This document shows, piece after piece, positions 1 through 64,000 of a stretch of 64,000 nt of DNA. The notes under the pieces were generated by a model. That model saw only the letters and a list, made by a program, of their open reading frames with translations. It searched no databases and had not been told where the DNA came from. Numbering within the stretch: position 1 is the stretch's first letter; each line of letters opens with the position of its first letter. This DNA comes from Candidatus Margulisiibacteriota bacterium (lineage in GTDB: Bacteria > Margulisbacteria > WOR-1 > O2-12-FULL-45-9): contig JAYEOW010000040.1 in the NCBI GenBank assembly GCA_034723395.1, positions 8,424 through 72,423 of the forward strand. The letters are read 5' to 3'. Both the position numbers and the translations under genes were made by a program.

Positions 1-471
1 GCATCCCTGCGAACAGTAATTAGATAATTCGATGATCCCGTGCACGCAGCAGGAATTGCTAAGGTGTTTTTGGCGAAGGAAGTTAGCCGATTTGTACAAA
101 AGCTCGAGCTCTTTATCTTTTTCGAGGTTTAGCAGGTAGAGAAGTTCCGCATCCTTCAACGGCAGGTCTTCCAATGCTTTGTCCAGGATAAGCGATAACT
201 TTTTATCGGCTCCGCTCTTCTCAACATCAATGCGAGAGAGACGGAGGTCGAGCTCCTGCAGTTCAAAGAAGGTCTCTTTCCAGGTGGTGAGGATGGATAT
301 CGCTTCAGTTTGGGGGATGTTTTTTATTGCATAGCCCCCCTGGGCATAGATATAGTCGCCTACTTTAAGGTCGTCCAGCTCATTGATAGCCTGCTTGGTC
401 TCTCCAAAATAGGTGAGGGTGATGATCTTCCCGTCGATTTTTTCGACCTTTCCCGGGATGGCGTAACACAT
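1..471 (-). CDS. HypC-like domain fused to a HydE/BioB-type radical SAM domain (runs off the window edge)
   Basis: Hand translation from ATG 471: MCYAIPGKV...GDYIYAQGGYAI (HypC-like), continuing without a stop into ...CCVHGIIELSNYCSQGC (start of CxxxCxxC in a HydE/BioB-like context). Not in the ORF track. Confidence 0.8.
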   Translation of the reverse strand, partial: MCYAIPGKVEKIDGKIITLTYFGETKQAINELDDLKVGDYIYAQGGYAIKNIPQTEAISILTTWKETFFELQELDLRLSRIDVEKSGADKKLSLILDKALEDLPLKDAELLYLLNLEKDKELELLYKSANFLRQKHLSNSCCVHGIIELSNYCSQGC

Positions 472-473
472 AA

Positions 474-716
474 TTATTCACAGTCGAAAGATACCAGTCT
501 AAGCTCCCTGGCATCGCTATTTTCGATCTCAACTTCTGCTCCTTCGACAATCGTCCCTTTTGTCTTTTCCTTAAAAAAGTGAAGTAAGATCTCGGGATTG
601 ATTTCTGTATATTTGCCCATTTTTATATAGACCTTACATATCTTTTTGGCATTATTTTCCTCGCCACGTTTAATAATATCTCCCAAAAGATCTTTTAACA
701 GGTGCATTTCATGCAT
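474..716 (-). CDS. hypA: Hydrogenase nickel chaperone HypA, short form without zinc finger
   Basis: N-terminal MHE motif, GT..EGA.VEIE and C-terminal ELRLVSFDCE; hydrogenase operon context. Confidence 0.85.
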   Translation of the reverse strand: MHEMHLLKDLLGDIIKRGEENNAKKICKVYIKMGKYTEINPEILLHFFKEKTKGTIVEGAEVEIENSDARELRLVSFDCE

Positions 717-1168
717 TTTAACAACTCCTCCGCGGCAACCTTAACCTCACCGCTCATTTTTTCTCCAAGTGCAATATTTTTGGATTGAACTCCAATAAAT
801 AAAACTTTCGATCCGGTGTCATCGGCAATGATCTTGCTGATAACTCTTAGCGGAAAGGCGTGAGTGCTTAAGGTGCTATCAGGGATCGCTTCTTCCGGGA
901 TTATTCTTACTTCTCCAGCCGCCCCTCCAAAATCGGCCGCGTCGATAATAACCGTTTTTGCCGGTTTATAATCAACCGCCTTATCAACAACATTTTCCGG
1001 TTTATCTCCCGCATCTAAGAGAAGATAGCCATTACCGGTTTGTTTGAATTTGCCAGCGATATAAGGACCGAGTCCATCATCAGAGCGCAGGGAGTTTCCC
1101 ACGGTGATGATGAGCGTAATTCCTGCTTTAGACGCTTTAAGGGCCTCTTTTACTTCAGAGGTTAACAA
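695..1168 (-). CDS. Hydrogenase maturation endopeptidase (HycI/HyaD family)
   Basis: GNSLRSDDGLG, IIDAADFG, STH motifs; follows the large subunit. Confidence 0.92.
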   Translation of the reverse strand: MLTSEVKEALKASKAGITLIITVGNSLRSDDGLGPYIAGKFKQTGNGYLLLDAGDKPENVVDKAVDYKPAKTVIIDAADFGGAAGEVRIIPEEAIPDSTLSTHAFPLRVISKIIADDTGSKVLFIGVQSKNIALGEKMSGEVKVAAEELLKCMKCTC

Positions 1169-2492
1169 ACTTCACGTCCAGGAAATGCGCGGAACAGGAG
1201 ATACAGGGATCATAAGCCCTGACCAGCATCTCAAGGGCCAAGGTTATCTCTTCATCGCTTTTATCTAGAATTTCCGGTACCAGCTTTTTCATATCGTGTT
1301 CGATATTGTTAACATTTTGATTGGTGGGAATAACGCAATTGGCTTTTTGGATGATCCCTTTTTCGTCAACTTCGTAGTTGTGGAATAATATTCCACGCGG
1401 AACTTCTACGGCGCCAACGCCATTGCCGGGCTTGACCGGAATGGTCCCTTTTTCGTTTAATCCGACAATTACTGTCTCATCCCGATTGATCCCGTTTTTC
1501 TTAAGATCTTCCATGATCTGGATCGAATCTTCAAGCGAATGGACGCATTCGACCAGTTGGGCGGCGGTGTTTAAATATGGATTGATACATTTTGGTTTTA
1601 AGCCGACCGCATCGGCGACCGCCTTGGCCTTTGGATGTAGTTTACCGGCATTCAAGTTAAATCGAGCCAGGGCCCCGACCGCGTAAGAGTCGCGGCTCAG
1701 CTTGGCATGCTTTGCCGAAGAGTGGGGGACGACGAATTCATTGGTGATCTTCTTGTAATCTTTTTTGTTCATCCTTACCCCGTCAGTCGATCCTACTTCC
1801 CCGCTAAGCATCGGATATTCGGCGTCGTCGCTTACCAGCCCGACATATTCGGTATCCCTTTCAAATTCGGGGAACTTTAAGGTTGCCGCAAGCTCAACCG
1901 TGGCTTCCATATCCGGGCGCATATTGTAAAGAATGTTCAGCATGGCGTCCAGATCTTTTTCTTTAGGAAGCTTGGTGAATCCCCCTACAATCGAGGAGAT
2001 CGGGTGGACATGCCGGCCGACCAGGAGATCACAGACATCATTGCTGGCCTTTTTCATCCTAAGGGCGCGGCGGACAACTTTATTGTGCGTATCAATCAGC
2101 GGAACAAAGCTTTTTACCCCCAAAAGATCGGGAGCGACCAGTAAATATATATGCAGGAGGTGGCTGTCTAGGTTTTCCATGTGCAGCAGGAATTTTCGCA
2201 GCTTGATCGTCTGCTCCGACGGAGTAAAACCGATCGCATCTTCCGCCGCCTGGATGGAGGCCAAAGTGTGGCCGCAGGAGCATATCCCGCAGATCCGGCA
2301 AGTGATGTGCTGGGCCTCAAAGATCGAACGCCCCTGGAGCATCCCCTCAAAAAATCGGGGAGCTTCGACGATCTGCAGCTGGCAGGTCTTTAATTCACCG
2401 TTCTTAACGTCGACAACAATATTTCCGTGGCCTTCGACCCGGGTCAAATATTCAACATTTACACATACATTTCTTTTACTCATGATTGTCAT
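1155..2492 (-). CDS. NiFe hydrogenase large subunit (group 3b-like)
   Basis: TRVEGHG, L1 RICGIC, L2 DPCISCSAH followed by a cleavable C-terminal extension. Confidence 0.96.
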   Translation of the reverse strand: MTIMSKRNVCVNVEYLTRVEGHGNIVVDVKNGELKTCQLQIVEAPRFFEGMLQGRSIFEAQHITCRICGICSCGHTLASIQAAEDAIGFTPSEQTIKLRKFLLHMENLDSHLLHIYLLVAPDLLGVKSFVPLIDTHNKVVRRALRMKKASNDVCDLLVGRHVHPISSIVGGFTKLPKEKDLDAMLNILYNMRPDMEATVELAATLKFPEFERDTEYVGLVSDDAEYPMLSGEVGSTDGVRMNKKDYKKITNEFVVPHSSAKHAKLSRDSYAVGALARFNLNAGKLHPKAKAVADAVGLKPKCINPYLNTAAQLVECVHSLEDSIQIMEDLKKNGINRDETVIVGLNEKGTIPVKPGNGVGAVEVPRGILFHNYEVDEKGIIQKANCVIPTNQNVNNIEHDMKKLVPEILDKSDEEITLALEMLVRAYDPCISCSAHFLDVKFVNL

Positions 2493-3225
2493 TTTCCCTG
2501 CATTTGTTATACATATTCATCTTGTTTTTGATCAGGTCCATCGGGATTTTATATTTTTTGATCACATCGATCGCGCCATTTTCATTTGGATTGCTTACCA
2601 TCCCCCGGCATCCATAGCAGATATTGCCATTATTAATACACCAGGAGTTGCAGCCGGCGCGCGTGATCGGCCCCAAACAGGTGATCCCCTTTTGGTAGAG
2701 GCAGACGTTTTCATTTAATTTGCATTCAACGCAGACCGAATAATCAGGGACATCATAAGGGAGGCCGGCGAGGGCGGCCTTTAGTACTTTAACAAATTCC
2801 GGGATATAGACCGGGCAGCCGTGTACCAGGTAATCAACTTTTACCACCTGGGGGACCGAGCGGGTCTCGATTGTTTCGAAAAATTTAGCGTCTTTTCCGT
2901 ACACCTCTTTACGGATATCACCCAGTTTAAAATTATTCTTCATCCCGTTGACCCCGCCGATGGTAGCGCAGGAGCCGTAGGCGATTAGGACCTTTGATCT
3001 TTCGCGGATTTTCTTAATCCGTTCGATGGCATGCGGAGTAGTTATGCTTCCCTCGACAACGGCCACATCAAAATCCTGGTCCCATTTTTCGCTCATTACT
3101 TCACGAAACTCAACCACGTCGATCGCACCTAAAACGTCAAGGAGCAGCTTTCCCATGTTGGCGACCTGCAGCTGGCATCCCTCGCAGCAGGCGAAATCAA
3201 AAAATGCTACTTTGGGTTTTCCCAT
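2476..3225 (-). CDS. NiFe hydrogenase small (delta) subunit
   Basis: CCEGC, GSCA, GCP, CLGP and CYGCRG cysteine motifs. Confidence 0.95.
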   Translation of the reverse strand: MGKPKVAFFDFACCEGCQLQVANMGKLLLDVLGAIDVVEFREVMSEKWDQDFDVAVVEGSITTPHAIERIKKIRERSKVLIAYGSCATIGGVNGMKNNFKLGDIRKEVYGKDAKFFETIETRSVPQVVKVDYLVHGCPVYIPEFVKVLKAALAGLPYDVPDYSVCVECKLNENVCLYQKGITCLGPITRAGCNSWCINNGNICYGCRGMVSNPNENGAIDVIKKYKIPMDLIKNKMNMYNKCRENDNHE

Positions 3226-3227
3226 CT

Positions 3228-4064
3228 TTATAAGGCCTCTTTTATATCTTTGATTTTATCGTAGCTAAAAACCGGCCCGTCCTGGCAGCAATAAACATTG
3301 CCGATCTGGCAGTGTCCGCACTTGCCCAGGCCGCATTTCATATGGCGTTCAAGCGATACCAGAATTTGTCGTTCCGGGATCTCTTTTTTGAGCAGTTCCG
3401 CTATCACGAACTTGTACATGACCGGAGGGCCGACAACAACGGCAAAGGTCCTTTCCGGTTCCAGGGTGATGCCGGGAATAAGAGACGTGATCAAGCCGAC
3501 ATTGCCTTTCCAGTCCGGGTCAGCCTGGTCGACAGTGCAGTTGAGTTTTACGTCCAAGCGCTTGTTCCAGTCGTCGACTTCATCATTGAAGAGCATATTC
3601 TGCGGGGTCTTGCAGCCCAGCAGTATGTCCACCTTGCCGAAATCCCGGCGGTTATCTATCACATAATTGATAAGCGAGCGCAGCGGCACAAGTCCAAGCC
3701 CCGCCGCCACAAAAAGCAGGTCATTGCCTTCGAGGATCCTGACCGGGAAACCCTTGCCAAACGGGCCGCGAATGCCAACTTCATCACCAGCCTCCAGTTT
3801 ATGCAGGGCGCCGGTAAATTTACCGGTATTTCTAACAACTAGCTCAAAAGAACCACGCTTAGTGGGGGAGGAGGAAACGGAGATAGGAGCTTCACCCACA
3901 CCTAACAAAGAAACCTCAACGAACTGGCCTGGCTCATGGTCCAGGCTTTCGCCTCCAGGCAGCTCGATCTCAAAGTACTTTTCCGTCTCGGTCATCTGTT
4001 TGGTGCGCAGGACCTTGCTTTTTTTTATCTCGTATTCTGAGTCTTTCAGTTCAATCTGTTCCAT
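3228..4064 (-). CDS. Hydrogenase/sulfhydrogenase gamma subunit (FAD/NAD(P)-binding, 2Fe-2S)
   Basis: PGQF, RGPFGKGF, ERHMKCGLGKCGHC, CQDGPVF. Confidence 0.93.
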   Translation of the reverse strand: MEQIELKDSEYEIKKSKVLRTKQMTETEKYFEIELPGGESLDHEPGQFVEVSLLGVGEAPISVSSSPTKRGSFELVVRNTGKFTGALHKLEAGDEVGIRGPFGKGFPVRILEGNDLLFVAAGLGLVPLRSLINYVIDNRRDFGKVDILLGCKTPQNMLFNDEVDDWNKRLDVKLNCTVDQADPDWKGNVGLITSLIPGITLEPERTFAVVVGPPVMYKFVIAELLKKEIPERQILVSLERHMKCGLGKCGHCQIGNVYCCQDGPVFSYDKIKDIKEAL

Positions 4065-4065
4065 T

Positions 4066-5127
4066 TTAACCTCTTCCTGCTTTGGTGTCTTTAATATCTT
4101 GTTCTTCGACCAGTTGGGTCAGCGTTTCTTTTAGGTTGATCTCAGCCATACAGGTCCGGCTGCAGCGGCCGCAGCCCGTGCAGAATAATCTTGAAAACTT
4201 TTCCATAGGGTATTTAAATTTTCTGTAATAGCGGTGGCGTTGACGGGCGGCGCGTTCTTCGCGAAAACTTTCGCCTCCAGCGACCTTGGCAAAGCCTTCG
4301 TTCTGGCAGGAATCCCAGCGTCGGTAGCGTTTACCAGTCTTCAGGTCGAGGTTTGGCTCATCGACTACGTCAAAGCAGTAGCAGGTAGGGCAGACATTAG
4401 TGCAGTTGCCGCAGGCCAAACATTTTTCACCCAGTTGTTCCCAGACCTTGCTGTTATAGCTTTTATCGAACATTTCCGGGATCTTTTCGTGGACGACCGG
4501 CACCTCGTTGGCAAAGATCTTTCTTTTCTCTTCCCTGAGCGCGTCCAAAGCTTTTAGGTCGGGTGGAGTGGCTTCAGCAAAAAGTTTGCTTTTCTCGATT
4601 ATTGCGTCCCCGGCCTGAGTGTTAATATGGATAATATACTTGTCCCCGATATCGGTCATAAAGAGGTCGTAACCGCCGTTTGGCGTATGGTTGTGTACCA
4701 GGCGGCAGCTGGCAAATTCATCGCAATAATCATTGCATTCATAGCCAACGATGGTGATCTTGTTCTTGCGAATCAGATAGTTAATGTCTTTGGGGCGCTC
4801 AGAGAAAACCATATTCAAGCATTGGATGCCGGCCAGATCACAAGTATGGACGCCGAACAGCACCATTTCTTCGCATTCCACCACCGGCTGCATATCTTGT
4901 CCTTTGCTGGTATCAAAGGTGGCCAGAGTCTCGAATTGCGGTATAAAATATTTCTTAGGCGGCAGGATGGTGGGGATGTGATCAATCGAGACCTGTTCGC
5001 CTGAGGTCACGTCTTCAAAAGCGAATTTATTGCTACCTTTGGCGACCGGGGCAACTACCCGCTGTCCTTTGGCCAGTTCGGTGATGAACTTATCCAGGTC
5101 TGTTTTTTTTATCGTTACGTATTGCAT
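4066..5127 (-). CDS. Hydrogenase/sulfhydrogenase beta subunit (4Fe-4S dicluster)
   Basis: CLACGNCTNVCPTCYC and CTGCGRCSRTC; ATG 5127 chosen, TTG 5145 is an alternative start. Confidence 0.93.
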   Translation of the reverse strand: MQYVTIKKTDLDKFITELAKGQRVVAPVAKGSNKFAFEDVTSGEQVSIDHIPTILPPKKYFIPQFETLATFDTSKGQDMQPVVECEEMVLFGVHTCDLAGIQCLNMVFSERPKDINYLIRKNKITIVGYECNDYCDEFASCRLVHNHTPNGGYDLFMTDIGDKYIIHINTQAGDAIIEKSKLFAEATPPDLKALDALREEKRKIFANEVPVVHEKIPEMFDKSYNSKVWEQLGEKCLACGNCTNVCPTCYCFDVVDEPNLDLKTGKRYRRWDSCQNEGFAKVAGGESFREERAARQRHRYYRKFKYPMEKFSRLFCTGCGRCSRTCMAEINLKETLTQLVEEQDIKDTKAGRG

Positions 5128-5134
5128 AAAGGAT

Positions 5135-5152
5135 TTGTGAAACAAATCACAA
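5135..5152. promoter_or_regulatory. Rex operator of the hydrogenase operon
   Basis: TTGTGA-AACAAA-TCACAA, close to Rex consensus TTGTGAA-N4-TTCACAA; rex gene adjacent. Confidence 0.88.
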
Positions 5153-5160
5153 GCTCCGGT

Positions 5161-5189
5161 ATACTACCCGAAAAAAAAGGGCTTGTCAA
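5161..5189 (-). promoter_or_regulatory. Sigma70-type promoter of the hydrogenase operon
   Basis: TTGACA (5189-5184), 17-bp spacer, TAGTAT (5166-5161). Confidence 0.8.
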
Positions 5190-5227
5190 GCCCCGAACCT
5201 AAATAACATATGGTCCGTGGCAGGAGA

Positions 5228-5845
5228 TTATTTAATAAAAAACGATAGGGTTTTAAGTTCCATGGCGAGATCAATATTATTTACCTTAACCTTCTTGGAA
5301 AGGGATAGTTTTACCGGAGCAAAATTTAAAATAGCTTTTATTCCGCATCCATCTAAATGGCGGGCAGTTTCTTGGGCTGATTCGGTGGGAACGGTGAGGA
5401 TGGCGATCTCGATCCCGTTGTTCCTGATCTGATCAGAGAGTGCTTTAATAGGATGACAGATAAAACCTTTAATTTTTCGTCCGATCTTCCTGGAATCATT
5501 ATCAAATACTGCTATGATTTGGAAGCCAAGAGCTTGAAAACCCTTGTAGGCGGCGAGGGCAGAACCGAGATTTCCCATCCCGATAATACAGGCCTTCTTT
5601 TCATCTTCGATCCCGAGGATTTCGGCGATTTTGTTGCGCAGTCCAAGAACATCATAGCCGGACCCTCGTTTACCCAATTTACCAAAATAGGAGAGATCTT
5701 TTCTTACCTGCGAGTCACGTATCTCCATCAGGTCAGCCAGGCTTTTTGAGGAAATATTTTTGGTTCCCTGCTGGACAAGGAAATAGAGATAGCGGTAATA
5801 AAGCAATAGCCGTTGGATTGTCTTTTTTGGTATTTTTCTTTTCAT
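5228..5845 (-). CDS. rex: Redox-sensing transcriptional repressor Rex
   Basis: RL..YYR, QVRKDLSYFG..G..G.GY, GMGNLG Rossmann motif, ILNFAP. Confidence 0.97.
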   Translation of the reverse strand: MKRKIPKKTIQRLLLYYRYLYFLVQQGTKNISSKSLADLMEIRDSQVRKDLSYFGKLGKRGSGYDVLGLRNKIAEILGIEDEKKACIIGMGNLGSALAAYKGFQALGFQIIAVFDNDSRKIGRKIKGFICHPIKALSDQIRNNGIEIAILTVPTESAQETARHLDGCGIKAILNFAPVKLSLSKKVKVNNIDLAMELKTLSFFIK

Positions 5846-5848
5846 AGA

Positions 5849-5866
5849 ATGTGAATTATTTCACAA
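5849..5866. promoter_or_regulatory. Rex operator upstream of rex (autoregulation)
   Basis: ATGTGA-ATTATT-TCACAA, overlapping the -10 of a minus-strand TTGACA(5883-5878)-17-AATAAT promoter. Confidence 0.85.
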
Positions 5867-5956
5867 GCTATAATATTTGTCAACCCTGAACCTGTGTGAG
5901 CATAGTTCAGGGTCAAGGTTGAATTATGCTTTGCGCATCTGGTAGAATAAGGCACT

Positions 5957-6154
5957 ATGGCCGAAAAAAGACTTTTTAAAGAGATGACCATTGCGGAGGC
6001 AATAAAGCTTAAGCCCGAGATCGCGCCGATCTTGATGTCAAAGGGGATGCACTGTCTGGGCTGTGTTATAGCCCACGGGGAGACGATTGGCCAGGCGGCG
6101 GCGGTCCATGGGTTTAATGCTGAAGAATTGCTTGATGAGCTGAATAAAGTTTGA
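5957..6154 (+). CDS. DUF1858-family small protein
   Basis: MTIAE...P....L...GMHCLGC....ETI.QAA.VHG pattern. Confidence 0.85.
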   Translation: MAEKRLFKEMTIAEAIKLKPEIAPILMSKGMHCLGCVIAHGETIGQAAAVHGFNAEELLDELNKV

Positions 6155-6175
6155 GGAAAAAGGGAAAGGATAATT

Positions 6176-6409
6176 ATGGTAAACATTAGAGTTTATTCGA
6201 CTCCAACTTGTCCTTACTGTAAAATGGCAAGACAATTTTTAGGGGAAAATAGTATAGTTTTTGAGGATGTTGATGTTTCCTCTAACCAAACGGCTGCTCA
6301 AGAAATGGTCAATAAATCGAGACAGATGGGTGTGCCGGTTATCGATATCGATGACCAGATAGTAGTTGGTTTTGATAAAGGTAAAATCAGACAATTAATT
6401 GGCATCTAA
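6176..6409 (+). CDS. Glutaredoxin-like protein (NrdH/YruB family)
   Basis: YSTPTCPYC, GVPVI, VGFD. Confidence 0.92.
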   Translation: MVNIRVYSTPTCPYCKMARQFLGENSIVFEDVDVSSNQTAAQEMVNKSRQMGVPVIDIDDQIVVGFDKGKIRQLIGI

Positions 6410-6428
6410 GGCTAAGGAGGGGTATTAA

Positions 6429-6605
6429 ATGGCAGTGTCAGTAGACCAAGCTTTATGTACTGGTTGCGGAGTATGTGTTGACCTTTGTCCGGAGGTTTTT
6501 GCCTGGGGGTCAGAGGGTAAGGCAACCGCAGTAAAACAAGAAGCTGAAACGTGCAACATAGAAGAAATTGCTAACCAGTGCCCGGCAGAAGCGATCAACC
6601 TTTAA
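6429..6605 (+). CDS. Monocluster ferredoxin (58 aa)
   Basis: Hand translation MAVSVDQALCTGCGVCVDLCPEVF...CPAEAINL; SD AAGGAGG; below the ORF-track cutoff. Confidence 0.92.
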   Translation: MAVSVDQALCTGCGVCVDLCPEVFAWGSEGKATAVKQEAETCNIEEIANQCPAEAINL

Positions 6606-6633
6606 TTTGCGGAGAAAGGAAAATTAAACCCAA

Positions 6634-7962
6634 ATGAGACTTGCCAAGAAGTTGGAATATAGCTTTGGCGCAATAGCTACCGCGCTCTCTTATCAAGCCT
6701 TTTCAACCTATATAATTTTCTTTTATGTTGACGTAGTAAAGCTTCCCGCCTCGTTAGCGGCGGTCGCAATGCTGATCTACGCGATCTGGAATGCGATCAA
6801 TGATCCGATCGCTGGATTTGTGTCAGACCATACTCATACCCGCTGGGGGAGGAGGATCCCCTACATTCTGTTCGGCGCAATTCCCTTTGGTCTGATCTAT
6901 TTTCTGGTCTGGACACCACCTTTTACCGATTTTAATCAGGTCTTTTGGCTTTTTCTCTACTTTTTAGGGTTCATCTGCCTATTTGATACTTTTTATACAG
7001 TTACCATTCTCAACTGGGCCTCGCTTTATCCAGAGATGTTCCCGACCCTGGAGGAGCGTTCCGAGGTCAATGCCTACCGGCAGAGTTTCGGGATGCTGGG
7101 ATTGATTTTGGGGATTGCGGGCCCACCATTGATTTATGGGTCGTTGGGGTGGGGTTGGATGGGGGCGATCTTCGGAATAATAATTTCGTTGGCTTTATTG
7201 GTCGCGCTGCGCGGGTGTTTCGAGCATAAGCAATTCTGCCAGGAAAAACAGATCCCGCTGTTAAAATCTTTTAAAGCGACCTTAAAGAACCGCTCGTTCC
7301 TGACCTTTGTCTTTGCCAATTTATTCGTCCAATATGCCTTTACAATTATTCTGGCCAGCATCCCTTTCTTTGCAAAGTATGTGTTGAACGAGGGGGCCAC
7401 CGGAACGGCGGCGATATTGGCGGCAGCGTTTTTAACCGCAATCCCCATGCTTTATGTTTGGGAAAAGCTGACGATCAGGTTTGGCGCTAAGCGGTGCTTT
7501 ATGGCAACGATGATCATCTTAGCGGTCTTATTGGTCCCTCTATTTTTTGTCGAAACATTTATGGCGGCCTTGATTAGCTCTGCCTTGATCGGGATCGGGC
7601 TTGCCGGATTTATCCTTATTGTCGACATCATCCTCGCGGATATTATAGATGAGGATGAAACAAATACCGGAACGCGGCGTGAAGGGATGTATTTTGGGGC
7701 GAATGCCTTTATCACCCGTTTTGCTATCGGACTAGAGGCATTTAGCATGGGGATTGTTTTTGTCCTTGCCCAATATAACCCGTATATATTTACCCAAACC
7801 AGGGAGTTTTTGTCCGGATTAAGATTGCTGATTGCCGGCTTCCCGATTGTAGCATTGCTGCTGGCGTTTCTGATCATGTGGTTTTATCCGCTTTCCGGAA
7901 AAAGATTAGAAGAGCTTAGGGGAAAAGTAAAAAAAATCCATGTTAAGAAAGGGGTGATTTAG
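6634..7962 (+). CDS. MFS transporter, GPH (MelB-like) symporter family
   Basis: WNAINDP..G..SD.T.TRWGRR.PY, RREGMYFG; about 12 hydrophobic segments. Confidence 0.9.
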   Translation: MRLAKKLEYSFGAIATALSYQAFSTYIIFFYVDVVKLPASLAAVAMLIYAIWNAINDPIAGFVSDHTHTRWGRRIPYILFGAIPFGLIYFLVWTPPFTDFNQVFWLFLYFLGFICLFDTFYTVTILNWASLYPEMFPTLEERSEVNAYRQSFGMLGLILGIAGPPLIYGSLGWGWMGAIFGIIISLALLVALRGCFEHKQFCQEKQIPLLKSFKATLKNRSFLTFVFANLFVQYAFTIILASIPFFAKYVLNEGATGTAAILAAAFLTAIPMLYVWEKLTIRFGAKRCFMATMIILAVLLVPLFFVETFMAALISSALIGIGLAGFILIVDIILADIIDEDETNTGTRREGMYFGANAFITRFAIGLEAFSMGIVFVLAQYNPYIFTQTREFLSGLRLLIAGFPIVALLLAFLIMWFYPLSGKRLEELRGKVKKIHVKKGVI

Positions 7963-8151
7963 ATGGCAGCAGGGCAAAAAGCAGAGATCGATGCGAATAC
8001 TTGTACAGGGTGCGGAATATGCGTTGACGCGTGTCCCCAGCAGGCGCTGGAAATGGTTGACGGAATAGCAAAGCTAACCAAGCCGGAAGCTTGTGACGGG
8101 TGTGCTAGTTGCGTTGAGGCATGTCCGGTCCAGGCAATTGTGATGAAGTAA
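7963..8151 (+). CDS. 2[4Fe-4S] ferredoxin
   Basis: Two CxxCxxCxxxCP motifs. Confidence 0.93.
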   Translation: MAAGQKAEIDANTCTGCGICVDACPQQALEMVDGIAKLTKPEACDGCASCVEACPVQAIVMK

Positions 8152-8235
8152 CGAATCCTTGGATTGGCTTGACATTCAGAAGGGCAAGTTGTTAGAATTG
8201 CAGCAGCTAATATAAGATAAGGGGAGGTGAATTAA

Positions 8236-8508
8236 GTGAACAAACAAGAACTCCGTAACGCAGTAGCTAAAAAGACCAAGATGTCTAAGGCCGCGGTATT
8301 AAATATAATGGATGCCTGTTTTGATGAGATCGAAAAATCTTTGAAAAAGGGTAAAAATGTTCGCCTGGTCGGGTTTGGCACCTGGAAGAAGATCAGAAGG
8401 AAGGCTCGTGCTGGGAGAAATCCTCAAACCGGCAAAAAACTAACAATTAAAGCAAGGAATGTCGCTAAATTTTCTATGGGGCAGCATCTCTTTGACCAGC
8501 TCAATTAA
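8236..8508 (+). CDS. hup: HU family DNA-binding protein
   Basis: MNKQEL, GFGTW, ARAGRNPQTG; SD GGAGGTGA; upstream TTGACA...TAGAAT. Confidence 0.95.
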   Translation: MNKQELRNAVAKKTKMSKAAVLNIMDACFDEIEKSLKKGKNVRLVGFGTWKKIRRKARAGRNPQTGKKLTIKARNVAKFSMGQHLFDQLN

Positions 8509-8515
8509 TTCCTAG

Positions 8516-8552
8516 CCCCTACCTGCCTGCAGGTAGGTAGGGGTTTTTCTTT
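8516..8552 (+). terminator. Intrinsic terminator after hup
   Basis: Hairpin CCCCTACCTGCCTGCAGGTAGGTAGGGG followed by a T tract. Confidence 0.75.
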
Positions 8553-8646
8553 GCCTCCAGCGTCGAAATCTCGACATTTTTGGATGAAATCCATTCGTAA
8601 ACCATTTTATTTAAGGTGGTAATAAGATTGCTGTTATTCCCACATC

Positions 8647-9015
8647 ATGGGACTGGAAAGCTACGAGCTAGGGAAAAAAGGGGAAGAGATAGCCGAAAAA
8701 TACCTGGTCAAGCAGGGATATCAAATCCTCGAACGTAATTTCCACTCTCGGCAGGGCGAAGTTGACATAATAGCCAAAGACAGAGATTTCCTCGTTTTTA
8801 TCGAAGTTAAAAGTTATTCCTACCGTAGTTATGGGTCTCCCGTTGGCGCAATTAGAAGAGCGAAAAAACAGAGCTTAATCCACGCGGCACAAACCTACCT
8901 CTATAAGAAAAATATCCAGGATACTTATTGTCGTTTTGATGTGATCGCAATCTACAAGAAATTTAATGGCGAACAATTGATCGAACATTATCGGGACGCG
9001 TTTTACATATGTTAG
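8647..9015 (+). CDS. yraN: YraN family nuclease
   Basis: G..GE..A..YL...GY.ILERN, GEVDIIA, FIEVK, RFDVI. Confidence 0.93.
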   Translation: MGLESYELGKKGEEIAEKYLVKQGYQILERNFHSRQGEVDIIAKDRDFLVFIEVKSYSYRSYGSPVGAIRRAKKQSLIHAAQTYLYKKNIQDTYCRFDVIAIYKKFNGEQLIEHYRDAFYIC

Positions 9016-10541
9016 TAAAAATAAATAGTGCTGCAGTTTTAGGGTTAGATTCGTATCAAATTGAAGTTGAAGTCGATTCCAGTAAAAGATTGCCTGGACA
9101 ATCGATTGTCGGTCTTCCGGATGCGGCGGTAAAAGAGTCGCGCGATCGTGTTCGTGCGGCGATTGAAAATTCCGATTTTCAATTCCCTCCCGGATATTTT
9201 ACCATCAATCTTGCCCCTGCAGACACAAAGAAAGAGGGGCCCCTTTATGATCTTCCGATTGCCCTGGGGATACTTTCGTCCTCTGAGCAGATCTCAACTA
9301 AGGATTCTAACGGTACGGTTGTTTTGGGAGAATTATCTTTAGACGGGAGTGTCCGTCCGGTTAACGGGATATTATCTATTTGCTTATCATTAGCTGGTAA
9401 AAAGAGAAAGATATTGGTCCCAAAAGAGAATGCGGACGAGGCGGCATTAGTCAGAGGACTCGAAGTTATTCCGGTCCAGAGCTTGAAAGAGGCGGTCGGT
9501 TATTTAGGAGGATCAATTAGGATCTCTCCGCACAGAATTGATCTATCCTCACTTTTTAAGAAGGACCCGGAATACGGGATCGATTTTTCGGATGTAAAAG
9601 GGCAGGGGCATGTTAAGCGGGCGCTGGAAATTGCGGCGGCCGGTTCACATAATCTTTTAATGGTTGGCTCTCCGGGCTCGGGAAAAACAATGCTCGCCCG
9701 CCGCATTCCGACCATTCTTCCCCCCTTATCATTAGACGAAGCGCTTGAGGTCACAAAGCTATATTCGGTAACCGGCTTGCTTCATGGTAAAGGGTCGCTC
9801 ATCACTTCCCGTCCTTTCCGCACTCCCCACCATACCACTTCGGACATCGGGATCATTGGCGGAGGAAGGATTCCCAGGCCGGGAGAAGTTAGCTTGGCTC
9901 ATTTCGGAGTGCTCTTTTTGGATGAGTTTCCGGAATTCGATCGGAGAGTGCTCGAAGTTCTCCGCCAGCCGCTAGAAGATGGCCATGTAACCATATCCCG
10001 GGCCCACTCTTCGCTGACTTATCCGGCACAATTTATGCTGATAGCAGCGATGAATCCCTGTCCTTGTGGGAGGCTTTACGATTCCAAACAAAGTTGCAGT
10101 TGTACCCCTTATGAGATCCAGCGCTACTGGAAAAAGCTTTCGGGCCCATTGATCGATCGGATAGATATTCAACTCGAAGTCCCAAGACTCAGACCTGAAG
10201 AGCTGTCTGCGATGCCTGAAGGAGAGCCATCTAGAAATATTCGCGAAAGAGTTATCAAGGCGAGAAATATCCAGCGAGAGCGATTTAAAGATAGTGGGAT
10301 CTATTCAAATTCGAGGATGAACCCAAAACAATTAAAGAAGTTTTGCGAATTGGATAAGGAGGCGGAAGGGATCTTAAAATCGGCAATTATTCACCTTAAT
10401 TTAAGCGGGCGCGCCTACGATAAAGTCTTAAAAGTTGCCAGAACAATTGCCGATCTTGAAAGGATCGAAATGATCGAGGCGAAGCATATTGCTGAGGCAA
10501 CACAATATCGATCATTAGATAGGAAAGGAGGTGAAATTTAG
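9009..10541 (+). CDS. comM: ComM/YifB Mg-chelatase-like AAA+ helicase
   Basis: VGLPDAAVKESRDRVR, GSPGSGKTM, PGEVSLAH.GVLFLDE, AAMNPCPCG. Confidence 0.95.
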   Translation: MLVKINSAAVLGLDSYQIEVEVDSSKRLPGQSIVGLPDAAVKESRDRVRAAIENSDFQFPPGYFTINLAPADTKKEGPLYDLPIALGILSSSEQISTKDSNGTVVLGELSLDGSVRPVNGILSICLSLAGKKRKILVPKENADEAALVRGLEVIPVQSLKEAVGYLGGSIRISPHRIDLSSLFKKDPEYGIDFSDVKGQGHVKRALEIAAAGSHNLLMVGSPGSGKTMLARRIPTILPPLSLDEALEVTKLYSVTGLLHGKGSLITSRPFRTPHHTTSDIGIIGGGRIPRPGEVSLAHFGVLFLDEFPEFDRRVLEVLRQPLEDGHVTISRAHSSLTYPAQFMLIAAMNPCPCGRLYDSKQSCSCTPYEIQRYWKKLSGPLIDRIDIQLEVPRLRPEELSAMPEGEPSRNIRERVIKARNIQRERFKDSGIYSNSRMNPKQLKKFCELDKEAEGILKSAIIHLNLSGRAYDKVLKVARTIADLERIEMIEAKHIAEATQYRSLDRKGGEI

Positions 10542-10678
10542 TGTATAAAGTGGTTTATCAACTACCTTTTAATTCAATTAGAGAAATTTATATGAAGTCA
10601 GATGAACTCCAGACGTGGCTTAGATGGAACTGGCTGAAAGAGAGGATAATTAGTTATGAAAAAGTGTTATCAATATAA
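10541..10678 (+). CDS. Small hypothetical protein (45 aa)
   Basis: GTG start overlapping the comM stop, strong SD AGGAGGTGA; MYKVVYQLPF...WLRWNWLKE... Confidence 0.5.
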   Translation: MYKVVYQLPFNSIREIYMKSDELQTWLRWNWLKERIISYEKVLSI

Positions 10679-10805
10679 TAAAGATAGTTATCGAAGGATC
10701 AGGATGCTGGAAAGAATATTAATAAATGAGAATTCAGATGAAGTTAAGAGACTTTTAGCGATGGTTGGGTTGATGCAGTTTGCTTTAAGGAAGAACGAAT
10801 TATAG
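10656..10805 (+). CDS. Small hypothetical protein (49 aa)
   Basis: ATG with GAGGA SD; MKKCYQYNKDSYRRIRMLE...RKNEL; fills the gap to the convergent gene. Confidence 0.4.
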   Translation: MKKCYQYNKDSYRRIRMLERILINENSDEVKRLLAMVGLMQFALRKNEL

Positions 10806-12146
10806 CTTTATCTTCTCCCCATGTACGATCTTGTTAATCACAAGGCCGGAGAGAAGCTTGGGATAGAAATAAGTCGACTTATGGGGCATTTTTTCGAGCT
10901 TGCTGGCGATCGAGGTGATCTCTTCGAGCTTGGTCGGATTTAGCAAAAAGGCGACCTGATAATCGTGATTATCAACCCGATCGATTGCCTCTTCGAGTGC
11001 TTTAACATATGAGACCTTATCTTCGGTTTCGTTAGCAATTCCAAGGATACGATCAAATACCGCATAGTGAAGAACCGTTACATCGAGGTTTTTCCATGCT
11101 TTCGGCTTTTCCTCCTCGACCATCTCTTCTACAACGTATTCATCTTTTAAGGTCAACAGGTAATATTTGTTATTCCCGAGATACATGCCATAAGCGTGTT
11201 GATCGAGACCTTTCTTTGTTAGATCTTTTAATAGTTTCTTCTGCACCCTTTTTGCAGATGTTTTGGTCGCCTTGTATAATTTCACGTCAAAGAAGCGTTC
11301 GAGCTCTTTTTCAAAACGGTTCGGATCAAAATAGGGTAGATTGTACAGCACCCGATGGATTGGGAGCACGGCTAAACCTTTGTCCTCGATAGGGGTAAAA
11401 TACATCAATATGTGATTATAAGCTTCTTCTTCGGAGAATTTGGTGTTTTTTGTCTTTAGTTCATTCTTAAAACGGAGGGCTGCTTCATAGCGATGGTGGC
11501 CGTCGGCGATAAAGACAGTCTTGTCGCGCATTTCTTTAATGATCTTGGTGATAGCGGGTTTCTTGTCTATTTTCCAGAGGCGGTGTTTTACTTTATCTTT
11601 ATCTTTATCTGTTACATCAATCAGCGGTTTTCTTCGCATGTATTTCTTGAAAATCTTTAAAAGTTTACTTTTTGGATCGCTATAGACCGAGAAGATCGAC
11701 TCAAGATTTGAGGAGGTTGTCCGCATCAGCTGGAGCCGGTCGAGCTTTGCCCGGGAATAAGTCTCTTCATGAGGAAATACCTTGCCGCGTCCCATATCTT
11801 CGAGCCTTAAGAGGGCGAAAAATCCGAGCCGGGTAAACTTTTTACCTTCTAGGCTAAAGCGCTGTTCGTAAATATAAAAAGAGGGTTTTTCATCCTTTAT
11901 CAGGATGCGGTGGCGGAGCCATCCTTCAAGAAAAGCGGCCGAGCGGATATATTTGTTATTATATTCCCCATCACTGGAAAATTCTTTGCCCAGGATAAGC
12001 CGGATGAAATTGAAATCGTGCAGATTATAAAAATCCTCCTGCATTTTATCATCGATAACATCATAGGGTGGGGTAAAAAGATTGTCGAGCTTTTTAAATT
12101 TACCTTTATTATAAAGAATTCCTTCGAAAGGAAATAATTTAACCAT
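10800..12146 (-). CDS. DUF1015 family protein
   Basis: PPYDVI, PHEET, IADGHHRYE, KSTYFYPKL.SGL. Confidence 0.9.
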   Translation of the reverse strand: MVKLFPFEGILYNKGKFKKLDNLFTPPYDVIDDKMQEDFYNLHDFNFIRLILGKEFSSDGEYNNKYIRSAAFLEGWLRHRILIKDEKPSFYIYEQRFSLEGKKFTRLGFFALLRLEDMGRGKVFPHEETYSRAKLDRLQLMRTTSSNLESIFSVYSDPKSKLLKIFKKYMRRKPLIDVTDKDKDKVKHRLWKIDKKPAITKIIKEMRDKTVFIADGHHRYEAALRFKNELKTKNTKFSEEEAYNHILMYFTPIEDKGLAVLPIHRVLYNLPYFDPNRFEKELERFFDVKLYKATKTSAKRVQKKLLKDLTKKGLDQHAYGMYLGNNKYYLLTLKDEYVVEEMVEEEKPKAWKNLDVTVLHYAVFDRILGIANETEDKVSYVKALEEAIDRVDNHDYQVAFLLNPTKLEEITSIASKLEKMPHKSTYFYPKLLSGLVINKIVHGEKIKL

Positions 12147-12203
12147 GGCGATCGCATTATAACATCACTTTAATTTCGCGTCAAATTTGCTATAATACGG
12201 CAG

Positions 12204-14513
12204 ATGAGAACCCGAAAACCGGTAATTTTTGTTTTAATAAGCTTATTTTTCATCCTTCCCGGCTTTGCCAAGTTCATCGATGTGCCGAAAGGGCACAAGA
12301 GCGCTCCCGCCATCCAGAAGCTTCTCGATTTCGGCATAATAAAACTTTCTCAGGAGGGGAAATTTAAGGGAAAAACCCCTGTGACCATGTATCAAATGAC
12401 GGTAATAATGGACGAGATCCTGGACAAATCGGGAAAGAGAAAGGCCCTGGAGGCGGTGCCGATCGAAGATTTTTACGTCAATGTACCAGAAAAACATTAT
12501 GCTTATAGGGCGGTCAGGGATATGGTTAAAATGGGACTTTTTGTTGTTCCTGATTCAAAGGTCTTTCCCGGGGAGATCAAAGTTAACCGCGCAACATTTT
12601 ATTCCTACATGGCGGCCTTTTTAGAGAGGTTGGAGGGGAAGGCCTTGGCAAAGGCGGCTGCGAATAAAGGATATTCGGACCTTTCAAAGGGTCACGCGGC
12701 CTATCCTTATGTGCAAAAACTGATTGGTGCCGGTCTTCTTGGCGGGAAGGGAAAATTCAACGAGAATATGCTGGTTAGCCGTTATGAGATGGCCTCCTTT
12801 ATCGATAAGATCGTTGATTATTACTTAAAACTTAAGGTCGCGGGGAGGGTGGGGGACCAAAGCGGATATATTGATATTCTAAAAAGCAATTACGCCTTCA
12901 ATTCAATTAATGAGCTGATTGAGATCGGAGTATTGAAGCCGAGGGATGGGGAGAAGTTTTTTGGAAAGACCTTGATCAACCGTTATTTTCTGGCGGACCT
13001 GACCTTAAGGATCCTCGAAAAAGTTGTCTTGCAGGAAGATGTTAAGCCTGCCCCCTTTGCCAGGTCTTATAAGGATGTCCCGACGAGCCATTTTGCGTAT
13101 AAGTCGATCCAAAAGCTGATAACTTTAGGAGTCATCCCGCCGGGGAACCGGGCTGAGCTTTTCTACGGAGAGAGGAAGATCAGCCGTTATCAGATGGCAT
13201 ATTTTGCTTTTTCGGCGGTCGAGTATGTGCTGCGCGATACGCTTATCTTTCAACCGGCGCACTCTTCGCTCGGTTATTACGATGTCCCGACCGATTATTT
13301 TGTCTTTGACACGATACAAAAACTGGTATGGCTGGATGTTTTGGAAGGCGGGTTGAAAAATAAGTATAACGGCAACGAATATATCGACCGGTATGAGCTC
13401 TGCTCTTTCTCGGTGGAGCTGATTGAGGCGGTGTTTGAAAAGATCGAGGAGCTGAAAGAGGAGGTTTATAAAAAACCAGAGGGGTTTGGTTTTGAGACCT
13501 ATCTGAACACACAGCTTAATTTTTCCCAGGTTTCAGGCGTGACGGAAGCAAGCGCGTATCAGCAGGCCGATATCATGGTCGACCGGGAGATAAGGAAGGA
13601 CCTTTCGGCTTTTATTTCTTTCTCATCACGCTATAATTTCGGGGATACGACGACTTTAAGCTCCCCTTTCCTGGAACAGGCTTATCTTTTGTTTGAGGAG
13701 GGGCCTTTTGTTGCCCAGGTTGGCCGCGCCGATTATTATCAGGGGTATACCCCGTTTGGGAACAGTATTTATGTAGACACAAATTCGATCGACCAGGTCC
13801 TGGCAAATTATGACCATCATCTGTTCAACCTTAATGCGATCGCCGGTAAGTTTGTTTATTTTGGAGATATAAGCCTGGATTCTAATTTTGGCACAATAGC
13901 TTTTTCTCCCAAACTTCCGCCAACGCTAAGCTGGCTGGAGCTTTCGTTGGGGACGAGTATTGTTACCGATCTTCCTGATCCGACCTTTAGTTATACGCTG
14001 CCGACCAGGGTGGTGCAGGGCTACGGAGGGCTGAGGATAAACCTGTTAAATGTTTTTGAATTTACCGCGGAAACCGCTAACCTGACCTTTAGCGATCCTT
14101 CTGTTTTTTCGATAATCGGGACATCTGCCAATAAAGATACAACAGCGACCCAATATTCACTTTCATATTACTCGGAAGATTTTGGTTATGTGGTATCGCT
14201 GGGCTATCAGGCGATCGGGGACGATTATTTCCTGAGCGTTTTCAACGACCCGACCTCGATCCCGGGGACCGCCCGGAATACCGAAAGCTGGCTGTTCAGG
14301 ACCAGGCATTATCCTTCATCTGCCCAAATGATCGGGGCGGATCTCTCTTATGTCTCAACCGACGGTTATAATAATAAGACAGGATTGTCGGGTTACTATA
14401 ACTTTGAAGTGCTCGAAGATGCTTATCTGAATTTCGAGCTGAGCAAGATCATGGATAATCTCTCTGCGCAGGATGAAATTAGGGCTTCCTGCTCATTTTC
14501 GCTTTCGTTCTAG
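12204..14513 (+). CDS. Secreted protein with six SLH repeats and a probable C-terminal outer-membrane beta-barrel
   Basis: Signal peptide; six (F/Y)xD(V/L/I)..(H/N/Y)....I..L...G-type repeats; aromatic beta-rich C-terminus ending SFSLSF. Confidence 0.8.
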   Translation: MRTRKPVIFVLISLFFILPGFAKFIDVPKGHKSAPAIQKLLDFGIIKLSQEGKFKGKTPVTMYQMTVIMDEILDKSGKRKALEAVPIEDFYVNVPEKHYAYRAVRDMVKMGLFVVPDSKVFPGEIKVNRATFYSYMAAFLERLEGKALAKAAANKGYSDLSKGHAAYPYVQKLIGAGLLGGKGKFNENMLVSRYEMASFIDKIVDYYLKLKVAGRVGDQSGYIDILKSNYAFNSINELIEIGVLKPRDGEKFFGKTLINRYFLADLTLRILEKVVLQEDVKPAPFARSYKDVPTSHFAYKSIQKLITLGVIPPGNRAELFYGERKISRYQMAYFAFSAVEYVLRDTLIFQPAHSSLGYYDVPTDYFVFDTIQKLVWLDVLEGGLKNKYNGNEYIDRYELCSFSVELIEAVFEKIEELKEEVYKKPEGFGFETYLNTQLNFSQVSGVTEASAYQQADIMVDREIRKDLSAFISFSSRYNFGDTTTLSSPFLEQAYLLFEEGPFVAQVGRADYYQGYTPFGNSIYVDTNSIDQVLANYDHHLFNLNAIAGKFVYFGDISLDSNFGTIAFSPKLPPTLSWLELSLGTSIVTDLPDPTFSYTLPTRVVQGYGGLRINLLNVFEFTAETANLTFSDPSVFSIIGTSANKDTTATQYSLSYYSEDFGYVVSLGYQAIGDDYFLSVFNDPTSIPGTARNTESWLFRTRHYPSSAQMIGADLSYVSTDGYNNKTGLSGYYNFEVLEDAYLNFELSKIMDNLSAQDEIRASCSFSLSF

Positions 14514-14873
14514 GGCGCGGTTGACTAGATCGTATATAACTTCCATCATAAAAGGTTTGCTGACGTATTCCATGGCTCCTAATTCGACTGCCCGGACCTT
14601 GCTTTTTTCCGAAGCGTAGCCGGTAACGATGCAGCATTCGGTCGAAGGGCTTAATTCCTTTATCTTTGCCAGAATATCCAATCCGATATCGCGGCCGTTA
14701 AAGCGGAGATCGATAAAGGCGATATCAAATTTATCTTTCTGGACGGCAGAGGCGGCGTCTTCGAGGTTCATAGCCGTCTTGACCGCATACTCCTTTACCT
14801 CAAGGATCATTTTTAGCGATTCGAGGACCGCTAATTCGTCGTCAACTACCAGGCAATTTGTTTTATCGGCCAT
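14493..14873 (-). CDS. Single-domain response regulator (CheY-like)
   Basis: VVDDE, FIDL, VTGY, YVSKPF. Confidence 0.92.
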   Translation of the reverse strand: MADKTNCLVVDDELAVLESLKMILEVKEYAVKTAMNLEDAASAVQKDKFDIAFIDLRFNGRDIGLDILAKIKELSPSTECCIVTGYASEKSKVRAVELGAMEYVSKPFMMEVIYDLVNRALERKRK

Positions 14874-14883
14874 TGGTCTCTCC

Positions 14884-15096
14884 TTATTTTTTCGATAACA
14901 GAAGCTCGAACACGTTTATCTGTTCGATGACCATGCGGCCTCCGTCAGGGCCGGGTTGGGTCAGTTCTATTTTAAACTGCCAGAGCCAAATTACAACCCC
15001 CACCAGTATAGCAAAAACGGCCAGGGTTGCGATCTCGACGATTCGGGCCTGCCTGGCCATCTCCTGCTGGGTTATCGCTTTAAATATATTTTTCAT
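14884..15096 (-). CDS. Small single-pass membrane protein
   Basis: One hydrophobic helix; start overlaps the ABC gene stop (ATGA). Confidence 0.7.
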   Translation of the reverse strand: MKNIFKAITQQEMARQARIVEIATLAVFAILVGVVIWLWQFKIELTQPGPDGGRMVIEQINVFELLLSKK

Positions 15097-16832
15097 TCTT
15101 CACCTGCATGCGCTTGATAGAATTTGTAGAATTCGCCCTTCTTTTCGAGCAGCTTTTCGAACGTCCCTTGTTCCGTTATCCGGTTCTTGTGGATCACGTA
15201 GATCTTATCCGCGTTCTTAAGGGTGGGGATGCGATGAGAGATTATGATCACCGTCTTATCTTTGCAGCGCCTTTTTAGATTTTCATAAACCTTGGCTTCG
15301 ACCAAGCTGTCGAGGGCGGAGGTCGCTTCGTCCAATACCAGGATCTTTACGTCGCGGTAGAGGGCGCGGGCGATTGCCAGCCTTTGCTCCTGCCCGCCCG
15401 AGAGGCCGATCCCCCCTTCGCCGATCCGGGTATCGTAGCCATTGGCGCAGCCCATGATAAAATCGTGGATCTCCGCGTCCTTGGCGGCCTGGACCATGTT
15501 CTTTTCGTTTATCTCTTTGCATCCGTACTGGAGGTTCTCGCGGATCGTCCCCGAAAAAATTATCACATCCTGGGAGACGATCGAGATATAGGCGCGGAGG
15601 GTCATCAGCGAGACCTGTTTGAGGTCGTATTTATCGACATAGATGTGGCCTTCGCTCGGATCTAAAAAGCGGAGGATCAGATCGAGGATCGTGCTTTTTC
15701 CGGCGCCGCTCGCTCCGGCTACCGCGGTGATCTGCCCCGGATTCGCGGTGAGGCTGATGTTTTTCAGAATATACTCTTTCGTATCCGCGTAGTGGAAGCT
15801 GACTTTATCGAATTTGATCTTCCCTTCGATATAATAAAGGACAAAGGTTTTAACGTCCTGGTAAGCTTCGGGCTCAACGTCCATGATCTCGTTGACGCGG
15901 GTGATCGAGACAAAACTGCGCGCCAGTGATTTATATACTTCGCCGAAATCCATAAAGGGCTGGTGGATCTGCCCCAGGTAGACCAGTATCGCCATGATCT
16001 CTCCAATCGTGATATGGCCGGTGATCACGCGGTAGCCGGCATACCAGGCGATAAAGCTGGTCCAGAGGGTAATCATAGTCGAGTCGAGAAAGCTGTTGAA
16101 CAGGCCGGTAAACAGATTTTCCCGCACCAGCATAAAGACCGATCTTAGTTTATCGATCAGCCTCCCGGTTTCATAAACTTCCTGGTTAAAGGATTTGATC
16201 GTCTTAATGTTGCCCATCTTTTCCTGATAAAAGGAATAGATCTCCGATTCTCTTTTTTGGGATTTTTCCTGGATATCCTCAAAGCGTTCGGCAAAGATCC
16301 TGGTCTCGATAAAATAGAGCGGGATGCCGAGCAGGGCGAGGAGGGTGAGATTCCAGTCGATCATGATGCAGATGATAAATAAGGCGATCAGCTGCAGGGC
16401 GGTCTTGACCAGGACCGGGATCGTTTCGGCCACTGTATCCACGATTACGTCAATGTCGTCAGTTACCCTTACCATCATATCGCCCACCTGTTTTTCCTTA
16501 TGCACGCTCATCGGCAGGCGGAGGACGCGGGTAAAGAATTTCTGGCGCAGGTCGATCGAGAGGGTCTGGTGGATAAAGGTGTCGAGGTAGCTGGTTATGC
16601 CGGAGAAAAAGGTATCAAAGAGAAAGATCACGATGCCAAAGAGGACCAAGAAGGTCAATAAGTAGAGATCCCGGTTTGGATAAGCGTAATCGATCAAAAT
16701 TTTTGTGATCAGCGGGGCGGCCATGCTAAAGATGACCGAGAGGCCGACCGCCAGCAGGGACAGTGAGCTTTTATCCCAATAGGGGAGGAGGAGCTTAAAA
16801 TAGCTTCCGAAGATCTTCAACCTTTCATGCAT
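15093..16832 (-). CDS. ABC exporter, fused TMD-NBD (no peptidase domain)
   Basis: N-terminal TM domain, GASGAGKS, LSGGQ, VLDEATSALD, SHR. Confidence 0.95.
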   Translation of the reverse strand: MHERLKIFGSYFKLLLPYWDKSSLSLLAVGLSVIFSMAAPLITKILIDYAYPNRDLYLLTFLVLFGIVIFLFDTFFSGITSYLDTFIHQTLSIDLRQKFFTRVLRLPMSVHKEKQVGDMMVRVTDDIDVIVDTVAETIPVLVKTALQLIALFIICIMIDWNLTLLALLGIPLYFIETRIFAERFEDIQEKSQKRESEIYSFYQEKMGNIKTIKSFNQEVYETGRLIDKLRSVFMLVRENLFTGLFNSFLDSTMITLWTSFIAWYAGYRVITGHITIGEIMAILVYLGQIHQPFMDFGEVYKSLARSFVSITRVNEIMDVEPEAYQDVKTFVLYYIEGKIKFDKVSFHYADTKEYILKNISLTANPGQITAVAGASGAGKSTILDLILRFLDPSEGHIYVDKYDLKQVSLMTLRAYISIVSQDVIIFSGTIRENLQYGCKEINEKNMVQAAKDAEIHDFIMGCANGYDTRIGEGGIGLSGGQEQRLAIARALYRDVKILVLDEATSALDSLVEAKVYENLKRRCKDKTVIIISHRIPTLKNADKIYVIHKNRITEQGTFEKLLEKKGEFYKFYQAHAGEE

Positions 16833-16909
16833 TAATTATAGTATATAACTTGAAGAAGAATCGGGCAAGCTGACGGATTTATGATATAATACTTGTGGAG
16901 GTGTTTATT

Positions 16910-17077
16910 ATGGCAATGAGTAAAAGACACAGCAAAAGCAGCAGGCTTTCAGGTATTAAAAAGACACGAGCAAAACCAAAGATACAAATGGATGATGATT
17001 TGACCCGAACATTTATAAAGAAAACTGAAGGGAAACTACAAAAAAGAGTGCCGGGAACAAAATGGAAAGTGGCTTGA
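16910..17077 (+). CDS. 55-aa Lys/Arg-rich peptide A (candidate radical-SAM substrate)
   Basis: Extended -10 TGATATAAT (16882-16890), SD GGAGGT, ATG 16910; directly upstream of a radical SAM gene. Confidence 0.7.
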   Translation: MAMSKRHSKSSRLSGIKKTRAKPKIQMDDDLTRTFIKKTEGKLQKRVPGTKWKVA

Positions 17078-17094
17078 TAATATAGCTGTATTTT

Positions 17095-18745
17095 ATGCAA
17101 AAAAAAATGTCCCGCACCTAAGCAGTACCACCGTGCTCTGGCTAAAGAAATTATTAGTAATTTATCCTCCCTTATTGAGCTTGATTATTTATCTAAGCGC
17201 GATTCTTCCCCCGATTCATGTGAGATAATTTATCAGCCGGAATTTCTTTATCGAACCGCCGACCCAAGGATTGATTTTATTAAACGCCTTTTAGAAATCA
17301 CTTTCTCTGATTCCGATCTCCCGACTAATCCGTCATCTTTTAGTTTGAAGCGCCTTAAGGACTGGATGGTCGGAATTACAGCTGACGATCTTATTGAACA
17401 GATGAGCTGGGCGTGCAAAGCGGATTGTGTTTTTTGTTATCAGAAAGGGAGCCCCCCTTTTATGCGCGTGAAGATGCGCATGTCTAAGGAAGAGATCAAG
17501 ACACGGCTTAAGTATTATAATGGGAAAAAGGGGCTTACATGGTGTACTCCTTATGAAAATGACGAAGTGTTGAACAATCCATTCATTGAGAATGTGCTGA
17601 AGCAGATCCGGCGAAAAGACAAAGAGATGCTGCGGATCATTACTAATGGGGTCGCTCTTACGCCACAAATGATCGCCAAACTAAAAAAAGCTATGCCGCT
17701 ATTCATTGACATATCGCTAAACAGCACAAATCCTGAGATACGCAGAAAATTGATGCGTGACTCATCCCCGGAAATCGCGATCCAGAGCATCCCCTTGCTT
17801 AGAAAGCACAAAATTCCTTTTGTAGTTAAGATCGTTGCTTGGCCGGGAGTCCCCTTTTCAGATATTGAAAAAACGATCAAGTATGCAGATAAATACGATG
17901 CTTTCCGCGTAGAAATTGGAAGCCCGGGAGTAACGCGTTACCTTCCGGATGTTTCTTTTGATTATAAGCGGCACTGGAAGAGGGTAGTTAAGTTTGTGAA
18001 TTCAATAAAGCGGAAATATAACATACCTATTGTGTCTGATATTTATATTGATAAGAATAATTATAGACGGTGGGATATTCCAGTTGTACAGGGAACCATA
18101 AAGCATTCACCGGCCTATACTCATGGAGTTAAGCCCGGAGACGTTATTGAAGAAGTGAATGGACAGCTTGTGGATTCCCTTTTCGGGGTTTTTAGGGAAT
18201 TGTTGAAGCGGCGGAAGGCGCGGTTAAAGATTCGCCGCGGCGGTAAAACTTTATTTTTTAACCTAAAAGAGAAAAAAAAGTATCCGTATCTATTTGACGG
18301 TCAAAGGATGCGGGGCCCTTTCGGGATAAGATTTAAATTAGCCAAAGAACTCATGCTTTCGGATGACGACATCATTGATATTAAGCGATTTGCTAACATT
18401 CATCGGGCGAAAAGAGTATTAGTTTTAACCTCGGCCAGGGCCTATTTCTTGATCAAATATAAGATGGAGAAGTTGAAACTTTTTAAAAGTAGTAATGCCC
18501 GGATAAAACTGGCGATCGCTGAAAATAAAATGTACGGCGGTAACACCAAGTGCGCGAATTTACTGGTGGTAGATGATTATATTCATGCCGTGAAAAAGCA
18601 CAAGAAGGAATTTAAGCCGGACCTGGTGGTTATTCCTTCGAGCCCCTTTAATGCCTGGGAGCGGGATGTGGTGGGGCGGGTGAACCTCGATATCGAGAGA
18701 GAGACAAAGGTCCCCGTAGAGTTTGTTTACAACGAAATACTCTAA
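17095..18745 (+). CDS. Radical SAM protein with PDZ-like and C-terminal DUF512-like domains; 5' end irregular
   Basis: CKADCVFC, TNG, GVKPGDVIEEVNG (PDZ-like), N..YGGN....LLVVDD (DUF512-like). Frame open from 17081; ATG 17095 is offset by one base at an A9 run; first in-frame canonical start is TTG 17345. Confidence 0.85.
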
Positions 18746-18982
18746 TTACTTATAAAGCTTATTGATCTTCACGCTATCCAAAAAATGAAACCCATCCACC
18801 TTCACGTCTTCTCCCTTATAAGTCAGTGCCACAATATCCATGGTTTCTTTTAGCAGGTCTTTGACGAAATCTTTAAAAGGATCCTTGCTGCGCCGTTTCT
18901 TTTTGGGGATATCCAGCTTCCAGCGTAGAATAAAGTCGCCGTTTTCGTCAAGGTTAGGATTCGTTTGTTTTTTATTTTTCAT
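18746..18982 (-). CDS. 78-aa protein, possibly the isolated N-terminal piece of a paralogous radical SAM gene
   Basis: SD AAGGAG and ATG 18982; DPFKDFVKDLLKET resembles DPRIDFIKRLLEIT in the N-terminal extension of 17095-18745. Confidence 0.55.
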   Translation of the reverse strand: MKNKKQTNPNLDENGDFILRWKLDIPKKKRRSKDPFKDFVKDLLKETMDIVALTYKGEDVKVDGFHFLDSVKINKLYK

Positions 18983-18995
18983 GATGTTTCTCCTT

Positions 18996-19577
18996 TTACG
19001 ATAAAGGTTCAACCCGACTATTATAAACAAATTCAACCGGAATGCCTATTTCGCGTTCGATGTCCAGATTATTTCTGCCGATTATATCTCTGCCCCACAA
19101 GTTAAAAGGAGAGGAGGGAAGAATGATCAGGTCTGGATTGAACTTTTTGGCAGCTTGTTTTATATTCCGAATGAAATCTTCAACGACCAGAAGGTCCCCC
19201 GAGTTGATAGTCCCTCCGAAAAAATAGTTCTTTGCCGAGATCACACGCAGGTTAAGCTGGTATTTTTTTAAAGTGTGTTTTATTAAGGGAGCCACTCTCG
19301 GCGCGGCGTCAATATTATTAATGAGAAAATCTCTAATTGTTTTTAATTCACTGTTTTTGTATTTCCTATTTATCTTTTTTGTTGATTGTAAATAATATAT
19401 CCTTTTTATATATTTTGAAATATTTTCTGGTCTTAGGACATAATAAAAAAACTCAAGGCCAAGGTTTTCTTGAACTACGTCAACTTTATGCTTGTGTAAA
19501 TATGCATAAAGCTTTGCAGTTCCCAATGGTAGATTAAAAGATAAACTACCCGGTGGGGTAAGAAGTAAAATATCCAT
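18996..19577 (-). pseudogene. Chimeric ORF: start of a B12-binding radical SAM protein joined to a DUF512-like C-terminus
   Basis: MDILLLTPP....LPLG.A.L.AYL start; C-terminal about 100 aa clearly paralogous to the C-terminus of 17095-18745 (PDL...PSSPFN.W.RD..GR.NLDIERE...PVEFVYN); no CxxxCxxC. Confidence 0.7.
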
Positions 19578-19710
19578 TATATTACCAGTAATAATATCAT
19601 AGGCGGGTTTGTTTATGAAATTGCGGAAAAGTTATGTGATGAATAATGAAGCAGAATATGCGGGTCGTGGAGCCCTCCCCAACATCAAAAAGCCCCTGAA
19701 AGTGTGCTTT

Positions 19711-20715
19711 TTATTCAATAAAACACAAAGCGGAGCGATTTAAATTATTTGGAATTTTATATGGATCCTTAAAAAGGACGCACTGGGCGTTATCTGGAGC
19801 AAAAAAGGTGTTGTGTAGTTCATAGGTCCTTTGCTTGCAGCCGCCAAGACATTTTTTATTGGCTTTACAGTAGTGACATTCACTAATATTATTTGAGGTT
19901 GATCTTCTTATTTCTTTCATGACCGGATGGTTTTTAAATATTTTTGTAAAATTATCTTTTCTTATATTTCCCATAACCTTATTTCTCATCGGCATGCAGG
20001 GGACGATATCGCCGTTAAACAATATCGCGATAAATTCATAGCCAACGCCGCATGCGGTTCCCCTTGCTCTAGATGTTATATCTAATCCTTCCGGTTCGGA
20101 TATTTTGTGCATACAATCTTTATAATCTTTTAGCTTGGGGTAGAGTTTTTTCCCCGCTTTTCCGCTGGGATTTATCAGGCTTATCCCGGCGGTAATATTG
20201 AAATGCTGGCAAAAATCGACAATATCCTGGATTTCTTTAACGTTATTTTTCATAACAATTGTTCTGACCACAACGTTAAAGCCTTGTTTTTTACATAGTA
20301 AAATCGCGTCTATTGCTTTTTTAAACGAACCCTTTTTGCCTCTGATAGCATCATGTGTTTTAGCATTAGCTCCGTCGAGGCTAATTTGAATGGTATCGAT
20401 GTTAATTTTTTTAAATCTTTCAATTGCCCGCTTATCAACTAGTGTGCCATTGGTCAAAAGATGGATTTGCAGCCCCTTCTGTGAAGCGTAGGCGGCAATT
20501 TTGTAAAAACGGGGATGTAAAAGAGGCTCTCCGCCGGATAAAATCACTTTTTTGGCCTTGTTCTTTGCTGTGGTGTCGAGAATATTAAATATTTCTTTTA
20601 AGGATAATTCTTTTGAAAATAAACTGCCATCCGCAAAGCAATGTATGCAATTTAAATTGCACCGTTTAGTTATTTCTAAATATAGCGAATCTAAATGCAA
20701 AAGATTATTGCTCAA
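19711..20715 (-). CDS. Radical SAM/SPASM domain protein
   Basis: CNLNCIHC, SGGEPLL, QISLDG; SPASM cysteines CGVG...GDIVPC...CHYC.....C.GGC...C. Confidence 0.93.
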   Translation of the reverse strand: MSNNLLHLDSLYLEITKRCNLNCIHCFADGSLFSKELSLKEIFNILDTTAKNKAKKVILSGGEPLLHPRFYKIAAYASQKGLQIHLLTNGTLVDKRAIERFKKINIDTIQISLDGANAKTHDAIRGKKGSFKKAIDAILLCKKQGFNVVVRTIVMKNNVKEIQDIVDFCQHFNITAGISLINPSGKAGKKLYPKLKDYKDCMHKISEPEGLDITSRARGTACGVGYEFIAILFNGDIVPCMPMRNKVMGNIRKDNFTKIFKNHPVMKEIRRSTSNNISECHYCKANKKCLGGCKQRTYELHNTFFAPDNAQCVLFKDPYKIPNNLNRSALCFIE

Positions 20716-20743
20716 GAGATTAGGTCTTTTTAGCTGGTCAATC

Positions 20744-20911
20744 CTAGTCGGCGATCATCCCAGGGAATATTTTCTTTCTTGTTCTCATTCCAGGAGAGGC
20801 CTTTAATTTTTTTATCTCTTTGAGAATTTTGGTTGTGCTTGAGGATACTTCGGTCCGGACCTCTTTTTTGATGAGTTTCTTTAAGTCTGATAATTTTAGG
20901 GTTTCTTTCAT
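20744..20911 (-). CDS. 55-aa Lys-rich peptide B (candidate SPASM substrate)
   Basis: Hand translation MKETLKLSDLKKLIKKEVRTEVSSSTTKILKEIKKLKASPGMRTRKKIFPGMIAD; SD AAGGGGG; TTGCTT-17-TATACT promoter; not in the ORF track. Confidence 0.7.
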   Translation of the reverse strand: MKETLKLSDLKKLIKKEVRTEVSSSTTKILKEIKKLKASPGMRTRKKIFPGMIAD

Positions 20912-21008
20912 GCTTAATAACCCCCTTTTTTTGTAGTATACATCAACCTTTCTTCCGAAGCAATACGTCTTTTTATTTTGTAGGATGTTTTATGATAACA
21001 TAAAAAAT

Positions 21009-21137
21009 GTGACAGCAATAAACAACCCCCAACAAAAACTCTGTTCCGACATCAAAAAGTTCCTGGATGTCTACAAGGTCCTTTCCGCCGACGGCAAAGC
21101 CCAGTTCGAAGCCCAGATGGCGGGAGAGGTTTATTAA
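21009..21137 (+). repeat. Copy 1: truncated 5' half of the 24120-24338 gene (42-aa ORF)
   Basis: GTG...NNPQQKLCSDIKKFLDVYKVLSADGKAQFEAQMAGEVY*. Confidence 0.9.
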
Positions 21138-21212
21138 CTTGACATTTTTGATGGCTTTTGTTAATGTACATCTGTCAAACAGGACAAAATTGTCTTATTT
21201 GGAGGATGATTT

Positions 21213-22013
21213 ATGCTTAAAGATGAGTTAACCGCTAAAGCGCATGAGGAGGGCCTGCCGCTAAAAATCCTTGAAAAAGAGGCTTTGCAAATTTACATTT
21301 TAAGCGAGTTGTTCGCTCTGCCGGAATCGACCCGGCTGACTTTCCAGGGCGGGACCTGCCTGCGCCTGGTCTATAACGGGGCGCGTTACTCAGAAGACCT
21401 GGATTTTGTAACCTCTGCTGACAACAATAATATCGATCAGATCATCAATAATTTGTCCAAAGCGCTTGTCCGGCTGGAGCCGCTCTTCGGCGGGGAAATT
21501 ATTACAAAAAAGCAAAAGGTATCTCCCACTTTTTGCCGCTTCAGAATTCATAACCGGAAAGAAAATATTCACGAATCTTTTTTTGTCAGCCTGGAATTTG
21601 GCCGGTATCCGGCTTATACCTTAAATGTCGTTCCCTTGCGTCCGCAAAAAAAGCTTCCGGGATTGCCGCTGACCCTGGTCCGAGCGGAAAAGCCCGAAGA
21701 GATCCTGGCCGACAAATTGTGCGCTATTGCCGGCCGGCCCTTTTGCAAAGGGCGCGATTATTTTGATCTTTGGCTGTTAAAGCAGCAGGGGATTACGCTT
21801 GACACAAACTTGCTGGGGAAAAAGCTTAAAGATTATTCTATCCCCGCGGATAACCTGGCTCGCGGACTTAACCTTGCTTCAGCCAAAAGCATTAAAAATG
21901 AGATGGAAAGATTTTTGCCGTTAAAATACCGGCGCCAGTTCGAAAACGACGGCTATGCCGGCCTGCTGCAACAAGCCCGGTCAATCATTGAAGAGGGGCT
22001 GCAAGCGCTATGA
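21213..22013 (+). CDS. abiEii: AbiEii-family nucleotidyltransferase toxin (type IV TA)
   Basis: FQGGTCLRLVY...RYSEDLDF, EILADKL.A, KGRDYFDLW. Confidence 0.92.
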   Translation: MLKDELTAKAHEEGLPLKILEKEALQIYILSELFALPESTRLTFQGGTCLRLVYNGARYSEDLDFVTSADNNNIDQIINNLSKALVRLEPLFGGEIITKKQKVSPTFCRFRIHNRKENIHESFFVSLEFGRYPAYTLNVVPLRPQKKLPGLPLTLVRAEKPEEILADKLCAIAGRPFCKGRDYFDLWLLKQQGITLDTNLLGKKLKDYSIPADNLARGLNLASAKSIKNEMERFLPLKYRRQFENDGYAGLLQQARSIIEEGLQAL

Positions 22014-22603
22014 AAAAATATTTTACCTTCTCCTCCTGGCTGACGCTCCTGCAAAAACTGGGCAGGGAAAATCAAAAGATCCTCTCCCCCCGGACCCTGC
22101 AAAGGGCCAGCGGATTGGGCAGCCAGGCGATCTCAAAAGCCATTCAGCGCCTGGTCCGGCGCGGGGACCTGATCAAACTTTATAAAGGGGCCTACGCCAA
22201 TAAATATTCTCCGCCTTCGCTTGAAGAAGTGGCCATGTTTTACGGCAAGCCCTGTTATATTTCTTTTGAGAGCGCGCTGGAAGATCGGGGCATTATCTCG
22301 CAGGCGCCGCAGGTGCTTACCTGCGCGGCCACGCGCAAGCTAAAAAAATTAAAGACGCCGCTGGGTGAGATCGTATTCCATAGGATCCACCCGCGCTTAT
22401 TTAGTAGTTTCGAAAATGATAAGGGGATTCTCCGCGCCACCGCCGAGAAGGCTTTTCTGGATTATTTATATATCAATCTCAAAAATGAAAAACAGATCCC
22501 TGCGCTGGACGAGTTTGACATGGGGCAATTAGATAACAAGAAGACTAAAAAGCTGGCAAAGATCTTTCCCCAAAGCGTCAGGCGCCGCCTACTTTTGGTC
22601 TAA
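22010..22603 (+). CDS. AbiEi-like antitoxin / transcriptional regulator
   Basis: N-terminal HTH-like region, L.KG.Y, YISFESAL...GII.Q, ATAEKAFLDYLY; ATGA-coupled to the toxin. Confidence 0.85.
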   Translation: MKKYFTFSSWLTLLQKLGRENQKILSPRTLQRASGLGSQAISKAIQRLVRRGDLIKLYKGAYANKYSPPSLEEVAMFYGKPCYISFESALEDRGIISQAPQVLTCAATRKLKKLKTPLGEIVFHRIHPRLFSSFENDKGILRATAEKAFLDYLYINLKNEKQIPALDEFDMGQLDNKKTKKLAKIFPQSVRRRLLLV

Positions 22604-22631
22604 CGGCTCATTTTATGCTAAAATTCAACCG

Positions 22632-22793
22632 ATGACTGAGCAAAACCCGCAAGAAAAACTTCTAAACGATGTAAAACACTTCCTCGAGGTCTACAAAGTC
22701 CTTTCCCCCGATGGCAAAGCCCAATTCGAAGGCCAAATGGCCGGGTCGGTTTATGCTATTAAAATGTTCATTGACAATGAAGACTATATATGA
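22632..22793 (+). repeat. Copy 2: truncated 5' half of the 24120-24338 gene (53-aa ORF; homology ends near 22750)
   Basis: MTEQNPQEKLLNDVKHFLEVYKVLSPDGKAQFEGQMAGSVY then an unrelated tail. Confidence 0.9.
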
Positions 22794-22827
22794 TAAGTTT
22801 TCATTAGCAGTGAATGGAGGTGGATTT

Positions 22828-24096
22828 ATGGATAGAGCATTATTAAAAGAGATAGTTTTAGAGCAACGGGAAGTTATAAAAAATAAGGATCTGGGGATAG
22901 AAAGGGAAAAGCTTGATTTAATTGAAGGATCTATAAAGCTTCCACACGCTATCGTTATTTCCGGGATCAGGCGCGTGGGGAAGTCAACCCTGCTTGCCCA
23001 AATTATGAGTAAATTCTATAAATATGATGCTTATTATCTTAACTTTGAGGATGAGCGTTTAATGGACTTTAAGGTTTCGGATTTTAATACCCTTTATGAG
23101 ATATTTGTGGAGCTTTTTGGGGAAAAACAGGTTTTTTTCTTTGATGAAATTCAAAATGTGAAGGAGTGGGAGGCGTTTGTCCGGCGTATGTATGACCGGA
23201 AATTTAAGTTTTTTATTACCGGCTCAAATGCCTCGCTTTTAAGTAAAGAACTGGGGACTAAATTGACGGGAAGATTTGTGCCGGTCGAGCTTTTTCCCTT
23301 TTCGTTCAGGGAATATATGAGATTTAAAAAATATTCTTTACCTGATAAGGCTCTCATGCTTACTAAAGAAAGAGGAAAGATAAAACGCTTTTTTAATGGA
23401 TACTTAAAAGAGGGGGGGATGCCGGAATATCTAAAATATAAGGACCTGGATATTTTAAGGAGAATTTATGATGATATATTATATCGTGATGTTGTTGCCA
23501 GATATAGGATTAAGGAGATAAAAAATCTCAGGGAAATGTCCCTTTATTTTTTGAGTAATCTTTCTGCTTTGTTTTCTTATAATAAACTTAAACAGTATCT
23601 TAATTTGGGGAGCATAAATACAGTAAAGAGTTTTGCTGAGTATCTTCAAAATACCTATATTCTTTTTGTGATAAATATTTTTTCCTTTTCTTTAAAACAA
23701 CAGTTTATTGCGCCAAAGAAAATATATTGTGTGGATAATGCCCTGGCGAACGCAATTGCCTTTAAATTTTCGGAAAATAGGGGTAAGTTTTTGGAAAATG
23801 TTGTATTTGTAGAGCTTAAGAGAAGGGGCTCTGAAATTTATTATCATAAAACTGCTAAAGGACTTGAGGTTGATTTTCTGGTAAAAAAGGGAAGAAAGGT
23901 TGAGAAGCTAATTCAGGTAACCCTGGGGATGGGGAAAACCGGCGTTAAGGAGCGGGAATTAAACGCGCTTCTTTCGGCGTTGGAAGAACTTGATGTGAAA
24001 GAGGGGATGATTTTGACGGAAGAAGAGGAAAAAGAAATTAAATTAGGCGGAAAGAAGATAACTGTTAAGCCGGTATATAAATGGCTGTTAGAGTAA
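22828..24096 (+). CDS. AAA+ ATPase (AAA_14) with DUF4143/nuclease-like C-terminus
   Basis: SD GGAGGT and ATG 22828; GIRRVGKST, FFDEIQ, TGSNASLL, GGMPE, KKIY.VD, EN.V, EVDF, IQV; AT-rich. Confidence 0.9.
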   Translation: MDRALLKEIVLEQREVIKNKDLGIEREKLDLIEGSIKLPHAIVISGIRRVGKSTLLAQIMSKFYKYDAYYLNFEDERLMDFKVSDFNTLYEIFVELFGEKQVFFFDEIQNVKEWEAFVRRMYDRKFKFFITGSNASLLSKELGTKLTGRFVPVELFPFSFREYMRFKKYSLPDKALMLTKERGKIKRFFNGYLKEGGMPEYLKYKDLDILRRIYDDILYRDVVARYRIKEIKNLREMSLYFLSNLSALFSYNKLKQYLNLGSINTVKSFAEYLQNTYILFVINIFSFSLKQQFIAPKKIYCVDNALANAIAFKFSENRGKFLENVVFVELKRRGSEIYYHKTAKGLEVDFLVKKGRKVEKLIQVTLGMGKTGVKERELNALLSALEELDVKEGMILTEEEEKEIKLGGKKITVKPVYKWLLE

Positions 24097-24119
24097 GTAT
24101 TATAGGGGAAGATAGTATA

Positions 24120-24338
24120 ATGAATAACCCACAACAAAGACTTTTAAACGATGTAAAAAAGTTCTTAGAGGTCTACAAAGTTCTCTCTCCGGATGGCAAA
24201 GCGCAATTCGAAGGCCAGATGGCGGGATCAATAAAGGACCAGGACGATAAGACCAGGAAGTTATATCATGCTCTTCTGCAAGCGGCCAAAGACGGCAAAG
24301 ATGTAGAAGCTGCTATCCAGGAGATGGGGAAGGGCTAA
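24120..24338 (+). CDS. 72-aa hypothetical protein, the complete copy (copy 3) of the repeated gene
   Basis: MNNPQQRLLNDVKKFLEVYKVLSPDGKAQFEGQMAGSIKDQDDKTRKLYHALLQAAKDG...; converges on parB. Confidence 0.85.
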   Translation: MNNPQQRLLNDVKKFLEVYKVLSPDGKAQFEGQMAGSIKDQDDKTRKLYHALLQAAKDGKDVEAAIQEMGKG

Positions 24339-25225
24339 ACCCGGGATAACGTCTTTTTCCCGCGGAAGATAATTTCTAGTACCCGTTCGAGGTCCTCTTT
24401 GCTGAAGTAATTGATCTCGATCCGCCCTTTTTGCGGAGTCCCCAGTATTTTTACTTTTGTTCCGAGAAATGTTGTTAATCTTTCAACCAGGGCGTTTAAT
24501 TCCGCATTTTTTGTAAAAGCGCGTTTGCGTCCGCCTTTCCTGGCTTTTTGTTTTTCACTTTTTCCAGAAACTAAAATTTCCACGTCGCGAACATTTAATT
24601 TGCTGGAGATGATCTGTTTCCAGGCTTCAAGCTGTTTTAGCTGGTCAGAAATCGCCAAAAGCGCCCGCGCGTGCCCAACACTAATTTCTTCTTTGCGGAG
24701 ACTTTGTTTGATCTTATCCGGTAAAGTAAGGACGCGAAGCATATTGGTAACGGTGGACCTGTTCTTCCCCACCTTTTTAGCGACTTGTTCCTGAGTGATC
24801 TTAAATTCTTTGATCAGGAGGGCGTAACCCTCGGCTTCATCCATCGGATTGAGGTCTTCGCGCTGGAGATTTTCGATCAAGGCGATCTCGAGCGATTGCT
24901 CGTCGGTAAAATCCTTTATGATTGACGGGACCAGGGTGAGCCCGGCAAGTTTAGCCGCTCTCCACCTGCGTTCACCGGCGACCAGTTCGTATCTCCCTGC
25001 CCGCATCCGGGTCAGGATCGGTTCGATCACTCCCTGCTCTTTGATCGAATCCGAAAGTTCTTTTAATGCATCCTTGGGAAATTCGGTCCTTGGCTGACGC
25101 GGATTTGGATATATTTTACCGATATCGATATTTACGATCGTCCTCCCGCCGGCAAAGATCGCCTTCTTTGGGATCAGCGCGCTCAATCCTTTACCCAAAC
25201 CTCTTTTTTTAGAATTGTCCATCAT
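24335..25225 (-). CDS. parB: Chromosome partitioning protein ParB
   Basis: GLGKGLSALI, NPRQPR, AGERRWRA, ENLQREDLNP, HTH. Confidence 0.97.
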   Translation of the reverse strand: MMDNSKKRGLGKGLSALIPKKAIFAGGRTIVNIDIGKIYPNPRQPRTEFPKDALKELSDSIKEQGVIEPILTRMRAGRYELVAGERRWRAAKLAGLTLVPSIIKDFTDEQSLEIALIENLQREDLNPMDEAEGYALLIKEFKITQEQVAKKVGKNRSTVTNMLRVLTLPDKIKQSLRKEEISVGHARALLAISDQLKQLEAWKQIISSKLNVRDVEILVSGKSEKQKARKGGRKRAFTKNAELNALVERLTTFLGTKVKILGTPQKGRIEINYFSKEDLERVLEIIFRGKKTLSRV

Positions 25226-25976
25226 CTAATACCTCCCGACAAAGATTTTCGTAGGCCTGCGCCCCTTTTGATCCCGGATCATAAAAGATAATTGGCTGGC
25301 CAAAACTGGGCGCCTCGGCCAAGCGGATATTTCTCGGAATAACTGATTTAAAAACCTTGCTGCCAAAATATTTACGGGTCTCTTCGGCAACTTGGGCAGA
25401 AAGTAAGGTTCTCGGATCGTACATGGTAAGAACAATCCCGCGGATCTTTAGCCCGGGATTCAACCCTTCCCGGACCAATTCTAAGGTATGGGTTAACTGG
25501 CTAATTCCCTCGAGTGCGTAGTATTCGCACTGGATCGGGATAATAACTTCATCTGCCGCAGTCAGGGAATTTACGGTCAGAAGCGATAGCGAAGGAGGGC
25601 AATCGATAATAACTATATCATAATCATCTTTAACTGATGCTAAAGCATCTTTTAAGCGGGTCTCTCGCGGCTCCATGTTTATAAGTTCAACCTCTGCTCC
25701 GGCGAGTTGCGGAGTAGAAGGGAGAGAATCTAAATTTGCGATCGGGCTTTTGATAATTACATCCTTGGCGGGAACGCTGCTGATCAATACATCATACAGG
25801 CACTGTTTAATGGTTGAACGGTCGATGCCTATGCCTACTGTGGCATTACTTTGCGGATCAAAATCGACCAGTAAGATCTTCTTGCCGAAAGTTGCTAAGT
25901 AAGATGCCAGATTTACGGTGGTGGTGGTCTTTCCGACTCCGCCTTTTTGGTTTACGATCGCGTAGGAGATGCCCAT
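25209..25976 (-). CDS. parA: ParA/Soj ATPase
   Basis: NQKGGVGKTTT, DPQSN, IDCPPSL, QCEYYALEG, EAPSFG. Confidence 0.97.
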   Translation of the reverse strand: MGISYAIVNQKGGVGKTTTTVNLASYLATFGKKILLVDFDPQSNATVGIGIDRSTIKQCLYDVLISSVPAKDVIIKSPIANLDSLPSTPQLAGAEVELINMEPRETRLKDALASVKDDYDIVIIDCPPSLSLLTVNSLTAADEVIIPIQCEYYALEGISQLTHTLELVREGLNPGLKIRGIVLTMYDPRTLLSAQVAEETRKYFGSKVFKSVIPRNIRLAEAPSFGQPIIFYDPGSKGAQAYENLCREVLDDGQF

Positions 25977-25991
25977 TGCCCGCTTATTATA

Positions 25992-26630
25992 TCATAGCGG
26001 TCTTTTTTTGGCCATTCCGGGGTGGCGGGGGTATTTTTCGGGAGTAGGGGATATTTTTTCGATAATAATTAGTGAGCGGATGATCTCTGAATCTGGTAGT
26101 TTTACTTTTTTCATCTCTTTTATTTTTCCACCAAGAATTTTGATTGCGTTCTCCGCTGATTGAATCTCGTCTTCGATCTTTTCTTCCTTGTAAGCGACAA
26201 AAATCCCTCCAACTTTTACAAAGGGGAGGCATAGCTCGGAAAGGACGTTTAATTTCGCGACTGCGCGGGAGAGGGAGATATCATATTGCTCCCGTTTATC
26301 TTTAACAATTTCCTCAGCTCTTCCCCAGATGATTTCCACATCTTTTAAGTTTAATGTTGAAACAACATGCCTTAGAAATTCAACTTTCTTGCGGGTCGCT
26401 TCAACTAAGGCCAACTGAATTTGAGGGAATGTTATTTTTAAAGGGATGCCTGGGAAACCAGCCCCGGCGCCAATATCGATGATAGATTGGTCTGTGAGGT
26501 TGACTACTTGAGAAATAGAGAGTGAATCTTCAAAATGTTTTAGCTTTATTTCGTCCGGTTTGGTGATGGAGGTAAGATTAAACTTCCTGTTCCACTTCAG
26601 AAGCTCTTTGAGATAGACTTCAAACATCAA
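25992..26630 (-). CDS. rsmG: 16S rRNA m7G methyltransferase
   Basis: NLTSI, HFEDS, DIGAGAGFPG, SRAVA; synteny with parAB. Confidence 0.96.
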   Translation of the reverse strand: MMFEVYLKELLKWNRKFNLTSITKPDEIKLKHFEDSLSISQVVNLTDQSIIDIGAGAGFPGIPLKITFPQIQLALVEATRKKVEFLRHVVSTLNLKDVEIIWGRAEEIVKDKREQYDISLSRAVAKLNVLSELCLPFVKVGGIFVAYKEEKIEDEIQSAENAIKILGGKIKEMKKVKLPDSEIIRSLIIIEKISPTPEKYPRHPGMAKKRPL

Positions 26631-28378
26631 AAGGCCTGGCCGATAGAAAAGTGCATTATTCCTTCGCCAAAGGCTTTGCCGCTAGGCACGCCCCAGTCCA
26701 AGCGGATCGGGCCGAGGGGGGTATTAATGCGGACCCCGGGTCCCCAGCCGGAGATAAAATCTGCCGGAACGGGGGCTCCCTCATTCCATGCATTTCCCCA
26801 ATCATAGAAAAATACTCCTTGGAAGAGTTCTGAGAAATTAAGCCGGTATTCGGCGTTAAAGATCAGTTTCCTGGTCCCGCGCCTCGCCTCAGAAGGATAA
26901 TATCCTCGTACTGTATTTGCTCCCCCTGCCCAATACTCTTCGCCGATCGGCACATCGCCAAAGCCGATGCCGGAGCCAATGTGTGTCGCAAAGACCTGAT
27001 TGGACTGCACGGGATAGTAGTGGTTGACATCGCCGCCGATCTTGAAGAAGGTGGTGGTCCCGCTGGAGTGTTTCCATCCCTGTTTTAGGGAGAGGGAATA
27101 GAACCGGCCCTTGGTCGGATTGAGCCAGAAATCGCGGGTATCGTAAGACAGGGTGAGCCCGACAGTGTCGGACTGGTACGATTCAAATGTGGAGCTTCCG
27201 TGGGGGGAGACGACTTCGCTCCCCAGAGACCAGGCGATCTTGTAATCATCATACAATGGTTTTCCAACCGACATATCCCAACCGTTGTAGCGAGCGTCTT
27301 GCTCGGTTAGATAAATATCCCTTCCAATTGTTAACCACCTTCTAAAGGTAAAAGAGGTGTGGTCGCCAAATCTTTCCGGCATGAGCCATGGATTGGTATA
27401 TTTAAACTGGTAAGTCGATAGTTCCTGCCCGGATTGCCCGCGGATCATTATCCCCTGGCCGCTCCCCATTAGGTTGTTTAGTGAGAGGTCGATAAAGCCA
27501 AACCATCCCTCGGCCTCGCCGTAACCGCCGCCAAAATTTATGGTGCTGGTGCGGGTCTCTTTAATATCTAATACAATAACTACTTTATCTGTCGTGCTCC
27601 CGGCTTCAAATTTTGGGTTTACCTCGGAAAAGAATCCGAGATTAAATACACGGCGGAGATCGTTTTTAAATTTTGTTTCGTTAAAAACCGTCCCCGGCTG
27701 GGTCTTTAGTTCACGGATAATTACGTAATCCTTGGTATTATCATTTCCCTCCAGCCCGATCGATTCGACAATTCCTTCGATGATTTTGATGGTAAGTGTA
27801 TTATTGATCTCATCAGTTTCCACATCGATCACGCGGGCCAGAATGTAGCCGTTATCCTTGTAGCGTGAGTTTATCTTGGCGATATCCTCCTGGAGGGTCT
27901 TAAAATTCAGGGTTTTGCCCGTTCTGCTTTTTATAAGCGAGAGAAGATCTTGGGAGGTATAAACCGTGTTTCCATCGAAAACGATCTTTTCGATCTTTGG
28001 GTTTTCCTCAACGATAAAAGTCACAACCGTTCCGCCCGCTTCCGATTCGAAGGTGGCGGTTACATCTTTGAAAAATCCCAGGCCATAAACCGCTTTAATA
28101 TCGCTTTGGACCTTTTTTTCGTAAAGGCTGTCACCGATCCGGCTGAAGATAACGTCCATTATTTCCTGGTCCGGCACGTTCTGGTTCCCTTTAATATTTA
28201 CCCCGGTAATGATGGGGGAAACCTCGACCGTATCGTCTTGCGCGAATGCTGAAAAACTAAAAAGAAGGAAAAACAATGCTAAGAAGATTGGAAGGAACCT
28301 GAGACTAAAAGTTTCGGTTCCTTTTCTTTTAAAACCGCGAATTTTATTCGCAGGCTTTAAGGATTTTAATATTTTCAT
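26627..28378 (-). CDS. Omp85 (BamA/TamA) family outer-membrane protein
   Basis: POTRA-like repeats, VRGY motif, TPLGPIRLDW, terminal F. Confidence 0.92.
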   Translation of the reverse strand: MKILKSLKPANKIRGFKRKGTETFSLRFLPIFLALFFLLFSFSAFAQDDTVEVSPIITGVNIKGNQNVPDQEIMDVIFSRIGDSLYEKKVQSDIKAVYGLGFFKDVTATFESEAGGTVVTFIVEENPKIEKIVFDGNTVYTSQDLLSLIKSRTGKTLNFKTLQEDIAKINSRYKDNGYILARVIDVETDEINNTLTIKIIEGIVESIGLEGNDNTKDYVIIRELKTQPGTVFNETKFKNDLRRVFNLGFFSEVNPKFEAGSTTDKVVIVLDIKETRTSTINFGGGYGEAEGWFGFIDLSLNNLMGSGQGIMIRGQSGQELSTYQFKYTNPWLMPERFGDHTSFTFRRWLTIGRDIYLTEQDARYNGWDMSVGKPLYDDYKIAWSLGSEVVSPHGSSTFESYQSDTVGLTLSYDTRDFWLNPTKGRFYSLSLKQGWKHSSGTTTFFKIGGDVNHYYPVQSNQVFATHIGSGIGFGDVPIGEEYWAGGANTVRGYYPSEARRGTRKLIFNAEYRLNFSELFQGVFFYDWGNAWNEGAPVPADFISGWGPGVRINTPLGPIRLDWGVPSGKAFGEGIMHFSIGQAF

Positions 28379-28395
28379 AAGTTACTACCCCTTTC

Positions 28396-31300
28396 TTACC
28401 AAAAAGAAAACCCTGCTTTAAGGGTTATTTTTTCATCTCCAGACATTAATTCATGAATGTTGGCTGGTTCTCGATAGTATATTATAGACCAAATAGGGCT
28501 TAATTTATAGGTTAATTGGTAATTTAGATAGGTCTCTTCCCCTCCGGTTTCCTGGTTGAATTGAGAGTATTTAACGTCCAGGTAAAATTTGTCAAAGAAA
28601 CCCTTAACGAAGCCGACTCTCCAATCAGGCTTTTCCCCTTCCAGGGCGCGGGATTCAGAAACCCCCATTGCCTGGCGGATATCCTTACCAAAATTGTATT
28701 CAAGGGTTAAGCTTTCGAGCCCAAAGCGTTGTTCAAGCTCCCGTTCTAAACTGCGGAAGATCAAGGTTTGGACACGACTGCTGATATAATCGGCGACAAC
28801 AAGGTTGGTATCGACATCATCCCCGCCTTCTACCCCGGTCAATGATTTAATAAAATCAGGAAGGAGCATAACCTTGATCGCTTGCTCGCTATATCCGCCC
28901 GGTTTTAAGTCATTATTTTTATCTTCTACAAAGCTGTCTAATGAGATGGTGAGCGCGCGTTCTTTCTCGGCGGCGCCGATTACCCCATGCAGCCGGGAAA
29001 TGACAATCACTTTATTTTTTGTTACATTTCCATCGGTGCCGGTCTCGCTTTCTTCTACGTCGACTTTAGCAGTAATGATTATATCTGGCTTTACCCCTTC
29101 GCTTCCTTTCTCACCGCTAAAGAGGGCGCGGTTCTCTTTGACTTTATCGGGATTAAATGTGTAATAGCTTTCTTGTTGTGCAACATTTAGCAGGGTGAAT
29201 TCACGGTTAAAGATGTTTACCGTTCCCCTTTTGACCGCGATATTACCAAAAAGGGATGGATTGGTGGAGGTTCCAGTAATCAAGAGCCTATCACCGCTTA
29301 TTTCCAGGTTCATGAATATATTGCTTAGGTCAAAGGTCGCGACATCACCCATCACCGCATAGACATTTTTCCCGAGAGCCAGATCTAGATCATAAACGAC
29401 CGGAAAGATCTTTTTGCCATTGCCGGGGCGCTTTGAGATATTAATGACCGCGTTGCTGGCGCTAGCCTTCCCTTTTAATGCGGGACCGGCGCTTAAATCG
29501 AAATAAAGCGGGCCATAGATTTGGGCTGCTTTGATGTCTACTATCCCGGTATAAAGTTGGGGCAGGTCCACATAAAAGGTGTAAGGGCTTAAGGCGATAT
29601 TAAGCGAGACCATTTTTTCGTCGGAAAGGACCTTGCTGATATCGACCGATCCCGCGAGGCCGATGAAGTTTGGGTATCCTCTGGTCCGTTTTCCCTGCCA
29701 GTTGCCGGTTAGTGATGGAATTTGAACGATGCCGTCGACAATATTTGCTTTCCCGCTCATGGCTTTAATTTCAGAATCGATCGCTTTTACATAAATCGTA
29801 CTCTCTCTGCATTCTATATTACCGTTGATCCGGGGATGGGTGAGGGGGCCGGCCAGGGTAATGGACGCTTTTGCTTTTCCTTTGATCCAACGCACATCTT
29901 TGCTTACCAGGTTAAAGAGCCCGACCGCGTCATCGTTTAAATTTGCCGCCAGGTCGAGGCTGCCGGAAGATGAAAGATCAATTGTTCCAGCCAAGGATGA
30001 GTGTTTACCGTCCTCAGTCAGGGAAAATTCGTGGACCTTAACATGTCCATTGGTTTTGGTTACCGCAATCGAAGTCTTATCAAAATGAACCCCGGCGAAA
30101 GTAACATTGTCCCCTTTAACCGCGGCAGAAAATTGCGGATTATCGGCCGGTCCGATAAAAGAAGCTCGCATGTTAAAGGTCCCTTTATATCCCTGATCGA
30201 AGAGAATCTTTAGTATGTCCAGCGGCATGCGGGTTGCGGTCAATTCGAGATTAATATTTCCGTCTAAGCTAATGTTTCCGCTGGCATTTAGCCTCCCTAA
30301 TTTTTTAGCGAGCTCAAGCTTTTCAATGTTTATCTGGTTATCTTTTAAAGAGGCTTTGGCATGTAATTTATCAAAGTTAAACTTCCTAAAATACCCCTTT
30401 TCCACATCCCCGTTAAACTTACCGGAGAGATTATTTATCTTTCCCTTTAGGGAGATGTCCCCGGATATCTCCCCGCCGTACTCTCCCTTGATCTTGACCG
30501 CTTCTTGTTTTTTGCTGGTTTTAGTTAATTTATCCCAGAGTTTGAGGAAGTAGTCCCGTTTCCCGTTGGCGGAATAGATATTTAGTTTCCCCTGGTGGAC
30601 ATATTCTTGCGGAGAAGGGATCTCCAGGGCCTTAAGATTTATTTTTGACTTGTTACCCATTTCCGGGACGTATAATCGGCGCGATATTTCGCTGTTTATC
30701 TTGTCAACCAGCTCGAAAGCGTAAGCGAGGTCGGCCTGGATTATTTTTAATTTTAGATCGAGAGAGCTTTCTTCCGGCTGGTCGGTATTAAGCGCGTTTA
30801 AATCGACCGACCCGGAAACGACAAACTCATTTTCTCCGCTGGAAAACCGGACCGGACAGCTCAGGTTAAGAATGTTGGAAGAATAAGAAACGCTCCCTTT
30901 AATCCGGTCAAAGTCGAGCTTATTCAGGCGGAAATCCTGCAGCCAGAAGGTGGCGGCAAATCCAGGATTATTAATGTTTCCTTCAGCGACCATGTTTATT
31001 CCAAGTTTTCCATCGAGCCGACCATATTTATTGGTAAATTTTTTAAATTCCGAAAAGCCGATCACGCCATTTAAGGACCCCTTTATCTGTTTATCTTTGC
31101 TACAGGTAAGATCAAACATGAAATCAGAATTTTTAGTTTTAAATATGCAATTTGGAAAACTTAAATTGTGGTTTTCCCACTTAAATTTCAGCCGGCTCTC
31201 TTTGATCGATAGATCGGCCAGGTTGACGCCGGTTAAAACGATCTTTCCGTAGGCGTTCAAGTTTAAAAGCGGACCAAAGGAGATAAGCTGGGTTTCCTTA

Positions 31301-33300
31301 GAGAGTTCGCCGGTAACCTCAAAACTTATATCCCCAAAACCGGTTGGATCTTTTGCCTCCTTAGGGAGGAGTAAGTTCAGAATTTTAAGATCGTCAAGAT
31401 CGATCTGGCTGCCGTGAACGGTCAAGCTGGTTGGATGGCCGATGCCGGTTTGTCCGGAAACCTTTAGCATTGATTGGTCCCTAATAAAAGATACATCTTC
31501 AACCTCAATTAACCCGTCACCGAGAGTTATTTTTCCCTGGGCGAGGTCAAATCTCTGTTCTCCGATTTCCCCATCGCTTAGCTTTATCGACCCGGAGGCA
31601 TTAAGCCGTTTCAACGGCGCGGCCAGGAAGTTATCGTCAAGCTTAAAGTTTATATTACCCTCGAAGGAATCGACGATAGCGGCCATGGGGCCTAATAATC
31701 CATTCCCCGAAAGCTCAATGCCGCTGGCGCTGGATTGAAAATTAAATTTCAGATCACGCGAAATAGTGCCGGTCGATTTAATTGAGGCGGTTTTTGAAGA
31801 GGCGGTAAAATGTTCAAGGACCACATCCCCATCTTTTATTACAAAAAGGGATGATAGTTTTTCAATCGGTTGGCCGAGGAACTGGGCCCCGGATAAGTTC
31901 GCTTCCAACTCTCCCTTTAACCGGTTTGCCGGCCCGTAGAGATTAACATTGCCGGAGGCTTTTCCGATAATTCCGGGAGAATTCTGCGATAAAGCGGCGA
32001 GATTGATCTGGCTTAGCTCTGTCCGGATAGATAGAGTGGGCATTAAGGTTGAAAAATCGACATTGCATTCCCCGGCTAATTCCCCCTTGTATAAATTCAT
32101 ATTTGGGATATCGACCTTTAAAAGTTTTTTGGCAAAGGATAATTTAGATGTCCCGGAAAAACTCTGGCCGTAGAATAACCCGTTTATTACAGTCGCTTTT
32201 CCTGACGCAATCGGAGATTGGGCTGTTCCCTGGAGCCGGACAGAGGCATTTGCCAGGCCGGATAGTTCTAGTTTGCTGGTTTGCGGGAATATGGATACAA
32301 GATTTTTTAGGTTTCCTTGAGCGAATGAAATGTTAAAATCGAGGTTTTGCTTTTTAAAGTCAGATAAACGGCCGTTTACCAGGACCTTGAGCCCGTTTAT
32401 TTCGGCCCGGGCATCTTTTACCGATAAACTGTTATCTTTAAGGGTTAATCTGCCGCTGCTGTTTTCAAAGTTAAAGTCATAAAGTTTAGCTCCGGCGGAA
32501 AAGATAGAAAAATCGCCGCTTAATGAGACCGCCCTCCCTTTTATCCGGGGAGAGGAGAGTCTTAAGGTGAGATTAACCTTTCCCTTCTCAAATTTAACAA
32601 TGTCTAAGGGGATAGTATAATTACCCCATTTTCTAAGATCCAGCCGGTTGGCGGAGATTTTATAAGAGAAGGTCTCTTTTTTCAGGTTAACTGTCCCATT
32701 AATCCTTGCCAGTGCAGGGGAAGGTTTGCTGTCAATCTTTCCGCCGATATCTATTTTTATCCTGTCTTTTTTACTGAAATCGACTTTTCCTTTTACCCCG
32801 GTGAGCTTTTCGTGAAAGGCGACAAAGTCTTTACGGAAGCCTTTGAAGTCGCGGTAATCGATGCTGCAGTTTTTGAAGGTCAGTTTGGCGCGGAAGGGGG
32901 GTGGAGGGGGGTCTCCTGGCTTTCCCCGGGGGAGGATAGTTAAAACGTTCAGTTGCTCTTTGCGGTCCCGCCTGACCTTAAAGTCTCCATCTTCGATGGT
33001 GATCCTGGTGATTGCCGGAACGATATCTTTTTTATAGGCGAATTTGATCAGGCTGTAGTTTATATAAACTTTCTTGGCGGTTGCAAAATCGGGGATATTA
33101 ACATCGTGGAAGATAACCTGACCTACAATCCTTCCATCGACATTGCCAACAGTAATTTTTCTGTTGAATTGTTCGCTAAGCGCCTTTACGGTTTCGGTGC
33201 GGATCTGATCGTAAATAGAGTCGCGCCATTCGCCGACCGAAAATGCGGAGGTGCATACGGCTATGATCAGCAGGGAGATCAGGAGCAGGAATTTTTTCAT
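28396..33300 (-). CDS. tamB: TamB/AsmA-like translocation-assembly protein
   Basis: 1634-aa beta-rich repeat protein with N-terminal anchor, directly upstream of Omp85. Confidence 0.8.
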   Translation of the reverse strand: MKKFLLLISLLIIAVCTSAFSVGEWRDSIYDQIRTETVKALSEQFNRKITVGNVDGRIVGQVIFHDVNIPDFATAKKVYINYSLIKFAYKKDIVPAITRITIEDGDFKVRRDRKEQLNVLTILPRGKPGDPPPPPFRAKLTFKNCSIDYRDFKGFRKDFVAFHEKLTGVKGKVDFSKKDRIKIDIGGKIDSKPSPALARINGTVNLKKETFSYKISANRLDLRKWGNYTIPLDIVKFEKGKVNLTLRLSSPRIKGRAVSLSGDFSIFSAGAKLYDFNFENSSGRLTLKDNSLSVKDARAEINGLKVLVNGRLSDFKKQNLDFNISFAQGNLKNLVSIFPQTSKLELSGLANASVRLQGTAQSPIASGKATVINGLFYGQSFSGTSKLSFAKKLLKVDIPNMNLYKGELAGECNVDFSTLMPTLSIRTELSQINLAALSQNSPGIIGKASGNVNLYGPANRLKGELEANLSGAQFLGQPIEKLSSLFVIKDGDVVLEHFTASSKTASIKSTGTISRDLKFNFQSSASGIELSGNGLLGPMAAIVDSFEGNINFKLDDNFLAAPLKRLNASGSIKLSDGEIGEQRFDLAQGKITLGDGLIEVEDVSFIRDQSMLKVSGQTGIGHPTSLTVHGSQIDLDDLKILNLLLPKEAKDPTGFGDISFEVTGELSKETQLISFGPLLNLNAYGKIVLTGVNLADLSIKESRLKFKWENHNLSFPNCIFKTKNSDFMFDLTCSKDKQIKGSLNGVIGFSEFKKFTNKYGRLDGKLGINMVAEGNINNPGFAATFWLQDFRLNKLDFDRIKGSVSYSSNILNLSCPVRFSSGENEFVVSGSVDLNALNTDQPEESSLDLKLKIIQADLAYAFELVDKINSEISRRLYVPEMGNKSKINLKALEIPSPQEYVHQGKLNIYSANGKRDYFLKLWDKLTKTSKKQEAVKIKGEYGGEISGDISLKGKINNLSGKFNGDVEKGYFRKFNFDKLHAKASLKDNQINIEKLELAKKLGRLNASGNISLDGNINLELTATRMPLDILKILFDQGYKGTFNMRASFIGPADNPQFSAAVKGDNVTFAGVHFDKTSIAVTKTNGHVKVHEFSLTEDGKHSSLAGTIDLSSSGSLDLAANLNDDAVGLFNLVSKDVRWIKGKAKASITLAGPLTHPRINGNIECRESTIYVKAIDSEIKAMSGKANIVDGIVQIPSLTGNWQGKRTRGYPNFIGLAGSVDISKVLSDEKMVSLNIALSPYTFYVDLPQLYTGIVDIKAAQIYGPLYFDLSAGPALKGKASASNAVINISKRPGNGKKIFPVVYDLDLALGKNVYAVMGDVATFDLSNIFMNLEISGDRLLITGTSTNPSLFGNIAVKRGTVNIFNREFTLLNVAQQESYYTFNPDKVKENRALFSGEKGSEGVKPDIIITAKVDVEESETGTDGNVTKNKVIVISRLHGVIGAAEKERALTISLDSFVEDKNNDLKPGGYSEQAIKVMLLPDFIKSLTGVEGGDDVDTNLVVADYISSRVQTLIFRSLERELEQRFGLESLTLEYNFGKDIRQAMGVSESRALEGEKPDWRVGFVKGFFDKFYLDVKYSQFNQETGGEETYLNYQLTYKLSPIWSIIYYREPANIHELMSGDEKITLKAGFSFW

Positions 33301-33644
33301 TAAAAGAGGACCCCGATAAGGATAGCAAGAGCCGGGCTGACAAAAAAGTCAAAAGCGAGCTCTGATTTGTAGAGTACCTTCTGGGCGGCGATCCCCGGTT
33401 CTTCGCTCTGGGTAATTCCGGAGACCGATTTCAATAGGTAAATCCGCAGTAAAAGCTTGGCCAGGATGATCAGCGGAATAAAAAACCAGAGGTTAATTGA
33501 ACTTATAATTATGTAGGTAATACACAATCTTTCGAGCAGTCCATCCCAATCGAGATGGAATTTTATCTTCTCCTTTAAAAGAAAATTCTTTAAATAATGA
33601 AGGAGAATGGTCCCCCCAAAGGTTGAAATAAGCAGGGCTAGCAT
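33300..33644 (-). CDS. Small membrane protein
   Basis: Hydrophobic ORF coupled to tamB; G.LER motif. Confidence 0.7.
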   Translation of the reverse strand: MLALLISTFGGTILLHYLKNFLLKEKIKFHLDWDGLLERLCITYIIISSINLWFFIPLIILAKLLLRIYLLKSVSGITQSEEPGIAAQKVLYKSELAFDFFVSPALAILIGVLF

Positions 33645-33668
33645 GTAATAAATATAGCGGAATTATAG

Positions 33669-33821
33669 AAAAAAAGCAACCCTGACGGACTTCCTGCCCA
33701 GGTGAAACAACCCCCTCTTTTTCTCCCCCTTATAAAGGGGGAGACATTAAGTTTACTTTCTTCCCCTTAATAAGGGGAACCTGCCTGCCGGCAGGCAGTA
33801 TACAAAAAAAGCAACCCTGAC
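33669..33821. repeat. 18-bp direct repeats flanking a cluster of small palindromes
   Basis: AAAAAAAGCAACCCTGAC at 33669-33686 and 33804-33821; between them CCCCTTATAAAGGGG, CCCCTTAATAAGGGG, CTGCCTGCCGGCAGGCAG. Confidence 0.8.
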
Positions 33822-33840
33822 ACGGGGGCCAGGGTTGCTT
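33804..33840 (-). terminator. Intrinsic terminator of the lipoprotein gene
   Basis: Stem AAGCAACCCTG/CAGGGTTGCTT followed by a U tract on the minus strand. Confidence 0.8.
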
Positions 33841-33854
33841 ATATAAAACAGAAA

Positions 33855-34622
33855 CTAGAGTCCGGCAGCAACTACGGAGCCATCGGTTAGATCAACATTG
33901 TAGGTTCCACTTCCGCCGCTGGTAATTGTGAGAACGGCAACACTTGTCCCATCAAATACCAATGTTCCGGCTGCGACAGTAGAGCCACTGGAACTAACGG
34001 ACCAGCTTATATCGCCGGATGGATAACCGCTTGCGCCAACAGTAAGAGTTCCATAATCATAGGTGATCGTGAAATCATCTCCACTGTAAGTGCTGGTGTA
34101 TTGGATCGGCCCATCAATTGATTTAGTCGGCGAATAAGTAAAAGTCATCGGATCGGTCTTACTGGTTCCGAAGCTGATGGCATAGGATCCGCCCGAGAAG
34201 GTATATTCGATGGTGACGGCCATAATCATTTTTGTAACATCTGCAGATGTTAAACCGGCTAATCCTAAAATTGTTGTTACTTCACCATTCGTATCATATA
34301 TTTTAAAGGCGAATGTTCGGGTATAGGTAAATCCGCCAGCCGAATAATTGTCGGAACCTTCAAACCAACCATCTGCGCTGCGGGACAGGGTGATCGCGCT
34401 AGCCATTGGCGGGGCAACTGCTGTAGAAAATCCTGATATCCCTGCAGCAGAACCGGCGGCGTTGTCTACCGTTAAACTGTTGCTGGCAGCAACTCCGACT
34501 CCGCCAGCAACTGTATCTGCCGGAATGGTTGTATCTCCACCAGATGAGCTGGTTGACGAACATCCAGAAATCAGCGCGATCCCTAATCCGAGCACCAATA
34601 AAAGACTAAGTAATTTTTTCAT
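33855..34622 (-). CDS. Ser/Thr/Gly-rich lipoprotein
   Basis: SD GGAGGTG and ATG 34622; lipobox ISG-C. Confidence 0.8.
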   Translation of the reverse strand: MKKLLSLLLVLGLGIALISGCSSTSSSGGDTTIPADTVAGGVGVAASNSLTVDNAAGSAAGISGFSTAVAPPMASAITLSRSADGWFEGSDNYSAGGFTYTRTFAFKIYDTNGEVTTILGLAGLTSADVTKMIMAVTIEYTFSGGSYAISFGTSKTDPMTFTYSPTKSIDGPIQYTSTYSGDDFTITYDYGTLTVGASGYPSGDISWSVSSSGSTVAAGTLVFDGTSVAVLTITSGGSGTYNVDLTDGSVVAAGL

Positions 34623-34634
34623 TGTTTTCACCTC

Positions 34635-34658
34635 CCTGCCCCGAGCTTGTCGAGGGGC
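34635..34658. repeat. REP-like palindrome (CCCGAGCTTGTCGAGGG type)
   Basis: Related to the element at 63936-64000. Confidence 0.65.
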
Positions 34659-34667
34659 TTTTATTCA

Positions 34668-35771
34668 TTACATTGAAAATCCGAAATCAAAAATTGTCGA
34701 GTTGTTCTTTGGGGTTTCGCTATCAAGCATCAAGGCGACATTCAGGCCCCAAATTCCCGCACCATAGGTGGTCATTGAAATCGGGCTGCCCGATGGTCCT
34801 CCCGAAACCATACCTCCGCGAAGGACAATTAAACCGCCTGCGATTGGCATTTCTGCCCCGATATGAGTAACCGAATATGAAGTTCCGCTTCCAGAAACAG
34901 AGTCGAGGTCTGCGGCCAAGACCAGTCCGATAACCGGGATTTTTGTCCCAACACCTATCGTTGTGGTGACCGGACTAGTGGTACCTACTCCTGCTGCAGA
35001 GGTTGTGGTTTGGGTTAAAATAGCGCCAGTTAAAGGATTGTAGGTTGTATTTTTGGTTGTTATGTCATTTTTTAGCGTCGACGATATATCGCGCATCACA
35101 ATAGCAATTTTCGTCGGCCAACCTGCCTCCAGTCCAGCCCTGGCTCCTAGGTCAAAAGCAGTTCCAGTCCCTTTGGTAACCTGTTCTGTACTAGAACTCA
35201 CTCCAGAGGCAGTACTTTGTGAACTAAATGAATTGATCGACTTAATATTTAAACCGAGATCTAAGCTGCCGATTGGGAGTGCTGGAATTGCAAATCGATA
35301 ACCTAAAGTTGCCGCAGCCTCGGTCCCAAACATAGCAGTTGCCGAGCTTCCAACCAGGGTATTAATGTCCGGTTTGGTAAGGTTTAATCTGCCAACCGAG
35401 ATAACACTAACGCCTACCTTTTGGATCTTAACCCCCATCAGGGCGCTTAGAGATCCGTTCATATCAAAAGTCTGGGTAAAATATTGCGAAAGGAAATCTT
35501 CGGGTTTTTCGACTGAGTTGACGACCTGCATAATGTCGTTTAATCCGTCGGTGGCAGCGCCCATCCCCACCTTAAGTTCGCCCAGACTTCCACTGGCTAT
35601 AGCCGCCGGATTGTAATAAACACACATGACATCGTCACAAAGGGCGGAACCGGCGCCTCCCATTGCTCCAAACTTTGCGCCAAAGCCATACGGCGCGTAG
35701 GCAGACTGGAAAGCGAGTGTTGAAGTGGAAACTAGTGCGAGGATTAGCGAGGCGAAAATGATCTTTTTCAT
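34668..35771 (-). CDS. Outer-membrane beta-barrel protein (FadL/TraF/PorV-like)
   Basis: Signal peptide; GA...AMGGA......D....YYNPA plug motif. Confidence 0.75.
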   Translation of the reverse strand: MKKIIFASLILALVSTSTLAFQSAYAPYGFGAKFGAMGGAGSALCDDVMCVYYNPAAIASGSLGELKVGMGAATDGLNDIMQVVNSVEKPEDFLSQYFTQTFDMNGSLSALMGVKIQKVGVSVISVGRLNLTKPDINTLVGSSATAMFGTEAAATLGYRFAIPALPIGSLDLGLNIKSINSFSSQSTASGVSSSTEQVTKGTGTAFDLGARAGLEAGWPTKIAIVMRDISSTLKNDITTKNTTYNPLTGAILTQTTTSAAGVGTTSPVTTTIGVGTKIPVIGLVLAADLDSVSGSGTSYSVTHIGAEMPIAGGLIVLRGGMVSGGPSGSPISMTTYGAGIWGLNVALMLDSETPKNNSTIFDFGFSM

Positions 35772-35863
35772 AAATCTTCCCCTTTCTCCTTCTAGAAGTG
35801 GCCTAAATATAGCACAATTGCTTGAATTGTCAAGCTAATCGTGCTAAAATGAAACTTAATTTT

Positions 35864-36475
35864 ATGGTCAAAAGAGCAAAAAAAAGGCATGGATTACTGG
35901 TTGTAGTCTCTGGTCCTTCCGGCGTAGGAAAATCCACCGTAGTTAAGAAACTCTTACGACTAGATAAAAACCTTAAGGTATCGGTTTCTGCCACTACCCG
36001 TCCGCCGCGGCCCGGCGAAAGCGACGGCGAACATTATTTCTTTGTTAGCCGTGAGCAGTTTGATAAACGAGTAAAGCAGAATGATTTCCTTGAGTGGGCG
36101 ACCGTTCATGGATTTCATTACGGAACGCCGCTAAGCTGGCTAAAAGGGGAGCTGGCTGCGGGGAAGACGATTGTTTGCGAGGTAGATGTTCAAGGAGCGG
36201 CTTCGATCAAAGAGACGGTCGAAGCAAACCGGGTCAATGCGTCCGCGGTTTTTGTCTTTGTGATCCCTCCTTCGGTCGATATTTTGGCTTTTAGGCTGAA
36301 GAAGAGAAAGACCGAGGATGAGGAGGTGGTAAACTATAGGCTGCGGGCGGCGATCGCCGAGCTGCAGGTTATGGAGAAATACGACTATATTGTCGTAAAT
36401 GATAAGGTCGAGTCGGCGGCCGAAAAGATCCAGGCCATTATTAATGTTGAAAAAGAAAGGACGTTATTGAATTGA
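35864..36475 (+). CDS. gmk: Guanylate kinase
   Basis: SGPSGVGKST, TTRPPRPGE.DG.HY.F, YGT. Confidence 0.97.
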   Translation: MVKRAKKRHGLLVVVSGPSGVGKSTVVKKLLRLDKNLKVSVSATTRPPRPGESDGEHYFFVSREQFDKRVKQNDFLEWATVHGFHYGTPLSWLKGELAAGKTIVCEVDVQGAASIKETVEANRVNASAVFVFVIPPSVDILAFRLKKRKTEDEEVVNYRLRAAIAELQVMEKYDYIVVNDKVESAAEKIQAIINVEKERTLLN

Positions 36476-36804
36476 AAGAAAAAATGAAAGAACAAGAAAT
36501 AAGTATCGATAATTTGTTGCCGAAGGCGGTAAATAAATTCCTGCTTTCAAATGCGGCGGCGGGGAGGGCGAAACAGATCGTTGACGGATCCCTTCCTTAC
36601 GTGCACCATTTTGACCCAAATAATCCGGTAGTTACCGCGTTAAGAGAGATCGCGGCTGATAAGGTCCGCATCCGGGTGCTCTCAGGGCCATCCAAGAAAC
36701 CGCAAGAAATTTTAGCTAAAATTGATGAAGACGAAGCTCCTTCAGCGCTCGAAAGATTAGCCAGAGGGGTCAAGGTTAAAGAGAAGAAGCAAAAGAAGAA
36801 GTAA
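36472..36804 (+). CDS. rpoZ: RNA polymerase omega subunit
   Basis: NKF.L....A.RA.Q, P...ALREI; between gmk and coaBC. Confidence 0.85.
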   Translation: MKEKMKEQEISIDNLLPKAVNKFLLSNAAAGRAKQIVDGSLPYVHHFDPNNPVVTALREIAADKVRIRVLSGPSKKPQEILAKIDEDEAPSALERLARGVKVKEKKQKKK

Positions 36805-36825
36805 TATACACGGGATACCACGGAC

Positions 36826-38016
36826 ATGTTGCACGGCAAGACCATCATTTTGGGTGTTTCCAGTAGTATCGCGGCCTACAAAGCTTGTGAGGTCGTTTCG
36901 CAGTTAAAAAAGCTTGGGGCAGATGTTTGGGTGACGATGACCAAAGAGTCGGCGAACTTGGTTTCCCCGCTTACCTTTCGCACCCTTTCGGGTAATCCCG
37001 TCATCCAAAATCTTTTTTCCGAAGAACTGTCGAATATTCCTGTCCCCCATATTTCATTAACCCAAAAGGCAGATCTTATGGTTATTGCTCCATGCGGTGC
37101 AAATATTTTGGGGAAGCTGGCGGGAGGGATCGCTGATGACGCGTTGACCACGATGTTTCTTGCCTCAAAAGCAAAAAAGGTGCTTGCTCCGGCAATGAAT
37201 TCAAAGATGTGGAAGAATCCGATCGTCTTTCAGAACGTAGAAAAACTGAAAGTTTCGGGATATCTTTTTATAGGTCCGGAGGAAGGGATGCTGGCTTGTG
37301 GAGATGAAGATATCGGTCGGATGTCGGAACCTGCGGATATCGTTAAAAATATTATCAGTTTATTAATACCAAATCAGGATCTGGCCGGAAGGCATATTCT
37401 GGTTACCGCCGGAAGAACTCAAGAGGCGATCGATCCGGTGCGCTATATTTCAAATCGTTCTTCGGGGAAGATGGGTTATGCCCTAGCCAGGGCAGCGAGA
37501 GAGCGTGGAGCAAGCGTTACTTTGGTCTCCGGGCCTTCTAATACGAATGCTCCATTAGACATTAAACCGGTGAAAGTTGAATCGGCCGGGGGAATGCTTG
37601 AAGCGGTACTTGATTATTATAATAACGCGGATGCTTTGATTATGGCAGCCGCAGTTTCGGATTATATTCCAACCGTGGTGAATAAAAAGCGAAAGCTTAA
37701 AAAGAATAAAAATAATCTAACGCTTGAGCTAAAACCAGCGACCGATATTCTTAAGCAGGTTTCTATACAAAAGGGGAGGAAGGGACGGATATTAGTCGGT
37801 TTTGCGCTTGAGACAGATAACCTAATCAAGAATGCCCAGAAAAAGTTGAAAGCGAAAGATTTGGACCTGATCGTGGCTAACGATAATTCGACTTTTGATG
37901 CTGATTCAATAAAGTATTCGATCTTACATCGAGGTGGAGAGGTCGAAAATTTTCCATTACAACCGAAAAATACCGCCGCACATACGATAATTGACCGGAC
38001 CGCCACCCTCTTTTAA
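36826..38016 (+). CDS. coaBC: Phosphopantothenoylcysteine decarboxylase/ligase
   Basis: SIAAYKA, PAMN..MW, LACG..G.M, DPVRYISNRSSGKMG, GFALET. Confidence 0.97.
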   Translation: MLHGKTIILGVSSSIAAYKACEVVSQLKKLGADVWVTMTKESANLVSPLTFRTLSGNPVIQNLFSEELSNIPVPHISLTQKADLMVIAPCGANILGKLAGGIADDALTTMFLASKAKKVLAPAMNSKMWKNPIVFQNVEKLKVSGYLFIGPEEGMLACGDEDIGRMSEPADIVKNIISLLIPNQDLAGRHILVTAGRTQEAIDPVRYISNRSSGKMGYALARAARERGASVTLVSGPSNTNAPLDIKPVKVESAGGMLEAVLDYYNNADALIMAAAVSDYIPTVVNKKRKLKKNKNNLTLELKPATDILKQVSIQKGRKGRILVGFALETDNLIKNAQKKLKAKDLDLIVANDNSTFDADSIKYSILHRGGEVENFPLQPKNTAAHTIIDRTATLF

Positions 38017-39983
38017 TGTTTGCCGAAGTCATTCTTTCTAAAGTTACGCCTAAACTTGATCGAATTTTTCATTATGCGGTCCCGCAAGCGCTTGAAAAAT
38101 CCATCCAAATCGGGTCTCAGGTTGCGATCCCTTTTGGGAGGAGAAAAACCACCGGTTATATTGTAGGATTTACCAGGGAAAGTGATGTTAAAGGGATCAA
38201 AAATATCGATTCTGTTATTTCTGACGCCCCTCTATTTTCGGTAAAGCAGGTTGCTCTCGCCCGGTGGATCGCTGATTATTACTGTTCGTTTTTTTCTAGC
38301 GCTTTGCAGTTGGTTATGCCGCCTGGAGGAAAGCGAAGGGCGTTAGCGGAGGCGAAGGGCGAATCGTTAGGTGAAGTGCGTAATGAGCTTCAATTAACGA
38401 CGGAGCAGAGCGTTGCGTTGAAAGAGATTAAAACCGCGATTGATGCCGGGCGCCCGGAAAAGTTTTTGTTGTATGGGGTAACGGGATCCGGAAAGACGGA
38501 GGTTTATCTGCAAACGATCGCGTATCTTTTACTGAAGAATAAGAGCTCAATCGTTTTGGTCCCGGAGATTTCGTTGACTCCGCAAATGGTCCAAAGGTTT
38601 AAAGAGCGTTTTGGCGAGCAAATCGCCGTTCTGCACAGTCATCTCACGCTGAAGCAGCGGGGGATCGAGTGGGAGCGGATCGCTACGGGAGAGGCGAAAA
38701 TCGTGGTCGGGGCGCGTTCGGCATTGTTTGCCCCGGTCAGTGATCTCGGCTTGATTGTGATTGATGAAGAGTATGAGAATAGCTATAAACAGGATAAGAA
38801 TCCTCGTTATCACGTTCGTGAAGTTTCCTTCTTTTTAGCAAAACAGCATAATGCTATCGTAATTTTAGGTTCTGCTACACCGTCGATCGAGACTTATTAC
38901 CAGGCGGAAGCAGGAGCGATTAAAAAACTGACTTTATCTAAGAGGATCGATGATCGAAAACTTCCTCCGGTCGAAGTTATCGATATGCGGCACGAAAAAA
39001 GATTTATTCTATCGCAAAAACTGAGGGATGAATTAAAAGCGACGGTCGAACGCGGCGAACAGGCGATCCTTTTTATCAACAGGAGAGGATTTTTTACCTT
39101 TGCGATGTGCCGTGAATGCGGTTTTACGCTGCAGTGTCCGCACTGTTCGATCTCGCTTACTTATCATGCGGGGGAGCGTAAATTGATTTGCAACCGCTGT
39201 GACTATTCAACGGATCCACCGGCTTTATGCCCGCAATGTAATAGTTCATCGATCACTTTTTTCGGAACGGGCACGCAAAGGATCGAAAAAGAGGTCGCGG
39301 ATAGTATTCCAAAAGCTCGAATAATTAGATACGACCGTGATTCGGTTGCAAAACGCGGTTCGCATGAAGAATTATTTAAAACTTTTGCTGAAGGGAAGGC
39401 AGATATCCTGATCGGGACTCAAATGGTGGCAAAAGGATTGGATATTGCCAATGTAACTTTGGTTGGCGTAGTTTCCGCCGACACCGCGCTTAGACTTCCC
39501 GACTTCCGCGCGGCGGAACGCACTTTCCAGCTCTTAACCCAGGTTGCCGGCCGCGCCGGCCGCCATCATCTTCCCGGGAAAGTAATTATCCAAACTTATG
39601 ATCCGGAAAACTATGCGATCCGAAGTTCGGCCAGGCATGGCTATGATGATTTCTACCAGGAAGAGATTAAGTACCGGCAAGAATTAAATTATCCTCCATA
39701 TTCGAAGTTGATAAATCTGATGTTTTCGGGAAAAGAGATAAACAAAGTTAAGAAGATAGCAGAAGACGCAAAGCAGTTATTATCGAACAGGATCAAGGAT
39801 GGAATTCTTGGTCCAGCGCCGGCAGTAATTACCCGATTGCGCGGCAGCTGGCGTTATCAAATTCTTCTTAAAGGGGAGAATTTGGAAAAACTGCGGGAAG
39901 CGGTTAATGGATCATTGGCGAAACTGATCATTCCCGTTGAGATTAGGTTAACCATCGACGTTGAGCCGATGGGGATGTTATAA
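38016..39983 (+). CDS. priA: Primosomal protein N'
   Basis: GVTGSGKTEVY, PEISLTPQ, DEE, four CxxC, QVAGRAGR. Confidence 0.97.
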   Translation: MFAEVILSKVTPKLDRIFHYAVPQALEKSIQIGSQVAIPFGRRKTTGYIVGFTRESDVKGIKNIDSVISDAPLFSVKQVALARWIADYYCSFFSSALQLVMPPGGKRRALAEAKGESLGEVRNELQLTTEQSVALKEIKTAIDAGRPEKFLLYGVTGSGKTEVYLQTIAYLLLKNKSSIVLVPEISLTPQMVQRFKERFGEQIAVLHSHLTLKQRGIEWERIATGEAKIVVGARSALFAPVSDLGLIVIDEEYENSYKQDKNPRYHVREVSFFLAKQHNAIVILGSATPSIETYYQAEAGAIKKLTLSKRIDDRKLPPVEVIDMRHEKRFILSQKLRDELKATVERGEQAILFINRRGFFTFAMCRECGFTLQCPHCSISLTYHAGERKLICNRCDYSTDPPALCPQCNSSSITFFGTGTQRIEKEVADSIPKARIIRYDRDSVAKRGSHEELFKTFAEGKADILIGTQMVAKGLDIANVTLVGVVSADTALRLPDFRAAERTFQLLTQVAGRAGRHHLPGKVIIQTYDPENYAIRSSARHGYDDFYQEEIKYRQELNYPPYSKLINLMFSGKEINKVKKIAEDAKQLLSNRIKDGILGPAPAVITRLRGSWRYQILLKGENLEKLREAVNGSLAKLIIPVEIRLTIDVEPMGML

Positions 39984-39989
39984 TTTGTT

Positions 39990-40481
39990 ATGATTCGAAA
40001 AATATTAAGATTCCCAGATCCAGTACTTCGCAAAAAAGCAAAATCGGTTAAAAGGGTTACACCTGAAATTGTCAAGTTAATCGATTCGATGCTGGAAACA
40101 ATGTATGCTGCTCCTGGAATTGGTCTAGCAGCTCCTCAAATTGGAGAATCGCTCCGCATTATTGTTACTGATATTGGAGATGGGCCGATTTCTATGCTTA
40201 ATCCAGAGATTGTAAGCAAAAATGGAGCCCAAACTATCACCGAAGGGTGCCTTTCAGTTCCTGGAGTAGAAGCGCCGGTTGAGCGGGCTTCCCACGTAGT
40301 TATAAAGGGGCTGGACAGGAAGGGGGAAAGTGTTAAAATCGAGGCAGCGGGGCTAATGGCTACCGTTTTTCAGCACGAAATCGATCACTTAGACGGGATG
40401 GTTTTTATCGATCGGGTAAAGGATCCGAGCTTGATCCAGCATGTGGCATTTAGATCAGAAAAGCGGGAGGAACTAATATGA
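39990..40481 (+). CDS. def: Peptide deformylase
   Basis: GIGLAAPQ, EGCLS, QHEIDHLDG. Confidence 0.98.
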   Translation: MIRKILRFPDPVLRKKAKSVKRVTPEIVKLIDSMLETMYAAPGIGLAAPQIGESLRIIVTDIGDGPISMLNPEIVSKNGAQTITEGCLSVPGVEAPVERASHVVIKGLDRKGESVKIEAAGLMATVFQHEIDHLDGMVFIDRVKDPSLIQHVAFRSEKREELI

Positions 40482-40861
40482 GAAAAATCAAAAATCCAAA
40501 ATCTAAAATCCAAACATGGTTAAATTATTTAATTATATTTACATTGTTGGGATTTGGGATTTTGTCATTGGGATTTAATGAAGCCCATGCCCAGACGGGG
40601 CCGCCGTACAGCTATCGTTTTCCAAAAGCTCCTGCATCCTGGGGGAACGCGGTGGATTTTGGTAACTTATCTCCCGGGTTTTTCCAGGTAATGTTCCAAA
40701 ACCGGGCGGGCATCGTCCGCATCGCGACCTACGGAATTGTCGGCGCGTCGATGGATAAACTGAGAGATCCGCAGCTAATGATGGTGTTTGCCTTCAATAA
40801 ACCAAATGTTGTGTCAGAAGAGATCTGGCTGGATAAAGAAGCGGTAAGCGGTAATGAATAG
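40478..40861 (+). CDS. Secreted hypothetical protein
   Basis: Signal peptide ending AHA; overlaps the def stop; SD GGAGG. Confidence 0.7.
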   Translation: MRKIKNPKSKIQTWLNYLIIFTLLGFGILSLGFNEAHAQTGPPYSYRFPKAPASWGNAVDFGNLSPGFFQVMFQNRAGIVRIATYGIVGASMDKLRDPQLMMVFAFNKPNVVSEEIWLDKEAVSGNE

Positions 40862-41099
40862 AACTTTATTGATAGCTTGCTGTTTCATTATTCTGCCTGG
40901 TGTGGTTTTTGCCCAGGCGCCGGAATTTAGATATGAACCACCTGGGAAAATATTGTACTGGGCGCCGCCTCCCGAATTTGTAATTACCGATAAGGAATGG
41001 TCTCCACCTCCCGGGTTTGAGGAGTATGCCCAGCCTTGGGGAGCGCCTCCCGATTGGGGAGCTCCAGAAGAGTGGGGGACCGAAACGGAGTTTGAATAA
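40854..41099 (+). CDS. Small secreted Trp/Pro-rich protein
   Basis: Signal peptide ending VFA; repeated W-(G/S/A)-x-P motifs. Confidence 0.6.
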   Translation: MNRTLLIACCFIILPGVVFAQAPEFRYEPPGKILYWAPPPEFVITDKEWSPPPGFEEYAQPWGAPPDWGAPEEWGTETEFE

Positions 41100-41104
41100 A
41101 GCAA

Positions 41105-43564
41105 ATGATGAGCGAACAGCCGGTGGTAGGGTATGTTCCTGCTCCAATAATAGAGCTGCATAGCGGGGTCCTTTTTAATGTCGCAATCGGATTATTGGTT
41201 TTTCTATGCTCCATATTTGCTGCCTGGGTAATTTTAACTCGCTGCGATAAAACATCCGGTAAAAATCTGTTCGTCTTGTTCCTTGCCTCTCTTGGCCTGT
41301 ATTGGCTGCTGATCTCGGTTGGTAATATTTACCAGTTTTTGAACCTGCTTGAATATATTCCATGGATAGCTTATCTGATAAAGGGGATTTCGATATTGCC
41401 GTTTGTTTTGCTCGCCTATTATCTATGCACGCAACTATTTGAAAATGAGTTCTTAGTCGGCGCCGGAACTTTTATCTATTTTCTGGTCTGTTCGGCCTAT
41501 GTTTATATGACTATAACTGTTGATGGGACAGCAAATACAGCGACTTATTGGGGAGTTCAATGGCAAGTTAGCGGGATGGCCCTTGAGCTATTTAGAAATG
41601 GATTAATCCTCCCTTTAGTGATTGCGGCCGGTTTTTTGCTCCTAGAAAATCTTTATTCGCTGGTCATCGAAAGAATCCCGGTAAATATTTCCCTCTATTT
41701 AGCCTCACTTGTTTTTATATTTGTAGAATTTATTCAAACCGGAGCAAAAGAGGTTAGCTGGGAGGGGGTTCTCTCCCGCCTTGCTTATGTTTTTATCGTA
41801 CTTTTAGTTTATATATATTATGTTGAAATGCAAAAAGGGAGTAAGTTTGTCGATCGGGAAGAAAATGTCGTCTATCGGCGAATGCCGCGGATACCCTATT
41901 TTGTAAAGTTATTGTTGATTTTTATTGTTATATCATTAATCCCAATTACGATTTCATCTTTGCTGATATTTGTGTCGTTTAAGGAGATCATAGACCTCTA
42001 TATCTATAAACCACTGCTTTGGAACTTAAAAGTATCGCGCGAGGCTTTTCTGGCCGCCCTTTCAAGCATTCAGATACAGGCGATTTTTCTTATGCTCTTA
42101 ACCGGGACAATAGTCCTAGTCGTCTCGGTAATCGTTTCGAGGTCAATATCCCGTTCTCTAGGGACGATTTCCAAGGGGATGGATAAGCTTTCCAGGGGTG
42201 ATTACAGCTTTAAGATACGCCGGGATAGCAATGATGAAGTTGGCGACCTGATCAATTATTTCAATGATATGTCGGCCCAGATCAAACGCTCCCGCGAGTT
42301 GGTCGAAGCTTGGAATAAAGAGCTGGAGAAGAAAGTTGCCGAGCGGACCGAAGATCTCAGGGCCTTATTTAACATATCAAAATCGATCGGGTCGAGCTTA
42401 GATATCGAATTACTATTTAGCAAAACAATGGAGCAGCTGCTGCCGATCTTGAAGGTAAATGTTTATGCCATGCTGATGGCAGGTGAGAAAGGGAGTTTTA
42501 CTGTCCGCTTTAGCCAGGGGGTAAAAGAACTTCCGGAGAAGGTAGAAGTGCAAACCGGTATCTTGGGCGAGGCCTGTTCCAAAAATGAGATCATCTTTTC
42601 CGAAAACGTTTTAGATGATCCGCGCTGTAAGGGCGATTTTTATAAAAAACTGGGACTGAGAAGTATTATTATTGTCCCATTACGGGCAAAGGGGAATACA
42701 CGGGGGATCCTCTGTCTGGGGACAAAAGAATATCACAAATTTTCAAAAGAGAGGGACGTAAACCTGCTTTCGACCATCTCTGACCAGTTGGCGATTGCGC
42801 TTGAAAATGCGGGGATTTACGAAAAAGAAAAGGCGGCGGTTGAAAGATTGACCCAGTTGGACGTAATGAAGAATGAGTTTATCTCGATGGTCTCCCACGA
42901 ATTAAGGACGCCGATAACCGCAGTTGATGGCTACATTTCGCTCTTTTTAAACGGGACCTTAGGGGCGCTTACCGAAGACCAGAAAAAGTATTTAAGCATG
43001 GTCAAAGATAACGGGCAGCGTCTTTTAAATATCATTAACCGCCTGCTCGATTTTTCACTGATCGAAGCGAGCCGTTTTAAGATCGCAAAAGAGCTGGTGT
43101 CGATGGATGATATTTTATATACCGTTGAAGCGGTGGTAAAGCCGATAATTATAAAATATAAAGCAGAATTTAAGATGAATTTAAAAGCAAAAAACGATAA
43201 GTTTATGGGAGATCGCAATAAGATGATCGAGGTCCTGGTAAATTTGATCGAAAATGCCCTGAAGTTTACAGTGGAAAATGAAGCGCCCAAGATCGAGGCT
43301 TCCACAAAAAACACGGGAGATTATCTTCGGGTTGAGGTGGCAGATAAAGGGATAGGGATAGAAAAAGAGTATTTCGAGAAGGTGTTTAATAAATACTATC
43401 AGGTTGAGGATACAATGACCCGCAAAGCAGGGGGGGTAGGGCTTGGACTTGCCATTGTTAAAGAGGTCATTGCTGGTCATAAAGGAAAGATCTGGATCGA
43501 ATCTGGTGGAAAAGGGAAGGGGTCAAAATTTATTTTCGAGGTCCCTGTAGCGGAGAAAATATAA
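41105..43564 (+). CDS. Membrane sensor histidine kinase (multi-TM, HAMP, GAF, HisKA, HATPase)
   Basis: SHELRTP, NLIENALKF, D.G.GI, GGVGLGL. Confidence 0.93.
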   Translation: MMSEQPVVGYVPAPIIELHSGVLFNVAIGLLVFLCSIFAAWVILTRCDKTSGKNLFVLFLASLGLYWLLISVGNIYQFLNLLEYIPWIAYLIKGISILPFVLLAYYLCTQLFENEFLVGAGTFIYFLVCSAYVYMTITVDGTANTATYWGVQWQVSGMALELFRNGLILPLVIAAGFLLLENLYSLVIERIPVNISLYLASLVFIFVEFIQTGAKEVSWEGVLSRLAYVFIVLLVYIYYVEMQKGSKFVDREENVVYRRMPRIPYFVKLLLIFIVISLIPITISSLLIFVSFKEIIDLYIYKPLLWNLKVSREAFLAALSSIQIQAIFLMLLTGTIVLVVSVIVSRSISRSLGTISKGMDKLSRGDYSFKIRRDSNDEVGDLINYFNDMSAQIKRSRELVEAWNKELEKKVAERTEDLRALFNISKSIGSSLDIELLFSKTMEQLLPILKVNVYAMLMAGEKGSFTVRFSQGVKELPEKVEVQTGILGEACSKNEIIFSENVLDDPRCKGDFYKKLGLRSIIIVPLRAKGNTRGILCLGTKEYHKFSKERDVNLLSTISDQLAIALENAGIYEKEKAAVERLTQLDVMKNEFISMVSHELRTPITAVDGYISLFLNGTLGALTEDQKKYLSMVKDNGQRLLNIINRLLDFSLIEASRFKIAKELVSMDDILYTVEAVVKPIIIKYKAEFKMNLKAKNDKFMGDRNKMIEVLVNLIENALKFTVENEAPKIEASTKNTGDYLRVEVADKGIGIEKEYFEKVFNKYYQVEDTMTRKAGGVGLGLAIVKEVIAGHKGKIWIESGGKGKGSKFIFEVPVAEKI

Positions 43565-43565
43565 A

Positions 43566-44501
43566 ATGAAGATAGTGTTCATGGGAACTCCCTCTCCCGC
43601 GGCGGAGATCCTAACCAAGTTAATTAAAAAGAAGTACCAGATCCTTTGTGTGATCACCCAGCCCGACCGACCCAAAGGGAGAGGGCAAAAGTTATCTTTC
43701 TCTCCGGTAAAAGAGGTGGCATTAAAACACGGGCTTCCGATTGAGCAGCCGGAAAAGGTGAAGGGAGATAAGGCATTTGCTGCCTTTATTAAGGCGTTGA
43801 ATCCGGAGGCGATCGTAGTTGTGGCTTATGGGAAAATCCTGCCTAAAGAGATTTTAGAGATCCCCCAAAAAGGGTGTCTTAATGTTCACGCTTCTTTGCT
43901 CCCGAAATATCGCGGGGCTGCCCCGGTGCAGTGGGCGATCTTAAAAGGGGAAGAAGAAACGGGAGTAACAGTGATGAAGCTGGATGAACTTTTGGATACC
44001 GGGGACATCCTTCTCCAAAAAAAAGTTAGGATCAGTGAGGATGATACGACGATAACTTTGATGGATCGTCTTTTTAGTGCGGGGGGGAAGCTTTTGATCG
44101 AGGCGTTGGAGAAAAAAGTAAAGCCGACCAAACAAAATGATGCCGAAGCGACCTATGCGCCGATGCTGGCAAAGGAGAGCGGGGAGATCGACTGGCGAAA
44201 AAGCGCCAGGGAAATCCATGATCGGGTGAGGGCCTTGATCCCGTGGCCGGCCGCACACACTTTTTATAAAGAAAAATTGTTAAAAATATTAAAAACAGAG
44301 TTACATGTTTTGGATCTTGAGTTAAAACGCCAGGAACCCGGCACGATTATTGAGATTATAAAGAATGTCGGTTTTATCGTCGCTACGGGAAAAGGGGATC
44401 TGCTGATCAAAGAGGTACAACCGGCGGGGAAAAAGGGGATGGGGGCATATAATTTTGCTATCGGCCACGACTTGAAAAGTAACGAAACCCTTCCAAATTA
44501 A
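43566..44501 (+). CDS. fmt: Methionyl-tRNA formyltransferase
   Basis: FMGTP, TQPDRP.GRG, NVHASLLPKYRGAAP. Confidence 0.97.
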   Translation: MKIVFMGTPSPAAEILTKLIKKKYQILCVITQPDRPKGRGQKLSFSPVKEVALKHGLPIEQPEKVKGDKAFAAFIKALNPEAIVVVAYGKILPKEILEIPQKGCLNVHASLLPKYRGAAPVQWAILKGEEETGVTVMKLDELLDTGDILLQKKVRISEDDTTITLMDRLFSAGGKLLIEALEKKVKPTKQNDAEATYAPMLAKESGEIDWRKSAREIHDRVRALIPWPAAHTFYKEKLLKILKTELHVLDLELKRQEPGTIIEIIKNVGFIVATGKGDLLIKEVQPAGKKGMGAYNFAIGHDLKSNETLPN

Positions 44502-44516
44502 GGGAAAAATCATCCC

Positions 44517-44569
44517 TTGACACCCCAGATATGGTGTAGTAACCTTCTTGCACGCTCTAAATAAGGGGT
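44517..44569 (+). promoter_or_regulatory. nrdR-nrdD promoter with tandem NrdR boxes
   Basis: TTGACA 44517-44522; box 1 ACCCCAGATATGGTGT (44522-44537); weaker box 2 GCTCTAAATAAGGGGT (44554-44569), starts 32 bp apart. Confidence 0.75.
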
Positions 44570-44576
44570 TTGAGGA

Positions 44577-45032
44577 ATGAAGTGTCCATTTTGTCAAAAC
44601 ATTGAAGATAAGGTGCTGGAATCGCGTGAAACGGATGACGGAAACGCGATTCGCCGGCGACGTGAATGCCTGTCATGCAGGGGCCGCTTTACCTCTTATG
44701 AGCGGTTAGAAGAGAAGCCGATCTTGGTAATGAAGCGCGATGGAAGGCGCGAACAGTTTAGCCGGGAGAAGATCCGCAAAGGGGTTATGCGCGCCTGCGA
44801 AAAAAGGCCGGTATCCGCAGATGCGGTAGACAGTATGGTTGATGAGATCGAAAGGGATATCCACCGGGAGGCGGGGAGAGAGGTTCTTAGTTCTAAAGTC
44901 GGAGAGATGGTGATGGATAAGCTCCAGGCGGCAGACAAGATCGCCTATATCCGCTTTGCTTCGGTCTATCGAAAATTTGAGGACCTTTCAGAATTTATCA
45001 AAGAGGTAAAAGAAATTACAATAGGGGGATAG
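44577..45032 (+). CDS. nrdR: Transcriptional repressor NrdR
   Basis: MKCPFC, IRRRREC..C..RFT.YE, ATP cone, AYIRFASVY. Confidence 0.98.
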   Translation: MKCPFCQNIEDKVLESRETDDGNAIRRRRECLSCRGRFTSYERLEEKPILVMKRDGRREQFSREKIRKGVMRACEKRPVSADAVDSMVDEIERDIHREAGREVLSSKVGEMVMDKLQAADKIAYIRFASVYRKFEDLSEFIKEVKEITIGG

Positions 45033-45036
45033 TAAA

Positions 45037-47136
45037 ATGGAAGTACAAACCACAGTAAAACCAAAAATAAAAGATGACGCCACAGACCTGGCGTTATTTG
45101 TCAGGACTTCGGATGAAGATATTAAAGGTTGGAAGCGGAGTAAGATTGTCGACGCGCTGGTCCGTGAAACAAATATCGACCGCGAGATGGCTGATCTGAT
45201 CGGGGAAGAGGTCGAAGAGCAGATCAAGCGCTTGAACTTAAGAACGGTTACCGCTCCACTGGTTCGAGAACTTGTCGACGTCAAACTATTAGAGCACGGA
45301 TTAGAAGAGGCGCGCCGGCGCCATACCCGCCTGGGCCTGCCGATCTTCGATGTAAAGGAGATTATCCTCAACCAGAATAAAGAGAACGCTAATGTCCCGC
45401 ATGGGCCGGAAGCGACCAACTTAACCCTTTCAGAAGGGATTAAAAAAGAATTTGCCCTGCTTCATGTTTTTACCCAGGATATTGCCGATGCGCATATGCG
45501 GGGAGATATCCACCTGCACGACCTGGGTTTTATCGATCGCCCGTACTGCAGTGGACAATCGGTTGAATATGTCAAGAAATTTGGATTGGACCTGCCTAAC
45601 GCTTTGTCACAGGCCCGCCCGGCAAAACATGCTGAGGTTCTTTTGGCGCAAATGGTAAAGTTTTCTGCCGCTCTCCAGGGGGTATTTGCCGGAGCGATCG
45701 GTTGGGATGCGGTCAATATCTTCTTTGCCCCATTTCTGGTCGGGGCGACCGATAAAGAGGTCCACCAGCTCGCCCAGATGATGATTTATGAATACAGCCA
45801 GCAAGCAGTGGCGCGCGGCGGCCAGGCGATCTTTTCGGACATTAATCTCTACTGGGAGGTACCTAAACATTTTGAGAAAGTAAGGGCGATTGGCCCGGGG
45901 GGAGAATACACCGGGAAGACCTATGCCGATTATATCGAAGAGTCACAGCGTTTTGCATGGGCCCTGTTTGATGTGTATAAAGAGGGGGATGGATCGGGCC
46001 GTCCGTTCTTTTTTCCGAAACCGTTGGTCCACATGACCGAGAAGTTCTTTAAAACTCCGCGCCACGAAGAGTTCTTAAGGCATATCTCAGAGGTTGCTAC
46101 CGAGATGGGGAATACCTATTTTGTTTTCGACCGGGGAGATACCGCTAAGATATCCGAATGCTGCCGTTTATCATTTAAGCTCGAAAAATCGGACCTTGAT
46201 GACGCGGCAGAGCCGTGGAGGATGCGTTATTCTGCGCTGCAAAATGTTACCGTTAATTTGCCCCGCGTCGCTTTTAAGGCGAAGGGCTCAGAGAAAAGGC
46301 TGTTTGATATCCTGGGGGAAAATCTGGAATTATGCGCGCAGGCTCATATCCAGAAGAAAAAGTTTATCGAAGATATCCTGGAAAAAGGCCAGCACGGCCC
46401 GCTCTCGATGCTGGCGATGAAAAGGGATGGGCAGCGTTATCTTAGGATGTGGCGGGTAAGTTATCTGATGGGGATCCTCGGATTAAACGAACTGGTCCAA
46501 TCGCATTTAGGGAAAGAGATGCACGAGACGCCCGCGACCCTTAAATTCGGCCTAAAAGTGGTCTCTTATATGAAGATAAAATGTGAAGAGCTTTCCAAAA
46601 AATACAATATGCAGTTTGTTTTAGAACAGACCCCGGCCGAATCAACTGCTTACCGTTTTGCCAAGCTTGATATGGAGCATTTTCCGGAACAGGCCGATAA
46701 AGTTATAAAAGGGGATAAGGCGACCCGGGAGATGTATTATACGAACTCTACCTACTTTAACGTTTCCCACCAGATGAATCCGGTCGATCGGGTAAAACAA
46801 GAAGGATTATTCCATCCGTTGATCGATGCGGGGGCATTGACCCATGTTTGGCTGGGAGAGTCAAAGCCGAGCCCGGAATCAGTGGCTAACTTTGTAATAA
46901 AAACGTTCAAAAATACCGATAACGCGCAGATTGCCTTCTCTCCCGAATTTACCTCCTGTAATCAATGCGGGAAGATCTCACGCGGACTGAATGATAAATG
47001 TTCTTACTGTTCTTCAGATGATATTGAGGGGATCACCCGTATTACCGGATATTTTTCACGGATAAGCGGTTGGAACAAGGGGAAGCTCGGCGAGCTCAAA
47101 GATAGATTTCGCAGCCAGGAGTACTTTAGCAAATGA
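45037..47136 (+). CDS. nrdD: Class III ribonucleotide reductase, copy 1
   Basis: ATP cone, HLHDL...PYC, ECCRL, TPAES, YYTNS, CxxC/CxxC, RITGY glycyl loop. Confidence 0.96.
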   Translation: MEVQTTVKPKIKDDATDLALFVRTSDEDIKGWKRSKIVDALVRETNIDREMADLIGEEVEEQIKRLNLRTVTAPLVRELVDVKLLEHGLEEARRRHTRLGLPIFDVKEIILNQNKENANVPHGPEATNLTLSEGIKKEFALLHVFTQDIADAHMRGDIHLHDLGFIDRPYCSGQSVEYVKKFGLDLPNALSQARPAKHAEVLLAQMVKFSAALQGVFAGAIGWDAVNIFFAPFLVGATDKEVHQLAQMMIYEYSQQAVARGGQAIFSDINLYWEVPKHFEKVRAIGPGGEYTGKTYADYIEESQRFAWALFDVYKEGDGSGRPFFFPKPLVHMTEKFFKTPRHEEFLRHISEVATEMGNTYFVFDRGDTAKISECCRLSFKLEKSDLDDAAEPWRMRYSALQNVTVNLPRVAFKAKGSEKRLFDILGENLELCAQAHIQKKKFIEDILEKGQHGPLSMLAMKRDGQRYLRMWRVSYLMGILGLNELVQSHLGKEMHETPATLKFGLKVVSYMKIKCEELSKKYNMQFVLEQTPAESTAYRFAKLDMEHFPEQADKVIKGDKATREMYYTNSTYFNVSHQMNPVDRVKQEGLFHPLIDAGALTHVWLGESKPSPESVANFVIKTFKNTDNAQIAFSPEFTSCNQCGKISRGLNDKCSYCSSDDIEGITRITGYFSRISGWNKGKLGELKDRFRSQEYFSK

Positions 47137-49229
47137 CCGTATCCGAAGTACTAACTAACCCTATCCAAGCCGAAGAAGATGCGACCGATCTTTCGGTATT
47201 TGTCCGCACCTCAACTGATGACATTGTCTCCTGGGACAAGGAAAAGATCGTAAAGGCGTTGCACAGGGAGACCGGGCTTAATCCTGAGATCGCGATGATC
47301 ATTGCGATCGAGGTTGAGAAGCAGATCCGCGCTATGGCGGTCAAGGCGATCACTGCGCCATTAGTCAGGGAATTGGTTGATGTTAAGCTGCTTGAATACG
47401 GATTAGAAGACGCGCGCCGCAAGCATACCCGACTGGGGGTTCCGGTTTACGATGTAAAAAAGATCATCTTCCATAAGAATAAAGAGAACGCCAATTCTCC
47501 GCATTCGCCGGAGGCGACCAACCTGACCTTGGCCGAAAATATTAAAAAAGAATTTGCCCTTTTAAATGTTTTTTCGCTCCCGGTTGCCGACGCGCATATG
47601 TGCGGCGATATCCACCTGCACGATCTCGGATTTATCGACCGCCCTTATTGCAGCGGACAATCGATCGAATATATTAAAAAGTACGGGCTCGATCTTCCGG
47701 ATAGCAAAGGATCGGCCAAACCGGCAGCGGACGCGGATGAGCTGATCTCTCATATTGTAAAATTTTCAACCGCTTTGCACGGGCATTTTGCTGGAGCGAT
47801 CGGGTGGGATGCGGTGAATCTATTTATAGCCCCTTACATCGAAGGGTATGGTTATGGGCACGTAAAAAGGCTGGCCCGTAAGTTGATCGAGGAGTTTGCT
47901 TCGGTTGCGGTTTCGCGGGGGGGGCAGGGCCTTTTTTCGGACCTGAATATTTATTGGGAGATCCCGAAGCATTTTGAAGATGTCCCGGCGATAGGTCGCG
48001 AGGGGATCGATACAGGAAGAAAGTATAAGGATTTTATAACCGAGGCCCAATCCTTTGCCCGCGCTATGTTTGAGGTTTATCTTGAGGGGGATGGGGTAGG
48101 GAGGCCTTTCTTTTTTCCAAAACCGCTGGTCCATATCACCAACAAGTTTTTTAATACTCCGGGGCATGAAGAATTTCTAAATTTGATCTCAAAGGTATCT
48201 TCCGAAATGGGGAATACCTATTTTGTTTTTGATCGCGGGGAAACCGCTAAGATCTCCGAATGCTGCCGGCTTTCTTTTAAGCTCGAATACTCTGATCTTT
48301 TAGATGCTAAGAAGCCATGGAGGATGAGATACTCTGCGATCCAAAACGTGACCTTAAATTTGCCCCGCATGGCTTACCGTGCAAAAAAAGATAACGATAA
48401 GCTGTATGGAGAGATCGGGAGGATGTTGGAGGTAACGGCCCAGGCGCACGTTGAAAAGAGAAGGTTTATCGAACAGCTGTTAAAAGAGAAGAGCGATGGC
48501 CCTTTGTCTCTTTTGGCAATGGAGCGGGATGGGGAGGCTTATTTGCGCCTAAAAAGGGTAACTCATTTGATCGGGATCTTAGGGCTAAATGAAATGGTCC
48601 AGTATCATTGTGGAAAAGAGCTGCATGAAGGTAACGATGCGTTGCGGCTTGGTTTAAAGATAATCTCTTTTATGAAGATAAAGTGCCAGCAGCTTTCCGA
48701 AAAGTATGATCTTCACTTTGTTTTGGAGCAAACTCCGGCCGAGTCGACCGCCTACCGTTTTGCAAAACTGGACCGTGAACATTTTCCGGAGGAGAGCGGA
48801 AAAGTCGTGAAGGGGAAGGGAGAGAGCGACGAGATTTACTATACAAACTCGACCTATATAAACATTTCTCACCCGATGAACCCGATTGACCGGGTAAAAC
48901 AGGAGGGATTGTTCCATCCGCTGATCGATGCCGGGGCATTGACCCACGTCTGGTTGGGAGAGTCAAGGCCGAGCCCTGAATCGGTGGCAAATTTTGTTAT
49001 CAAGACATTTAAAAATACCGATAACGAACAGATAGCCTTTTCACCTGAATTTACCGCTTGTGTAGATTGTGGAAAGACCGCGCGCGGGCTTTTTGAGCGC
49101 TGTCCCTATTGTTCATCTGGGAATATTGAGGGGATAACCCGGATCACCGGTTATTTCTCCCGTATCCCGGGATGGAATAAGGGGAAGATCGCGGAGTTAA
49201 AAGATCGTTACAAGGAGGGAATTAGATGA
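47133..49229 (+). CDS. nrdD: Class III ribonucleotide reductase, copy 2
   Basis: Same motifs as copy 1, all intact; ATGA-coupled. Confidence 0.95.
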   Translation: MTVSEVLTNPIQAEEDATDLSVFVRTSTDDIVSWDKEKIVKALHRETGLNPEIAMIIAIEVEKQIRAMAVKAITAPLVRELVDVKLLEYGLEDARRKHTRLGVPVYDVKKIIFHKNKENANSPHSPEATNLTLAENIKKEFALLNVFSLPVADAHMCGDIHLHDLGFIDRPYCSGQSIEYIKKYGLDLPDSKGSAKPAADADELISHIVKFSTALHGHFAGAIGWDAVNLFIAPYIEGYGYGHVKRLARKLIEEFASVAVSRGGQGLFSDLNIYWEIPKHFEDVPAIGREGIDTGRKYKDFITEAQSFARAMFEVYLEGDGVGRPFFFPKPLVHITNKFFNTPGHEEFLNLISKVSSEMGNTYFVFDRGETAKISECCRLSFKLEYSDLLDAKKPWRMRYSAIQNVTLNLPRMAYRAKKDNDKLYGEIGRMLEVTAQAHVEKRRFIEQLLKEKSDGPLSLLAMERDGEAYLRLKRVTHLIGILGLNEMVQYHCGKELHEGNDALRLGLKIISFMKIKCQQLSEKYDLHFVLEQTPAESTAYRFAKLDREHFPEESGKVVKGKGESDEIYYTNSTYINISHPMNPIDRVKQEGLFHPLIDAGALTHVWLGESRPSPESVANFVIKTFKNTDNEQIAFSPEFTACVDCGKTARGLFERCPYCSSGNIEGITRITGYFSRIPGWNKGKIAELKDRYKEGIR

Positions 49230-49516
49230 GTTTAGAAGTAAAAGTGTTCGGGAAACCGGGGTGTGAATTTTGTAAAACGACCATGAAAAAATTCGAGACC
49301 TTTTTCAGCCGCTGGAAGATCGATCCGGAAAAGGTGAAATTAGATTTCTTTGATATGGAAACGGTGGATGGGATGGCCGAAGGAGCGTTTTACGGCGTAA
49401 CCAAAATTCCTTCAACCGTTATCGAAAAGGAGTCAGAAATTATAAGCCGCTGGGATGGGAAGGTCCCGCTTTCCGAGGAATTTAAAGATCATTTAAGCTC
49501 TTTTTCTTTAGCTTGA
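49226..49516 (+). CDS. Thioredoxin/NrdH-like redoxin
   Basis: CEFC, IPST; coupled to nrdD copy 2. Confidence 0.85.
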   Translation: MSLEVKVFGKPGCEFCKTTMKKFETFFSRWKIDPEKVKLDFFDMETVDGMAEGAFYGVTKIPSTVIEKESEIISRWDGKVPLSEEFKDHLSSFSLA

Positions 49517-50985
49517 ACAATTAAGGCGTTGCTGACCCTGCGTTGATAACCGGCGGTTGGCTGGTTTATGCTTTTTCCCTTGATTACCATGGTGGAAGAG
49601 CTTCCTCCATCCAGGTTCATCGCGTCTACTGCCCCAAGACTGATCATGAGGTTAGAGAGCTCCTCTAACGAAGCTCCGATACTCACGTGATTTTTCTGCC
49701 TCAGTTTCTTGCGGCGCGGCCTTCCGTCGACAGTTACCAGCAGAAGGCGGTGGTCTTTGGTCAGGCCGATTGCGGTGCGGGCGGCCCTCCCTCTGGCGAT
49801 GTCCATTTTAAATCGCTCTTCATGTTTTGAGACATAAACCCGGCCGTGTTTTAGGATGCGCGGCCCGCCGGAGATAAGGTTTACGATGTTTTTTGGTGAG
49901 GTAGTGTAGGGGATGATTTTGATCGCTGTATCTACTCTTTCCCCAACTTTAATGCTTTCGGAGAATACCTCGACCTGGGGTCCGCTGACAGAGATTACGT
50001 AGCCGTCCTGCGGGATATTAGAGTTCGAAACGTTAATTTTAGTTATTTTTGACCCCGACACCACGATCTCGATCCCCTGCTGGTTGGTCCCGGTACTCTC
50101 TCCCCAGACGGGGGTATACATGATCGTATCGCTACTTCCCCGTCCCTGATTGATCCCGGTTATTTTGTATCGGGTCCTGTTCGCTGTGTAAAAGTAGCTT
50201 GAAACGAATATATTATCTATATACGGGGTATTGTTCTCGTCAAGAAAGAAGGCGGTCCGGTCGTAGATCGGGGAGGAAACGATCTCACGGTCGATCATCA
50301 GGGCGCCGAGCGGACTGCCGGTCGAGGCAAAAAAGGTGCCGTTTATTCCGGCGATCCCTCCATTCTCGTCCACGATGTTGTTTACTTTGTCCAGGTAAAA
50401 ATGTTCCCTTTCAGCGGTTGGCCGGGTCCAGGGCATAATGATATTAATAAATGAGTCGACCAGGTTGCTCTTTTGTTTTCGAGCCAGCGCCGGGCGCACA
50501 CTTGCCTGGTCAAGGTTGACGCGGAGGACATTGGCTTTGATCTGCCCGGATTGGATGCCTTTTTTTACCTCGAGGTGTTCGATCCCCGGGGCGACCGTCC
50601 CGCCATACGTGATATTTAAATATTCTCGCCCGAAATCGACTACCAGGCGGGGCGGGTAGTTCAGGTAAAAGATATTATATTCGATCGGCTCGGACAGGGG
50701 GATAGTGACCTTTAAGTCTTCTCCATCCCTTTCGATCTCAAAATATCTTACGATCAGGTCATTTAGCTCAACGTAACTCTCAATCTGCTTCCCCGCGTCT
50801 ATATCTTTAAAACGGAGAACGATCTTGTCTTTTGATTCTTCACTCTCGTAAGTGAATCCGTCGTCAAAATCAAAGACCGCGCGTATCTTGTCCGGATAGT
50901 GTCCGAAACGCACCCGGTAGAGGGTGGCAGCGTTAACCGATCCTCCAAGCAAAAACGCGATCAGTAATGTGATTAATGTTCTAAT
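49489..50985 (-). CDS. Secreted phosphodiester glycosidase (NAGPA/DUF2233) family protein with an AMIN-like N-terminus
   Basis: INGTFF, ARTAIG, VTVDG, AMNLDGGSS; probable ATT start at 50985 (ORF track uses TTG 50952). Confidence 0.85.
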   Translation of the reverse strand: MRTLITLLIAFLLGGSVNAATLYRVRFGHYPDKIRAVFDFDDGFTYESEESKDKIVLRFKDIDAGKQIESYVELNDLIVRYFEIERDGEDLKVTIPLSEPIEYNIFYLNYPPRLVVDFGREYLNITYGGTVAPGIEHLEVKKGIQSGQIKANVLRVNLDQASVRPALARKQKSNLVDSFINIIMPWTRPTAEREHFYLDKVNNIVDENGGIAGINGTFFASTGSPLGALMIDREIVSSPIYDRTAFFLDENNTPYIDNIFVSSYFYTANRTRYKITGINQGRGSSDTIMYTPVWGESTGTNQQGIEIVVSGSKITKINVSNSNIPQDGYVISVSGPQVEVFSESIKVGERVDTAIKIIPYTTSPKNIVNLISGGPRILKHGRVYVSKHEERFKMDIARGRAARTAIGLTKDHRLLLVTVDGRPRRKKLRQKNHVSIGASLEELSNLMISLGAVDAMNLDGGSSSTMVIKGKSINQPTAGYQRRVSNALIVQAKEKELK

Positions 50986-51815
50986 TGTTCAATTACCTCT
51001 CTAATAACCCAGTCGGGCGTTGATGCCCCGGCGGTTATTCCAATCTTCTCTTTCCCCTCAAGCCACGCTGGATCCAGCTCTTTCACCGTTTGTATCTGAT
51101 GGGTTTCTGTCCCAATATTATTACAGAGTTCGGTAAGGCGTTTTGTATTCGCGCTCTTTTTGTCCCCGATAACCAGCACCAGTTCTACTTTCCTTGCCAG
51201 GTCCATGGCTGCCTCCTGGCGTTTTGAGGTCGCTCCGCAGATCGTGTCGTATTCTTTAACATCCTTCGCCAGTTTTCTTATGGCAGCCACGATCTTTTTA
51301 AAATGCGTTTCTGATTGGGTGGTCTGCGCCAGCACGCCTACTCTAGTATCAGCATGAATATCGATTTTTTTCAGTCCATCTGGATTTTCCACCACAACCC
51401 CTTTTCCTTTGCTCCAGCCGATCAGTCCCTTAACTTCGGTATGGCCGTTGTCTCCGACGATAACGACCAGGCGGTTTTCATTTGCAAAGCTCTCCGCTAC
51501 TTTTTGCGCCTTCTTTACCCAGGCGCAGGTGGTATCAATTGTTCCTAAGCCTTTGTCTTTTGCCTCCTGGTAAACCTGTGGGGGGACCCCATGGGCGGAT
51601 ATTAAAATTATCCCTTCCGGGCCGGACGCGATCTCAGATACGGTTTTTGCGGTTTTGATCCCGGCTTTATTGAACTTATCGATAACCTGGGTGTTATGGA
51701 CGAGATTCCCAAGCATATATACGGGATGACCAGTTTTGGTTTGGTCGAGCGCGATTTTGTAAGCTCTTTCTACCCCTTCGCAGAATCCGGCATGTTCAGC
51801 CGTGAATATTTGCAT
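50973..51815 (-). CDS. ispH: 4-hydroxy-3-methylbut-2-enyl diphosphate reductase
   Basis: GFCEGV, HN, AHG, DTTC, QTT, TIC.AT..RQ, SAN, TAGASTP. Confidence 0.97.
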   Translation of the reverse strand: MQIFTAEHAGFCEGVERAYKIALDQTKTGHPVYMLGNLVHNTQVIDKFNKAGIKTAKTVSEIASGPEGIILISAHGVPPQVYQEAKDKGLGTIDTTCAWVKKAQKVAESFANENRLVVIVGDNGHTEVKGLIGWSKGKGVVVENPDGLKKIDIHADTRVGVLAQTTQSETHFKKIVAAIRKLAKDVKEYDTICGATSKRQEAAMDLARKVELVLVIGDKKSANTKRLTELCNNIGTETHQIQTVKELDPAWLEGKEKIGITAGASTPDWVIREVIEQLEH

Positions 51816-52962
51816 CTTTCATCCGCTTGATCGCTTCTTTGATCCGTTCCTTGGGGATCGTGATCGCGAAGCGAACGTATCCCTCTCCGAAGGAGCCGTA
51901 ACCACTGCCGGGGACGGTTAGAATACCGCATTTTTCAAGCAGCTTTTCGGCAAAGGAGGCCGACGTCTCATCTTTCGGCACTGGGGCCCATATATAGAAA
52001 GTCGCTTTTGGCTTATTGAGCTTCCAGCCCAGTGAATTTAATCCGTCAACCAGCACATTCCGGCGCTCCTCAAAGATCTTGTTGTTTTCAGCAATGCACT
52101 GCTGAGGACCTGAGAGCGCCTCGATCGCCGCCAGCTGGATCGCTTTAAAAGCGCCGCTGTCGACGTTGGATTTGATCGTTGCCAACGCCTGGACAGCTTC
52201 TTTGTTCCCTACGGCCATGCCAATGCGCCAGCCGGTCATATTATAGGTTTTAGAAAGAGAATGGAGCTCAATCGCAACCTCCTTTGCGCCGGGAATTTCT
52301 AAGATCGAGCTTGGTCTATACTCACCGTAGGCCATTTCAGAATAAGCGAGATCAGAGACGATCAGCAGGTCGTTTGCTTTGGCGAAGTTTACGCATTTTT
52401 CGAGGAAATCTTTTCCAGCCACGGCCCCTGTGGGATTATTCGGATAGTTGATAAATAAAAGCTTTGCCCTTTTTAGTATATCAGCCGGGATATTGTCCAG
52501 ATCGGGGATAAAATTATTTTCCGCGGTCAACGGCAGGATGTAAGGGTCTCCTCCTGCCAGAATTGTCCCTATTTTATAGACCGGATAAGCGGGGTCGGGG
52601 ACGAGCGAGATATCTCCCGCATCTATAAAAGCAAAAAAGAGGTGGGCTAATCCCTCTTTTGATCCCAGCAGGGTGCAAACTTCGGTCTTTGGGTCGAGCG
52701 AGACATTAAAGCGTTCTTTATACCAATTGGACACCGCCTTCCTAAAAGAGATCTCCCCCCTGGATGACGGGTAATTTGCCGCTGCTTTGGTCTCTAATAC
52801 GTCGTGCATTTTTTTGAAAATGTGGTCGGGGGTGGGGAGGTCGGGATCGCCGATCCCGAAGTCGATGATATCAACCCCTTTTTTGGTCAGCTCTTCTTTT
52901 TTCTCCTCTATCTTAACGAATAGATAAGGAGGGATCTGTTTTAGCCTTTTGGATTTTCTCAT
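51796..52962 (-). CDS. dapL: LL-diaminopimelate aminotransferase
   Basis: PPYLF, IGDPDLPTP, NYPNNPTG, SLSKTYNMTGWR; adjacent to dapF. Confidence 0.88.
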   Translation of the reverse strand: MRKSKRLKQIPPYLFVKIEEKKEELTKKGVDIIDFGIGDPDLPTPDHIFKKMHDVLETKAAANYPSSRGEISFRKAVSNWYKERFNVSLDPKTEVCTLLGSKEGLAHLFFAFIDAGDISLVPDPAYPVYKIGTILAGGDPYILPLTAENNFIPDLDNIPADILKRAKLLFINYPNNPTGAVAGKDFLEKCVNFAKANDLLIVSDLAYSEMAYGEYRPSSILEIPGAKEVAIELHSLSKTYNMTGWRIGMAVGNKEAVQALATIKSNVDSGAFKAIQLAAIEALSGPQQCIAENNKIFEERRNVLVDGLNSLGWKLNKPKATFYIWAPVPKDETSASFAEKLLEKCGILTVPGSGYGSFGEGYVRFAITIPKERIKEAIKRMKDANIHG

Positions 52963-53747
52963 TGACCATACTTCCCTTCAAAAACTTTCTTGGCCGGTCC
53001 GCGAAGCAAAACATGCTTTTCTTCATTTAGTTCTATATCCAGGTCTCCTCCCGGGAGATGGACGACCGCCCGTTTAAGCCCGCTGGCAACCATTGAGGCG
53101 CATGCTCCCGTCCCACAGGCCAAGGTCTCTCCGGCGCCGCGTTCCCAGACCAGTACTTCTAATTCTTTATCGTTTAAGATCCGAACGAATTCGACGTTTG
53201 TCCGATTAGGAAAATTCGGATGATTTTCAATTAAGGGGCCAATATCGGTAATATCAATTTCGGACAAATCCTCTGCAAGAATAACGGCATGTGGATTCCC
53301 CATAGAAATTTCCTGAATTTCAAGCTCAATATCCTTAATTTTTAATTTTTCGTTTTTAATTTTCTTTGGGATTCCCATATCGACTTCGACCCCCGCGACC
53401 GTTTTATCCGGGCCGAGAATTACGGCAGGGAGAATTATCCCTGCGAGAGTTTCGACCGAAATAACCTCTTCCTCTTTAAGTTTGTCAGCTTCGTATACAT
53501 ATTTTGTAAAGCAGCGGATCCCATTGCCGCACATCTCCGGCTCGGAGCCGTCCGGGTTAAAGATCTGCATCCGGTAGTGCGCTTTTTCGGAAGGCCAGAC
53601 GACCAAGAGACCGTCAGCGCCGACCCCAAAGTGCCGATCGCAGATATCGATCGCCAGCTGTTTCAAATCGACCCCTTTTAGGTCGTCTTTCCGGCTGTCG
53701 ATCAGCACGAAATCATTCCCTAAACCGTGATATTTACTGAACTTCAT
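52959..53747 (-). CDS. dapF: Diaminopimelate epimerase
   Basis: HGLGNDF, EMCGNG, GNPH, ERGAGETLACGTG. Confidence 0.97.
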   Translation of the reverse strand: MKFSKYHGLGNDFVLIDSRKDDLKGVDLKQLAIDICDRHFGVGADGLLVVWPSEKAHYRMQIFNPDGSEPEMCGNGIRCFTKYVYEADKLKEEEVISVETLAGIILPAVILGPDKTVAGVEVDMGIPKKIKNEKLKIKDIELEIQEISMGNPHAVILAEDLSEIDITDIGPLIENHPNFPNRTNVEFVRILNDKELEVLVWERGAGETLACGTGACASMVASGLKRAVVHLPGGDLDIELNEEKHVLLRGPAKKVFEGKYGQ

Positions 53748-54096
53748 AATAAGCCGCCTTTGCTGTCGCCGATTCCCAGACGACCGCTTTACTTACTGAC
53801 CCTATCTTCTTTTTCATCGCTTGATAAATAAACCGGGCCAAATTTTCGGATGATGGATTTTCGGAATCGAAAGGTTTTATGTCATTCAATAATTTATGGT
53901 CGAACATATCCAAAACTTCTTTTAAGTTATTTTTGAACTCCTTAAAATCGATCAGCAGACCGGTTTTATTGAGTTTATCCCCCTTTAGGAAAACCTGGAT
54001 CTTCCAGCTGTGGCCGTGCAGGTTCTCGCAGGGGCCTTGGTAGCCCCGCAGCGCATGGGCGGCATGGAAAGTATCTTCGACCATCAATTCGTACAT
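53734..54096 (-). CDS. queD: 6-carboxytetrahydropterin synthase
   Basis: F.AAH.L, CENLHGH, NPSSENLA, WES. Confidence 0.95.
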   Translation of the reverse strand: MYELMVEDTFHAAHALRGYQGPCENLHGHSWKIQVFLKGDKLNKTGLLIDFKEFKNNLKEVLDMFDHKLLNDIKPFDSENPSSENLARFIYQAMKKKIGSVSKAVVWESATAKAAYYEVQ

Positions 54097-54116
54097 ACCC
54101 TAATTTTACCGTATTT

Positions 54117-54920
54117 TTAAGTAAGTGTCACTTGTTTGGCGCCGATAATCGGCTTGCCTAACAGACGGGAACCAAGGTCCTGGAACTGGATGGCTGGACC
54201 GGTAGTGAAATACTCGTATTTGGCGGGCGATATGTTGGTTTTTAAAGTTCCGGCCTTTTTAAGTATCTTTTTTATTTCAATGGTTGCTTCTTCTGCGGGA
54301 TCGATTAGGACCACGTCTTTACCGGTGATAGTTTGGATAATTTTTTTAAGATGTGGATAATGCGTGCAGCCCAGGATCAGCGTATCGATTTTTTCCTTGA
54401 GTAAAGGTTTAAGATATTCTTTAGCTGCCCTTTTGGTCTCTTCTGCCCCGATAAATCCCCCCTCAATTAAGGGGACAAAGAGGGGGCAGCCGGCAGCGTG
54501 GACATTTGTCTCTTTCTTCAATGCTTTGATCTTTTTTTGAAACGCGTGGGAATTAACTGTGGCGGCAGTTGCGATTATTCCGATATTACCGGAGCGGGTT
54601 GCCGCCACGGCCGCTTCAGATCCCGGGTCGACCAGGTTTATAATTTCTACTTTATAATCGTCTTTGACCGCTGGATAGGCGATTGCCGATGATGTCCCGC
54701 AAGCCATCACGACCATTTTGGCCCCTTGTTTAATAAGAAATGGGATGATTTCGTGATTGATCTTGATTATTTCTTGCGCAGAGCGCCCGCCGTAAGGGAC
54801 GCGGGCGGTATCTGCCAGGTAGATCAGGTCTTCATCGGGGAGTCTTTTTATGATCTGGGAAATAACCGTAAGTCCGCCCACTCCCGAATCAAAAACGCCG
54901 ATCGGGGAGGAGGGGGTGAT
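54117..54920 (-). CDS. murI: Glutamate racemase (start uncertain)
   Basis: PIGVFDSGVGGLTV (upstream of the ORF-track GTG), PYG, ACGTS, LGCTHYP. Confidence 0.93.
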   Translation of the reverse strand: MTPSSPIGVFDSGVGGLTVISQIIKRLPDEDLIYLADTARVPYGGRSAQEIIKINHEIIPFLIKQGAKMVVMACGTSSAIAYPAVKDDYKVEIINLVDPGSEAAVAATRSGNIGIIATAATVNSHAFQKKIKALKKETNVHAAGCPLFVPLIEGGFIGAEETKRAAKEYLKPLLKEKIDTLILGCTHYPHLKKIIQTITGKDVVLIDPAEEATIEIKKILKKAGTLKTNISPAKYEYFTTGPAIQFQDLGSRLLGKPIIGAKQVTLT

Positions 54921-54978
54921 CTTTTCGGGCTTTGTTTTCCCTCCTATTTTTGGAGTTACCTTATCGGCAACTATTTTT

Positions 54979-56013
54979 CTAACGATCCCTACTTCTGAAA
55001 TAGTTCTTAACCCCCTTTACAATATAGGCCGCGACCTCTTTTTGGAAGCTCTGCTTTTTTGCCAAACTAGATTCTTTGGGATTGCTGATATACACCGGTT
55101 CAACCAGCGCCGACGGCATATTAGTATGGTTGCATACGTAAAGCATCGCTTTTCTAAGCCCTCGGTCCCTTCTTTTTATTCCGCGGATAAGGCTCCGGTG
55201 AATATTCAGGGCCAGGTTACGGCTCTTTTGCTTGTAATAAAAGGTCTCCGTGCCGGAGGCAGATCGGATACCGGAATAATTGTAATGGATCGAGATAAAA
55301 ATGTCAGCCTTAGTTTTATTAGCGAACTTGACAATGTCTCTTAGATTGTATTTCCGGTCGCTATTTCTGGTCAGATAAACGGTGGCGCCGGCCAACTTCA
55401 GCAGATAAGCGGTTTTTCGCGCGGTTTGAAGGTTAAACGTTTTTTCGGGGATCCCATCCAAAGAGAATGCTCCTGGATCTCTCCCCCCATGTCCGGGATC
55501 GATCACGATAATTTTCCCCTTCAGCGGAAGGTTCCCCCCTTTTTTAACCGGTTTATATTTATAAGCTTTGATTTTCTGGCCTTTTTCTTTGAGATTGGCC
55601 TTTTCCCATGCAGCCAATATTTTATCCGCACGATCGGTCCGATCGGAGATCTCAACCACCGATTTGTTCCGGCCAAAAACATTTACAATCTCATAATCGA
55701 TATCTTTTTTTAGATAGACGACGATACGGGCTGTGTTTTTATCCAATTGTTTCACGCGGACATCGCTGATCCGTTTTGATTTTCGCTTCGATATTTTTAT
55801 ATTTTTACTGACGCTTGTGTTAGATAGGTCAATAACAAGTTTGTCCTCGAGCAGCAACCCCTTCCCCTTTACGTATCCGGTGGTGTAGATATCCAGGTAG
55901 TCAAACCCCCGATCGCGCTTTGCCTCAACTTCGCTAAGCCGCCGGTTTTCGGCCGATAGGGGGGAGACCAGGAACGCGGCCAGGATAATTATGCTAAAGA
56001 TATTCCTAGGCAT
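54979..56013 (-). CDS. N-acetylmuramoyl-L-alanine amidase (AMIN + Amidase_3)
   Basis: Signal peptide, DPGHGG.DPGA, E, SIH.N, LVE. Confidence 0.92.
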   Translation of the reverse strand: MPRNIFSIIILAAFLVSPLSAENRRLSEVEAKRDRGFDYLDIYTTGYVKGKGLLLEDKLVIDLSNTSVSKNIKISKRKSKRISDVRVKQLDKNTARIVVYLKKDIDYEIVNVFGRNKSVVEISDRTDRADKILAAWEKANLKEKGQKIKAYKYKPVKKGGNLPLKGKIIVIDPGHGGRDPGAFSLDGIPEKTFNLQTARKTAYLLKLAGATVYLTRNSDRKYNLRDIVKFANKTKADIFISIHYNYSGIRSASGTETFYYKQKSRNLALNIHRSLIRGIKRRDRGLRKAMLYVCNHTNMPSALVEPVYISNPKESSLAKKQSFQKEVAAYIVKGVKNYFRSRDR

Positions 56014-57334
56014 ATCCCTTAATCATTTTTAAAAGGTCGTCCCGTTTATTTATTTTTGGATGATCAAGGACCTCTTCAAGCAGGCAGTTTAATACTTTCC
56101 CTACCTTTGGGCCGGATTTTATTTTTAGCGTATTCATAACATCTTTTCCGTCAACTTTTAGGTCTTTAATGTGCAGTGCGTTTTCCTCTCTTAATATCTT
56201 TTTGATCCGTTTCTTGAGCTGGACCAGATAGTTGGAGCCGATCTCTTGCTCCATCGCGCTGGCATCCGCGTTCCTCAAGGTAAAAAGGGGCCCGACCATT
56301 TCTGCCCCGCCGATCCGACGGATAAAGCGCCTTACTGCGGCATCGCTCCAATCAGAAGTATAATTAAACATATGGTGACTGATCAGGTTAGCGATCTTTT
56401 TTATGGCGTTGCTGCTGAATTTTAATCTTTTTAGTATTTTTTCGGTCATTTGGCAGCCGACCTTGTCGTGATTGTAGAAAGTGTACCCAACCTTGCATCC
56501 TGGCTTGCCAATGTCGTGGAGCAGGGCGGCCATCCGAAGGATAGTATCCCCCGCCGGAGCGGCGTCGCAGGAATAGAGGCTGTGCCAATAGACATCGTAC
56601 TTGTGGAATTTAGGCGGCTGCTTGACGCGATAGGTTTTGACCAGTTCCGGGACGATCAATTTTAAGAGCCCCGACCTGCGCATTAGCTCAAAGCCTGTCG
56701 ACGGCTTTTTAGCCGCAAGAAGCTTTACGATTTCGTCATGGATCCGCTCCATCGCCACTTTTTTGGTGATTTTTAATGTCTTCGAGATGGCAGCAAAGGT
56801 CTTCGGTTCGATTTTAAATTGGAGTTTGGCGGCAAAACGGCAGGCGCGCACCGATCTTAGCCCATCCTCGGAGAACCGGTCGACCGGATTGCCGACTGTT
56901 CTGATTATTTTCTTTTTAAGATCTTTTTTTCCGTTAAAATTGTCGATTAACTTGTCTTCGATGGGGTCATAAGCGATCGCGTTTATCGTGAAATCACGGC
57001 GGGAGAGATCCTGGTGGATATCACCGGTAAAAACTACATTCTTAGGGTGACGCCCGTCTATATATTTCTCGTCCGAGCGAAAAGTGGTGACCTCATAGGC
57101 CTCTTTATCTAAAATTATCGTTACCGTGCCGTATTTTATCCCGGTTGGGACAACTTTTTTAAATAGTTTTTTTACTTTGTTGGGCTTGGCGGAGGTAGTG
57201 ATATCCCATTCCAGGACCGGTAATCCAAGGAGCATATCTCTGATGCAGCCCCCTACAAGGTAGGCCTGATAGCCGTTTTTTTTGAGGGTTTTTATTATTT
57301 TAACTGCATTTTTTGGGAATTTTTTCCTGCGCAT
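56006..57334 (-). CDS. cca: CCA tRNA nucleotidyltransferase with HD domain
   Basis: VGGCIRD, EWD, RRDFTINA, EDGLR..RA.RF, LLHDIGKP. Confidence 0.92.
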   Translation of the reverse strand: MRRKKFPKNAVKIIKTLKKNGYQAYLVGGCIRDMLLGLPVLEWDITTSAKPNKVKKLFKKVVPTGIKYGTVTIILDKEAYEVTTFRSDEKYIDGRHPKNVVFTGDIHQDLSRRDFTINAIAYDPIEDKLIDNFNGKKDLKKKIIRTVGNPVDRFSEDGLRSVRACRFAAKLQFKIEPKTFAAISKTLKITKKVAMERIHDEIVKLLAAKKPSTGFELMRRSGLLKLIVPELVKTYRVKQPPKFHKYDVYWHSLYSCDAAPAGDTILRMAALLHDIGKPGCKVGYTFYNHDKVGCQMTEKILKRLKFSSNAIKKIANLISHHMFNYTSDWSDAAVRRFIRRIGGAEMVGPLFTLRNADASAMEQEIGSNYLVQLKKRIKKILREENALHIKDLKVDGKDVMNTLKIKSGPKVGKVLNCLLEEVLDHPKINKRDDLLKMIKGYA

Positions 57335-57412
57335 ATTTAAAGTTTACCCCAGCTGATATGCAATGTAAAGACGATTGACTTGAGCTAGGCACAGGTTTAT
57401 AATAATTTTATC

Positions 57413-58981
57413 GTGAAACAGTCTCCTTTTGTGAGAGGCTTGGTCATTGTTTTGGCGGCTACACTTATTGTCGGAGGGCTGGTTTTTTCAAATCGCATTT
57501 TAGCTGGAGATGCTTTCGAAAAAGAAGAAGCCCAGCACGCCCTTTACGGGTTTTGGCTCTGGCGTGATATCCAAGCCCTTGACTGGGGCAGTTTTTGGCA
57601 CGATACCGAGCGCCAGATGTATTGGCCTTTTTTACACTCCTGGATATTGTCTTCTTTTTTCCTTGTTTTTGGAGTTAGCTATGTTTCGGCGAGAAGCCTA
57701 AGTTTGCTCTTTTTTGTGTTATCGATAATCATGCTCTATGCCCTTTCTAATAAAATATCAGAAAAGTCGGGGTGGAGGATCGGGATTATCTCGGCGTTGT
57801 TAATGCTTACTTCCCCGCTGATGATCAAGTATGCTTCTTTGAATATGCTGGAGGGGTTGGGGAGCCTTCTCTTTTTAAGCTGCGCTTATATGTACTTACA
57901 GGCTGAAGAGAGGAAGGACCTATTGCACTATCTTTTCCTGGCTCTCCTTATGAGCTTGTCTATCTATACAAATTATATCTACGCCTTTCTGCTGATTCCT
58001 GCTGCTTTGTTTGGGACATTCGCTGACCTGGGGCCGATATTTTATAAAGCGTATGAACTTCGCAAAAAGGGTGAAAAAGCGGCAATGCAATTTGCCTGGT
58101 GGGGATATAAAAAACTGATCTCGCTCGCGGTTGTCCTGGCCCTTGCCGGGATATGGTTTTCTTTTTCGTTTTTTAGGAAAGTAACCTTTTTTCTAGACGC
58201 GATATTTAAAAATTGGGGAGGGGTGATGGTAAACAGCGTCTGGGAGGCGGTTGCCTATTATCCAAAGGTAATCATCGGGCAGGCAACCTTTTCCCCCTGG
58301 CTTGGCGGATTGCTTATTTTTTCACTTTTACTCCCGTTCGTGGCGGCCCATTATCAGGGATTAAATAAGATGTTTATCCTTGTCTGGGCGGTTTTATTAT
58401 TGATCACCTTAACCGTGACCACTAAAACGCCCAGCATGGTTTATATTGTCGTCCCTTTTATGTTTTTGATATTTTCGGCAACCATAGTCTATTTTTACGA
58501 CCGCTTTGCCGCTAAAAATAAAAAATATGCGCAGGCGTTATTGCTTATAGTTCTATTGCCTGCTTTATTATCCCTGCCGTCCACTTACCGCTTATATTTC
58601 CCTTTGAGAAGCGGAGAAAATATGGTCCAGGTCCTGGATTATTTTAGGGGGAGCGTCCCGGAAGATAAAAGCATTGCGATTATTTTGGACCATAAGCGTT
58701 TAAATCCGGAAGTGGTGCAGTTCCATTTTCGCGGGAGAGCGGGTGAGGTTTTAACCGATCCCAGAATGGCTGAGGAGCGGGACCTTGATGAAGATTGCTA
58801 TTTCTTAACGATTGAAATAGATGAAGGGTCAAGGTATCGGGAGGGGATCAAAGATGACTCACTCTATCAATGGAATTCGTGGATCTGGTCGAGTGAGATG
58901 AACGGTGATATCCGGTTCTATTCATCACGCAGGTTCGATGGCCTTGGGTTAACCGCCAAGATATTTAAATTTACCCCATAA
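57413..58981 (+). CDS. GT-C type (ArnT/PMT-like) membrane glycosyltransferase
   Basis: Multi-TM; acidic pair after TM1, YWPFL, ARSLS, SP.....S...LE pattern. Confidence 0.7.
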   Translation: MKQSPFVRGLVIVLAATLIVGGLVFSNRILAGDAFEKEEAQHALYGFWLWRDIQALDWGSFWHDTERQMYWPFLHSWILSSFFLVFGVSYVSARSLSLLFFVLSIIMLYALSNKISEKSGWRIGIISALLMLTSPLMIKYASLNMLEGLGSLLFLSCAYMYLQAEERKDLLHYLFLALLMSLSIYTNYIYAFLLIPAALFGTFADLGPIFYKAYELRKKGEKAAMQFAWWGYKKLISLAVVLALAGIWFSFSFFRKVTFFLDAIFKNWGGVMVNSVWEAVAYYPKVIIGQATFSPWLGGLLIFSLLLPFVAAHYQGLNKMFILVWAVLLLITLTVTTKTPSMVYIVVPFMFLIFSATIVYFYDRFAAKNKKYAQALLLIVLLPALLSLPSTYRLYFPLRSGENMVQVLDYFRGSVPEDKSIAIILDHKRLNPEVVQFHFRGRAGEVLTDPRMAEERDLDEDCYFLTIEIDEGSRYREGIKDDSLYQWNSWIWSSEMNGDIRFYSSRRFDGLGLTAKIFKFTP

Positions 58982-59051
58982 TGCAAAGCCCGCAAATGAA
59001 AAAATTTAACGGTCCCGTTGGCTGTTATTTTTTGTCAGCAAATAAAAAAAG

Positions 59052-61085
59052 ATGAATATATTATCATCTTCCGGATTAGCAATCTTTGTAACGAGCATTT
59101 TTACCGCGGTTTTTGTTTTTTACAAGAACCCCAAAGGGAAAATGAACATCTCTTGGGCGTTGTTCTGTTGTTCGCTCGCTTTGTGGGGCTTGGGGCTCTT
59201 CTTCGGGTTTACCGCTGGCAATAGGGCCGTAGCATTATTCTGGAGCCGGTTTTTAAACCTGGCAGCGATATTTATCCCTTTCTTTTTCCTGCGTTTTGTT
59301 TATGCTTTTTTGGGGATCGAAGAAGAGAGGAGGCCGGTATTGCTGGTCGCTTTGACCGCCACGTCACTTTATTTTATGCTTTCTATCTTATTCTCTGATT
59401 GGTTTATTCCCGGGGTGGTTGCTAAAGCCCCCTTCCGTTTTTATCCGGATGCCGGCGTTCTCTATTATTTTTTCCCTATCCTCTATTGCATCCTGGCGGG
59501 CTTAGGGGCCTGCGATCTTTTACGGGCGTATACCAAGGCAGATGGGATGCGGCGCAACCAGATAAATTATCTATTTTGGGGGATGGTGATAGGATTTGTC
59601 GGCGGGGCGACTACCTTCCCGTATGTTTTTAACATCAATATTTATCCTTTCGGCACCTGGGGGGTAATTATTTATGTGTTAGCGGTCGGTTATGCTGTTA
59701 CCAAGTTTCGCCTGATGGATATCTCAATAGTGATCAGTCGTTTTGTGGCCGAGGTCAGCGCCATATTTTTTGAAGCGGTGATCTATTTGATGCTGGTATG
59801 GCTTTACCGCAATCATGTTTCGATCTTGATCGACCTCCCTTTCCTGGTTTGGACGATCGCCTACGGGGTCCTGGTTGGGCAGCTGCATCAAAAGGCCAGA
59901 ACACTGGTCCAGACTACGGCGGACAAGATTTTTATCAAAGGGAAATATGATTATTTTAATGAGCTGTCCCTGGCGATCATGAAAGTAGGTGAAAAGCTTT
60001 CTCTCCCTTCGATCCTTAAGGTCCTTTATAACGTGTTTTACGACGCGATCGAAATATCGGCTCCCCGGATATTTCTGCCCGAATATTTTTGCGATCCCGA
60101 TAAGAATTCCAGGCGTTACCTCGTTTATGCTCGCGAGATCGCCCATCCTAAAACGTGGGGTGAGGAGATAAGGTTTGAAGATGAAATGGTCCAGGAGTTG
60201 ATTAGGAAAAGGGATGTAATCCTTAGGCCGCATGACCGGACAAGACAGTTGATTATCCCCTGCATGGTGGAGGAGCGATTGGTCGGGATCTTCGTTTTAG
60301 GAAGAAAGCTTTCGGAAGATCCGTACTCCCCGGAAGATATAAGATTGTTAAAGGTCTTTGCGAGCCAGGCGGCAGTCGCCTTGGACCATGCACGTTCCTA
60401 CGGGAAGATAAAAGCGGAGTTTGACCTTATCGAGCGGCAGCTTTTCCGGTCCCAGAGCTTAGCTTCCCTGGGAACATTGATCGCGGGAGTAACTCATGAG
60501 ATCCGGAACCCATTGAGTGTTATCCGTTCTCAGACCGAACTTTTACCGATGAAAGAGAGGAGTTATGAGGATCTAAAGAAATTTAGCAAGATGACAGTAA
60601 AGCATATCGACCGGGTGGAGGGGCTCGTTCAAAGGATGCTCGATTTTGCTAAAAAGAAGCCAAAAATAGAAGAAGAGGTGGACCTTAATGAGTTGATCGA
60701 GGCTTCTCTGCAGCTGGTTGACCCAAAAAAGGTTAGTGTAGAGAAAAAACTAAATAAACTCCGTAAGATCCGGGGTGTTCCGGGAGAAATTGAAGAGGTT
60801 TTTGTAAACCTTATGCAAAATGCGGTCGAAGCGATGCCGAACGGAGGGAAGTTGAGCTTAAAGAGCTATCCTTTAGGCGGGAGAATAGTAGTTGAGGTCG
60901 CAGATACCGGAAAGGGGATCCCGGAGGGTATAAAAGAAAAAATATTTGACCCGTTCTTTTCTGCCCGGCACGAAGGCGTAGGGTTGGGGCTTTCGATTGC
61001 TTATCGCATTATCCGTGAACATGGAGGAGATATTGATATCGACAGCGAGCCGGGAGAGGGAACGACCTTCCGGATAGAATTCTAG
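59052..61085 (+). CDS. Membrane sensor histidine kinase (7TM-type N-terminus, GAF-like, HisKA, HATPase)
   Basis: HEIRNPL, NL.QNA.EAM, DTG.GI, FDPFF, G.GLGL. Confidence 0.93.
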   Translation: MNILSSSGLAIFVTSIFTAVFVFYKNPKGKMNISWALFCCSLALWGLGLFFGFTAGNRAVALFWSRFLNLAAIFIPFFFLRFVYAFLGIEEERRPVLLVALTATSLYFMLSILFSDWFIPGVVAKAPFRFYPDAGVLYYFFPILYCILAGLGACDLLRAYTKADGMRRNQINYLFWGMVIGFVGGATTFPYVFNINIYPFGTWGVIIYVLAVGYAVTKFRLMDISIVISRFVAEVSAIFFEAVIYLMLVWLYRNHVSILIDLPFLVWTIAYGVLVGQLHQKARTLVQTTADKIFIKGKYDYFNELSLAIMKVGEKLSLPSILKVLYNVFYDAIEISAPRIFLPEYFCDPDKNSRRYLVYAREIAHPKTWGEEIRFEDEMVQELIRKRDVILRPHDRTRQLIIPCMVEERLVGIFVLGRKLSEDPYSPEDIRLLKVFASQAAVALDHARSYGKIKAEFDLIERQLFRSQSLASLGTLIAGVTHEIRNPLSVIRSQTELLPMKERSYEDLKKFSKMTVKHIDRVEGLVQRMLDFAKKKPKIEEEVDLNELIEASLQLVDPKKVSVEKKLNKLRKIRGVPGEIEEVFVNLMQNAVEAMPNGGKLSLKSYPLGGRIVVEVADTGKGIPEGIKEKIFDPFFSARHEGVGLGLSIAYRIIREHGGDIDIDSEPGEGTTFRIEF

Positions 61086-61567
61086 CTTTTTTTCTTCTGG
61101 CTCTTTTTATCGAAATCCTCTTTTTTGTTGACATGTTTCTCAAAGGTGTCTAATACCATTTTACCTTCCCGGCCTTTGAAATAATTATTGATAGTCGTGA
61201 TTAACTCTTCGATCTTAAATGGCTTTTTTATGTAATTTACAACAAATCCGGCGGTTGCTTTATCCCACTTTTCTTCATCTTCCCAGGCGGTAAGCATGGA
61301 CACTCCGATATCCTCGCCGAATTCATTGCGGATTTTTTTTAAAAATTCAAGCCCGTTCATCCCCGGCATTTTAATATCTAAAAAAATCAGGCGGATACGA
61401 TTGCCGCCTAGTCCAAAAAAGATCTTATTCTTGGTCAGCAACTCGAGTGCCTGGTCGGCCGAGTAGGCGGTGACCGCATCATATTTGTCCGTTTCCCGAA
61501 TGATGCTAGAGATAGAATCAGCCAGGTCGATCTCATCGTCAACGACCATGATCAACGGTTTAGGCAT
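61082..61567 (-). CDS. Response regulator receiver protein
   Basis: SD GGAGGT and ATG 61567; VVDDE, LDIKMPGMNG, LTA, KPF. Confidence 0.92.
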   Translation of the reverse strand: MPKPLIMVVDDEIDLADSISSIIRETDKYDAVTAYSADQALELLTKNKIFFGLGGNRIRLIFLDIKMPGMNGLEFLKKIRNEFGEDIGVSMLTAWEDEEKWDKATAGFVVNYIKKPFKIEELITTINNYFKGREGKMVLDTFEKHVNKKEDFDKKSQKKKS

Positions 61568-61616
61568 AATCTGCACCTCCGCCTTTATTTTCTCATAGCA
61601 TGTTATAATATGCAAT

Positions 61617-62693
61617 ATGCTTAGAAAATTGCTAAAAATATTAGGGGTAGTGCTCCTGGTTCCGCTGTTTTTCGGGCTATTTTCATTAAGCTCGCAGGAG
61701 CGGATTAACGAGGTCGTGCCGCGGAAAAAAAGAAGTTCGGGGAAGGGGATCTACATTACTGCGGCGGTTTCAAAGACAAAATCCTACTTCAATTATATCA
61801 AGCGACAGGCAAAAAGATCGGGGATCAATACGATCGTGATCGACGCCAAACGCGATCTGGAGCCGCCGGTACTGGAAATGATCAGGCAGAAAGAACTTAA
61901 GGATGATTCGTGCGTTCTTTCTAACCCATGGCTGACGAAACTCGCCAAGGATCTCCACCGGGACGGATTTATTGTTACGGCGCGGATAGTCGTTTTTAAG
62001 GACGATCATCTGGCAATTGCCCGTCCCGACCTGGCGGTAAGGGTAAAAGGGGGAGGCTTGTATCGGGATTTTAAGTGGGGGCGGTGGGTCGATCCCTATT
62101 CGGACGAGGTCCGGCTCTACAACGAAAAGATCGCCGAAATTGCCGCCCTCTCGGGGGTAGATGAGGTGCAATTCGATTATATCCGTTTTCCGGCTGAAGG
62201 GAATTATCGGGATGCGTGTTATGAGTTCGACCGGGAGGGAGTTAGCCGGGTGGACATAATTTGCCGGTTCTTATCGGACGTAAAAAACAACCTGAAAAAA
62301 TATAATATTTCCCTGGGGGTAGATATCTTTGGGGTTACCGCCTGGCAAAATGAGTATGATATTAAGGGATTAGGGCAGGACCTGAAGAAAATGTCTGAAT
62401 ATATCGACGTTCTCTCCCCGATGTTTTATCCTTCCCATTTCCACTCGGGGTATGACGGTTATGAAAATCCCGGCGAGCATCCTTACTATTTTGTAGATAC
62501 CGGAGTTCGGCGTGCAAAAATGATCCTGGGAAAGACCAGGGTTAAGATAATACCGTGGATCCAGGGATTTGACCTGAGGTCGCCTAATTTCGGGCCGGAA
62601 TATATCATAGCCCAAACGAGGGCTTGTCCGGAAGGGTTCCTGGTATGGAACGCGGCAAACAATTATTCGGTCACATTTTCTGCACTACGGTGA
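61617..62693 (+). CDS. Putative glycoside hydrolase (DUF4015-like)
   Basis: N.IVID.K, ARIVVFKD, WVDP, DEVQFDYIRFP, PM.YPSH, PWIQ.F, WNA. Confidence 0.85.
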   Translation: MLRKLLKILGVVLLVPLFFGLFSLSSQERINEVVPRKKRSSGKGIYITAAVSKTKSYFNYIKRQAKRSGINTIVIDAKRDLEPPVLEMIRQKELKDDSCVLSNPWLTKLAKDLHRDGFIVTARIVVFKDDHLAIARPDLAVRVKGGGLYRDFKWGRWVDPYSDEVRLYNEKIAEIAALSGVDEVQFDYIRFPAEGNYRDACYEFDREGVSRVDIICRFLSDVKNNLKKYNISLGVDIFGVTAWQNEYDIKGLGQDLKKMSEYIDVLSPMFYPSHFHSGYDGYENPGEHPYYFVDTGVRRAKMILGKTRVKIIPWIQGFDLRSPNFGPEYIIAQTRACPEGFLVWNAANNYSVTFSALR

Positions 62694-63225
62694 TCTTTTT
62701 AATATAATCCATTTTGTCCCAGGGTTTATCGGTTTGTTCGAGTTTCCCGCCATTCTTAATGAGTATTTTTGTCCCGGCTTTTTTTACCTTAAATGTTTCT
62801 GCAAGTTTTTTTTGGGCCCGATCACTGTTCTTGCCGTGATAATTTACCTTAAAGGCGATAACGTCACGGACTTTTAATTTTTTAAAAGCCTCTTTCATAT
62901 GTTCGTATTCTTTACCGCCTGGTTTCAGGCCATCGGCGGAAAAGAGAAGGACGATAAGCTTATCGGATTGCAGGGCGTTTTTATAATCTTTAACATTAAA
63001 ATCCTGGGCGTAGGGAGCCGACCGGCGAACGGTAAATCTGGCAATGCGGGTTATTGTCTTCTTCCCGCCTTTAATCTCAGTTATAGTCCTGGCGCTGGTC
63101 TCTACTTTTATCGCTTCATCTTTTGGGCTTTTTGTTTTTTCTTTCGCAGCCAGAAGGGGCGTGGATAACGCCAATATCAAAATGAATGATAAAAACAGGG
63201 CGATAGGTTTATTCAACACGTTCAT
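62671..63225 (-). CDS. Secreted protein with a degenerate thioredoxin-like C-terminus
   Basis: Signal peptide; VLLFSAD...FKVNY...LA..F.V pattern; no cysteines. Confidence 0.55.
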   Translation of the reverse strand: MNVLNKPIALFLSFILILALSTPLLAAKEKTKSPKDEAIKVETSARTITEIKGGKKTITRIARFTVRRSAPYAQDFNVKDYKNALQSDKLIVLLFSADGLKPGGKEYEHMKEAFKKLKVRDVIAFKVNYHGKNSDRAQKKLAETFKVKKAGTKILIKNGGKLEQTDKPWDKMDYIKKITVVQKM

Positions 63226-63322
63226 TCCTCCAGGACCTAAGCTTACAGGAACCAGTATAGAATACAGAAGGAGAAAGTGTCAATAGTTGACGGCAGGGCT
63301 CATTTATAAGTATAATGCGTTC

Positions 63323-63835
63323 ATGCGAAAGAAAGAGCGGTTCCTGGTTACCTACGCGACCAAAGGCGGCAGTACCTTTGATGTGGCGGAAAAGATCGGC
63401 CATGTGATCAAAGAAAAAGGTTATGATGTAAAGGTCCTTCCGGTTAAAGGGGTAGAAGAGATTAAGTCCTATAACGCGGTTGTTGTGGGGAGCGGGGTCA
63501 GGGCGGGGAGATTATATTCGGAAGCAGTTAATTTTGTAAAAAAACACCAGGAGGATTTAGCGAATATCCCGGTGGCCTATTTTATCGACAGCTTGACCAT
63601 GTCGGTCGAGAACGAAAAGGCTCGGGCGACCGCGGAGGGGTATTTGAACCCGTTGAAAAAGATCGTTTCTCCCAAAGAGACCGCGCTCTTTGCCGGAAGA
63701 TTACAAATGAAAAAAGTCCCCCTGCACCTAAGGTTGGTCCTGAAGATAATGAAGGTGAAGGAAGGGGATTACCGCAAATGGGACCAGATCTCCGCCTGGG
63801 CCGAAAGCCTTCCTGGCAATCTTCTTGCAAATTAG
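63323..63835 (+). CDS. Flavodoxin-domain protein (HemG-like)
   Basis: YATKGGST..VAE.I, VVVGS, FAG.L, GDYR.WD.I..WA. Confidence 0.85.
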   Translation: MRKKERFLVTYATKGGSTFDVAEKIGHVIKEKGYDVKVLPVKGVEEIKSYNAVVVGSGVRAGRLYSEAVNFVKKHQEDLANIPVAYFIDSLTMSVENEKARATAEGYLNPLKKIVSPKETALFAGRLQMKKVPLHLRLVLKIMKVKEGDYRKWDQISAWAESLPGNLLAN

Positions 63836-63884
63836 TATTGAGCCAACCCTTGCCATTGAACATGGGAAGGTTTATAGGGTTACG

Positions 63885-64000
63885 ATGGGCAAAAAGGCTG
63901 ATTGGTTGGAAGATAACTGGTACAAGGTGATAACTGCTTGCCCTGAGCCCTTCGATTCACTGCGTTCGCTCAGGACAAGCTCCGTCGAAGGGCTTGCCCC
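63885..64000 (+). CDS. Possible 5' end of a gene running off the window
   Basis: ATG 63885, open to the edge: MGKKADWLEDNWYKVITACPEPFDSLRSLRTSSVEGLA. Confidence 0.35.
   Translation, partial: MGKKADWLEDNWYKVITACPEPFDSLRSLRTSSVEGLA
63936..64000. repeat. Nested REP-like palindromic element
   Basis: CTTGCCCTGAGC/GCTCAGGACAAG and GCCCTTCGA/TCGAAGGGC inverted pairs. Confidence 0.75.

Follow-up and report, generated by a model that had tools for sequence, protein, structure and literature searches.

In canonical [NiFe]-hydrogenase maturation, six Hyp proteins are involved, with cyanide derived from carbamoyl phosphate through HypF and HypE and the iron centre assembled on HypC-HypD, and an anaerobic source of its CO ligand is not known to be settled. 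In the [FeFe] system, HydE catalyses a reaction after which the iron carries a sulfide and which leads to a dimer. Residue roles in HydE are set out in passages of PMC11826987 and PMC10114646, and those of PMC11826987 have the polar residues R54, T134, R155 and T269 contacting the CN ligands of the product and Met224 and Met291 serving as an iron relay. For HydG, passages of PMC8162317 give a product that carries two CO and one CN and name His265 as the residue binding a fifth, “dangler” iron. The locus described here, from a Candidatus Margulisiibacteriota genome, holds a gene that joins a HypC domain to a HydE-like radical SAM domain and, together with what its own and related genomes encode, suggests that the iron-carbonyl-cyanide centre of [NiFe] enzymes can be made in a second, as yet undescribed way. 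No description of a HypC-HydE fusion was found in the literature searched, whose coverage excluded subscription journals, and the main-text passages of PMC9431212 and PMC11216029 do not mention one.

The window, meaning the whole stretch of 64,000 nucleotides that was analysed, starts at position 8424 of contig C40, and its left edge cuts the minus-strand frame of the fusion gene, which is open there (Table 1). The translated frame of window positions 1-471 reads MCYAIPGKVEKIDG...YAQGGYAI...GIIELSNYCSQGC. The entire gene (C40:7590-8894, equal to L002:7590-8894) encodes 434 amino acids without a stop or frameshift, and the single frame that the preliminary description had seen running from a HypC start into a radical SAM start is therefore uninterrupted. 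Its retrieved remainder is HydE-like, with a Radical_SAM domain at residues 147-306 and the third SAM-cluster cysteine (160) encoded beyond the window. The fusion starts 2 nt past the stop of the 80-residue HypA gene.

Table 1. Features of the fusion gene and the [NiFe]-hydrogenase operon, in window positions
Feature	Position	Strand	Evidence
HypC::HydE-like fusion gene, first 157 codons	1..471	minus	Pfam HupF_HypC + Radical_SAM; TIGR03956
Cys141-Cys142-Val-His144 motif, with Cys153 and Cys157 of the CX3CX2C SAM-cluster motif	1..51	minus	homologue alignments
HypC domain (residues 1-64: Met-Cys2, Pro6, Gln44 for the usual His)	280..471	minus	PF01455
HypA, 80 aa, Ni-binding domain only, MHE N-terminus	474..716	minus	PF01155 profile 1-69 of 112
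Hydrogenase maturation endopeptidase (HycI family)	695..1168	minus	PF01750, 49 bits
[NiFe]-hydrogenase large subunit, group 3b-like	1155..2492	minus	PF00374
Hydrogenase small (delta) subunit	2476..3225	minus	PF01058
Gamma subunit, FAD/NAD(P)-binding with Fe-S domain	3228..4064	minus	PF00175, PF00970, PF10418
Beta subunit, 4Fe-4S dicluster protein	4066..5145	minus	PF17179
Rex-box-like palindrome overlapping the beta-subunit gene start	5135..5152	.	0 mismatches
Putative Rex-type redox repressor gene directly upstream of the operon	5228..5845	minus	sequence and position, no family-library score
Further Rex-box-like palindrome, 5' of the rex-like gene	5849..5866	.	1 mismatch

Scoring of the N-terminus as HypC had been set beforehand as one of two tests on which the fusion reading could fail. 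Residues 1-64 gave 43.5 bits on HupF_HypC (PF01455) for the 157-residue piece and 41.3 bits for the complete protein, above the cutoff of 28.5, and the fusion gave 33.8 bits on the stricter HypC profile TIGR00074, below its cutoff of 48. On the HydE equivalog TIGR03956 the fusion reached 239.9 bits, which is under the cutoff of 254.6 and well above PylB (142 bits) and BioB (96 bits). The HydE likeness of the enzyme first described as HydE/BioB-like thus stands by profile, and the broader assignment gives way to a distinct HydE paralogue; fused copies form a monophyletic clade (support 97/95) in a tree with the canonical copies from the same genomes. Both Pfam domains are present in 117 of the 120 best database matches, and the remaining three, of 421-426 aa, are apparently clipped at the N-terminus. 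As to whether relatives carry two separate genes instead, most are fused, and among 150 diverse representatives 20 were fused and 4 unfused with the same signature. An assembly chimera was rejected, as the fusion is kept in more than 100 clusters. Logan contigs reproduce the window sequence, and the best-matching sample may be the source sample itself.

Cys2, Pro6 and Gln44 of the HypC domain are each found in 131 of 131 fused copies, so that the glutamine noted at the outset in place of the usual HypC histidine is real, and histidine never occurs at position 44 among the diverse fused representatives shown. The N-terminus reads MCYAIPG, in line with HypC proteins, whose cysteine becomes residue 1 once the methionine is cleaved off. 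The canonical HypC of a relative (G061) reads GDFVLLH at the conserved histidine site, His51 in E. coli HypC numbering. In the HydE-like part, the C153/C157/C160 SAM-cluster motif and (in HydE numbering) Met224 and Met291 are likewise present in 131/131 copies, T269 is kept, Leu157 and Arg159 show no variation, and Val105 and Thr268/269 show very little. Arg54 of HydE is replaced by His in every one of the 131 copies, Thr134 mostly by Phe and otherwise by Cys, Met or Leu, and Asp154-Arg155 by Arg-Gly/Ala; all 11 canonical HydE copies keep R54, T134 and R155. The cysteine triad of the auxiliary cluster is absent from the fused HydE, and a new cysteine, Cys142, has been gained within a clade-specific Cys142-x-His144 motif at the place of Arg54 in T. 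maritima HydE.

The structure model of the fusion (pLDDT 91.4, pTM 0.91) matches T. maritima HydE with a TM score of 0.94 and an rmsd of 1.7 Å over 345 columns. As that pTM was reached on 434 residues, with a HydE part of about 345, the model suggests a compact arrangement of the two domains. Prediction of a complex between the HypC domain and the large subunit returned “weak support”, with a score of 0.35 against 0.00 for the best control. Of 157 solved complexes, 116 attain the mark concerned, as do 2 of 215 mismatches, but only 18 of those 157 complexes, and both mismatches, do so at scores of 0.60 or less. The runs shared at least 64% of contacts, with a partner pLDDT of at least 72.

The operon is ordered beta-gamma-small-large-protease-HypA, with the fusion last. 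Its large subunit carries the motifs RICGIC and DPCISCSAH and a C-terminal extension, and its best NCBIfam match is the sulfhydrogenase HydA (274 bits, under its cutoff); the top NCBIfam matches, sulfhydrogenase HydA and ShyA, are both far under the equivalog cutoffs. Assigned by resemblance of the cysteine pairs (RxCGxC ... DPCxxCxxH) and of the alpha-beta-gamma-delta operon, the enzyme looks like a group 3b hydrogenase. The 80-residue HypA lacks the Zn-finger domain, aligns only to residues 1-69 of T. kodakarensis HypA, and keeps this form in 13 same-operon loci of 20. The pattern behind both palindromes in Table 1, a presumed Rex-box consensus, has two matches in the window against 0.09 expected, and none of 100 shuffles had two or more. 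Homologues of the rex-like gene lie upstream of the operon in loci L016, L020 and L021 and adjoin HydG in L015 and L028.

The gene that follows the fusion, just beyond the window, encodes a full HydG (511 bits on TIGR03955 against a cutoff of 312, and 520 bits in alignment with 4WCX, the T. italicus HydG) with the SAM motif and the C-terminal CX2CX22C cluster motif. At the conserved dangler-iron histidine this protein has Gln248 (codon CAG), mapped to His265 by alignment to 4WCX with a one-residue offset assumed, and the position is His in 22/23 and 119/120 of the HydG relatives compared. In this organism the synthon step may consequently work poorly or differ; no publication on an H265N variant of HydG was found in the literature search. 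In 22 of 23 HydGs, including 8 of 9 from fusion-only genomes, this histidine and all cluster cysteines are kept, so that the synthon-building site appears generally intact. A HydG specialised for the [NiFe] route was considered and rejected, as the motifs compared did not set the classes apart and each dual-system genome has one HydG. This HydG adjoins the fusion in two genomes (G001, G017) and the canonical HydE in G003, G006, G011 and G019.

These residue changes bear on a reading in which HydG and the fusion supply the diatomic ligands only, free CO and CN- binding an iron held by Cys2 and the Cys-x-His motif, and in which the HydE-like domain is mainly an Fe-S scaffold, analogous to HypD, that processes no organometallic cysteine complex. 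Replacement of the HydE product-side residues and gain of a potentially metal-binding Cys142-x-His144 would fit such a role, loss of the dangler histidine next door would favour release of free ligands in this organism, and the mismatch between a HydG product with 2 CO/1 CN and a [NiFe] site with 1 CO/2 CN would be sidestepped. We nevertheless regard this reading as unlikely, as the invariance of the SAM motif and of Met224/Met291 across the fused copies implies that radical chemistry and iron relay are kept, and the HydGs of fusion-only genomes retain, with one exception, the histidine and cysteines with which the synthon is built.

In the window's own genome, which is 97.2% complete, no HypD, HypB or [FeFe] H-domain was found, nor any HypE, HypF or HydF above cutoff; its only HypC domain is that of the fusion, and its only [NiFe] large subunit is the one in the window. 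Distribution and co-occurrence, which the preliminary description had proposed to survey, were examined in 20 other genomes with the fusion, whose names place them in Spirochaetota, Margulisiibacteriota/Saganbacteria/WOR-1, Omnitrophota and Atribacterota. HypD was detected in 0/20 of these, and HypE and HypF above cutoff in 0/20 each. All of them (20/20) have the [NiFe] large subunit, and 18/20 have HydG, always as a single copy. A sample of 101 genomes from the window's phylum, which are related and not independent samples, contains 29 with the fusion, 11 with HypD and 0 with both. Its 41 PF00374-positive genomes comprise these 29, 9 with HypD and 3 with neither (G095, G057 and G103), the last being incomplete bins or pointing to further routes, and none of the 60 PF00374-negative genomes has the fusion. 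The fusion and HypD are thus mutually exclusive among relatives.

As most genomes compared are metagenome bins, HypD, HypE and HypF might have been overlooked through incompleteness or extreme divergence, and the fusion might be an accessory beside a Hyp system, for instance a CO supplier, which would be sensible given that the canonical pathway is not known to have a settled anaerobic source of CO. This is quite improbable, however, as HypD is found in 0/21 fusion genomes (own plus 20) and 0/29 in the phylum sample, among them the closed chromosome CP184673 (L029), a genome whose record is titled “curated complete” (L019) and, from the phylum sample, genomes that consist of a single contig. 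HypD is recovered by the same searches, at 134-508 bits, from 11 phylum relatives and also from 4 of 14 control genomes. Were the fusion an accessory, genomes with both it and HypD should turn up, and their count is zero.

Public records label relatives of these genes as “[FeFe] hydrogenase H-cluster radical SAM maturase HydE/HydG”, and [FeFe]-hydrogenase is present in 12 of the 20 other fusion genomes, from which the fusion and HydG could be taken for an ordinary [FeFe] maturation pair that adjoins a [NiFe] operon by chance. The distribution contradicts this reading, to which we give next to no credence. Neither [FeFe]-hydrogenase nor HydF was found in 8 of the 20 genomes (L019 among them), 7 of which have HydG, and the same two are missing from the own genome. 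Genomes with [FeFe] enzymes have a separate canonical HydE too: an unfused copy (312-360 bits) occurs in exactly 11 of the 20, those with HydF, and the fused copies score 164-246 bits on TIGR03956, under the cutoff of 254.6 in 20/20 genomes. Furthermore, [FeFe] maturation does not involve a HypC domain, and the fusion is confined in the phylum sample to genomes with a [NiFe] large subunit. An operon ending in protease-HypA-fusion is common to 13 of 20 loci, and in the other 7 the fusion lies away from the hydrogenase genes of this operon type, adjoining an ABC transporter in the two of these that were inspected (L014 and L017); in L015 it comes after a group 4-like hydrogenase. Among the matches listed, HypC::HydE-like::HydG triple fusions are full length in 17 of 30 clusters, and their occurrence includes Nitrospirota.

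Comparison with relatives of the HypD type bears on the product of the module. The large subunits of G061 and G067 are 77-78% identical to that of the window, with the same active-site motifs and 187 of 207 invariant columns in common; the hydrogenase operon of G067 ends after the protease, and in both genomes the canonical hyp genes are encoded on contigs separate from it. Across 5 HypD-type genomes, HydG is present only in the 4 with [FeFe]-hydrogenase. As the known HydG product has two CO and one CN, the module might make a different iron unit, such as Fe(CO)2(CN), and with it a non-standard active site. We consider this a long shot given the close identity of large subunits served by the two routes and the four active-site motifs they share, down to the arginine in E(V/A)PRG and the threonine in IPTxQN.

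From the computed gene content, distribution, residue signature and triple fusions we infer a pathway in which the Fe(CN)2(CO) half of the [NiFe] site is probably made by the fusion and HydG together, in place of HypC, HypD, HypE and HypF. The alternative ligand or cofactor route between [NiFe] and [FeFe] maturation that the preliminary description had envisaged is supported by the adjoining HydG, by the failure to find HypD, HypE, HypF, HydF and an [FeFe]-hydrogenase in the own genome, by the mutual exclusion of fusion and HypD, and by the triple fusions, with chemistry that stays conjectural. A complete HypDEF-independent route is favoured by a narrower measure: the two CN ligands and the CO would all stem from tyrosine through the action of HydG, the HydE paralogue with its Cys-x-His site would turn the organometallic HydG product into Fe(CN)2(CO) on its tethered HypC, and one HydG would feed both enzyme types in organisms that have both. 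In such a route, HydG would convert tyrosine to CO and CN- and assemble an iron-carbonyl-cyanide-cysteine unit as it does for [FeFe] enzymes, and the HydE-like domain, with its SAM cluster and methionine relay kept, would take this unit and strip the cysteine by SAM radical chemistry. The resulting, presumably mononuclear, iron unit would neither dimerise nor pass to HydF, but would be caught at the remodelled product site, where Cys142-x-His144 is present and Arg54, Thr134, Arg155 and the auxiliary cluster are gone, and then move on to Cys2 in the HypC domain of the same chain. In this way the fusion would be a built-in counterpart of the HypC-HypD complex. Its HypC domain would dock on the apo large subunit and deliver the iron unit, the 80-residue HypA would insert nickel without HypB, and the endopeptidase would then trim the C-terminus. 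As the ligand ratios of the HydG product and the [NiFe] site differ, an exchange step must be assumed. In genomes that also have an [FeFe]-hydrogenase, the single HydG would feed both branches, which would part at canonical HydE with HydF on one side and HypC::HydE-like on the other.

Many anaerobes, namely Margulisiibacteriota/Saganbacteria, Omnitrophota, Atribacterota and Spirochaetota, with Nitrospirota for the triple fusion, apparently dispense with HypD, HypE and HypF and would use the tyrosine-lyase chemistry of the [FeFe] system, joined in one polypeptide to a [NiFe] delivery chaperone. If the proposed route is true, all three diatomic ligands would have a defined, testable origin, and two maturation systems long held unrelated would share an organometallic precursor across many anaerobic phyla. 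The minimal gene set for a heterologous [NiFe]-hydrogenase would then comprise the protease, the short HypA, the fusion and HydG, and the fusion would be a natural experiment on HydE chemistry with a mononuclear product. Because annotation labels such genes as [FeFe] maturases or biotin synthase, reconstructions may infer an [FeFe] capacity that is absent or dismiss [NiFe] enzymes as unmaturable.

Of the described systems, the HcgA/HmdB type from [Fe]-hydrogenase (Hmd) cofactor synthesis is a further case in which a radical SAM enzyme resembling BioB and HydE has come to serve a hydrogenase cofactor, but it is a distant match (TIGR03957, 69 bits against a cutoff of 321) and no Hmd context was seen at this locus. 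T. maritima HydE (PDB 3CIX/5FEW/7O1O; TIGR03956) has the same fold, the closest sequence family and a HydG partner; in contrast, the fusion is under the equivalog cutoff in every genome tested, forms a separate clade, is joined to HypC, is found where HydF or HydA is lacking, and is accompanied by a [NiFe] large subunit in every case. With HypC/HybG/HupF, the fusion domain shares the MC...P N-terminus, a beta-barrel plus helix, and a position behind the protease and HypA genes of a [NiFe] operon, whereas it is not free-standing, scores 41-45 bits against 87 for a relative's canonical HypC, always has Gln for the conserved His, and is found without the usual partners HypD, HypE and HypF. A canonical-looking HydG, with 511 bits and all cluster motifs, is common to the fusion module and the HydG-HydE-HydF pathway, but the module needs no HydF or H-cluster enzyme, and its proposed end point is a mononuclear iron unit for the Ni-Fe site. 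Finally, relative to canonical [NiFe] maturation, the cyanide of the fusion route would derive from tyrosine and not from carbamoyl phosphate.

The preliminary description read a single frame running from HypC into a radical SAM domain. This frame lies on the minus strand of the window, is open at its left end and continues as one uninterrupted gene whose N-terminus does score as HypC: residues 1-64 match Pfam HupF/HypC at 43.5 bits in the 157-aa piece encoded by the window and at 41.3 bits in the entire protein (cutoff 28.5). Residues 98-408 match the HydE model TIGR03956 at 239.9 bits, slightly below its cutoff of 254.6 and far above PylB (142), BioB (96), ThiH, HmdB and HydG. The proposed [NiFe] operon setting likewise held, with the fusion as the last gene of a group 3b-like [NiFe]-hydrogenase operon ordered beta, gamma, small and large subunits, maturation endopeptidase, HypA and fusion, the HypA stop codon lying 2 nt ahead of the fusion gene start. 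The neighbouring HydG is full-length, scoring 511 bits on its family model (cutoff 312) and matching T. italicus HydG 4WCX at 520 bits. Two Rex-operator-like palindromes (TTGTGA-n6-TCACAA) were found versus 0.09 expected by chance, and NADH/NAD+ redox state probably controls the hydrogenase together with its maturation genes. A rex-like gene lies between fusion and HydG in two other fusion loci, L015 and L028.

Features of the window, its contig (C40, also handled as L002) and one related locus
Feature	Position	Strand	Remarks
HypC::HydE-like fusion	C40:7590-8894; window 1-471	-	434 aa
HypA	window 474-716	-	80 aa; Ni-binding domain, no Zn-finger domain
HydG	C40:6208-7593, outside window		next gene downstream of fusion; TIGR03955
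HydG Gln248 codon (CAG)	L002:6850-6852, outside window		
Rex-operator-like palindrome	window 5135-5152		operon start
Rex-operator-like palindrome	window 5849-5866		upstream of adjacent rex-like gene
Small ORF	window 5957-6154	+	divergent from operon
Small ORF	window 6176-6409	+	divergent from operon; CPYC motif, resembles glutaredoxin/thioredoxin-type protein
515-aa protein	L002:3450-4997, upstream of window	-	weak sub-threshold HD domain and Tox-ART-HYD1 ADP-ribosyltransferase matches
Fusion of Candidatus Caldatribacterium	L031:7745-9042		match split in two with an overlap (query 1-248 and 229-432); suggests a frameshift or sequencing error

The window covers positions 8424-72423 of contig C40. 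Family searches of the window's genome (1.68 Mb, 55 contigs, rated 97.2% complete) yielded no HypD, HypB or [FeFe]-hydrogenase H-domain, and no HypE, HypF or HydF above cutoff (best matches 46, 28 and 88 bits, the last to a GTPase domain), while identical searches were positive in the expected control genomes. The genome holds one HypC domain, namely that of the fusion, and one [NiFe] large subunit, that of the fusion's operon. The operon's [NiFe] enzyme is therefore the sole recognisable hydrogenase, and the recognisable maturation genes are the protease, the short HypA, the fusion and HydG alone.

A scan of species-representative genomes recovered 20 loci with the fusion, named as Spirochaetota/Brevinematales, Margulisiibacteriota/Saganbacteria/WOR-1, Omnitrophota and Atribacterota and including one closed chromosome (CP184673) and one "curated complete" genome. 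The fusion terminates the same beta-gamma-small-large-protease-HypA (80 aa) operon in 13 of these loci, and HydG is adjacent or within ~5 kb in seven. Elsewhere, it follows a group 4-like membrane-bound hydrogenase, protease and HypA (L015) or HypA, here full-length, plus HypB (L012, where HydG is convergent), and in two Brevinematales loci it adjoins an ABC transporter. When the entire genomes were searched, a [NiFe] large subunit was present in 20/20, HypD in 0/20, and HypE and HypF above cutoff in 0/20. HydG exceeded its cutoff in 18 genomes, as a single copy each, and the two negatives were ~1-Mb bins. The [FeFe] H-domain was detected in 12/20 and HydF in 11/20, and a second, unfused HydE (312-360 bits) was restricted to exactly these 11 HydF-bearing genomes; the fused copy scored 164-246 bits, below cutoff in all 20. 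Eight genomes resemble the window's in having neither [FeFe]-hydrogenase nor HydF, and HydG is nonetheless present in seven of them. In dual-system genomes, the single HydG adjoins either the fusion (G001, G017) or the canonical HydE (G003, G006, G011, G019), positions that fit one HydG serving two branches.

In 101 genomes from the window's phylum scored for full-length fusion, HypD and PF00374, fusion and HypD were mutually exclusive, occurring in 29 and 11 genomes, respectively, and together in none. The 41 genomes with a [NiFe] large subunit (PF00374) comprised 29 with the fusion only, nine with HypD only, none with both and three with neither, and the 60 without it comprised none with the fusion, two with HypD only (bins 67% and 77% complete), none with both and 58 with neither. 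As these genomes are kin, the counts overstate independence, yet the two states are both found inside a single family (f22) as well as over many families. The three genomes with neither despite a PF00374 match (G095, 95% complete in 10 contigs; G057; and G103, whose match is weak at 34 bits) may be incomplete or on yet another route.

The window's large subunit as query matched 24 of these genomes (14 with the fusion, eight with HypD, two with neither), including large subunits 77-78% identical to it in the HypD-type genomes G061 and G067. The active-site motifs are the same under both maturation routes, with RICGIC, E(V/A)PRG, IPTxQN and DPCISCSxH shared by the 13 fusion-type subunits and those of G061 and G067, and 187 of the 207 columns invariant among fusion-type subunits are identical in both HypD-type ones. 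In G067, the operon ends after the protease and hypF-hypD-hypE lie on a separate contig, as do hypF...hypC-hypD in G061. Thus, essentially the same enzyme is paired with either maturation set. HydG was found in four of five HypD-type relatives examined, exactly the four with [FeFe]-hydrogenase (G061 has neither), and therefore tracks the [FeFe] enzyme there; fusion-type genomes have it with or without an [FeFe]-hydrogenase.

The association of HydG with the fusion extends beyond neighbourhood, as the two are also physically joined in Rosetta-stone fashion. HypC::HydE-like::HydG occurs as a single chain in two representatives, 906 and 881 aa long (HydG part 607 and 631 bits), and among the long relatives listed, 17 of 30 were full-length triple fusions (881-946 aa, all three Pfam domains), named as Nitrospirae/Nitrospirota and Omnitrophota and on contigs of up to 1.5 Mb. 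Two separate genes are not the usual arrangement among relatives, and split forms do occur. When the HydE-like part alone was searched against 1.84 billion 50%-identity representatives, the best 150 comprised 17 with the HypC N-terminus, Cys142 and His144, three with this signature and a HypC domain clipped at the N-terminus, one fragment (P0248), four with the signature and no HypC domain (P0259, P0260, P0261 and P0310, 342-377 aa), 109 canonical Arg54-type proteins, all lacking a HypC domain, and 16 others. Fusion is therefore the rule in its clade, not an absolute. Public names of the relatives are "[FeFe] hydrogenase maturase HydE", "biotin synthase", "radical SAM protein" and "HypC family chaperone", and we found no description of the fusion or of a HydG-dependent [NiFe] route in the open-access PMC and bioRxiv literature.

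Comparison of 23 HydGs from nine fusion-only, ten dual-system and four HypD-plus-[FeFe] genomes revealed no class-specific difference at the inspected motifs, all 23 carrying the SAM motif and, at the C-terminus, three cluster cysteines. In Atribacterota/Omnitrophota HydGs (loci L049-L053, L015, L028), the second cluster cysteine is shifted (C-x5-C versus C-x2-C elsewhere), and such HydGs appear to serve canonical [FeFe] systems too. The HydG of the window's genome carries Gln248 at the conserved His265 position, a mapping made on the assumption that the 4WCX chain is offset by one residue; PMC8162317 describes His265 as the dangler iron's protein ligand. This position is histidine in 22/23 HydGs and in 119/120 relatives, including copies 87% identical. 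The base was reproduced at a depth of ~19 by a contig assembled independently from what is probably the source run, and a relative from another run has the histidine codon. Gln248 may be a genuine variant by which this organism's synthon assembly is altered or impaired.

The fused protein was aligned across 131 copies (the window's, 17 taken from the loci, and the 113 among the top 120 hits that start MC, VC or LC and reach at least 420 aa) together with the 11 canonical HydEs those genomes encode, with T. maritima numbering hand-mapped via a phmmer alignment to 7O1O. The glutamine noted earlier in place of the usual HypC histidine, Gln44, recurs in 131/131 fused copies; canonical copies have no HypC domain. 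Also invariant in all 131 are HypC Cys2, Pro6, CX3CX2C, Leu157, Arg159, Met224 and Met291, and nearly so are Val105 (129/131) and Thr268/269 (129/131 and 128/131).

Residues distinguishing fused from canonical HydE copies
Position	Fused (n=131)	Canonical (n=11)
Arg54	His 131/131	Arg 11/11
Thr134	Phe 110, Cys 18, Met 2, Leu 1	Thr 11/11
Asp154-Arg155	Arg-Gly/Ala	Asp/Asn-Arg
Cys141, Cys142 (fusion's own numbering)	Cys 129/131, 131/131	no Cys at either
Auxiliary-cluster Cys311/319/322	absent 131/131	present 10/11

The product-side site of HydE is reported as one threonine and two arginines whose mutation impairs maturation (PMC10114646). With the relay and SAM residues conserved and the product residues changed, the radical and relay machinery is therefore kept and the product side rebuilt, where the new Cys-x-His motif could be a metal ligand.

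In the route we propose, HydG would make an Fe-carbonyl-cyanide-cysteine unit, from which the HydE-like domain would strip cysteine via SAM radical chemistry. The Cys-x-His site and HypC Cys2 would capture the mononuclear unit, making the fusion a built-in counterpart of the HypC-HypD complex, and the iron unit would then be delivered to the large subunit before the short HypA adds nickel and the protease acts last. The stoichiometries do not match, as the HydG product is described with two CO and one CN (PMC8162317) versus one CO and two CN at the [NiFe] site. Prediction of a complex between the HypC domain (residues 1-80) and the large subunit of the operon, using alignments for both, returned "weak support" (score 0.35 versus 0.00 for the best control), with runs agreeing in at least 64% of contacts and partner pLDDT at least 72. 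This docking mark was reached by 116/157 solved complexes and 2/215 mismatched pairs; passes at scores of 0.60 or lower came from only 18/157 solved complexes and from both passing mismatches. The predicted docking lends slight support only, because HypC-large subunit binding was expected beforehand. The 80-aa HypA is conserved in all 13 same-operon loci, and HypB was not found in four tested short-HypA genomes or the window's, which suggests HypB-independent nickel insertion; in L012, a relative with full-length HypA, HypB adjoins.

Finally, maximum-likelihood analysis of 18 fused HydE parts and 11 canonical copies, with four HydGs as outgroup, placed every fused copy in one clade (97/95) and every canonical copy in another (93/91). 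The entire fusion was modelled with confidence (pLDDT 91.4, pTM 0.91), the model having a HypC barrel, a helix (54-79) and a short linker (80-89). Superposition of the modelled radical SAM part gave TM 0.94 for T. maritima HydE, versus 0.88 for PylB and 0.87 for BioB; the fused enzyme differs from T. maritima HydE in having lost Arg54 and the auxiliary cysteines.

Follow-up and report, generated by a model that had tools for sequence, protein, structure and literature searches.

The 64,000-nucleotide stretch of DNA analysed here, referred to as the window in the following, stems from an uncultured brine bacterium and harbors two convergent gene units, each headed by a 55-aa lysine-rich open reading frame that is situated directly 5' of a gene for a radical SAM enzyme. 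On the forward strand, peptide A (16910-17077, ending in ..KRVPGTKWKVA) precedes a radical SAM/PDZ/DUF512 gene (17081-18745), and on the reverse strand peptide B (20744-20911, ending in ..KASPGMRTRKKIFPGMIAD) lies 28 nt ahead of a radical SAM/SPASM gene (19711-20715). Reading frames and Shine-Dalgarno sequences were read directly from the DNA, the latter being GGAGG 8 nt upstream of the ATG of peptide A and GGGGG 9 nt upstream of that of peptide B. In agreement with the initial annotation, this order was observed for both units, together with an ABC exporter gene (15093-16832, reverse strand) divergent from peptide A. That gene list was nevertheless incomplete, as it omitted a gene for a 78-aa protein (18746-18982, reverse strand) and a 193-aa ORF exhibiting only a DUF512 domain (18996-19577, reverse strand). 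The promoter assigned to each unit was not recovered: a consensus scan returned 16 sites vs. 14.3 expected from shuffled sequences, and none of them is located 5' of either peptide. Defence genes and gene fragments adjoin the cluster.

The forward-strand enzyme is encoded by an open frame of 554 codons, in which Pfam recognizes Radical_SAM, PDZ_6 and DUF512. Four domains can be delimited approximately: an N-terminal domain of the same type as the 78-aa protein (17108-17380), the radical SAM core (17399-17950), the PDZ domain (18083-18280) and a cobalamin (Cbl)-type domain (18398-18736). Homologues span 88-96% of the 554 residues. The family alignment of 16 sequences shows no exception to the cysteines of the CX3CX2C motif (C112, C116, C119), and G338, K341, S343 and P344 of the PDZ domain are likewise invariant. 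The PDZ domain is of the RseP/DegP type (profile match to the RseP PDZ domain, E = 2e-22) and keeps the invariant glycine of the carboxylate-binding loop. Profile searches against solved structures retrieved 9cg2 (4.4e-16) and 9cg1 (5.9e-7), and the best Foldseek matches of the AF2 model (pLDDT 81) were 9cg1, 9cg2 and Mmp10 (7qbu). The enzyme is thus a class-2 cobalamin-type radical SAM protein with the Mmp10/DUF512 fold and a PDZ domain. B12-binding proteins are present in the genome from which the window derives.

The third-best Foldseek match of the enzyme model (E = 7.5e-7) was Mmp10 (methanogenesis marker 10, PDB 7QBS/7QBU), a radical SAM enzyme that depends on cobalamin and C-methylates an arginine of methyl-coenzyme M reductase. 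In Mmp10 as in the enzyme studied here, the radical SAM core leads into a four-stranded Cbl-type domain at the C-terminus. On the other hand, Mmp10 possesses neither a PDZ domain nor an N-terminal partner-like domain nor a free partner protein, its NCBIfam model scores only 15.3 bits on the enzyme (cut-off 350), and its target is the archaeal reductase whereas the candidate target in the window is a bacterial small ORF. The closest folds are those of csDUF512 from Clostridium sporogenes (PDB 9CG1, E = 5.2e-10) and pfDUF512 from Pyrococcus furiosus (PDB 9CG2, E = 6.6e-9), at a sequence identity of just 13-17%. The N-terminal domain of the window enzyme is an addition compared to both. According to two studies, DUF512 is a Cbl-binding domain, four DUF512 proteins form methylcobalamin and 5'-deoxyadenosine, and their PDZ domain has been proposed to bind the C-termini of proteins (PMC11659888, PMC13331322). 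In csDUF512, the PDZ domain is a proposed binder of a protein C-terminus, and the substrate of Mmp10 is described as a protein or peptide (PMC11659888). The PDZ domain of csDUF512 sits at the N-terminus, where it complements a shortened barrel, whereas that of the window enzyme is inserted after the radical SAM core and ahead of the Cbl-type domain. In the portions of the literature consulted, no neighboring peptide is described for csDUF512 or pfDUF512.

The 78-aa protein, termed the partner protein in the following, belongs to a nameless family that has no Pfam entry (AF2 pLDDT 78). It is 78-80% identical to its counterparts in genome G019 and at the related locus L058, while the enzymes encoded there share only 42% with that of the window. 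The partner domain adjoins the enzyme or is fused to its N-terminus at 26 of 41 clustered loci, a set that includes the window and G019 (blastp), and a search at E <= 1e-3 retrieved it in 346 representative clusters, most of which measure 70-140 aa. At its core, the region represents a cassette in a form specific to this lineage, of which two elements are constant, the DUF512-fold enzyme and the free 78-aa partner domain. The cassette was found in only two of 146 searched genomes of the phylum, i.e., the window's own and G019, besides one weak, broken match; in the window and L058 it occupies the same chromosomal place, beside gidB-parA-parB and a small gene.

Distant relatives, present in metagenome-assembled genomes of Dehalococcoidia, Desulfobacterales and Peptococcaceae, share 33-37% full-length identity, the domain order and the adjoining or fused partner domain with the window enzyme, but their genes are located in acyl-CoA mutase operons. 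Among the 41 loci, the mutase large subunit was encountered 22 times, the B12-binding small subunit 17 times, MeaB six times, CoA-transferase III 20 times, enoyl-CoA hydratase 22 times and PrpD 15 times. This setting, together with the statement in one study that the reactions of DUF512 enzymes are not established (PMC13331322), would agree with an enzyme acting, like its distant relatives, on a small molecule or cofactor, e.g., in B12 handling or on an acyl-CoA-type metabolite, with no peptide substrate encoded in the region. We regard this as quite unlikely. The mutase (PF01642) was not found in the window's genome, which is 97% complete (the control was positive in eight of 14 genomes), and the setting of the distant relatives is therefore not applicable. 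In addition, the metabolic genes listed above are missing from the cluster, the PDZ domain belongs to a type that binds peptide tails, and Mmp10, the sole characterized enzyme of the fold, modifies a protein (PMC11659888).

A lysine-rich ORF lies ahead of three of seven enzyme genes of the close, Margulisiibacteriota-type group as compared to none of 44 distant ones. The situation named beforehand as refuting the proposal, with no conserved peptides next to homologous enzymes, thus holds for the distant majority of the family but not for the close subclade, and it follows from the former that the partner domain, and not a peptide, is the one companion shared throughout the family. The three cases comprise the window enzyme gene and both L058 paralogues. 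A fourth close enzyme (P0004) shares a 2,140-bp contig with the lysine-rich ORF P0211, and in G019 the lysine-rich P0204 adjoins the partner gene. Four of the seven close enzyme ORFs belong to G019/L059, effectively a single lineage, in which a methyltransferase gene and not a peptide gene precedes the enzyme. An M29 peptidase present in the clusters of relatives was not found in the window's genome.

The lysine-rich ORFs of the relatives show the conservation pattern of genuine genes, in which the front part is kept and the tail varies. P0202 and P0211 are 66% identical overall (their enzymes 62%), and by a count from their alignment 37 of the first 47 positions agreed but only about three of the last 14. 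P0207 and P0209 share 87% identity (their enzymes 77%), and P0204 matches P0203 with E = 6e-8. ORFs of a similar kind also occur between the SLH and regulator genes of genomes G005 and G010, where a full-length enzyme homologue was not found; the occurrence of such ORFs does not depend on the enzyme.

With regard to peptides A and B themselves, neither matched any family in Pfam, NCBIfam and family searches. Contrary to an earlier description as unannotated, both are already called, as nameless proteins, in a public collection (P0205 with 53 aa and P0206 with 55 aa, respectively). Similarity between the two was not detectable (E = 12), and no paralogue of peptide B was found in its own genome. 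Peptide B contains PGM twice, as had been noted, and lacks cysteine. The two peptides form an unusual pair: a lysine content of at least 18% combined with PG within the last 20 residues, criteria picked only after both peptides had been seen, applies to four of 5,470 genomic ORFs of 40-70 aa, two of which are peptides A and B. The proposed shared PG motif does not hold up, since it is not conserved even between orthologues (KPGRFNV vs. KKSGFNV). Peptide A takes the position of the lysine-rich ORFs ahead of the L058 enzyme genes, and its tail RVPGTKWKVA resembles the tail RIPGSPKVWP of P0203, which also precedes an enzyme gene. Direct comparison of peptide A with P0203 returned no alignment, peptide B matched P0207 with E = 0.23, and a hidden Markov model built from nine peptides from outside the window placed peptide A at rank 44 (E = 38) and peptide B at rank 114 (E = 93) among 11,882 small ORFs. 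Agreement with the ORFs of the relatives is thus confined to position, composition and a C-terminal Gly/aromatic tail. Peptide A is a candidate substrate of the DUF512 enzyme.

It could be argued that the partner protein itself is the substrate, a carrier or an obligatory subunit of the enzyme, and that the lysine-rich ORFs are unrelated lineage-specific proteins or chance intergenic ORFs. The partner is the sole element that accompanies the enzyme across phyla, it is far better conserved than the enzyme in the window, G019 and L058, lysine-rich ORFs exist in G005 and G010 where no full-length enzyme was found, and peptides A and B have no significant similarity to anything. We nevertheless consider this interpretation unlikely, because the lysine-rich ORFs recur ahead of the enzyme in the close but not the distant relatives and are kept between organisms to a greater extent than the enzymes themselves, while the fusion of the partner to the enzyme's N-terminus, often with a second tandem copy (matches in "2 stretches"), fits an enzyme domain better than a substrate.

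The beginning of the enzyme gene requires separate consideration. The frame is open from 17081, immediately 3' of the TGA TAA of peptide A, a feature overlooked in the initial annotation of this otherwise correctly recognized gene, and its earliest ATG, GTG or TTG is found at 17345, although homologues cover the region before this position. Translation could begin at an in-frame ATT (17090) or at an ATG (17095) that is shifted by one base relative to the enzyme frame and lies just ahead of a run of nine A's (17099-17107, forward strand); removal of a single A would bring this ATG into the enzyme frame. The identical nine A's recur without any indel in another assembly, which possibly derives from the same sample as the window (Logan contig of run X1 with a word depth of 16.9). 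L058 paralogue 2 shares the arrangement of the window: in each case, the frame of the conserved N-terminal domain opens at the peptide stop without ATG, GTG or TTG. As the frame begins without canonical start right after the peptide stop, enzyme and peptide may be translationally coupled.

The 193-aa ORF is likewise peculiar. Its Pfam DUF512 score of 24.6 bits is slightly below the cut-off of 25, residues 59 to 189, approximately, resemble the DUF512 Cbl-type domain, and blastp identity to the C-termini of the enzyme family amounts to 40-60%. Residues 1-115, on the other hand, look like the beginning of a class-B (B12-binding) radical SAM protein and match the class-B enzyme G019:C26 with E = 3e-9. 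From its sequence, the ORF is a Cbl-type domain that stands on its own or else the remnant of a fusion. In L058 and L085 the corresponding slot, ahead of the partner gene, is taken by an enzyme gene.

One might suspect a decaying remnant, in which alteration of the A run by a single base abolished the enzyme start, a deletion left the 193-aa ORF as its scar and the small ORFs serve no present function. The missing start upstream of 88 codons that homologues need, the ATG displaced by one A in both assemblies, the combination of parts of two different enzyme types in the 193-aa ORF, the adjacent defence genes and gene fragments and the sparse occurrence within the phylum are all in line with decay. 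As an account of the whole cluster we judge it very unlikely, given that the 554-codon frame is free of internal stops and retains all residues invariant in the family, that the partner gene is intact and as similar to its relatives as stated above, and that a canonical start is also missing from L058 paralogue 2, where the surrounding sequence differs, which points to an expression habit and not to an accident.

In the second unit, the 334-aa enzyme consists of a radical SAM core (Pfam, 6e-34) and a SPASM domain (2.5e-10). Like the peptide maturases PqqE, SuiB and mycofactocin MftC, it combines these domains with a short ORF upstream, but it differs from them in having neither an N-terminal recognition domain nor a separate PqqD-type element, and peptide B differs from the precursors of such maturases by the lack of cysteine and of a known core motif. 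All NCBIfam matches of the enzyme are far below their cut-offs (at best 174.5 bits vs. 500), the closest public relatives are 42, 39 and 38% identical, and no close relative was found among the 146 searched genomes of the phylum. We take the unit comprising peptide B, the SPASM enzyme and the 193-aa ORF to be a rearrangement, specific to this genome, of the slot occupied by a second enzyme paralogue in a relative, and peptide B may be a substrate of the SPASM enzyme.

The export pathway that had been suggested would imply a classic exported RiPP, i.e., maturation of two precursors by the pair of radical SAM enzymes and their secretion through the ABC exporter. The genes are adjacent, the ABC protein falls among exporters of the MsbA/HlyB type, and some relatives of the SPASM enzyme (30-33% identity) carry the PqqD-type recognition domain PF05402. 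However, the exporter (identified by Pfam) forms a block with a 70-aa membrane protein (14884-15096) and a response regulator (14493-14873; Pfam), all on the reverse strand and outside the cassette. This block is kept together with SLH and DUF1015 genes in G005 and G010 and without these in G011 and G019, at 69-75% identity, and a full-length enzyme homologue was not found in G005, G010 and G011. The ABC protein has no peptidase domain recognized by Pfam, C39 included, and, as already noted for RRE and protease, no RRE, protease or dedicated exporter was found within the window. Since peptide B lacks cysteine, thioether formation, the commonest SPASM chemistry, is excluded, which further counts against this scenario. 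The exporter is a neighbor and not a part of the cassette, and we consider an exported RiPP highly improbable.

For the DUF512 unit, the modification half of that proposal remains the best reading, based on the Mmp10/DUF512 fold, the PDZ domain and the contrast between close and distant relatives, whereas the export half is not supported. We therefore tentatively favor, at somewhat less than an even chance, that the DUF512 enzyme modifies the C-terminal tail of a small protein and is not part of an export pathway. In this scheme, the tail of peptide A, encoded just upstream, would be modified by the enzyme, the helical lysine-rich front of the peptide would act as leader and be bound by the partner domain(s), and the PDZ domain would hold its free C-terminus. 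The chemistry would be carried out by the B12/SAM pair and, by analogy with Mmp10 and the methylcobalamin formation of DUF512 proteins, would most likely be a C-methylation; translation of enzyme and peptide A may be coupled. The absence of a canonical enzyme start and the remnant-like 193-aa ORF speak against such tail modification, and part of the cluster may be decaying. Taken together, the cassette constitutes a rare pairing of a B12-type radical SAM enzyme that carries a peptide-tail-binding domain with a small partner and short lysine-rich genes, the latter being plausible candidate substrates of the radical SAM enzyme.

Peptides A (16910-17077, + strand) and B (20744-20911, - strand), two lysine-rich products of 55 aa defined as open reading frames, each precede a radical SAM gene. 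Peptide A is followed on the same strand by a radical SAM/PDZ/DUF512 gene that ends at 18745 (the enzyme hereafter) and peptide B by a radical SAM/SPASM gene (19711-20715, -). Between the two units lie a 78-aa open reading frame (18746-18982, -), here called the partner, and a 193-aa open reading frame with a DUF512-like C-terminus (18996-19577, -), while genes for a response regulator (14493-14873, -), a 70-aa membrane protein (14884-15096, -) and an ABC exporter (15093-16832, -) are found on the other side of peptide A. Purine-rich ribosome-binding sites are located 8-9 nt 5' of both peptide ATGs, in agreement with the initial annotation. Just 3 nt separate the end of peptide A from the open frame of the enzyme and 28 nt the end of peptide B from the SPASM gene, and a short precursor-like gene beside a modifying enzyme, one feature of a RiPP cluster, is thus present for peptides A and B alike. 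The arrangement noticed initially is therefore real, albeit incompletely described, as further genes and a longer enzyme frame have to be added.

Other features ascribed to the two peptides did not hold. A promoter had been placed ahead of each, but the 16 sites returned by a promoter scan compare with 14.3 expected from shuffled sequences and none lies 5' of either peptide. Nor are the peptides unannotated, as both had already been called by public gene callers (P0205 and P0206). The region 14000-22000 yielded nothing in Rfam at E ≤ 1 and therefore contains no recognizable cobalamin riboswitch. Peptides A and B show no similarity to each other (E = 12), and paralogues of peptide A, peptide B or the partner were not found in the genome. 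Only four of the genome's 5,470 open reading frames of 40-70 aa, peptides A and B included, combine at least 18% lysine with PG in the last 20 residues, criteria that were picked after the two peptides had been seen; one of the other two is, from reading its sequence, presumably ribosomal protein L35. Pfam searches with ten small proteins at E ≤ 1 returned sub-threshold coiled-coil noise only. None of the runs listed as containing the stretch is of RNA, and the single DNA run among them (X1, labeled brine metagenome) perhaps represents the source sample.

The enzyme is predicted to display two characteristics of class-2 cobalamin-dependent radical SAM enzymes (Mmp10/DUF512), i.e., the cluster motif and a C-terminal four-stranded Cbl-type domain. 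Its radical SAM core matches PF04055 (E = 1.2e-21), and all 16 sequences aligned retain the CX3CX2C cysteines C112, C116 and C119. The DUF512 domain itself scores 22.3 bits with PF04459, below the cut-off of 25; a family profile of the close group of Margulisiibacteriota-type relatives matches the solved DUF512 proteins 9cg1 (positions 464-525, 5.9e-7) and 9cg2 (4.4e-16), and these two together with Mmp10 (7qbu) are the best Foldseek folds for the AF2 model (pLDDT 81, pTM 0.79). According to two reports, some 6,000 DUF512 proteins have recently been reinterpreted as cobalamin-dependent radical SAM enzymes, DUF512 is the cobalamin-binding domain, four DUF512 proteins have been seen to bind Cbl, to generate MeCbl and to cleave SAM, and reactions and substrates are unknown apart from Mmp10 (PMC11659888; PMC13331322). 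The PDZ domain of csDUF512 is described there as bearing a carboxylate-binding loop, with which it may grip the C-terminal end of some as yet unidentified protein (PMC11659888; PMC13331322). A PDZ fold with a hydrophobic-Gly-hydrophobic carboxylate-binding loop and a predicted groove is likewise present in the enzyme, as judged from its sequence: PF17820 is matched at E = 6e-7, the family profile detects the PDZ domains of RseP and DegP at 2e-22 to 1e-9, and G338, located within the consensus VIGxIKNSPAY, is invariant in 16 of 16 sequences, as are K341, S343 and P344. The enzyme differs from csDUF512/DUF512 proteins in domain order, which here runs from an N-terminal domain through the radical SAM core and PDZ to the Cbl-type domain. 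In a tree of 19 sequences it clusters with the public homologues P0007, P0008 and P0010 (support 97/96) and with neither of the two paralogues encoded on the 164-kb metagenome contig L058. Complex prediction for enzyme, partner and peptide A gave a score of 0.20 versus a mark of 0.32, which is evidence neither way.

With regard to its start, the enzyme constitutes an unusual case. The frame of 554 codons opens at 17081, right behind the TGA TAA of peptide A, and contains no ATG, GTG or TTG until 17345. Nevertheless, 52 homologues retrieved from 5.8 billion proteins span 88-96% of it, their N-termini aligning to the portion 5' of 17345. Translation might begin at an in-frame ATT at 17090 or at an ATG at 17095, which is shifted from the frame by one base and precedes a run of nine A's (17099-17107), a length on which RNA polymerase slips. 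A second assembly, a Logan contig from run X1 (word depth 16.9) and perhaps derived from the same sample, has the identical A9 without any indel. In paralogue 2 of L058, the frame of the conserved N-terminal domain opens inside the end of the upstream peptide gene, with an ATA overlapping the TAA of that gene and no ATG, GTG or TTG before 10320. These two independent cases (window 17075-17345 and L058 10092-10320) suggest coupled, non-canonical initiation and not an accident; either slippage or re-initiation at a codon other than AUG might be responsible. Peptide A and the enzyme also share their reading frame with TGA TAA alone between them, which is taken as coincidence. Read-through from peptide A into the enzyme was considered and rejected, because two stop codons intervene.

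The partner is 78% identical to an open reading frame in the related genome G019 and 80% identical to one on L058, even though the respective enzymes share just 42% identity with that of the window. Its blastp matches, at 26 of 41 loci, fall either on a separate open reading frame of about 80 aa immediately 5' of the enzyme gene or on the N-terminal ~70 residues of the enzyme. A profile search of 1.84 billion representatives yielded 346 clusters at E ≤ 1e-3 and 172 at ≤ 1e-10, mostly of 70-140 aa; some comprise 500-685 aa with two matched stretches and, from these matches, appear to carry a tandem partner copy in front of the enzyme's own N-terminal domain. Within the phylum, three of 146 genomes gave a match, i.e., the window's own, G019 and one that is weak and broken. 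No Pfam family covers the domain, and its model (pLDDT 78) found no match in the PDB with Foldseek at E ≤ 0.001, a top Z of 2.4 with VIA-align wide and no hit ≥ 0.9 in the ESM Atlas. PF05402, the PqqD-like recognition element, is absent from all proteins of the window, and the fold searches with the partner gave no clear match, which leaves a recognition role for it conceivable.

Full-length enzyme homologues are rare in the phylum. Among 40 relatives one was found only in G019, a member of the same order as the window's organism, all other matches being weak and confined to radical SAM cores; a further public homologue (P0011) bears the name Margulisiibacteriota, MAGs of which group the window's organism joins, and a metagenome scan added four close loci. 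Distant homologues (33-37% identity) occur at 40 genome loci and at 24 of 28 metagenome loci and stem from Dehalococcoidia, Desulfobacterales, Peptococcaceae and others; in the search of genome contigs a single protein as query found nothing and an alignment was needed. When neighboring genes were clustered for 41 loci, gene families encoding the acyl-CoA mutase large subunit (22 loci), the B12-binding small subunit (17), MeaB (6), CoA-transferase III (20), enoyl-CoA hydratase (22), PrpD (15) and a carboxyltransferase (9) were encountered in the surroundings of the distant homologues. The mutase large subunits adjoining distant homologues (L014-L053) carry a conserved C-terminal ..VFGE[WY].. 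tail. The mutase family had no match in the window's genome, which is 97% complete, with a control positive in 8 of 14 genomes; B12-binding proteins are present. One enzyme family is thus found in two quite different genomic settings.

Conserved short open reading frames beside homologous enzymes had been put forward as a check, and the outcome was divided. Lysine-rich open reading frames precede three of seven close enzyme genes, but such frames (40-70 aa, ≤ 600 nt upstream) are missing from all 44 recognizable distant enzyme genes, and no sequence homology of peptides A and B to the frames of relatives was detected. On L058 the order is methyltransferase, P0202, enzyme 1, partner, P0203, enzyme 2, U32-family protein, methyltransferase and M29 peptidase, P0202 and P0203 being lysine-rich peptides, the latter ending in RIPGSPKVWP. 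P0211, an orthologue of P0202, is encoded on the same 2,140-bp contig as the enzyme P0004. In G019, P0204 (ending in KPGPQKAVNF) adjoins the partner gene, and the enzyme is located 3 kb away with a methyltransferase directly 5' of it, a context shared by L059. U32-family proteins, a SAM methyltransferase and an M29 peptidase adjoin the enzyme in cassettes of relatives (L013 5816-7552, 7705-8406 and 10179-11180; L058 11825-14553). Searches of the window's genome failed to detect the M29 peptidase encoded in the clusters of G019, L058 and L059 and gave only weak matches for the U32 protein and methyltransferase (E 1e-4 to 2e-6).

Among the relatives' peptides, P0204 matches P0203 significantly (E = 6e-8). 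P0202 and P0211 share 66% identity overall, with agreement at 37 of the first 47 positions and at about three of the last 14 by manual count, and their enzymes are 62% identical. P0207 and P0209 are 87% identical, their enzymes 77%, and differ mainly in the tail (KPGRFNV vs. KKSGFNV). The PG motif originally proposed as a common feature is not kept; Gly followed by Phe or Trp within a few residues recurs near the C-terminus, a weak, post-hoc pattern. A conserved front and a variable tail are as expected for leader and core peptides and equally for a helical mini-protein with a loose end. P0207-type open reading frames lie between SLH and regulator genes, distant from the enzyme, and frames of like make-up occupy this position in the related genomes G005 and G010, where no full-length enzyme homologue was found. 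For the window's own peptides no significant similarity to these proteins was found: BLAST returned no alignment of peptide A with P0203, peptide B matches P0207 at E = 0.23 only, and when 11,882 small open reading frames of the genome were searched with an HMM built from nine peptides of other loci, the two reached ranks 44 (peptide A, E = 38) and 114 (peptide B, E = 93).

The second unit bears marks of rearrangement. GidB, ParA (83% identity), ParB (73%) and a small gene adjoin the cassette both on L058 and in the window (24123-26801). In the window (20985-24338), defense genes encoding AbiEii/AbiEi and an AAA_14/DUF4143 ATPase lie between copies of the small parB-adjoining gene, two of which are truncated (21009-21131, 22632-22751) and one intact (24123-24335). 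Read from parB, peptide B, the SPASM gene, the 193-aa open reading frame and the partner follow in the window, and P0202, enzyme 1 and the partner on L058, so that the 193-aa frame occupies the slot of a full enzyme paralogue. Its residues 1-115 correspond to the beginning of a class-B (B12-binding) radical SAM protein encoded in G019 (E = 3e-9), and residues ~59-189 align with Cbl-type domains from the enzyme family (40-60% identity). As two enzyme types are joined, the frame could be what a fusion has left of a lost paralogue, or else an independent Cbl-type domain possibly serving the SPASM enzyme. For the latter, a search of 146 genomes of the phylum revealed no close relative, its nearest public relatives share 42, 39 and 38% identity, and its best NCBIfam scores stay below the cut-offs (AhbD 174.5/500, StsB 141/625, PapB 96/340). 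Sactipeptide and ranthipeptide SPASM maturases, in contrast, are characterized by a Cys core for thioether formation and an equivalog match, neither of which is seen for the SPASM gene and peptide B, the latter having no Cys.

The ABC exporter had been regarded as part of an export pathway, a view that found no support. Together with the 70-aa protein and the regulator, the exporter recurs with 69-75% identity in G005, G010, G011 and G019, i.e., in four of 30 relatives, with a 33% match in G024, and the window's order of SLH and DUF1015 genes is also kept in G005 and G010. No full-length enzyme homologue was found in G005, G010 and G011, all of which retain the ABC gene. According to Pfam, the ABC protein is devoid of a peptidase (C39) domain and the cluster of a peptidase. 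It is therefore considered a neighboring block and not evidence for export. Several related genomes retain the whole block of DUF1015, SLH protein, response regulator, 70-aa membrane protein and ABC exporter (window 10800-16832; L101, L103, L102, L093, L059). In L059, G019, G005 and G010 a lysine-rich open reading frame of 44-54 aa lies between the SLH and regulator genes, which in the window overlap end to end with no such frame between them. The orthologous ABC proteins comprise 579 aa in the window and 648 aa in L059 (4205-6151; about 70 extra C-terminal residues), and the G005 orthologue (L101 5766-8123) is a 785-aa open reading frame with an N-terminal extension from a predicted start.

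Taken together, the cassette consists of the enzyme, the 78-aa partner and the lysine-rich open reading frame, with the ABC exporter outside it. The peptide as substrate is the best available, if still tentative, reading of the DUF512 unit; arguments for it come from where the peptide lies and what it is made of, from the PDZ domain and from the lack of a mutase, and not from demonstrated homology or chemistry. Proteins or peptides modified by B12-type radical SAM enzymes are already known, and the cassette would be a new version of this theme; a literature search found no paper joining radical SAM, a PDZ domain and a precursor peptide. A wider proposal, which we consider rather unlikely in its entirety, is that lysine-rich mini-proteins made on ribosomes are modified at their free C-terminal tail by a PDZ-bearing B12-type radical SAM subclade, that their leader is held by a new domain of ~75 residues occurring fused and free, and that the enzyme is made only by ribosomes that have just completed the substrate gene, by non-AUG re-initiation or A-run slippage. 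The compact cassette, with a short gene for a free, variable C-terminal tail 5' of the enzyme and no mutase found, provides a candidate substrate that is small and open to testing, for a class of enzymes still without assigned reactions, and is for this reason of moderate interest. If the wider proposal were true, DUF512 enzymes would gain a first class of substrates and their PDZ domain a first role.

What the first reader, a model, noticed from the sequence alone, without database searches (positions are those of the whole stretch)
20990..24338. Cassette array built into a small gene: repeated 5' halves cut at a fixed codon alternate with defence cargo
Seen: three direct, diverged copies of the same ~110-bp coding segment (NPQ.KL..D.K.FL.VYKVLS.DGKAQFE.QMAG) at 21009, 22632 and 24120. 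Most differences are synonymous, so the copies look like alleles from different donors rather than a fresh duplication. Copies 1 and 2 lose homology at the same codon, just after QMAG-x; only copy 3 carries the 3' half. Order: half-gene, AbiE TA, half-gene, AAA-DUF4143, full gene, then convergent parB. Inference: modules of the form [cargo + replacement 5' half] insert repeatedly at one site inside this 72-aa gene, restoring it each time and stacking defence genes. That would be an integron-like accretion system whose recombination site is protein-coding sequence. No integrase or transposase is visible in the window, so it would act in trans or by homologous recombination. I do not recognise this as a described system.
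Basis: partly seen in the sequence, partly recalled or inferred. Interest (0 to 1): 0.9.

Follow-up and report, generated by a model that had tools for sequence, protein, structure and literature searches.

The report
Stacked half-gene repeats holding defence genes
A small conserved gene beside parB has its promoter and first 38 codons repeated three times head to tail, with a toxin-antitoxin pair and a candidate defence ATPase sitting between the repeats, most likely built by ordinary recombination rather than by a dedicated integrase.

Summary
There are three direct copies of about 110 nt (21021-21131, 22641-22751, 24123-24233). Only the third continues into the full 72-aa gene. They differ like alleles of different lineages: dS 0.9-1.7, dN/dS 0.07-0.14. 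An independent assembly of the source run spans the array, and a roughly 94%-identical relative in another study carries junction 2. New point: each truncated copy is followed by the gene's own -10 promoter box. TTTATGCTA occurs only at 22612 and 22750, 138 nt apart. Removing the AbiE insert, which is flanked by TTTAT, restores the same junction. So the array is a head-to-tail repeat of [promoter + 38 codons], with cargo inserted into the promoter copies. No recombinase lies in the window, module ends have no hairpins, and synonymous sites at the break vary freely. No second copy was found in 145 other genomes of the phylum (45 carry the gene) or in 17 metagenome loci. Flanking target duplications are common around the same ATPase family (PDC-S01) and around other small accessory genes at many other targets. 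Best reading (about 0.5): a duplication scaffold colonised by compact defence units, then exchanged and stacked by homologous recombination. This is a new variant of known displacement arrays, not an integron.

The parts
10800..12146 (-). DUF1015 gene. In relatives it is the usual divergent upstream neighbour of the small gene, so 12147-20984 is extra island DNA in this genome.
   Evidence: Pfam DUF1015 2e-91. Its homolog lies directly upstream of the small gene in 17 of 28 related loci.
20985..21137 (+). Unit 1: a degenerate native-like promoter (TTTTATGATAA...AAAAAT) followed by truncated copy 1 of the first 38 codons (homology 21021-21131). The canonical start codon is ATA. The ORF ends ...QMAGEVY*.
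21130..21134 (+). Junction 1: TTTAT, the first bases of the next unit's -10 box, overlapping Val38 GTT. It is the left copy of a 5-nt direct repeat around the AbiE insert; the right copy is at 22612-22616.
   Evidence: read directly
21135..22611 (+). AbiE unit: -35 TTGACA at 21139-21144, a GACAAAATTGTC operator, AbiEii 21213-22013 and AbiEi 22010-22603.
   Evidence: Pfam and PADLOC. The 8 homologous units elsewhere share homology only from the -35 box to the stop codon.
22612..22751 (+). Unit 2: native -10 box TTTATGCTAAAAT (22612-22624), a 7-nt leader, ATG at 22632, and truncated copy 2 through Val38 (GTT 22749-22751).
22750..22765 (+). Junction 2: promoter fragment TTTATGCTATTAAAAT, 138 nt after the same 9-mer at 22612. 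It is the start of unit 3, interrupted by the ATPase unit.
   Evidence: TTTATGCTA occurs only twice in the 64 kb, against 0.62 expected. The native promoter is seen in relatives.
22766..24096 (+). PDC-S01 unit: palindromic operator/promoter GTTCATTGACAATGAAG followed by the AAA_14 + DUF4143 (PD-(D/E)XK) gene at 22825-24096. GC is 32-39%, against 43-50% in the flanking DNA.
24120..24338 (+). Intact 72-aa gene (copy 3 plus the 3' half). The model is a four-helix protein of unknown function, and the break point lies at the end of helix 2.
24335..25225 (-). parB, the convergent conserved neighbour. ParA, RsmG, BamA and TamB follow it.
   Evidence: 20 of 20 related loci

Best explanation
The locus is a head-to-tail array of three units, each made of [the gene's own -10 promoter box + leader + first 38 codons] of a conserved single-copy four-helix gene beside parB. 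Only the last unit continues into the rest of the gene. The common junction fuses Val38 GTT to TTTATGCTA of the promoter. It is the scar of one illegitimate tandem duplication of a 138-nt unit. The duplicated promoter copies ahead of a still complete gene are harmless landing places. Two compact promoter-to-stop accessory units landed there: an AbiE toxin-antitoxin pair, with a 5-nt TTTAT duplication, and a PDC-S01 ATPase-nuclease gene. Once flanked by direct repeats of a conserved coding segment, [junction + cargo + one 5' half] can be moved by RecA-type homologous recombination alone. It can loop out and re-enter a single-copy allele by one crossover (Campbell type or ends-in). It can be swapped by double crossover. 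It can be stacked by unequal crossover between alleles that carry different cargo. This explains why the junction is identical by descent while the 5' halves look like alleles of different lineages. What is shown: the anatomy, the promoter-fragment junctions, the allele-like divergence, the presence of module 2 without module 1 in a relative, and the lack of a local recombinase. What is inferred: the order of events, the loop-out and re-entry route, and transfer between lineages.
For: 1. Both breaks are the same head-to-tail fusion. TTTATGCTA occurs only at 22612 and 22750 in the window. The native -10 box TTTATGCTAAAAT or tGTGCTAAAAT lies 7-12 nt before the ATG in relatives. Deleting 21135-22616 recreates the junction-2 sequence at junction 1. 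2. The cargo inserts start 5 and 16 nt beyond the junction, so duplication and insertion were separate events. 3. The copies are diverged with few replacement changes: dS 1.06, 1.70 and 0.90; dN/dS 0.14, 0.07 and 0.07. The allele of another genome (L043) is as close (0.79-0.83) as the copies are to each other. 4. In runs X2 and X4 of another study, a relative has copy 2, junction, ATPase and copy 3. A 62-nt unitig at twice the depth shows that copies 2 and 3 share an identical stretch there, which fits gene conversion. Upstream of copy 2 the sequence is unlike the window. Identity is about 94% over 22713-24187, against 86-87% for 22644-22708 and 24195-24997. 5. No recombinase or transposase was found in the window ORFs scanned. 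The genome holds only two Xer-like recombinases, one integrase-AAA fusion and one large serine recombinase, all on other contigs. 6. The same kind of flanking duplication is common and does not depend on the cargo. It is seen in 16 of 51 PDC-S01 genes of the phylum (11 non-palindromic), each at a different target. The background is 19 of 1387 genes in this genome and 3 of 245 in relatives' loci. It is also seen in 3 of 8 tested 23S-IVS-protein genes and 3 of 5 tested AAA_14 genes in this genome. 7. ComEC, DprA and ComM are encoded.
Against: No empty scaffold (two units without cargo) was seen anywhere. No other array at this gene was found in 145 other genomes of the phylum (45 of them carry the gene) or in 17 metagenome loci. 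No other truncated ORF like copy 2 exists among 5.8 billion proteins: 6 hits, and the only truncated one is the window's own. The model therefore rests on one genome plus one relative. A test for mosaic structure among the three copies was not significant (p = 0.69). The 94% versus 87% identity step could reflect different constraint on the ATPase gene and parB rather than transfer, and its position is fixed by unitig breaks. Contigs cannot show circles or excision products, and none was seen. If the junction is old, the truncated copies should have decayed. Their intact frames require either recent inter-lineage exchange or repeated gene conversion, and both are inferred. Competence genes are also present in many bacteria not known to be transformable (controls).
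Confidence: 0.5

Rival explanations
1. Dedicated site-specific cassette system. A recombinase acting in trans recognises a site at codons 34-39 and inserts circular [cargo + 5' half] cassettes, as an integron does.
For: Two different cargos share the same break point and the same following bases. All modules are co-oriented and the gene is restored each time. Three tyrosine recombinases and one large serine recombinase exist elsewhere in the genome.
Against: The shared bases are the gene's own promoter box, so they are explained by a duplication junction. The inserts begin 5 and 16 nt after the junction, not at it. There are no inverted repeats or hairpins at module ends: inverted flank scores are 18-23, at background. 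Synonymous sites around QMAG vary freely in 11 alleles. The heptamer is mutated in the 94% relative. No recombinase is adjacent. The same cargo families sit at other loci with other flanks or none.
Confidence: 0.12
2. Two independent one-sided captures (homology-facilitated illegitimate recombination). Each time, incoming DNA from another lineage carried cargo lying in the small gene's promoter plus the gene itself. It anchored homologously in the gene, and its free end joined illegitimately inside the resident copy, displacing the resident 5' half.
For: This directly explains half-copies that look like functional alleles of other lineages and promoter fragments at the left ends of the incoming DNA. 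The mechanism has been proposed for T6SS effector-immunity arrays (PMC5361080, passages read). Variable-length duplications at many targets around PDC-S01 genes fit it.
Against: It needs the illegitimate joint to fall twice at the same 2-3 nt in both donor and recipient. The microhomology there is only TT or GTT, so recurrence is improbable.
Confidence: 0.15
3. The PDC-S01 ATPase-nuclease gene is an autonomous one-gene mobile element whose insertion makes long, variable target duplications. Under this reading the array is its footprint, and the AbiE unit was inserted later or mobilised in trans.
For: 16 of 51 family members in the phylum and 8 of 73 tested in other phyla, including archaea, have direct repeats abutting the promoter and the stop codon. 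This compares with about 1.4% of all genes. The protein joins an AAA ATPase to a PD-(D/E)XK nuclease with invariant E/D residues. Homologs at 40-64% identity are scattered over many phyla and both domains.
Against: In this locus the insert's left end lies 16 nt beyond the duplication junction, so the duplication is not a simple target-site duplication of this insert. The AbiE unit, which has no such enzyme, has the same arrangement. 23S-IVS-protein genes show flank repeats at a similar rate, 3 of 8 tested. No conserved terminal sequences were found. Repeats are 84-97% identical rather than identical.
Confidence: 0.12
4. In-situ triplication with the truncated units kept by selection. The 38-residue two-helix peptides would be made from their own promoters and have a function, for example regulating the cargo or the full protein.
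For: Frames are intact over 38 codons in both truncated copies, with low dN/dS. The break falls at the end of helix 2 of the model. Unit 2 keeps an intact -10 box and ATG.
Against: Copy 1 has lost its start codon (ATA). Copy 2 differs from the relative's copy at 9 of 65 positions, against about 6% in the ATPase gene, which suggests relaxed constraint. No truncated homolog exists elsewhere.
Confidence: 0.05
5. Strain-chimera assembly artefact.
For: The genome is a metagenome bin in 55 contigs. The locus is variable between strains.
Against: The copies share no exact word long enough to mislead an assembler; the longest shared runs are about 14 nt. A second assembler's 17,291-nt contig from the probable source run is identical across 20400-25000. 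Junction 2 is bridged in another study's run.
Confidence: 0.02

Closest known systems
Displacement (orphan) arrays: Rhs C-terminal displacement, orphan cdiA-CT/cdiI modules, and sequential displacement of T6SS effector-immunity pairs in Vibrio cholerae (PMC5361080; abstract and passages read. The Rhs and CDI papers are known to me only as cited there).
   Same: A conserved gene segment is repeated. Each repeat is followed by different horizontally acquired cargo. The copies resemble alleles of other strains rather than each other. The build-up is attributed to homologous plus illegitimate recombination, without an integrase.
   Different: In those arrays the conserved segment belongs to the toxin gene itself, the 3' variable end is displaced, and the leftovers lie downstream. 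Here the promoter plus 5' end of an unrelated small housekeeping-like gene is displaced upstream. The cargo is unrelated defence genes with their own promoters. The junction is a tandem-duplication junction.
Integrative elements that restore their target gene (phage 21 and e14 in icd; tRNA-targeting islands; tandem accretion of integrase-less elements such as CIMEs and tycheposon satellites).
   Same: There is a partial duplicate of the target gene with synonymous differences on one side of the insert, the gene stays intact, and tandem stacking is possible.
   Different: Those elements use a tyrosine or serine integrase and a defined att core. Here there is no integrase, no conserved core at the DNA level, and a promoter fragment at the junction.
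Integron cassette arrays
   Same: Co-oriented single-function cassettes accumulate at one place.
   Different: There is no IntI, no attI or attC hairpins, and the cassettes have their own promoters. See the membership test.
Transformation-triggered tandem duplication by alternative pairing of repeats (Johnston et al. 2013, PMC3784515; abstract read)
   Same: A donor fragment carrying a sequence repeated in the recipient produces a duplication by unequal crossover between chromatids. This is a tested route by which repeat-flanked DNA can be added without special enzymes.
   Different: That work was done with IS-derived repeats and duplications of 100-900 kb in Streptococcus pneumoniae. Here the repeats are about 110 nt and the modules about 1.5 kb, and transformation is not shown for this organism.
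AbiE type IV toxin-antitoxin system and PADLOC candidate PDC-S01
   Same: The cargo genes match these families: AbiEii 2e-41, AbiEi 5e-26 and PDC-S01 1e-112.
   Different: The gene order is AbiEii then AbiEi. PDC-S01 is an unvalidated candidate (PMC12988326, passages read). Flanking target duplications were not mentioned in the passages I read.

Membership tests
Integron | IntI-type tyrosine recombinase next to the array | tested here: not met
   No Phage_integrase hit among the window ORFs scanned. The 3 genomic hits are on contigs C28, C29 and C50.
Integron | attC sites: imperfect palindromes at cassette ends | tested here: not met
   No inverted repeat at module ends. Inverted flank scores are 18-23, equal to background.
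Integron | Mostly promoterless cassettes read from a common promoter Pc | tested here: not met
   Both units carry their own TTGACA -35 box and a family-conserved operator. This rests on sequence reading only; no expression data were examined.
Integrase-driven island that restores its target gene | Integrase in or beside the element, and an identical att core at both ends | tested here: not met
   There is no integrase. The repeats are 77-84% identical and no stretch is conserved at synonymous sites.
Displacement / orphan arrays built by recombination | Repeated conserved segment followed by differing acquired cargo | tested here: met
Displacement / orphan arrays built by recombination | Repeats resemble alleles of other genomes, not fresh duplicates | tested here: met
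   dS 0.9-1.7 and dN/dS 0.07-0.14. The L043 allele is as near as the sister copies.
Displacement / orphan arrays built by recombination | Array content varies among close relatives | tested here: inconclusive
   One relative (runs X2 and X4) has module 2 and unlike sequence upstream, but only contigs were seen and the upstream content is unknown. No other close relative was available.
AbiE (type IV toxin-antitoxin / abortive infection) | AbiEii nucleotidyltransferase plus AbiEi wHTH antitoxin as an adjacent pair | tested here: met
   Pfam AbiEii 95.8 bits, over the cut-off. AbiEi_4 scores 23.8 bits, just under the cut-off of 25. PADLOC gives AbiEii 2e-41 and AbiEi 5e-26. The two genes overlap by 4 nt.
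PDC-S01 (candidate defence) | Single gene with an AAA_14 ATPase and a DUF4143 PD-(D/E)XK domain | tested here: met
   Pfam 3e-38 and 9e-20. PADLOC PDLC04787 1e-112 over 401 of 412 model positions. Walker A and B residues and E348/D350 are invariant in 20 sequences. Defence activity could not be tested.
Xer-dependent modules (IMEX, pdif modules) | 28-bp dif-like sites bounding each module | tested here: inconclusive
   By eye, no XerC-arm/spacer/XerD-arm arrangement is present at the junctions. The dif consensus was recalled and no formal search was run.

The most novel reading that the evidence does not exclude
In these small genomes, and perhaps widely, compact defence and selfish genes (PDC-S01, AbiE, 23S-IVS-type proteins) may spread as integrase-free cassettes. 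A unit that becomes bracketed by a duplicated piece of a conserved host gene is turned into a module. RecA alone can then loop it out, re-insert it into any relative carrying that gene, and stack it. Any conserved coding segment can thus serve as an attachment site, and gene accretion works like an integron without an integron. A bolder variant is that the PDC-S01 ATPase-nuclease itself makes the long target duplications.
Probability: 0.22. Interest if true: 0.85.

Novelty: new variant of a known kind. Interest (0 to 1): 0.6.

Why it matters
If the recombination reading holds, defence genes can accumulate at a fixed chromosomal address without any dedicated mobile-element machinery. All that is needed is a chance duplication of a conserved gene's promoter and 5' end. 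That would be a simple, general route to defence islands in streamlined, uncultured bacteria. It would also explain why PDC-S01, reported as the fourth most common 'defence' gene in prokaryotes (PMC12988326), is scattered across phyla and so often bracketed by duplicated target sequence. In this survey that was 16 of 51 loci in the phylum and 8 of 73 tested elsewhere, against about 1.4% of all genes. It gives annotators a practical signature: an orphan gene-end fragment beside a compact promoter-to-stop unit. It also gives a testable model, namely RecA-dependent loop-out and re-entry.

Tried and rejected
1. RiPP leader idea. A radical SAM/SPASM gene lies upstream and the N-terminal half is conserved. 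I dropped this because the 72-aa gene is a single-copy syntenic neighbour of parB in 20 of 20 loci, whatever lies upstream.

2. DGR-like template and variable repeats. There is no reverse transcriptase, and the differences are not adenine-specific.

3. Function of the small protein. Pfam gives only DUF7366 at 17 bits, under the cut-off. NCBIfam and PADLOC give nothing. The AF2 model is good (pLDDT 89.7), but Foldseek against the PDB gives no hit at E <= 0.001. The ESM Atlas gives no usable hit.

4. Mosaic or recombination break among the three copies: not significant, p = 0.69.

5. Conserved terminal motifs or inverted repeats at the ends of the PDC-S01 or AbiE units: none found.

6. AbiE units elsewhere. 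Only 1 of 8 (L110) has a borderline 27-nt abutting repeat, score 29. The other 7 have none.

7. Plasmid vehicle. Only 8 plasmid records hold distant homologs of the ATPase, at 30-36% identity.

8. Excision, circle or empty-site forms in reads. Only contigs were available and no joint across a module was seen. This says nothing either way.

9. Runs X3, X5 and X6 held little or none of the stretch.

10. Literature. 'DUF4143' gives 4 papers, 'COG1373' 8, 'PF13173/PF13635' 3 and 'PDC-S01' 7. In the listings and the passages I read, none describes flanking repeats or mobility of this gene. Supplements were not opened.

Full report
OBSERVATION

The window is G000:C40:8424-72423 of a 1.68-Mb, 55-contig genome bin that is 97% complete. 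Names attached to homologous proteins place it in Candidatus Margulisiibacteriota/Saganbacteria. The repeat finder reports one outstanding direct family: 104 nt at 21024-21127, 22644-22747 and 24126-24229, with 76% and 85% identity to the middle copy and spacings of 1620 and 1482. tblastn of the 72-aa product of 24120-24338 over the whole genome finds only these three places, covering residues 1-72, 2-38 and 1-39.

Copies 1 and 2 are truncated ORFs (20985-21137...QMAGEVY*; 22632-22793...QMAGSVYAIKMFIDNEDYI*). Copy 3 is the full gene, convergent with parB. Between the copies lie AbiEii/AbiEi (21213-22603) and an AAA_14 + DUF4143 gene (22825-24096). The latter is PADLOC candidate PDC-S01 (E 1e-112).

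IS IT REAL DNA?

The copies share no exact run longer than about 14 nt, so an assembler could not have joined strains through them. A Logan contig of 17,291 nt from run X1, probably the source sample, covers 20400-25000 without a single difference. In run X2, from another study, a 1,475-nt contig spans 22713-24187. That is the end of copy 2, the junction, the ATPase gene and the start of copy 3, with 92 differences, about 94% identity. The half-copy/cargo/full-copy arrangement therefore exists in a second population.

THE GENE AND ITS NEIGHBOURHOOD

The 72-aa gene is found in 46 of 146 genomes of the phylum, all in one class. It occurs once in each of the 45 others. In 20 of 20 fetched loci it lies on the 3' side of parB, convergent, behind TamB-BamA-RsmG-ParA-ParB. 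It is within 100 nt of parB in 14 of them. All 17 JGI metagenome loci also have a single copy, and parB is visible beside it in 16.

The upstream side is variable:
- In 17 of 28 loci the neighbour is a divergent DUF1015 gene.
- In 5 loci a three-gene operon ending in a Ser/Thr kinase runs into the small gene with a gap of about 24 nt.
- In the others it is something else.

In the window the DUF1015 gene is at 10800-12146, so about 12 kb (12147-24119) has accumulated between the ancestral neighbours.

The protein models confidently as four helices (pLDDT 89.7; H4-21, H24-38, H43-58, H62-71). It has no informative match in Pfam, NCBIfam, PADLOC, PDB folds or the ESM Atlas. Its function remains unknown. 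The break falls at the end of helix 2.

THE COPIES ARE ALLELE-LIKE

Over 34 shared codons, Nei-Gojobori estimates are as follows:
- dS 1.06, 1.70 and 0.90 for copy pairs 1-2, 1-3 and 2-3.
- dN/dS 0.14, 0.07 and 0.07 for the same pairs.
- Nucleotide identities 0.775, 0.775 and 0.843.

The allele of another genome (L043) is as near to each copy (0.79-0.83) as the copies are to each other. Fresh duplicates that decayed in place would show mostly replacement changes. These do not. Each copy must have been part of a working gene until fairly recently, or have been overwritten from one.

WHAT THE BREAK POINT IS

Homology to the gene runs two codons beyond QMAG, to Val38 (GTT). The bases that follow are TAT|TAACTTGACA... 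at junction 1 and TATGCTATTAAAAT|GTTCATTGACA... at junction 2.

In relatives, the gene's own promoter carries an extended -10 box 7-12 nt before the ATG. It reads TTTATGCTAAAAT in L045 and L046 and upstream of copy 2 at 22612-22624, and tGTGCTAAAAT in others. The 9-mer TTTATGCTA occurs exactly twice in the 64-kb window, at 22612 and at 22750, 138 nt apart, where 0.62 occurrences are expected. Junction 2 is therefore the end of one [promoter + 38 codons] unit fused to the start of the next.

At junction 1 only TTTAT remains before the AbiE unit. The AbiE unit is followed by TTTATGCTAAAAT, so it is bracketed by a 5-nt TTTAT repeat (21130-21134 and 22612-22616). Removing it recreates the same fusion.

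The array is thus three head-to-tail units with one common junction. The cargo was inserted 5 nt (AbiE) and 16 nt (ATPase) into the promoter copies of units 2 and 3. This accounts for the 'fixed codon' and the shared GGTTTAT without any recombination site.

EVIDENCE AGAINST A DEDICATED SITE-SPECIFIC SYSTEM

- Pfam scans of the window's ORFs found no recombinase or transposase.
- The genome has two Xer-like recombinases, one integrase-AAA fusion inside a defence island on C50, and one large serine recombinase on C4. None is linked to the array.
- Module ends carry no inverted repeats.
- Third-codon positions around QMAG vary freely in 11 alleles (GCC/GCG/GCA/GCT; GGG/GGT/GGC/GGA).
- In the 94% relative the heptamer already reads GGTTCA-, and the promoter fragment has further changes.
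- No other truncated ORF of this kind is present among 5.8 billion proteins. The search gave 6 hits, and the only truncated one is the window's own.

THE CARGO UNITS ARE COMPACT AND FOUND ELSEWHERE

The AbiE pair has homologs at 65-79% identity in 8 genomes of several families, each at a different locus. Homology begins at the -35 box (CTTGAC), includes a GACAATATTGTC operator, and ends at the stop codon.

The ATPase family is very patchy. It is found in 43 of 146 genomes at E <= 1e-20, with up to 9 copies per genome. Homologs at 40-64% identity occur in Patescibacteria, Omnitrophota, Bacteroidales, Chlamydiae, Bathyarchaeota, Nanoarchaeota and others. Many members share a palindromic operator/promoter, GTTTTCATTGACAATGAAAAC. 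The unit has 32-39% GC, against 43-50% around it.

A WIDER PATTERN

I compared 500 nt upstream with 500 nt downstream of 51 ATPase genes, drawn from 50 of the 110 places listed. Seventeen have a direct-repeat score of 30 or more. Mismatched-pair controls (n = 201) give a median of 20, a 95th percentile of 25 and a maximum of 68.

In 16 of the 51, the upstream copy ends within 150 nt of the start and the downstream copy begins within 60 nt of the stop. Five of those 16 are palindromic hairpin repeats, which are a different thing. The other 11, including the window itself, are duplicated target sequence of 15-104 nt at 84-97% identity. The targets differ:
- the 3' end of proA (L062);
- the first 8 codons of argG (L100);
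- a SEC-C C-terminus (L101);
- intergenic DNA (L067).

The background is 19 of 1387 ORFs in this genome (1.4%) and 3 of 245 in relatives' loci. The top hits in that background are themselves an ATPase gene and a 23S-IVS-protein gene. In 73 testable loci (of 80) from other phyla, 12 score 30 or more and 8 abut the gene. In this genome, 3 of 8 testable IVS-protein genes and 3 of 5 testable AAA_14 genes show the repeats. AbiE units elsewhere mostly do not: 1 borderline case of 8.

The pattern is thus not tied to one enzyme. It looks like a general way in which small accessory units sit in these genomes.

MECHANISM

My best reading has confidence of about 0.5.

- One illegitimate tandem duplication produced [promoter-38 codons | promoter-full gene].
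- The promoter copy in front of a still complete gene is a harmless landing place, and compact units landed there.
- After that, the flanking direct repeats of a conserved coding segment let RecA-type recombination do the rest. [Junction + cargo + one 5' half] can loop out, re-enter a single-copy allele in a relative by one crossover, be exchanged by double crossover, or be stacked by unequal crossover between alleles with different cargo.
- This keeps the junction identical by descent while mixing 5' halves of different lineages.

Several observations support it. In X2 a 62-nt unitig at twice the depth (58 against 23-28) shows that copies 2 and 3 share an identical stretch, which fits gene conversion. 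X2 and X4 have unlike sequence upstream of copy 2, so module 1 is absent or different there. Identity is about 94% across 22713-24187 but 86-87% in 22644-22708 and 24195-24997. That step is about one period long and both its ends lie in the repeats, as a single-crossover insertion predicts. However, the positions are set by unitig breaks, and unequal constraint could also explain the step. ComEC, DprA and ComM are encoded, which is weak support for DNA uptake.

Rivals:
- Two independent one-sided captures. This explains the allele-like copies directly but needs the same 2-3-nt joint twice (0.15).
- A dedicated site-specific system (0.12).
- Self-mobility of the ATPase-nuclease with long target duplications (0.12).
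- Selected truncated peptides (0.05).
- Assembly artefact (0.02).

COMPARISON WITH KNOWN SYSTEMS

It works most like the displacement arrays of Rhs, CdiA and T6SS effector-immunity loci. [quoted passage not shown] Transformation-made duplications through alternative pairing of repeats are an experimental precedent for the unequal-crossover step (PMC3784515, abstract).

It fails every tested defining feature of an integron and of an integrase-borne island. It differs from the displacement arrays in four ways. The promoter and 5' end, not the 3' end, is repeated. The anchoring gene is unrelated to the cargo. The cargo units bring their own promoters. The junction is a tandem-duplication scar.

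DUF4143 is listed as a PD-(D/E)XK domain of unknown function (PMC3424549). PDC-S01 is described as very common, unvalidated and often transferred between domains (PMC12988326). In the listings and passages I read, I found no description of flanking duplications.

VERDICT

The array is genuine and unusual, and it is best filed as a new variant of recombination-built displacement arrays. The promoter-fragment junction and the widespread flank duplications around PDC-S01 and other small units are the new points. The main weakness is sampling: one genome and one relative seen only as contigs. Interest 0.6.

Noticed in passing
Loci L062, L064, L065, L067, L072, L088, L094, L099, L100, L101; also L039:13204-14427: PDC-S01 (AAA_14-DUF4143) genes in other genomes of the phylum are bracketed by duplicated target sequence of 15-98 nt that abuts the promoter and the stop codon. 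Each is at a different target: the proA 3' end, the argG start, a SEC-C C-terminus, or intergenic DNA. In 73 tested loci from other phyla, including archaea, 8 show the same.
   Followed up: partly
L075, L076, L077, L079, L086 (one family of the phylum): Here the ATPase genes are flanked by near-identical palindromic repeats of about 45 nt (GCCATTAGTAATGGC...GCCATTACTAATGGC). These look like REP-type or hairpin elements rather than target duplications.
   Followed up: no
Window 22766-22790; L062, L064, L065 upstream regions: A conserved palindromic operator overlaps the -35 box of PDC-S01 genes (GTTTTCATTGACAATGAAAAC), which suggests autoregulation. AbiE units share a GACAATATTGTC palindrome next to the ribosome-binding site.
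   Followed up: partly
G000 contigs: C31:6368-6715, C15:4671-5030, C7:99391-99762, C20:21104-22378, C43:4843-6165, C53:4394-5431, C7:37305-38330, C6:8446-8913: Other small accessory genes of this genome are also flanked by direct repeats of 33-67 nt, several of them perfect. By sequence motifs recalled from memory these genes look HepT-like, 23S-IVS-type, further AAA ATPases, SIR2-like and Dcm. Not all were checked by Pfam.
   Followed up: partly
G000:C12:512-859: A 115-aa ORF with a GIY-YIG-like motif (recalled) sits between two 413-nt direct repeats that begin with tRNA-like sequence.
   Followed up: no
Window 17345-20911: The island upstream of the array holds a radical SAM-PDZ-DUF512 gene (17345-18745). 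It also holds a truncated fragment of a second such gene on the other strand (18996-19577) and a radical SAM/SPASM maturase-like gene (19711-20715). A 55-aa ORF follows at 20744-20911 and may be a peptide precursor. L045 has two intact copies of the first gene and the 96-aa ORF.
   Followed up: partly
L028, L039, L040, L041, L043: In some relatives genes have been inserted on the other side, between the small gene and parB. These are a CitMHS transporter, a P-type ATPase, or PGI plus a two-component pair. Both flanks of the small gene are therefore plastic.
   Followed up: no
G000:C50:12736-14211 (L198:3736-5211): An unusual fusion of an N-terminal tyrosine-recombinase domain with an AAA ATPase (491 aa). 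It lies in a defence island with OLD-TOPRIM/UvrD (Gabija-like), Vsr, an EcoO109I-type endonuclease and a C5 methylase.
   Followed up: no
L062:1286-1421 and 2773-2878: The proA-side duplication is permuted. Left of the ATPase the order is the proA 3' end, then the first 10 codons of a nadD-like gene. Right of it, 18 nt of that start are fused to the proA 3' end through a shared ATTGGCATC. This hints at microhomology-mediated joining.
   Followed up: no
Window 45037-49229: Two tandem full-length anaerobic ribonucleotide reductase (NrdD) paralogs lie behind NrdR.
   Followed up: no
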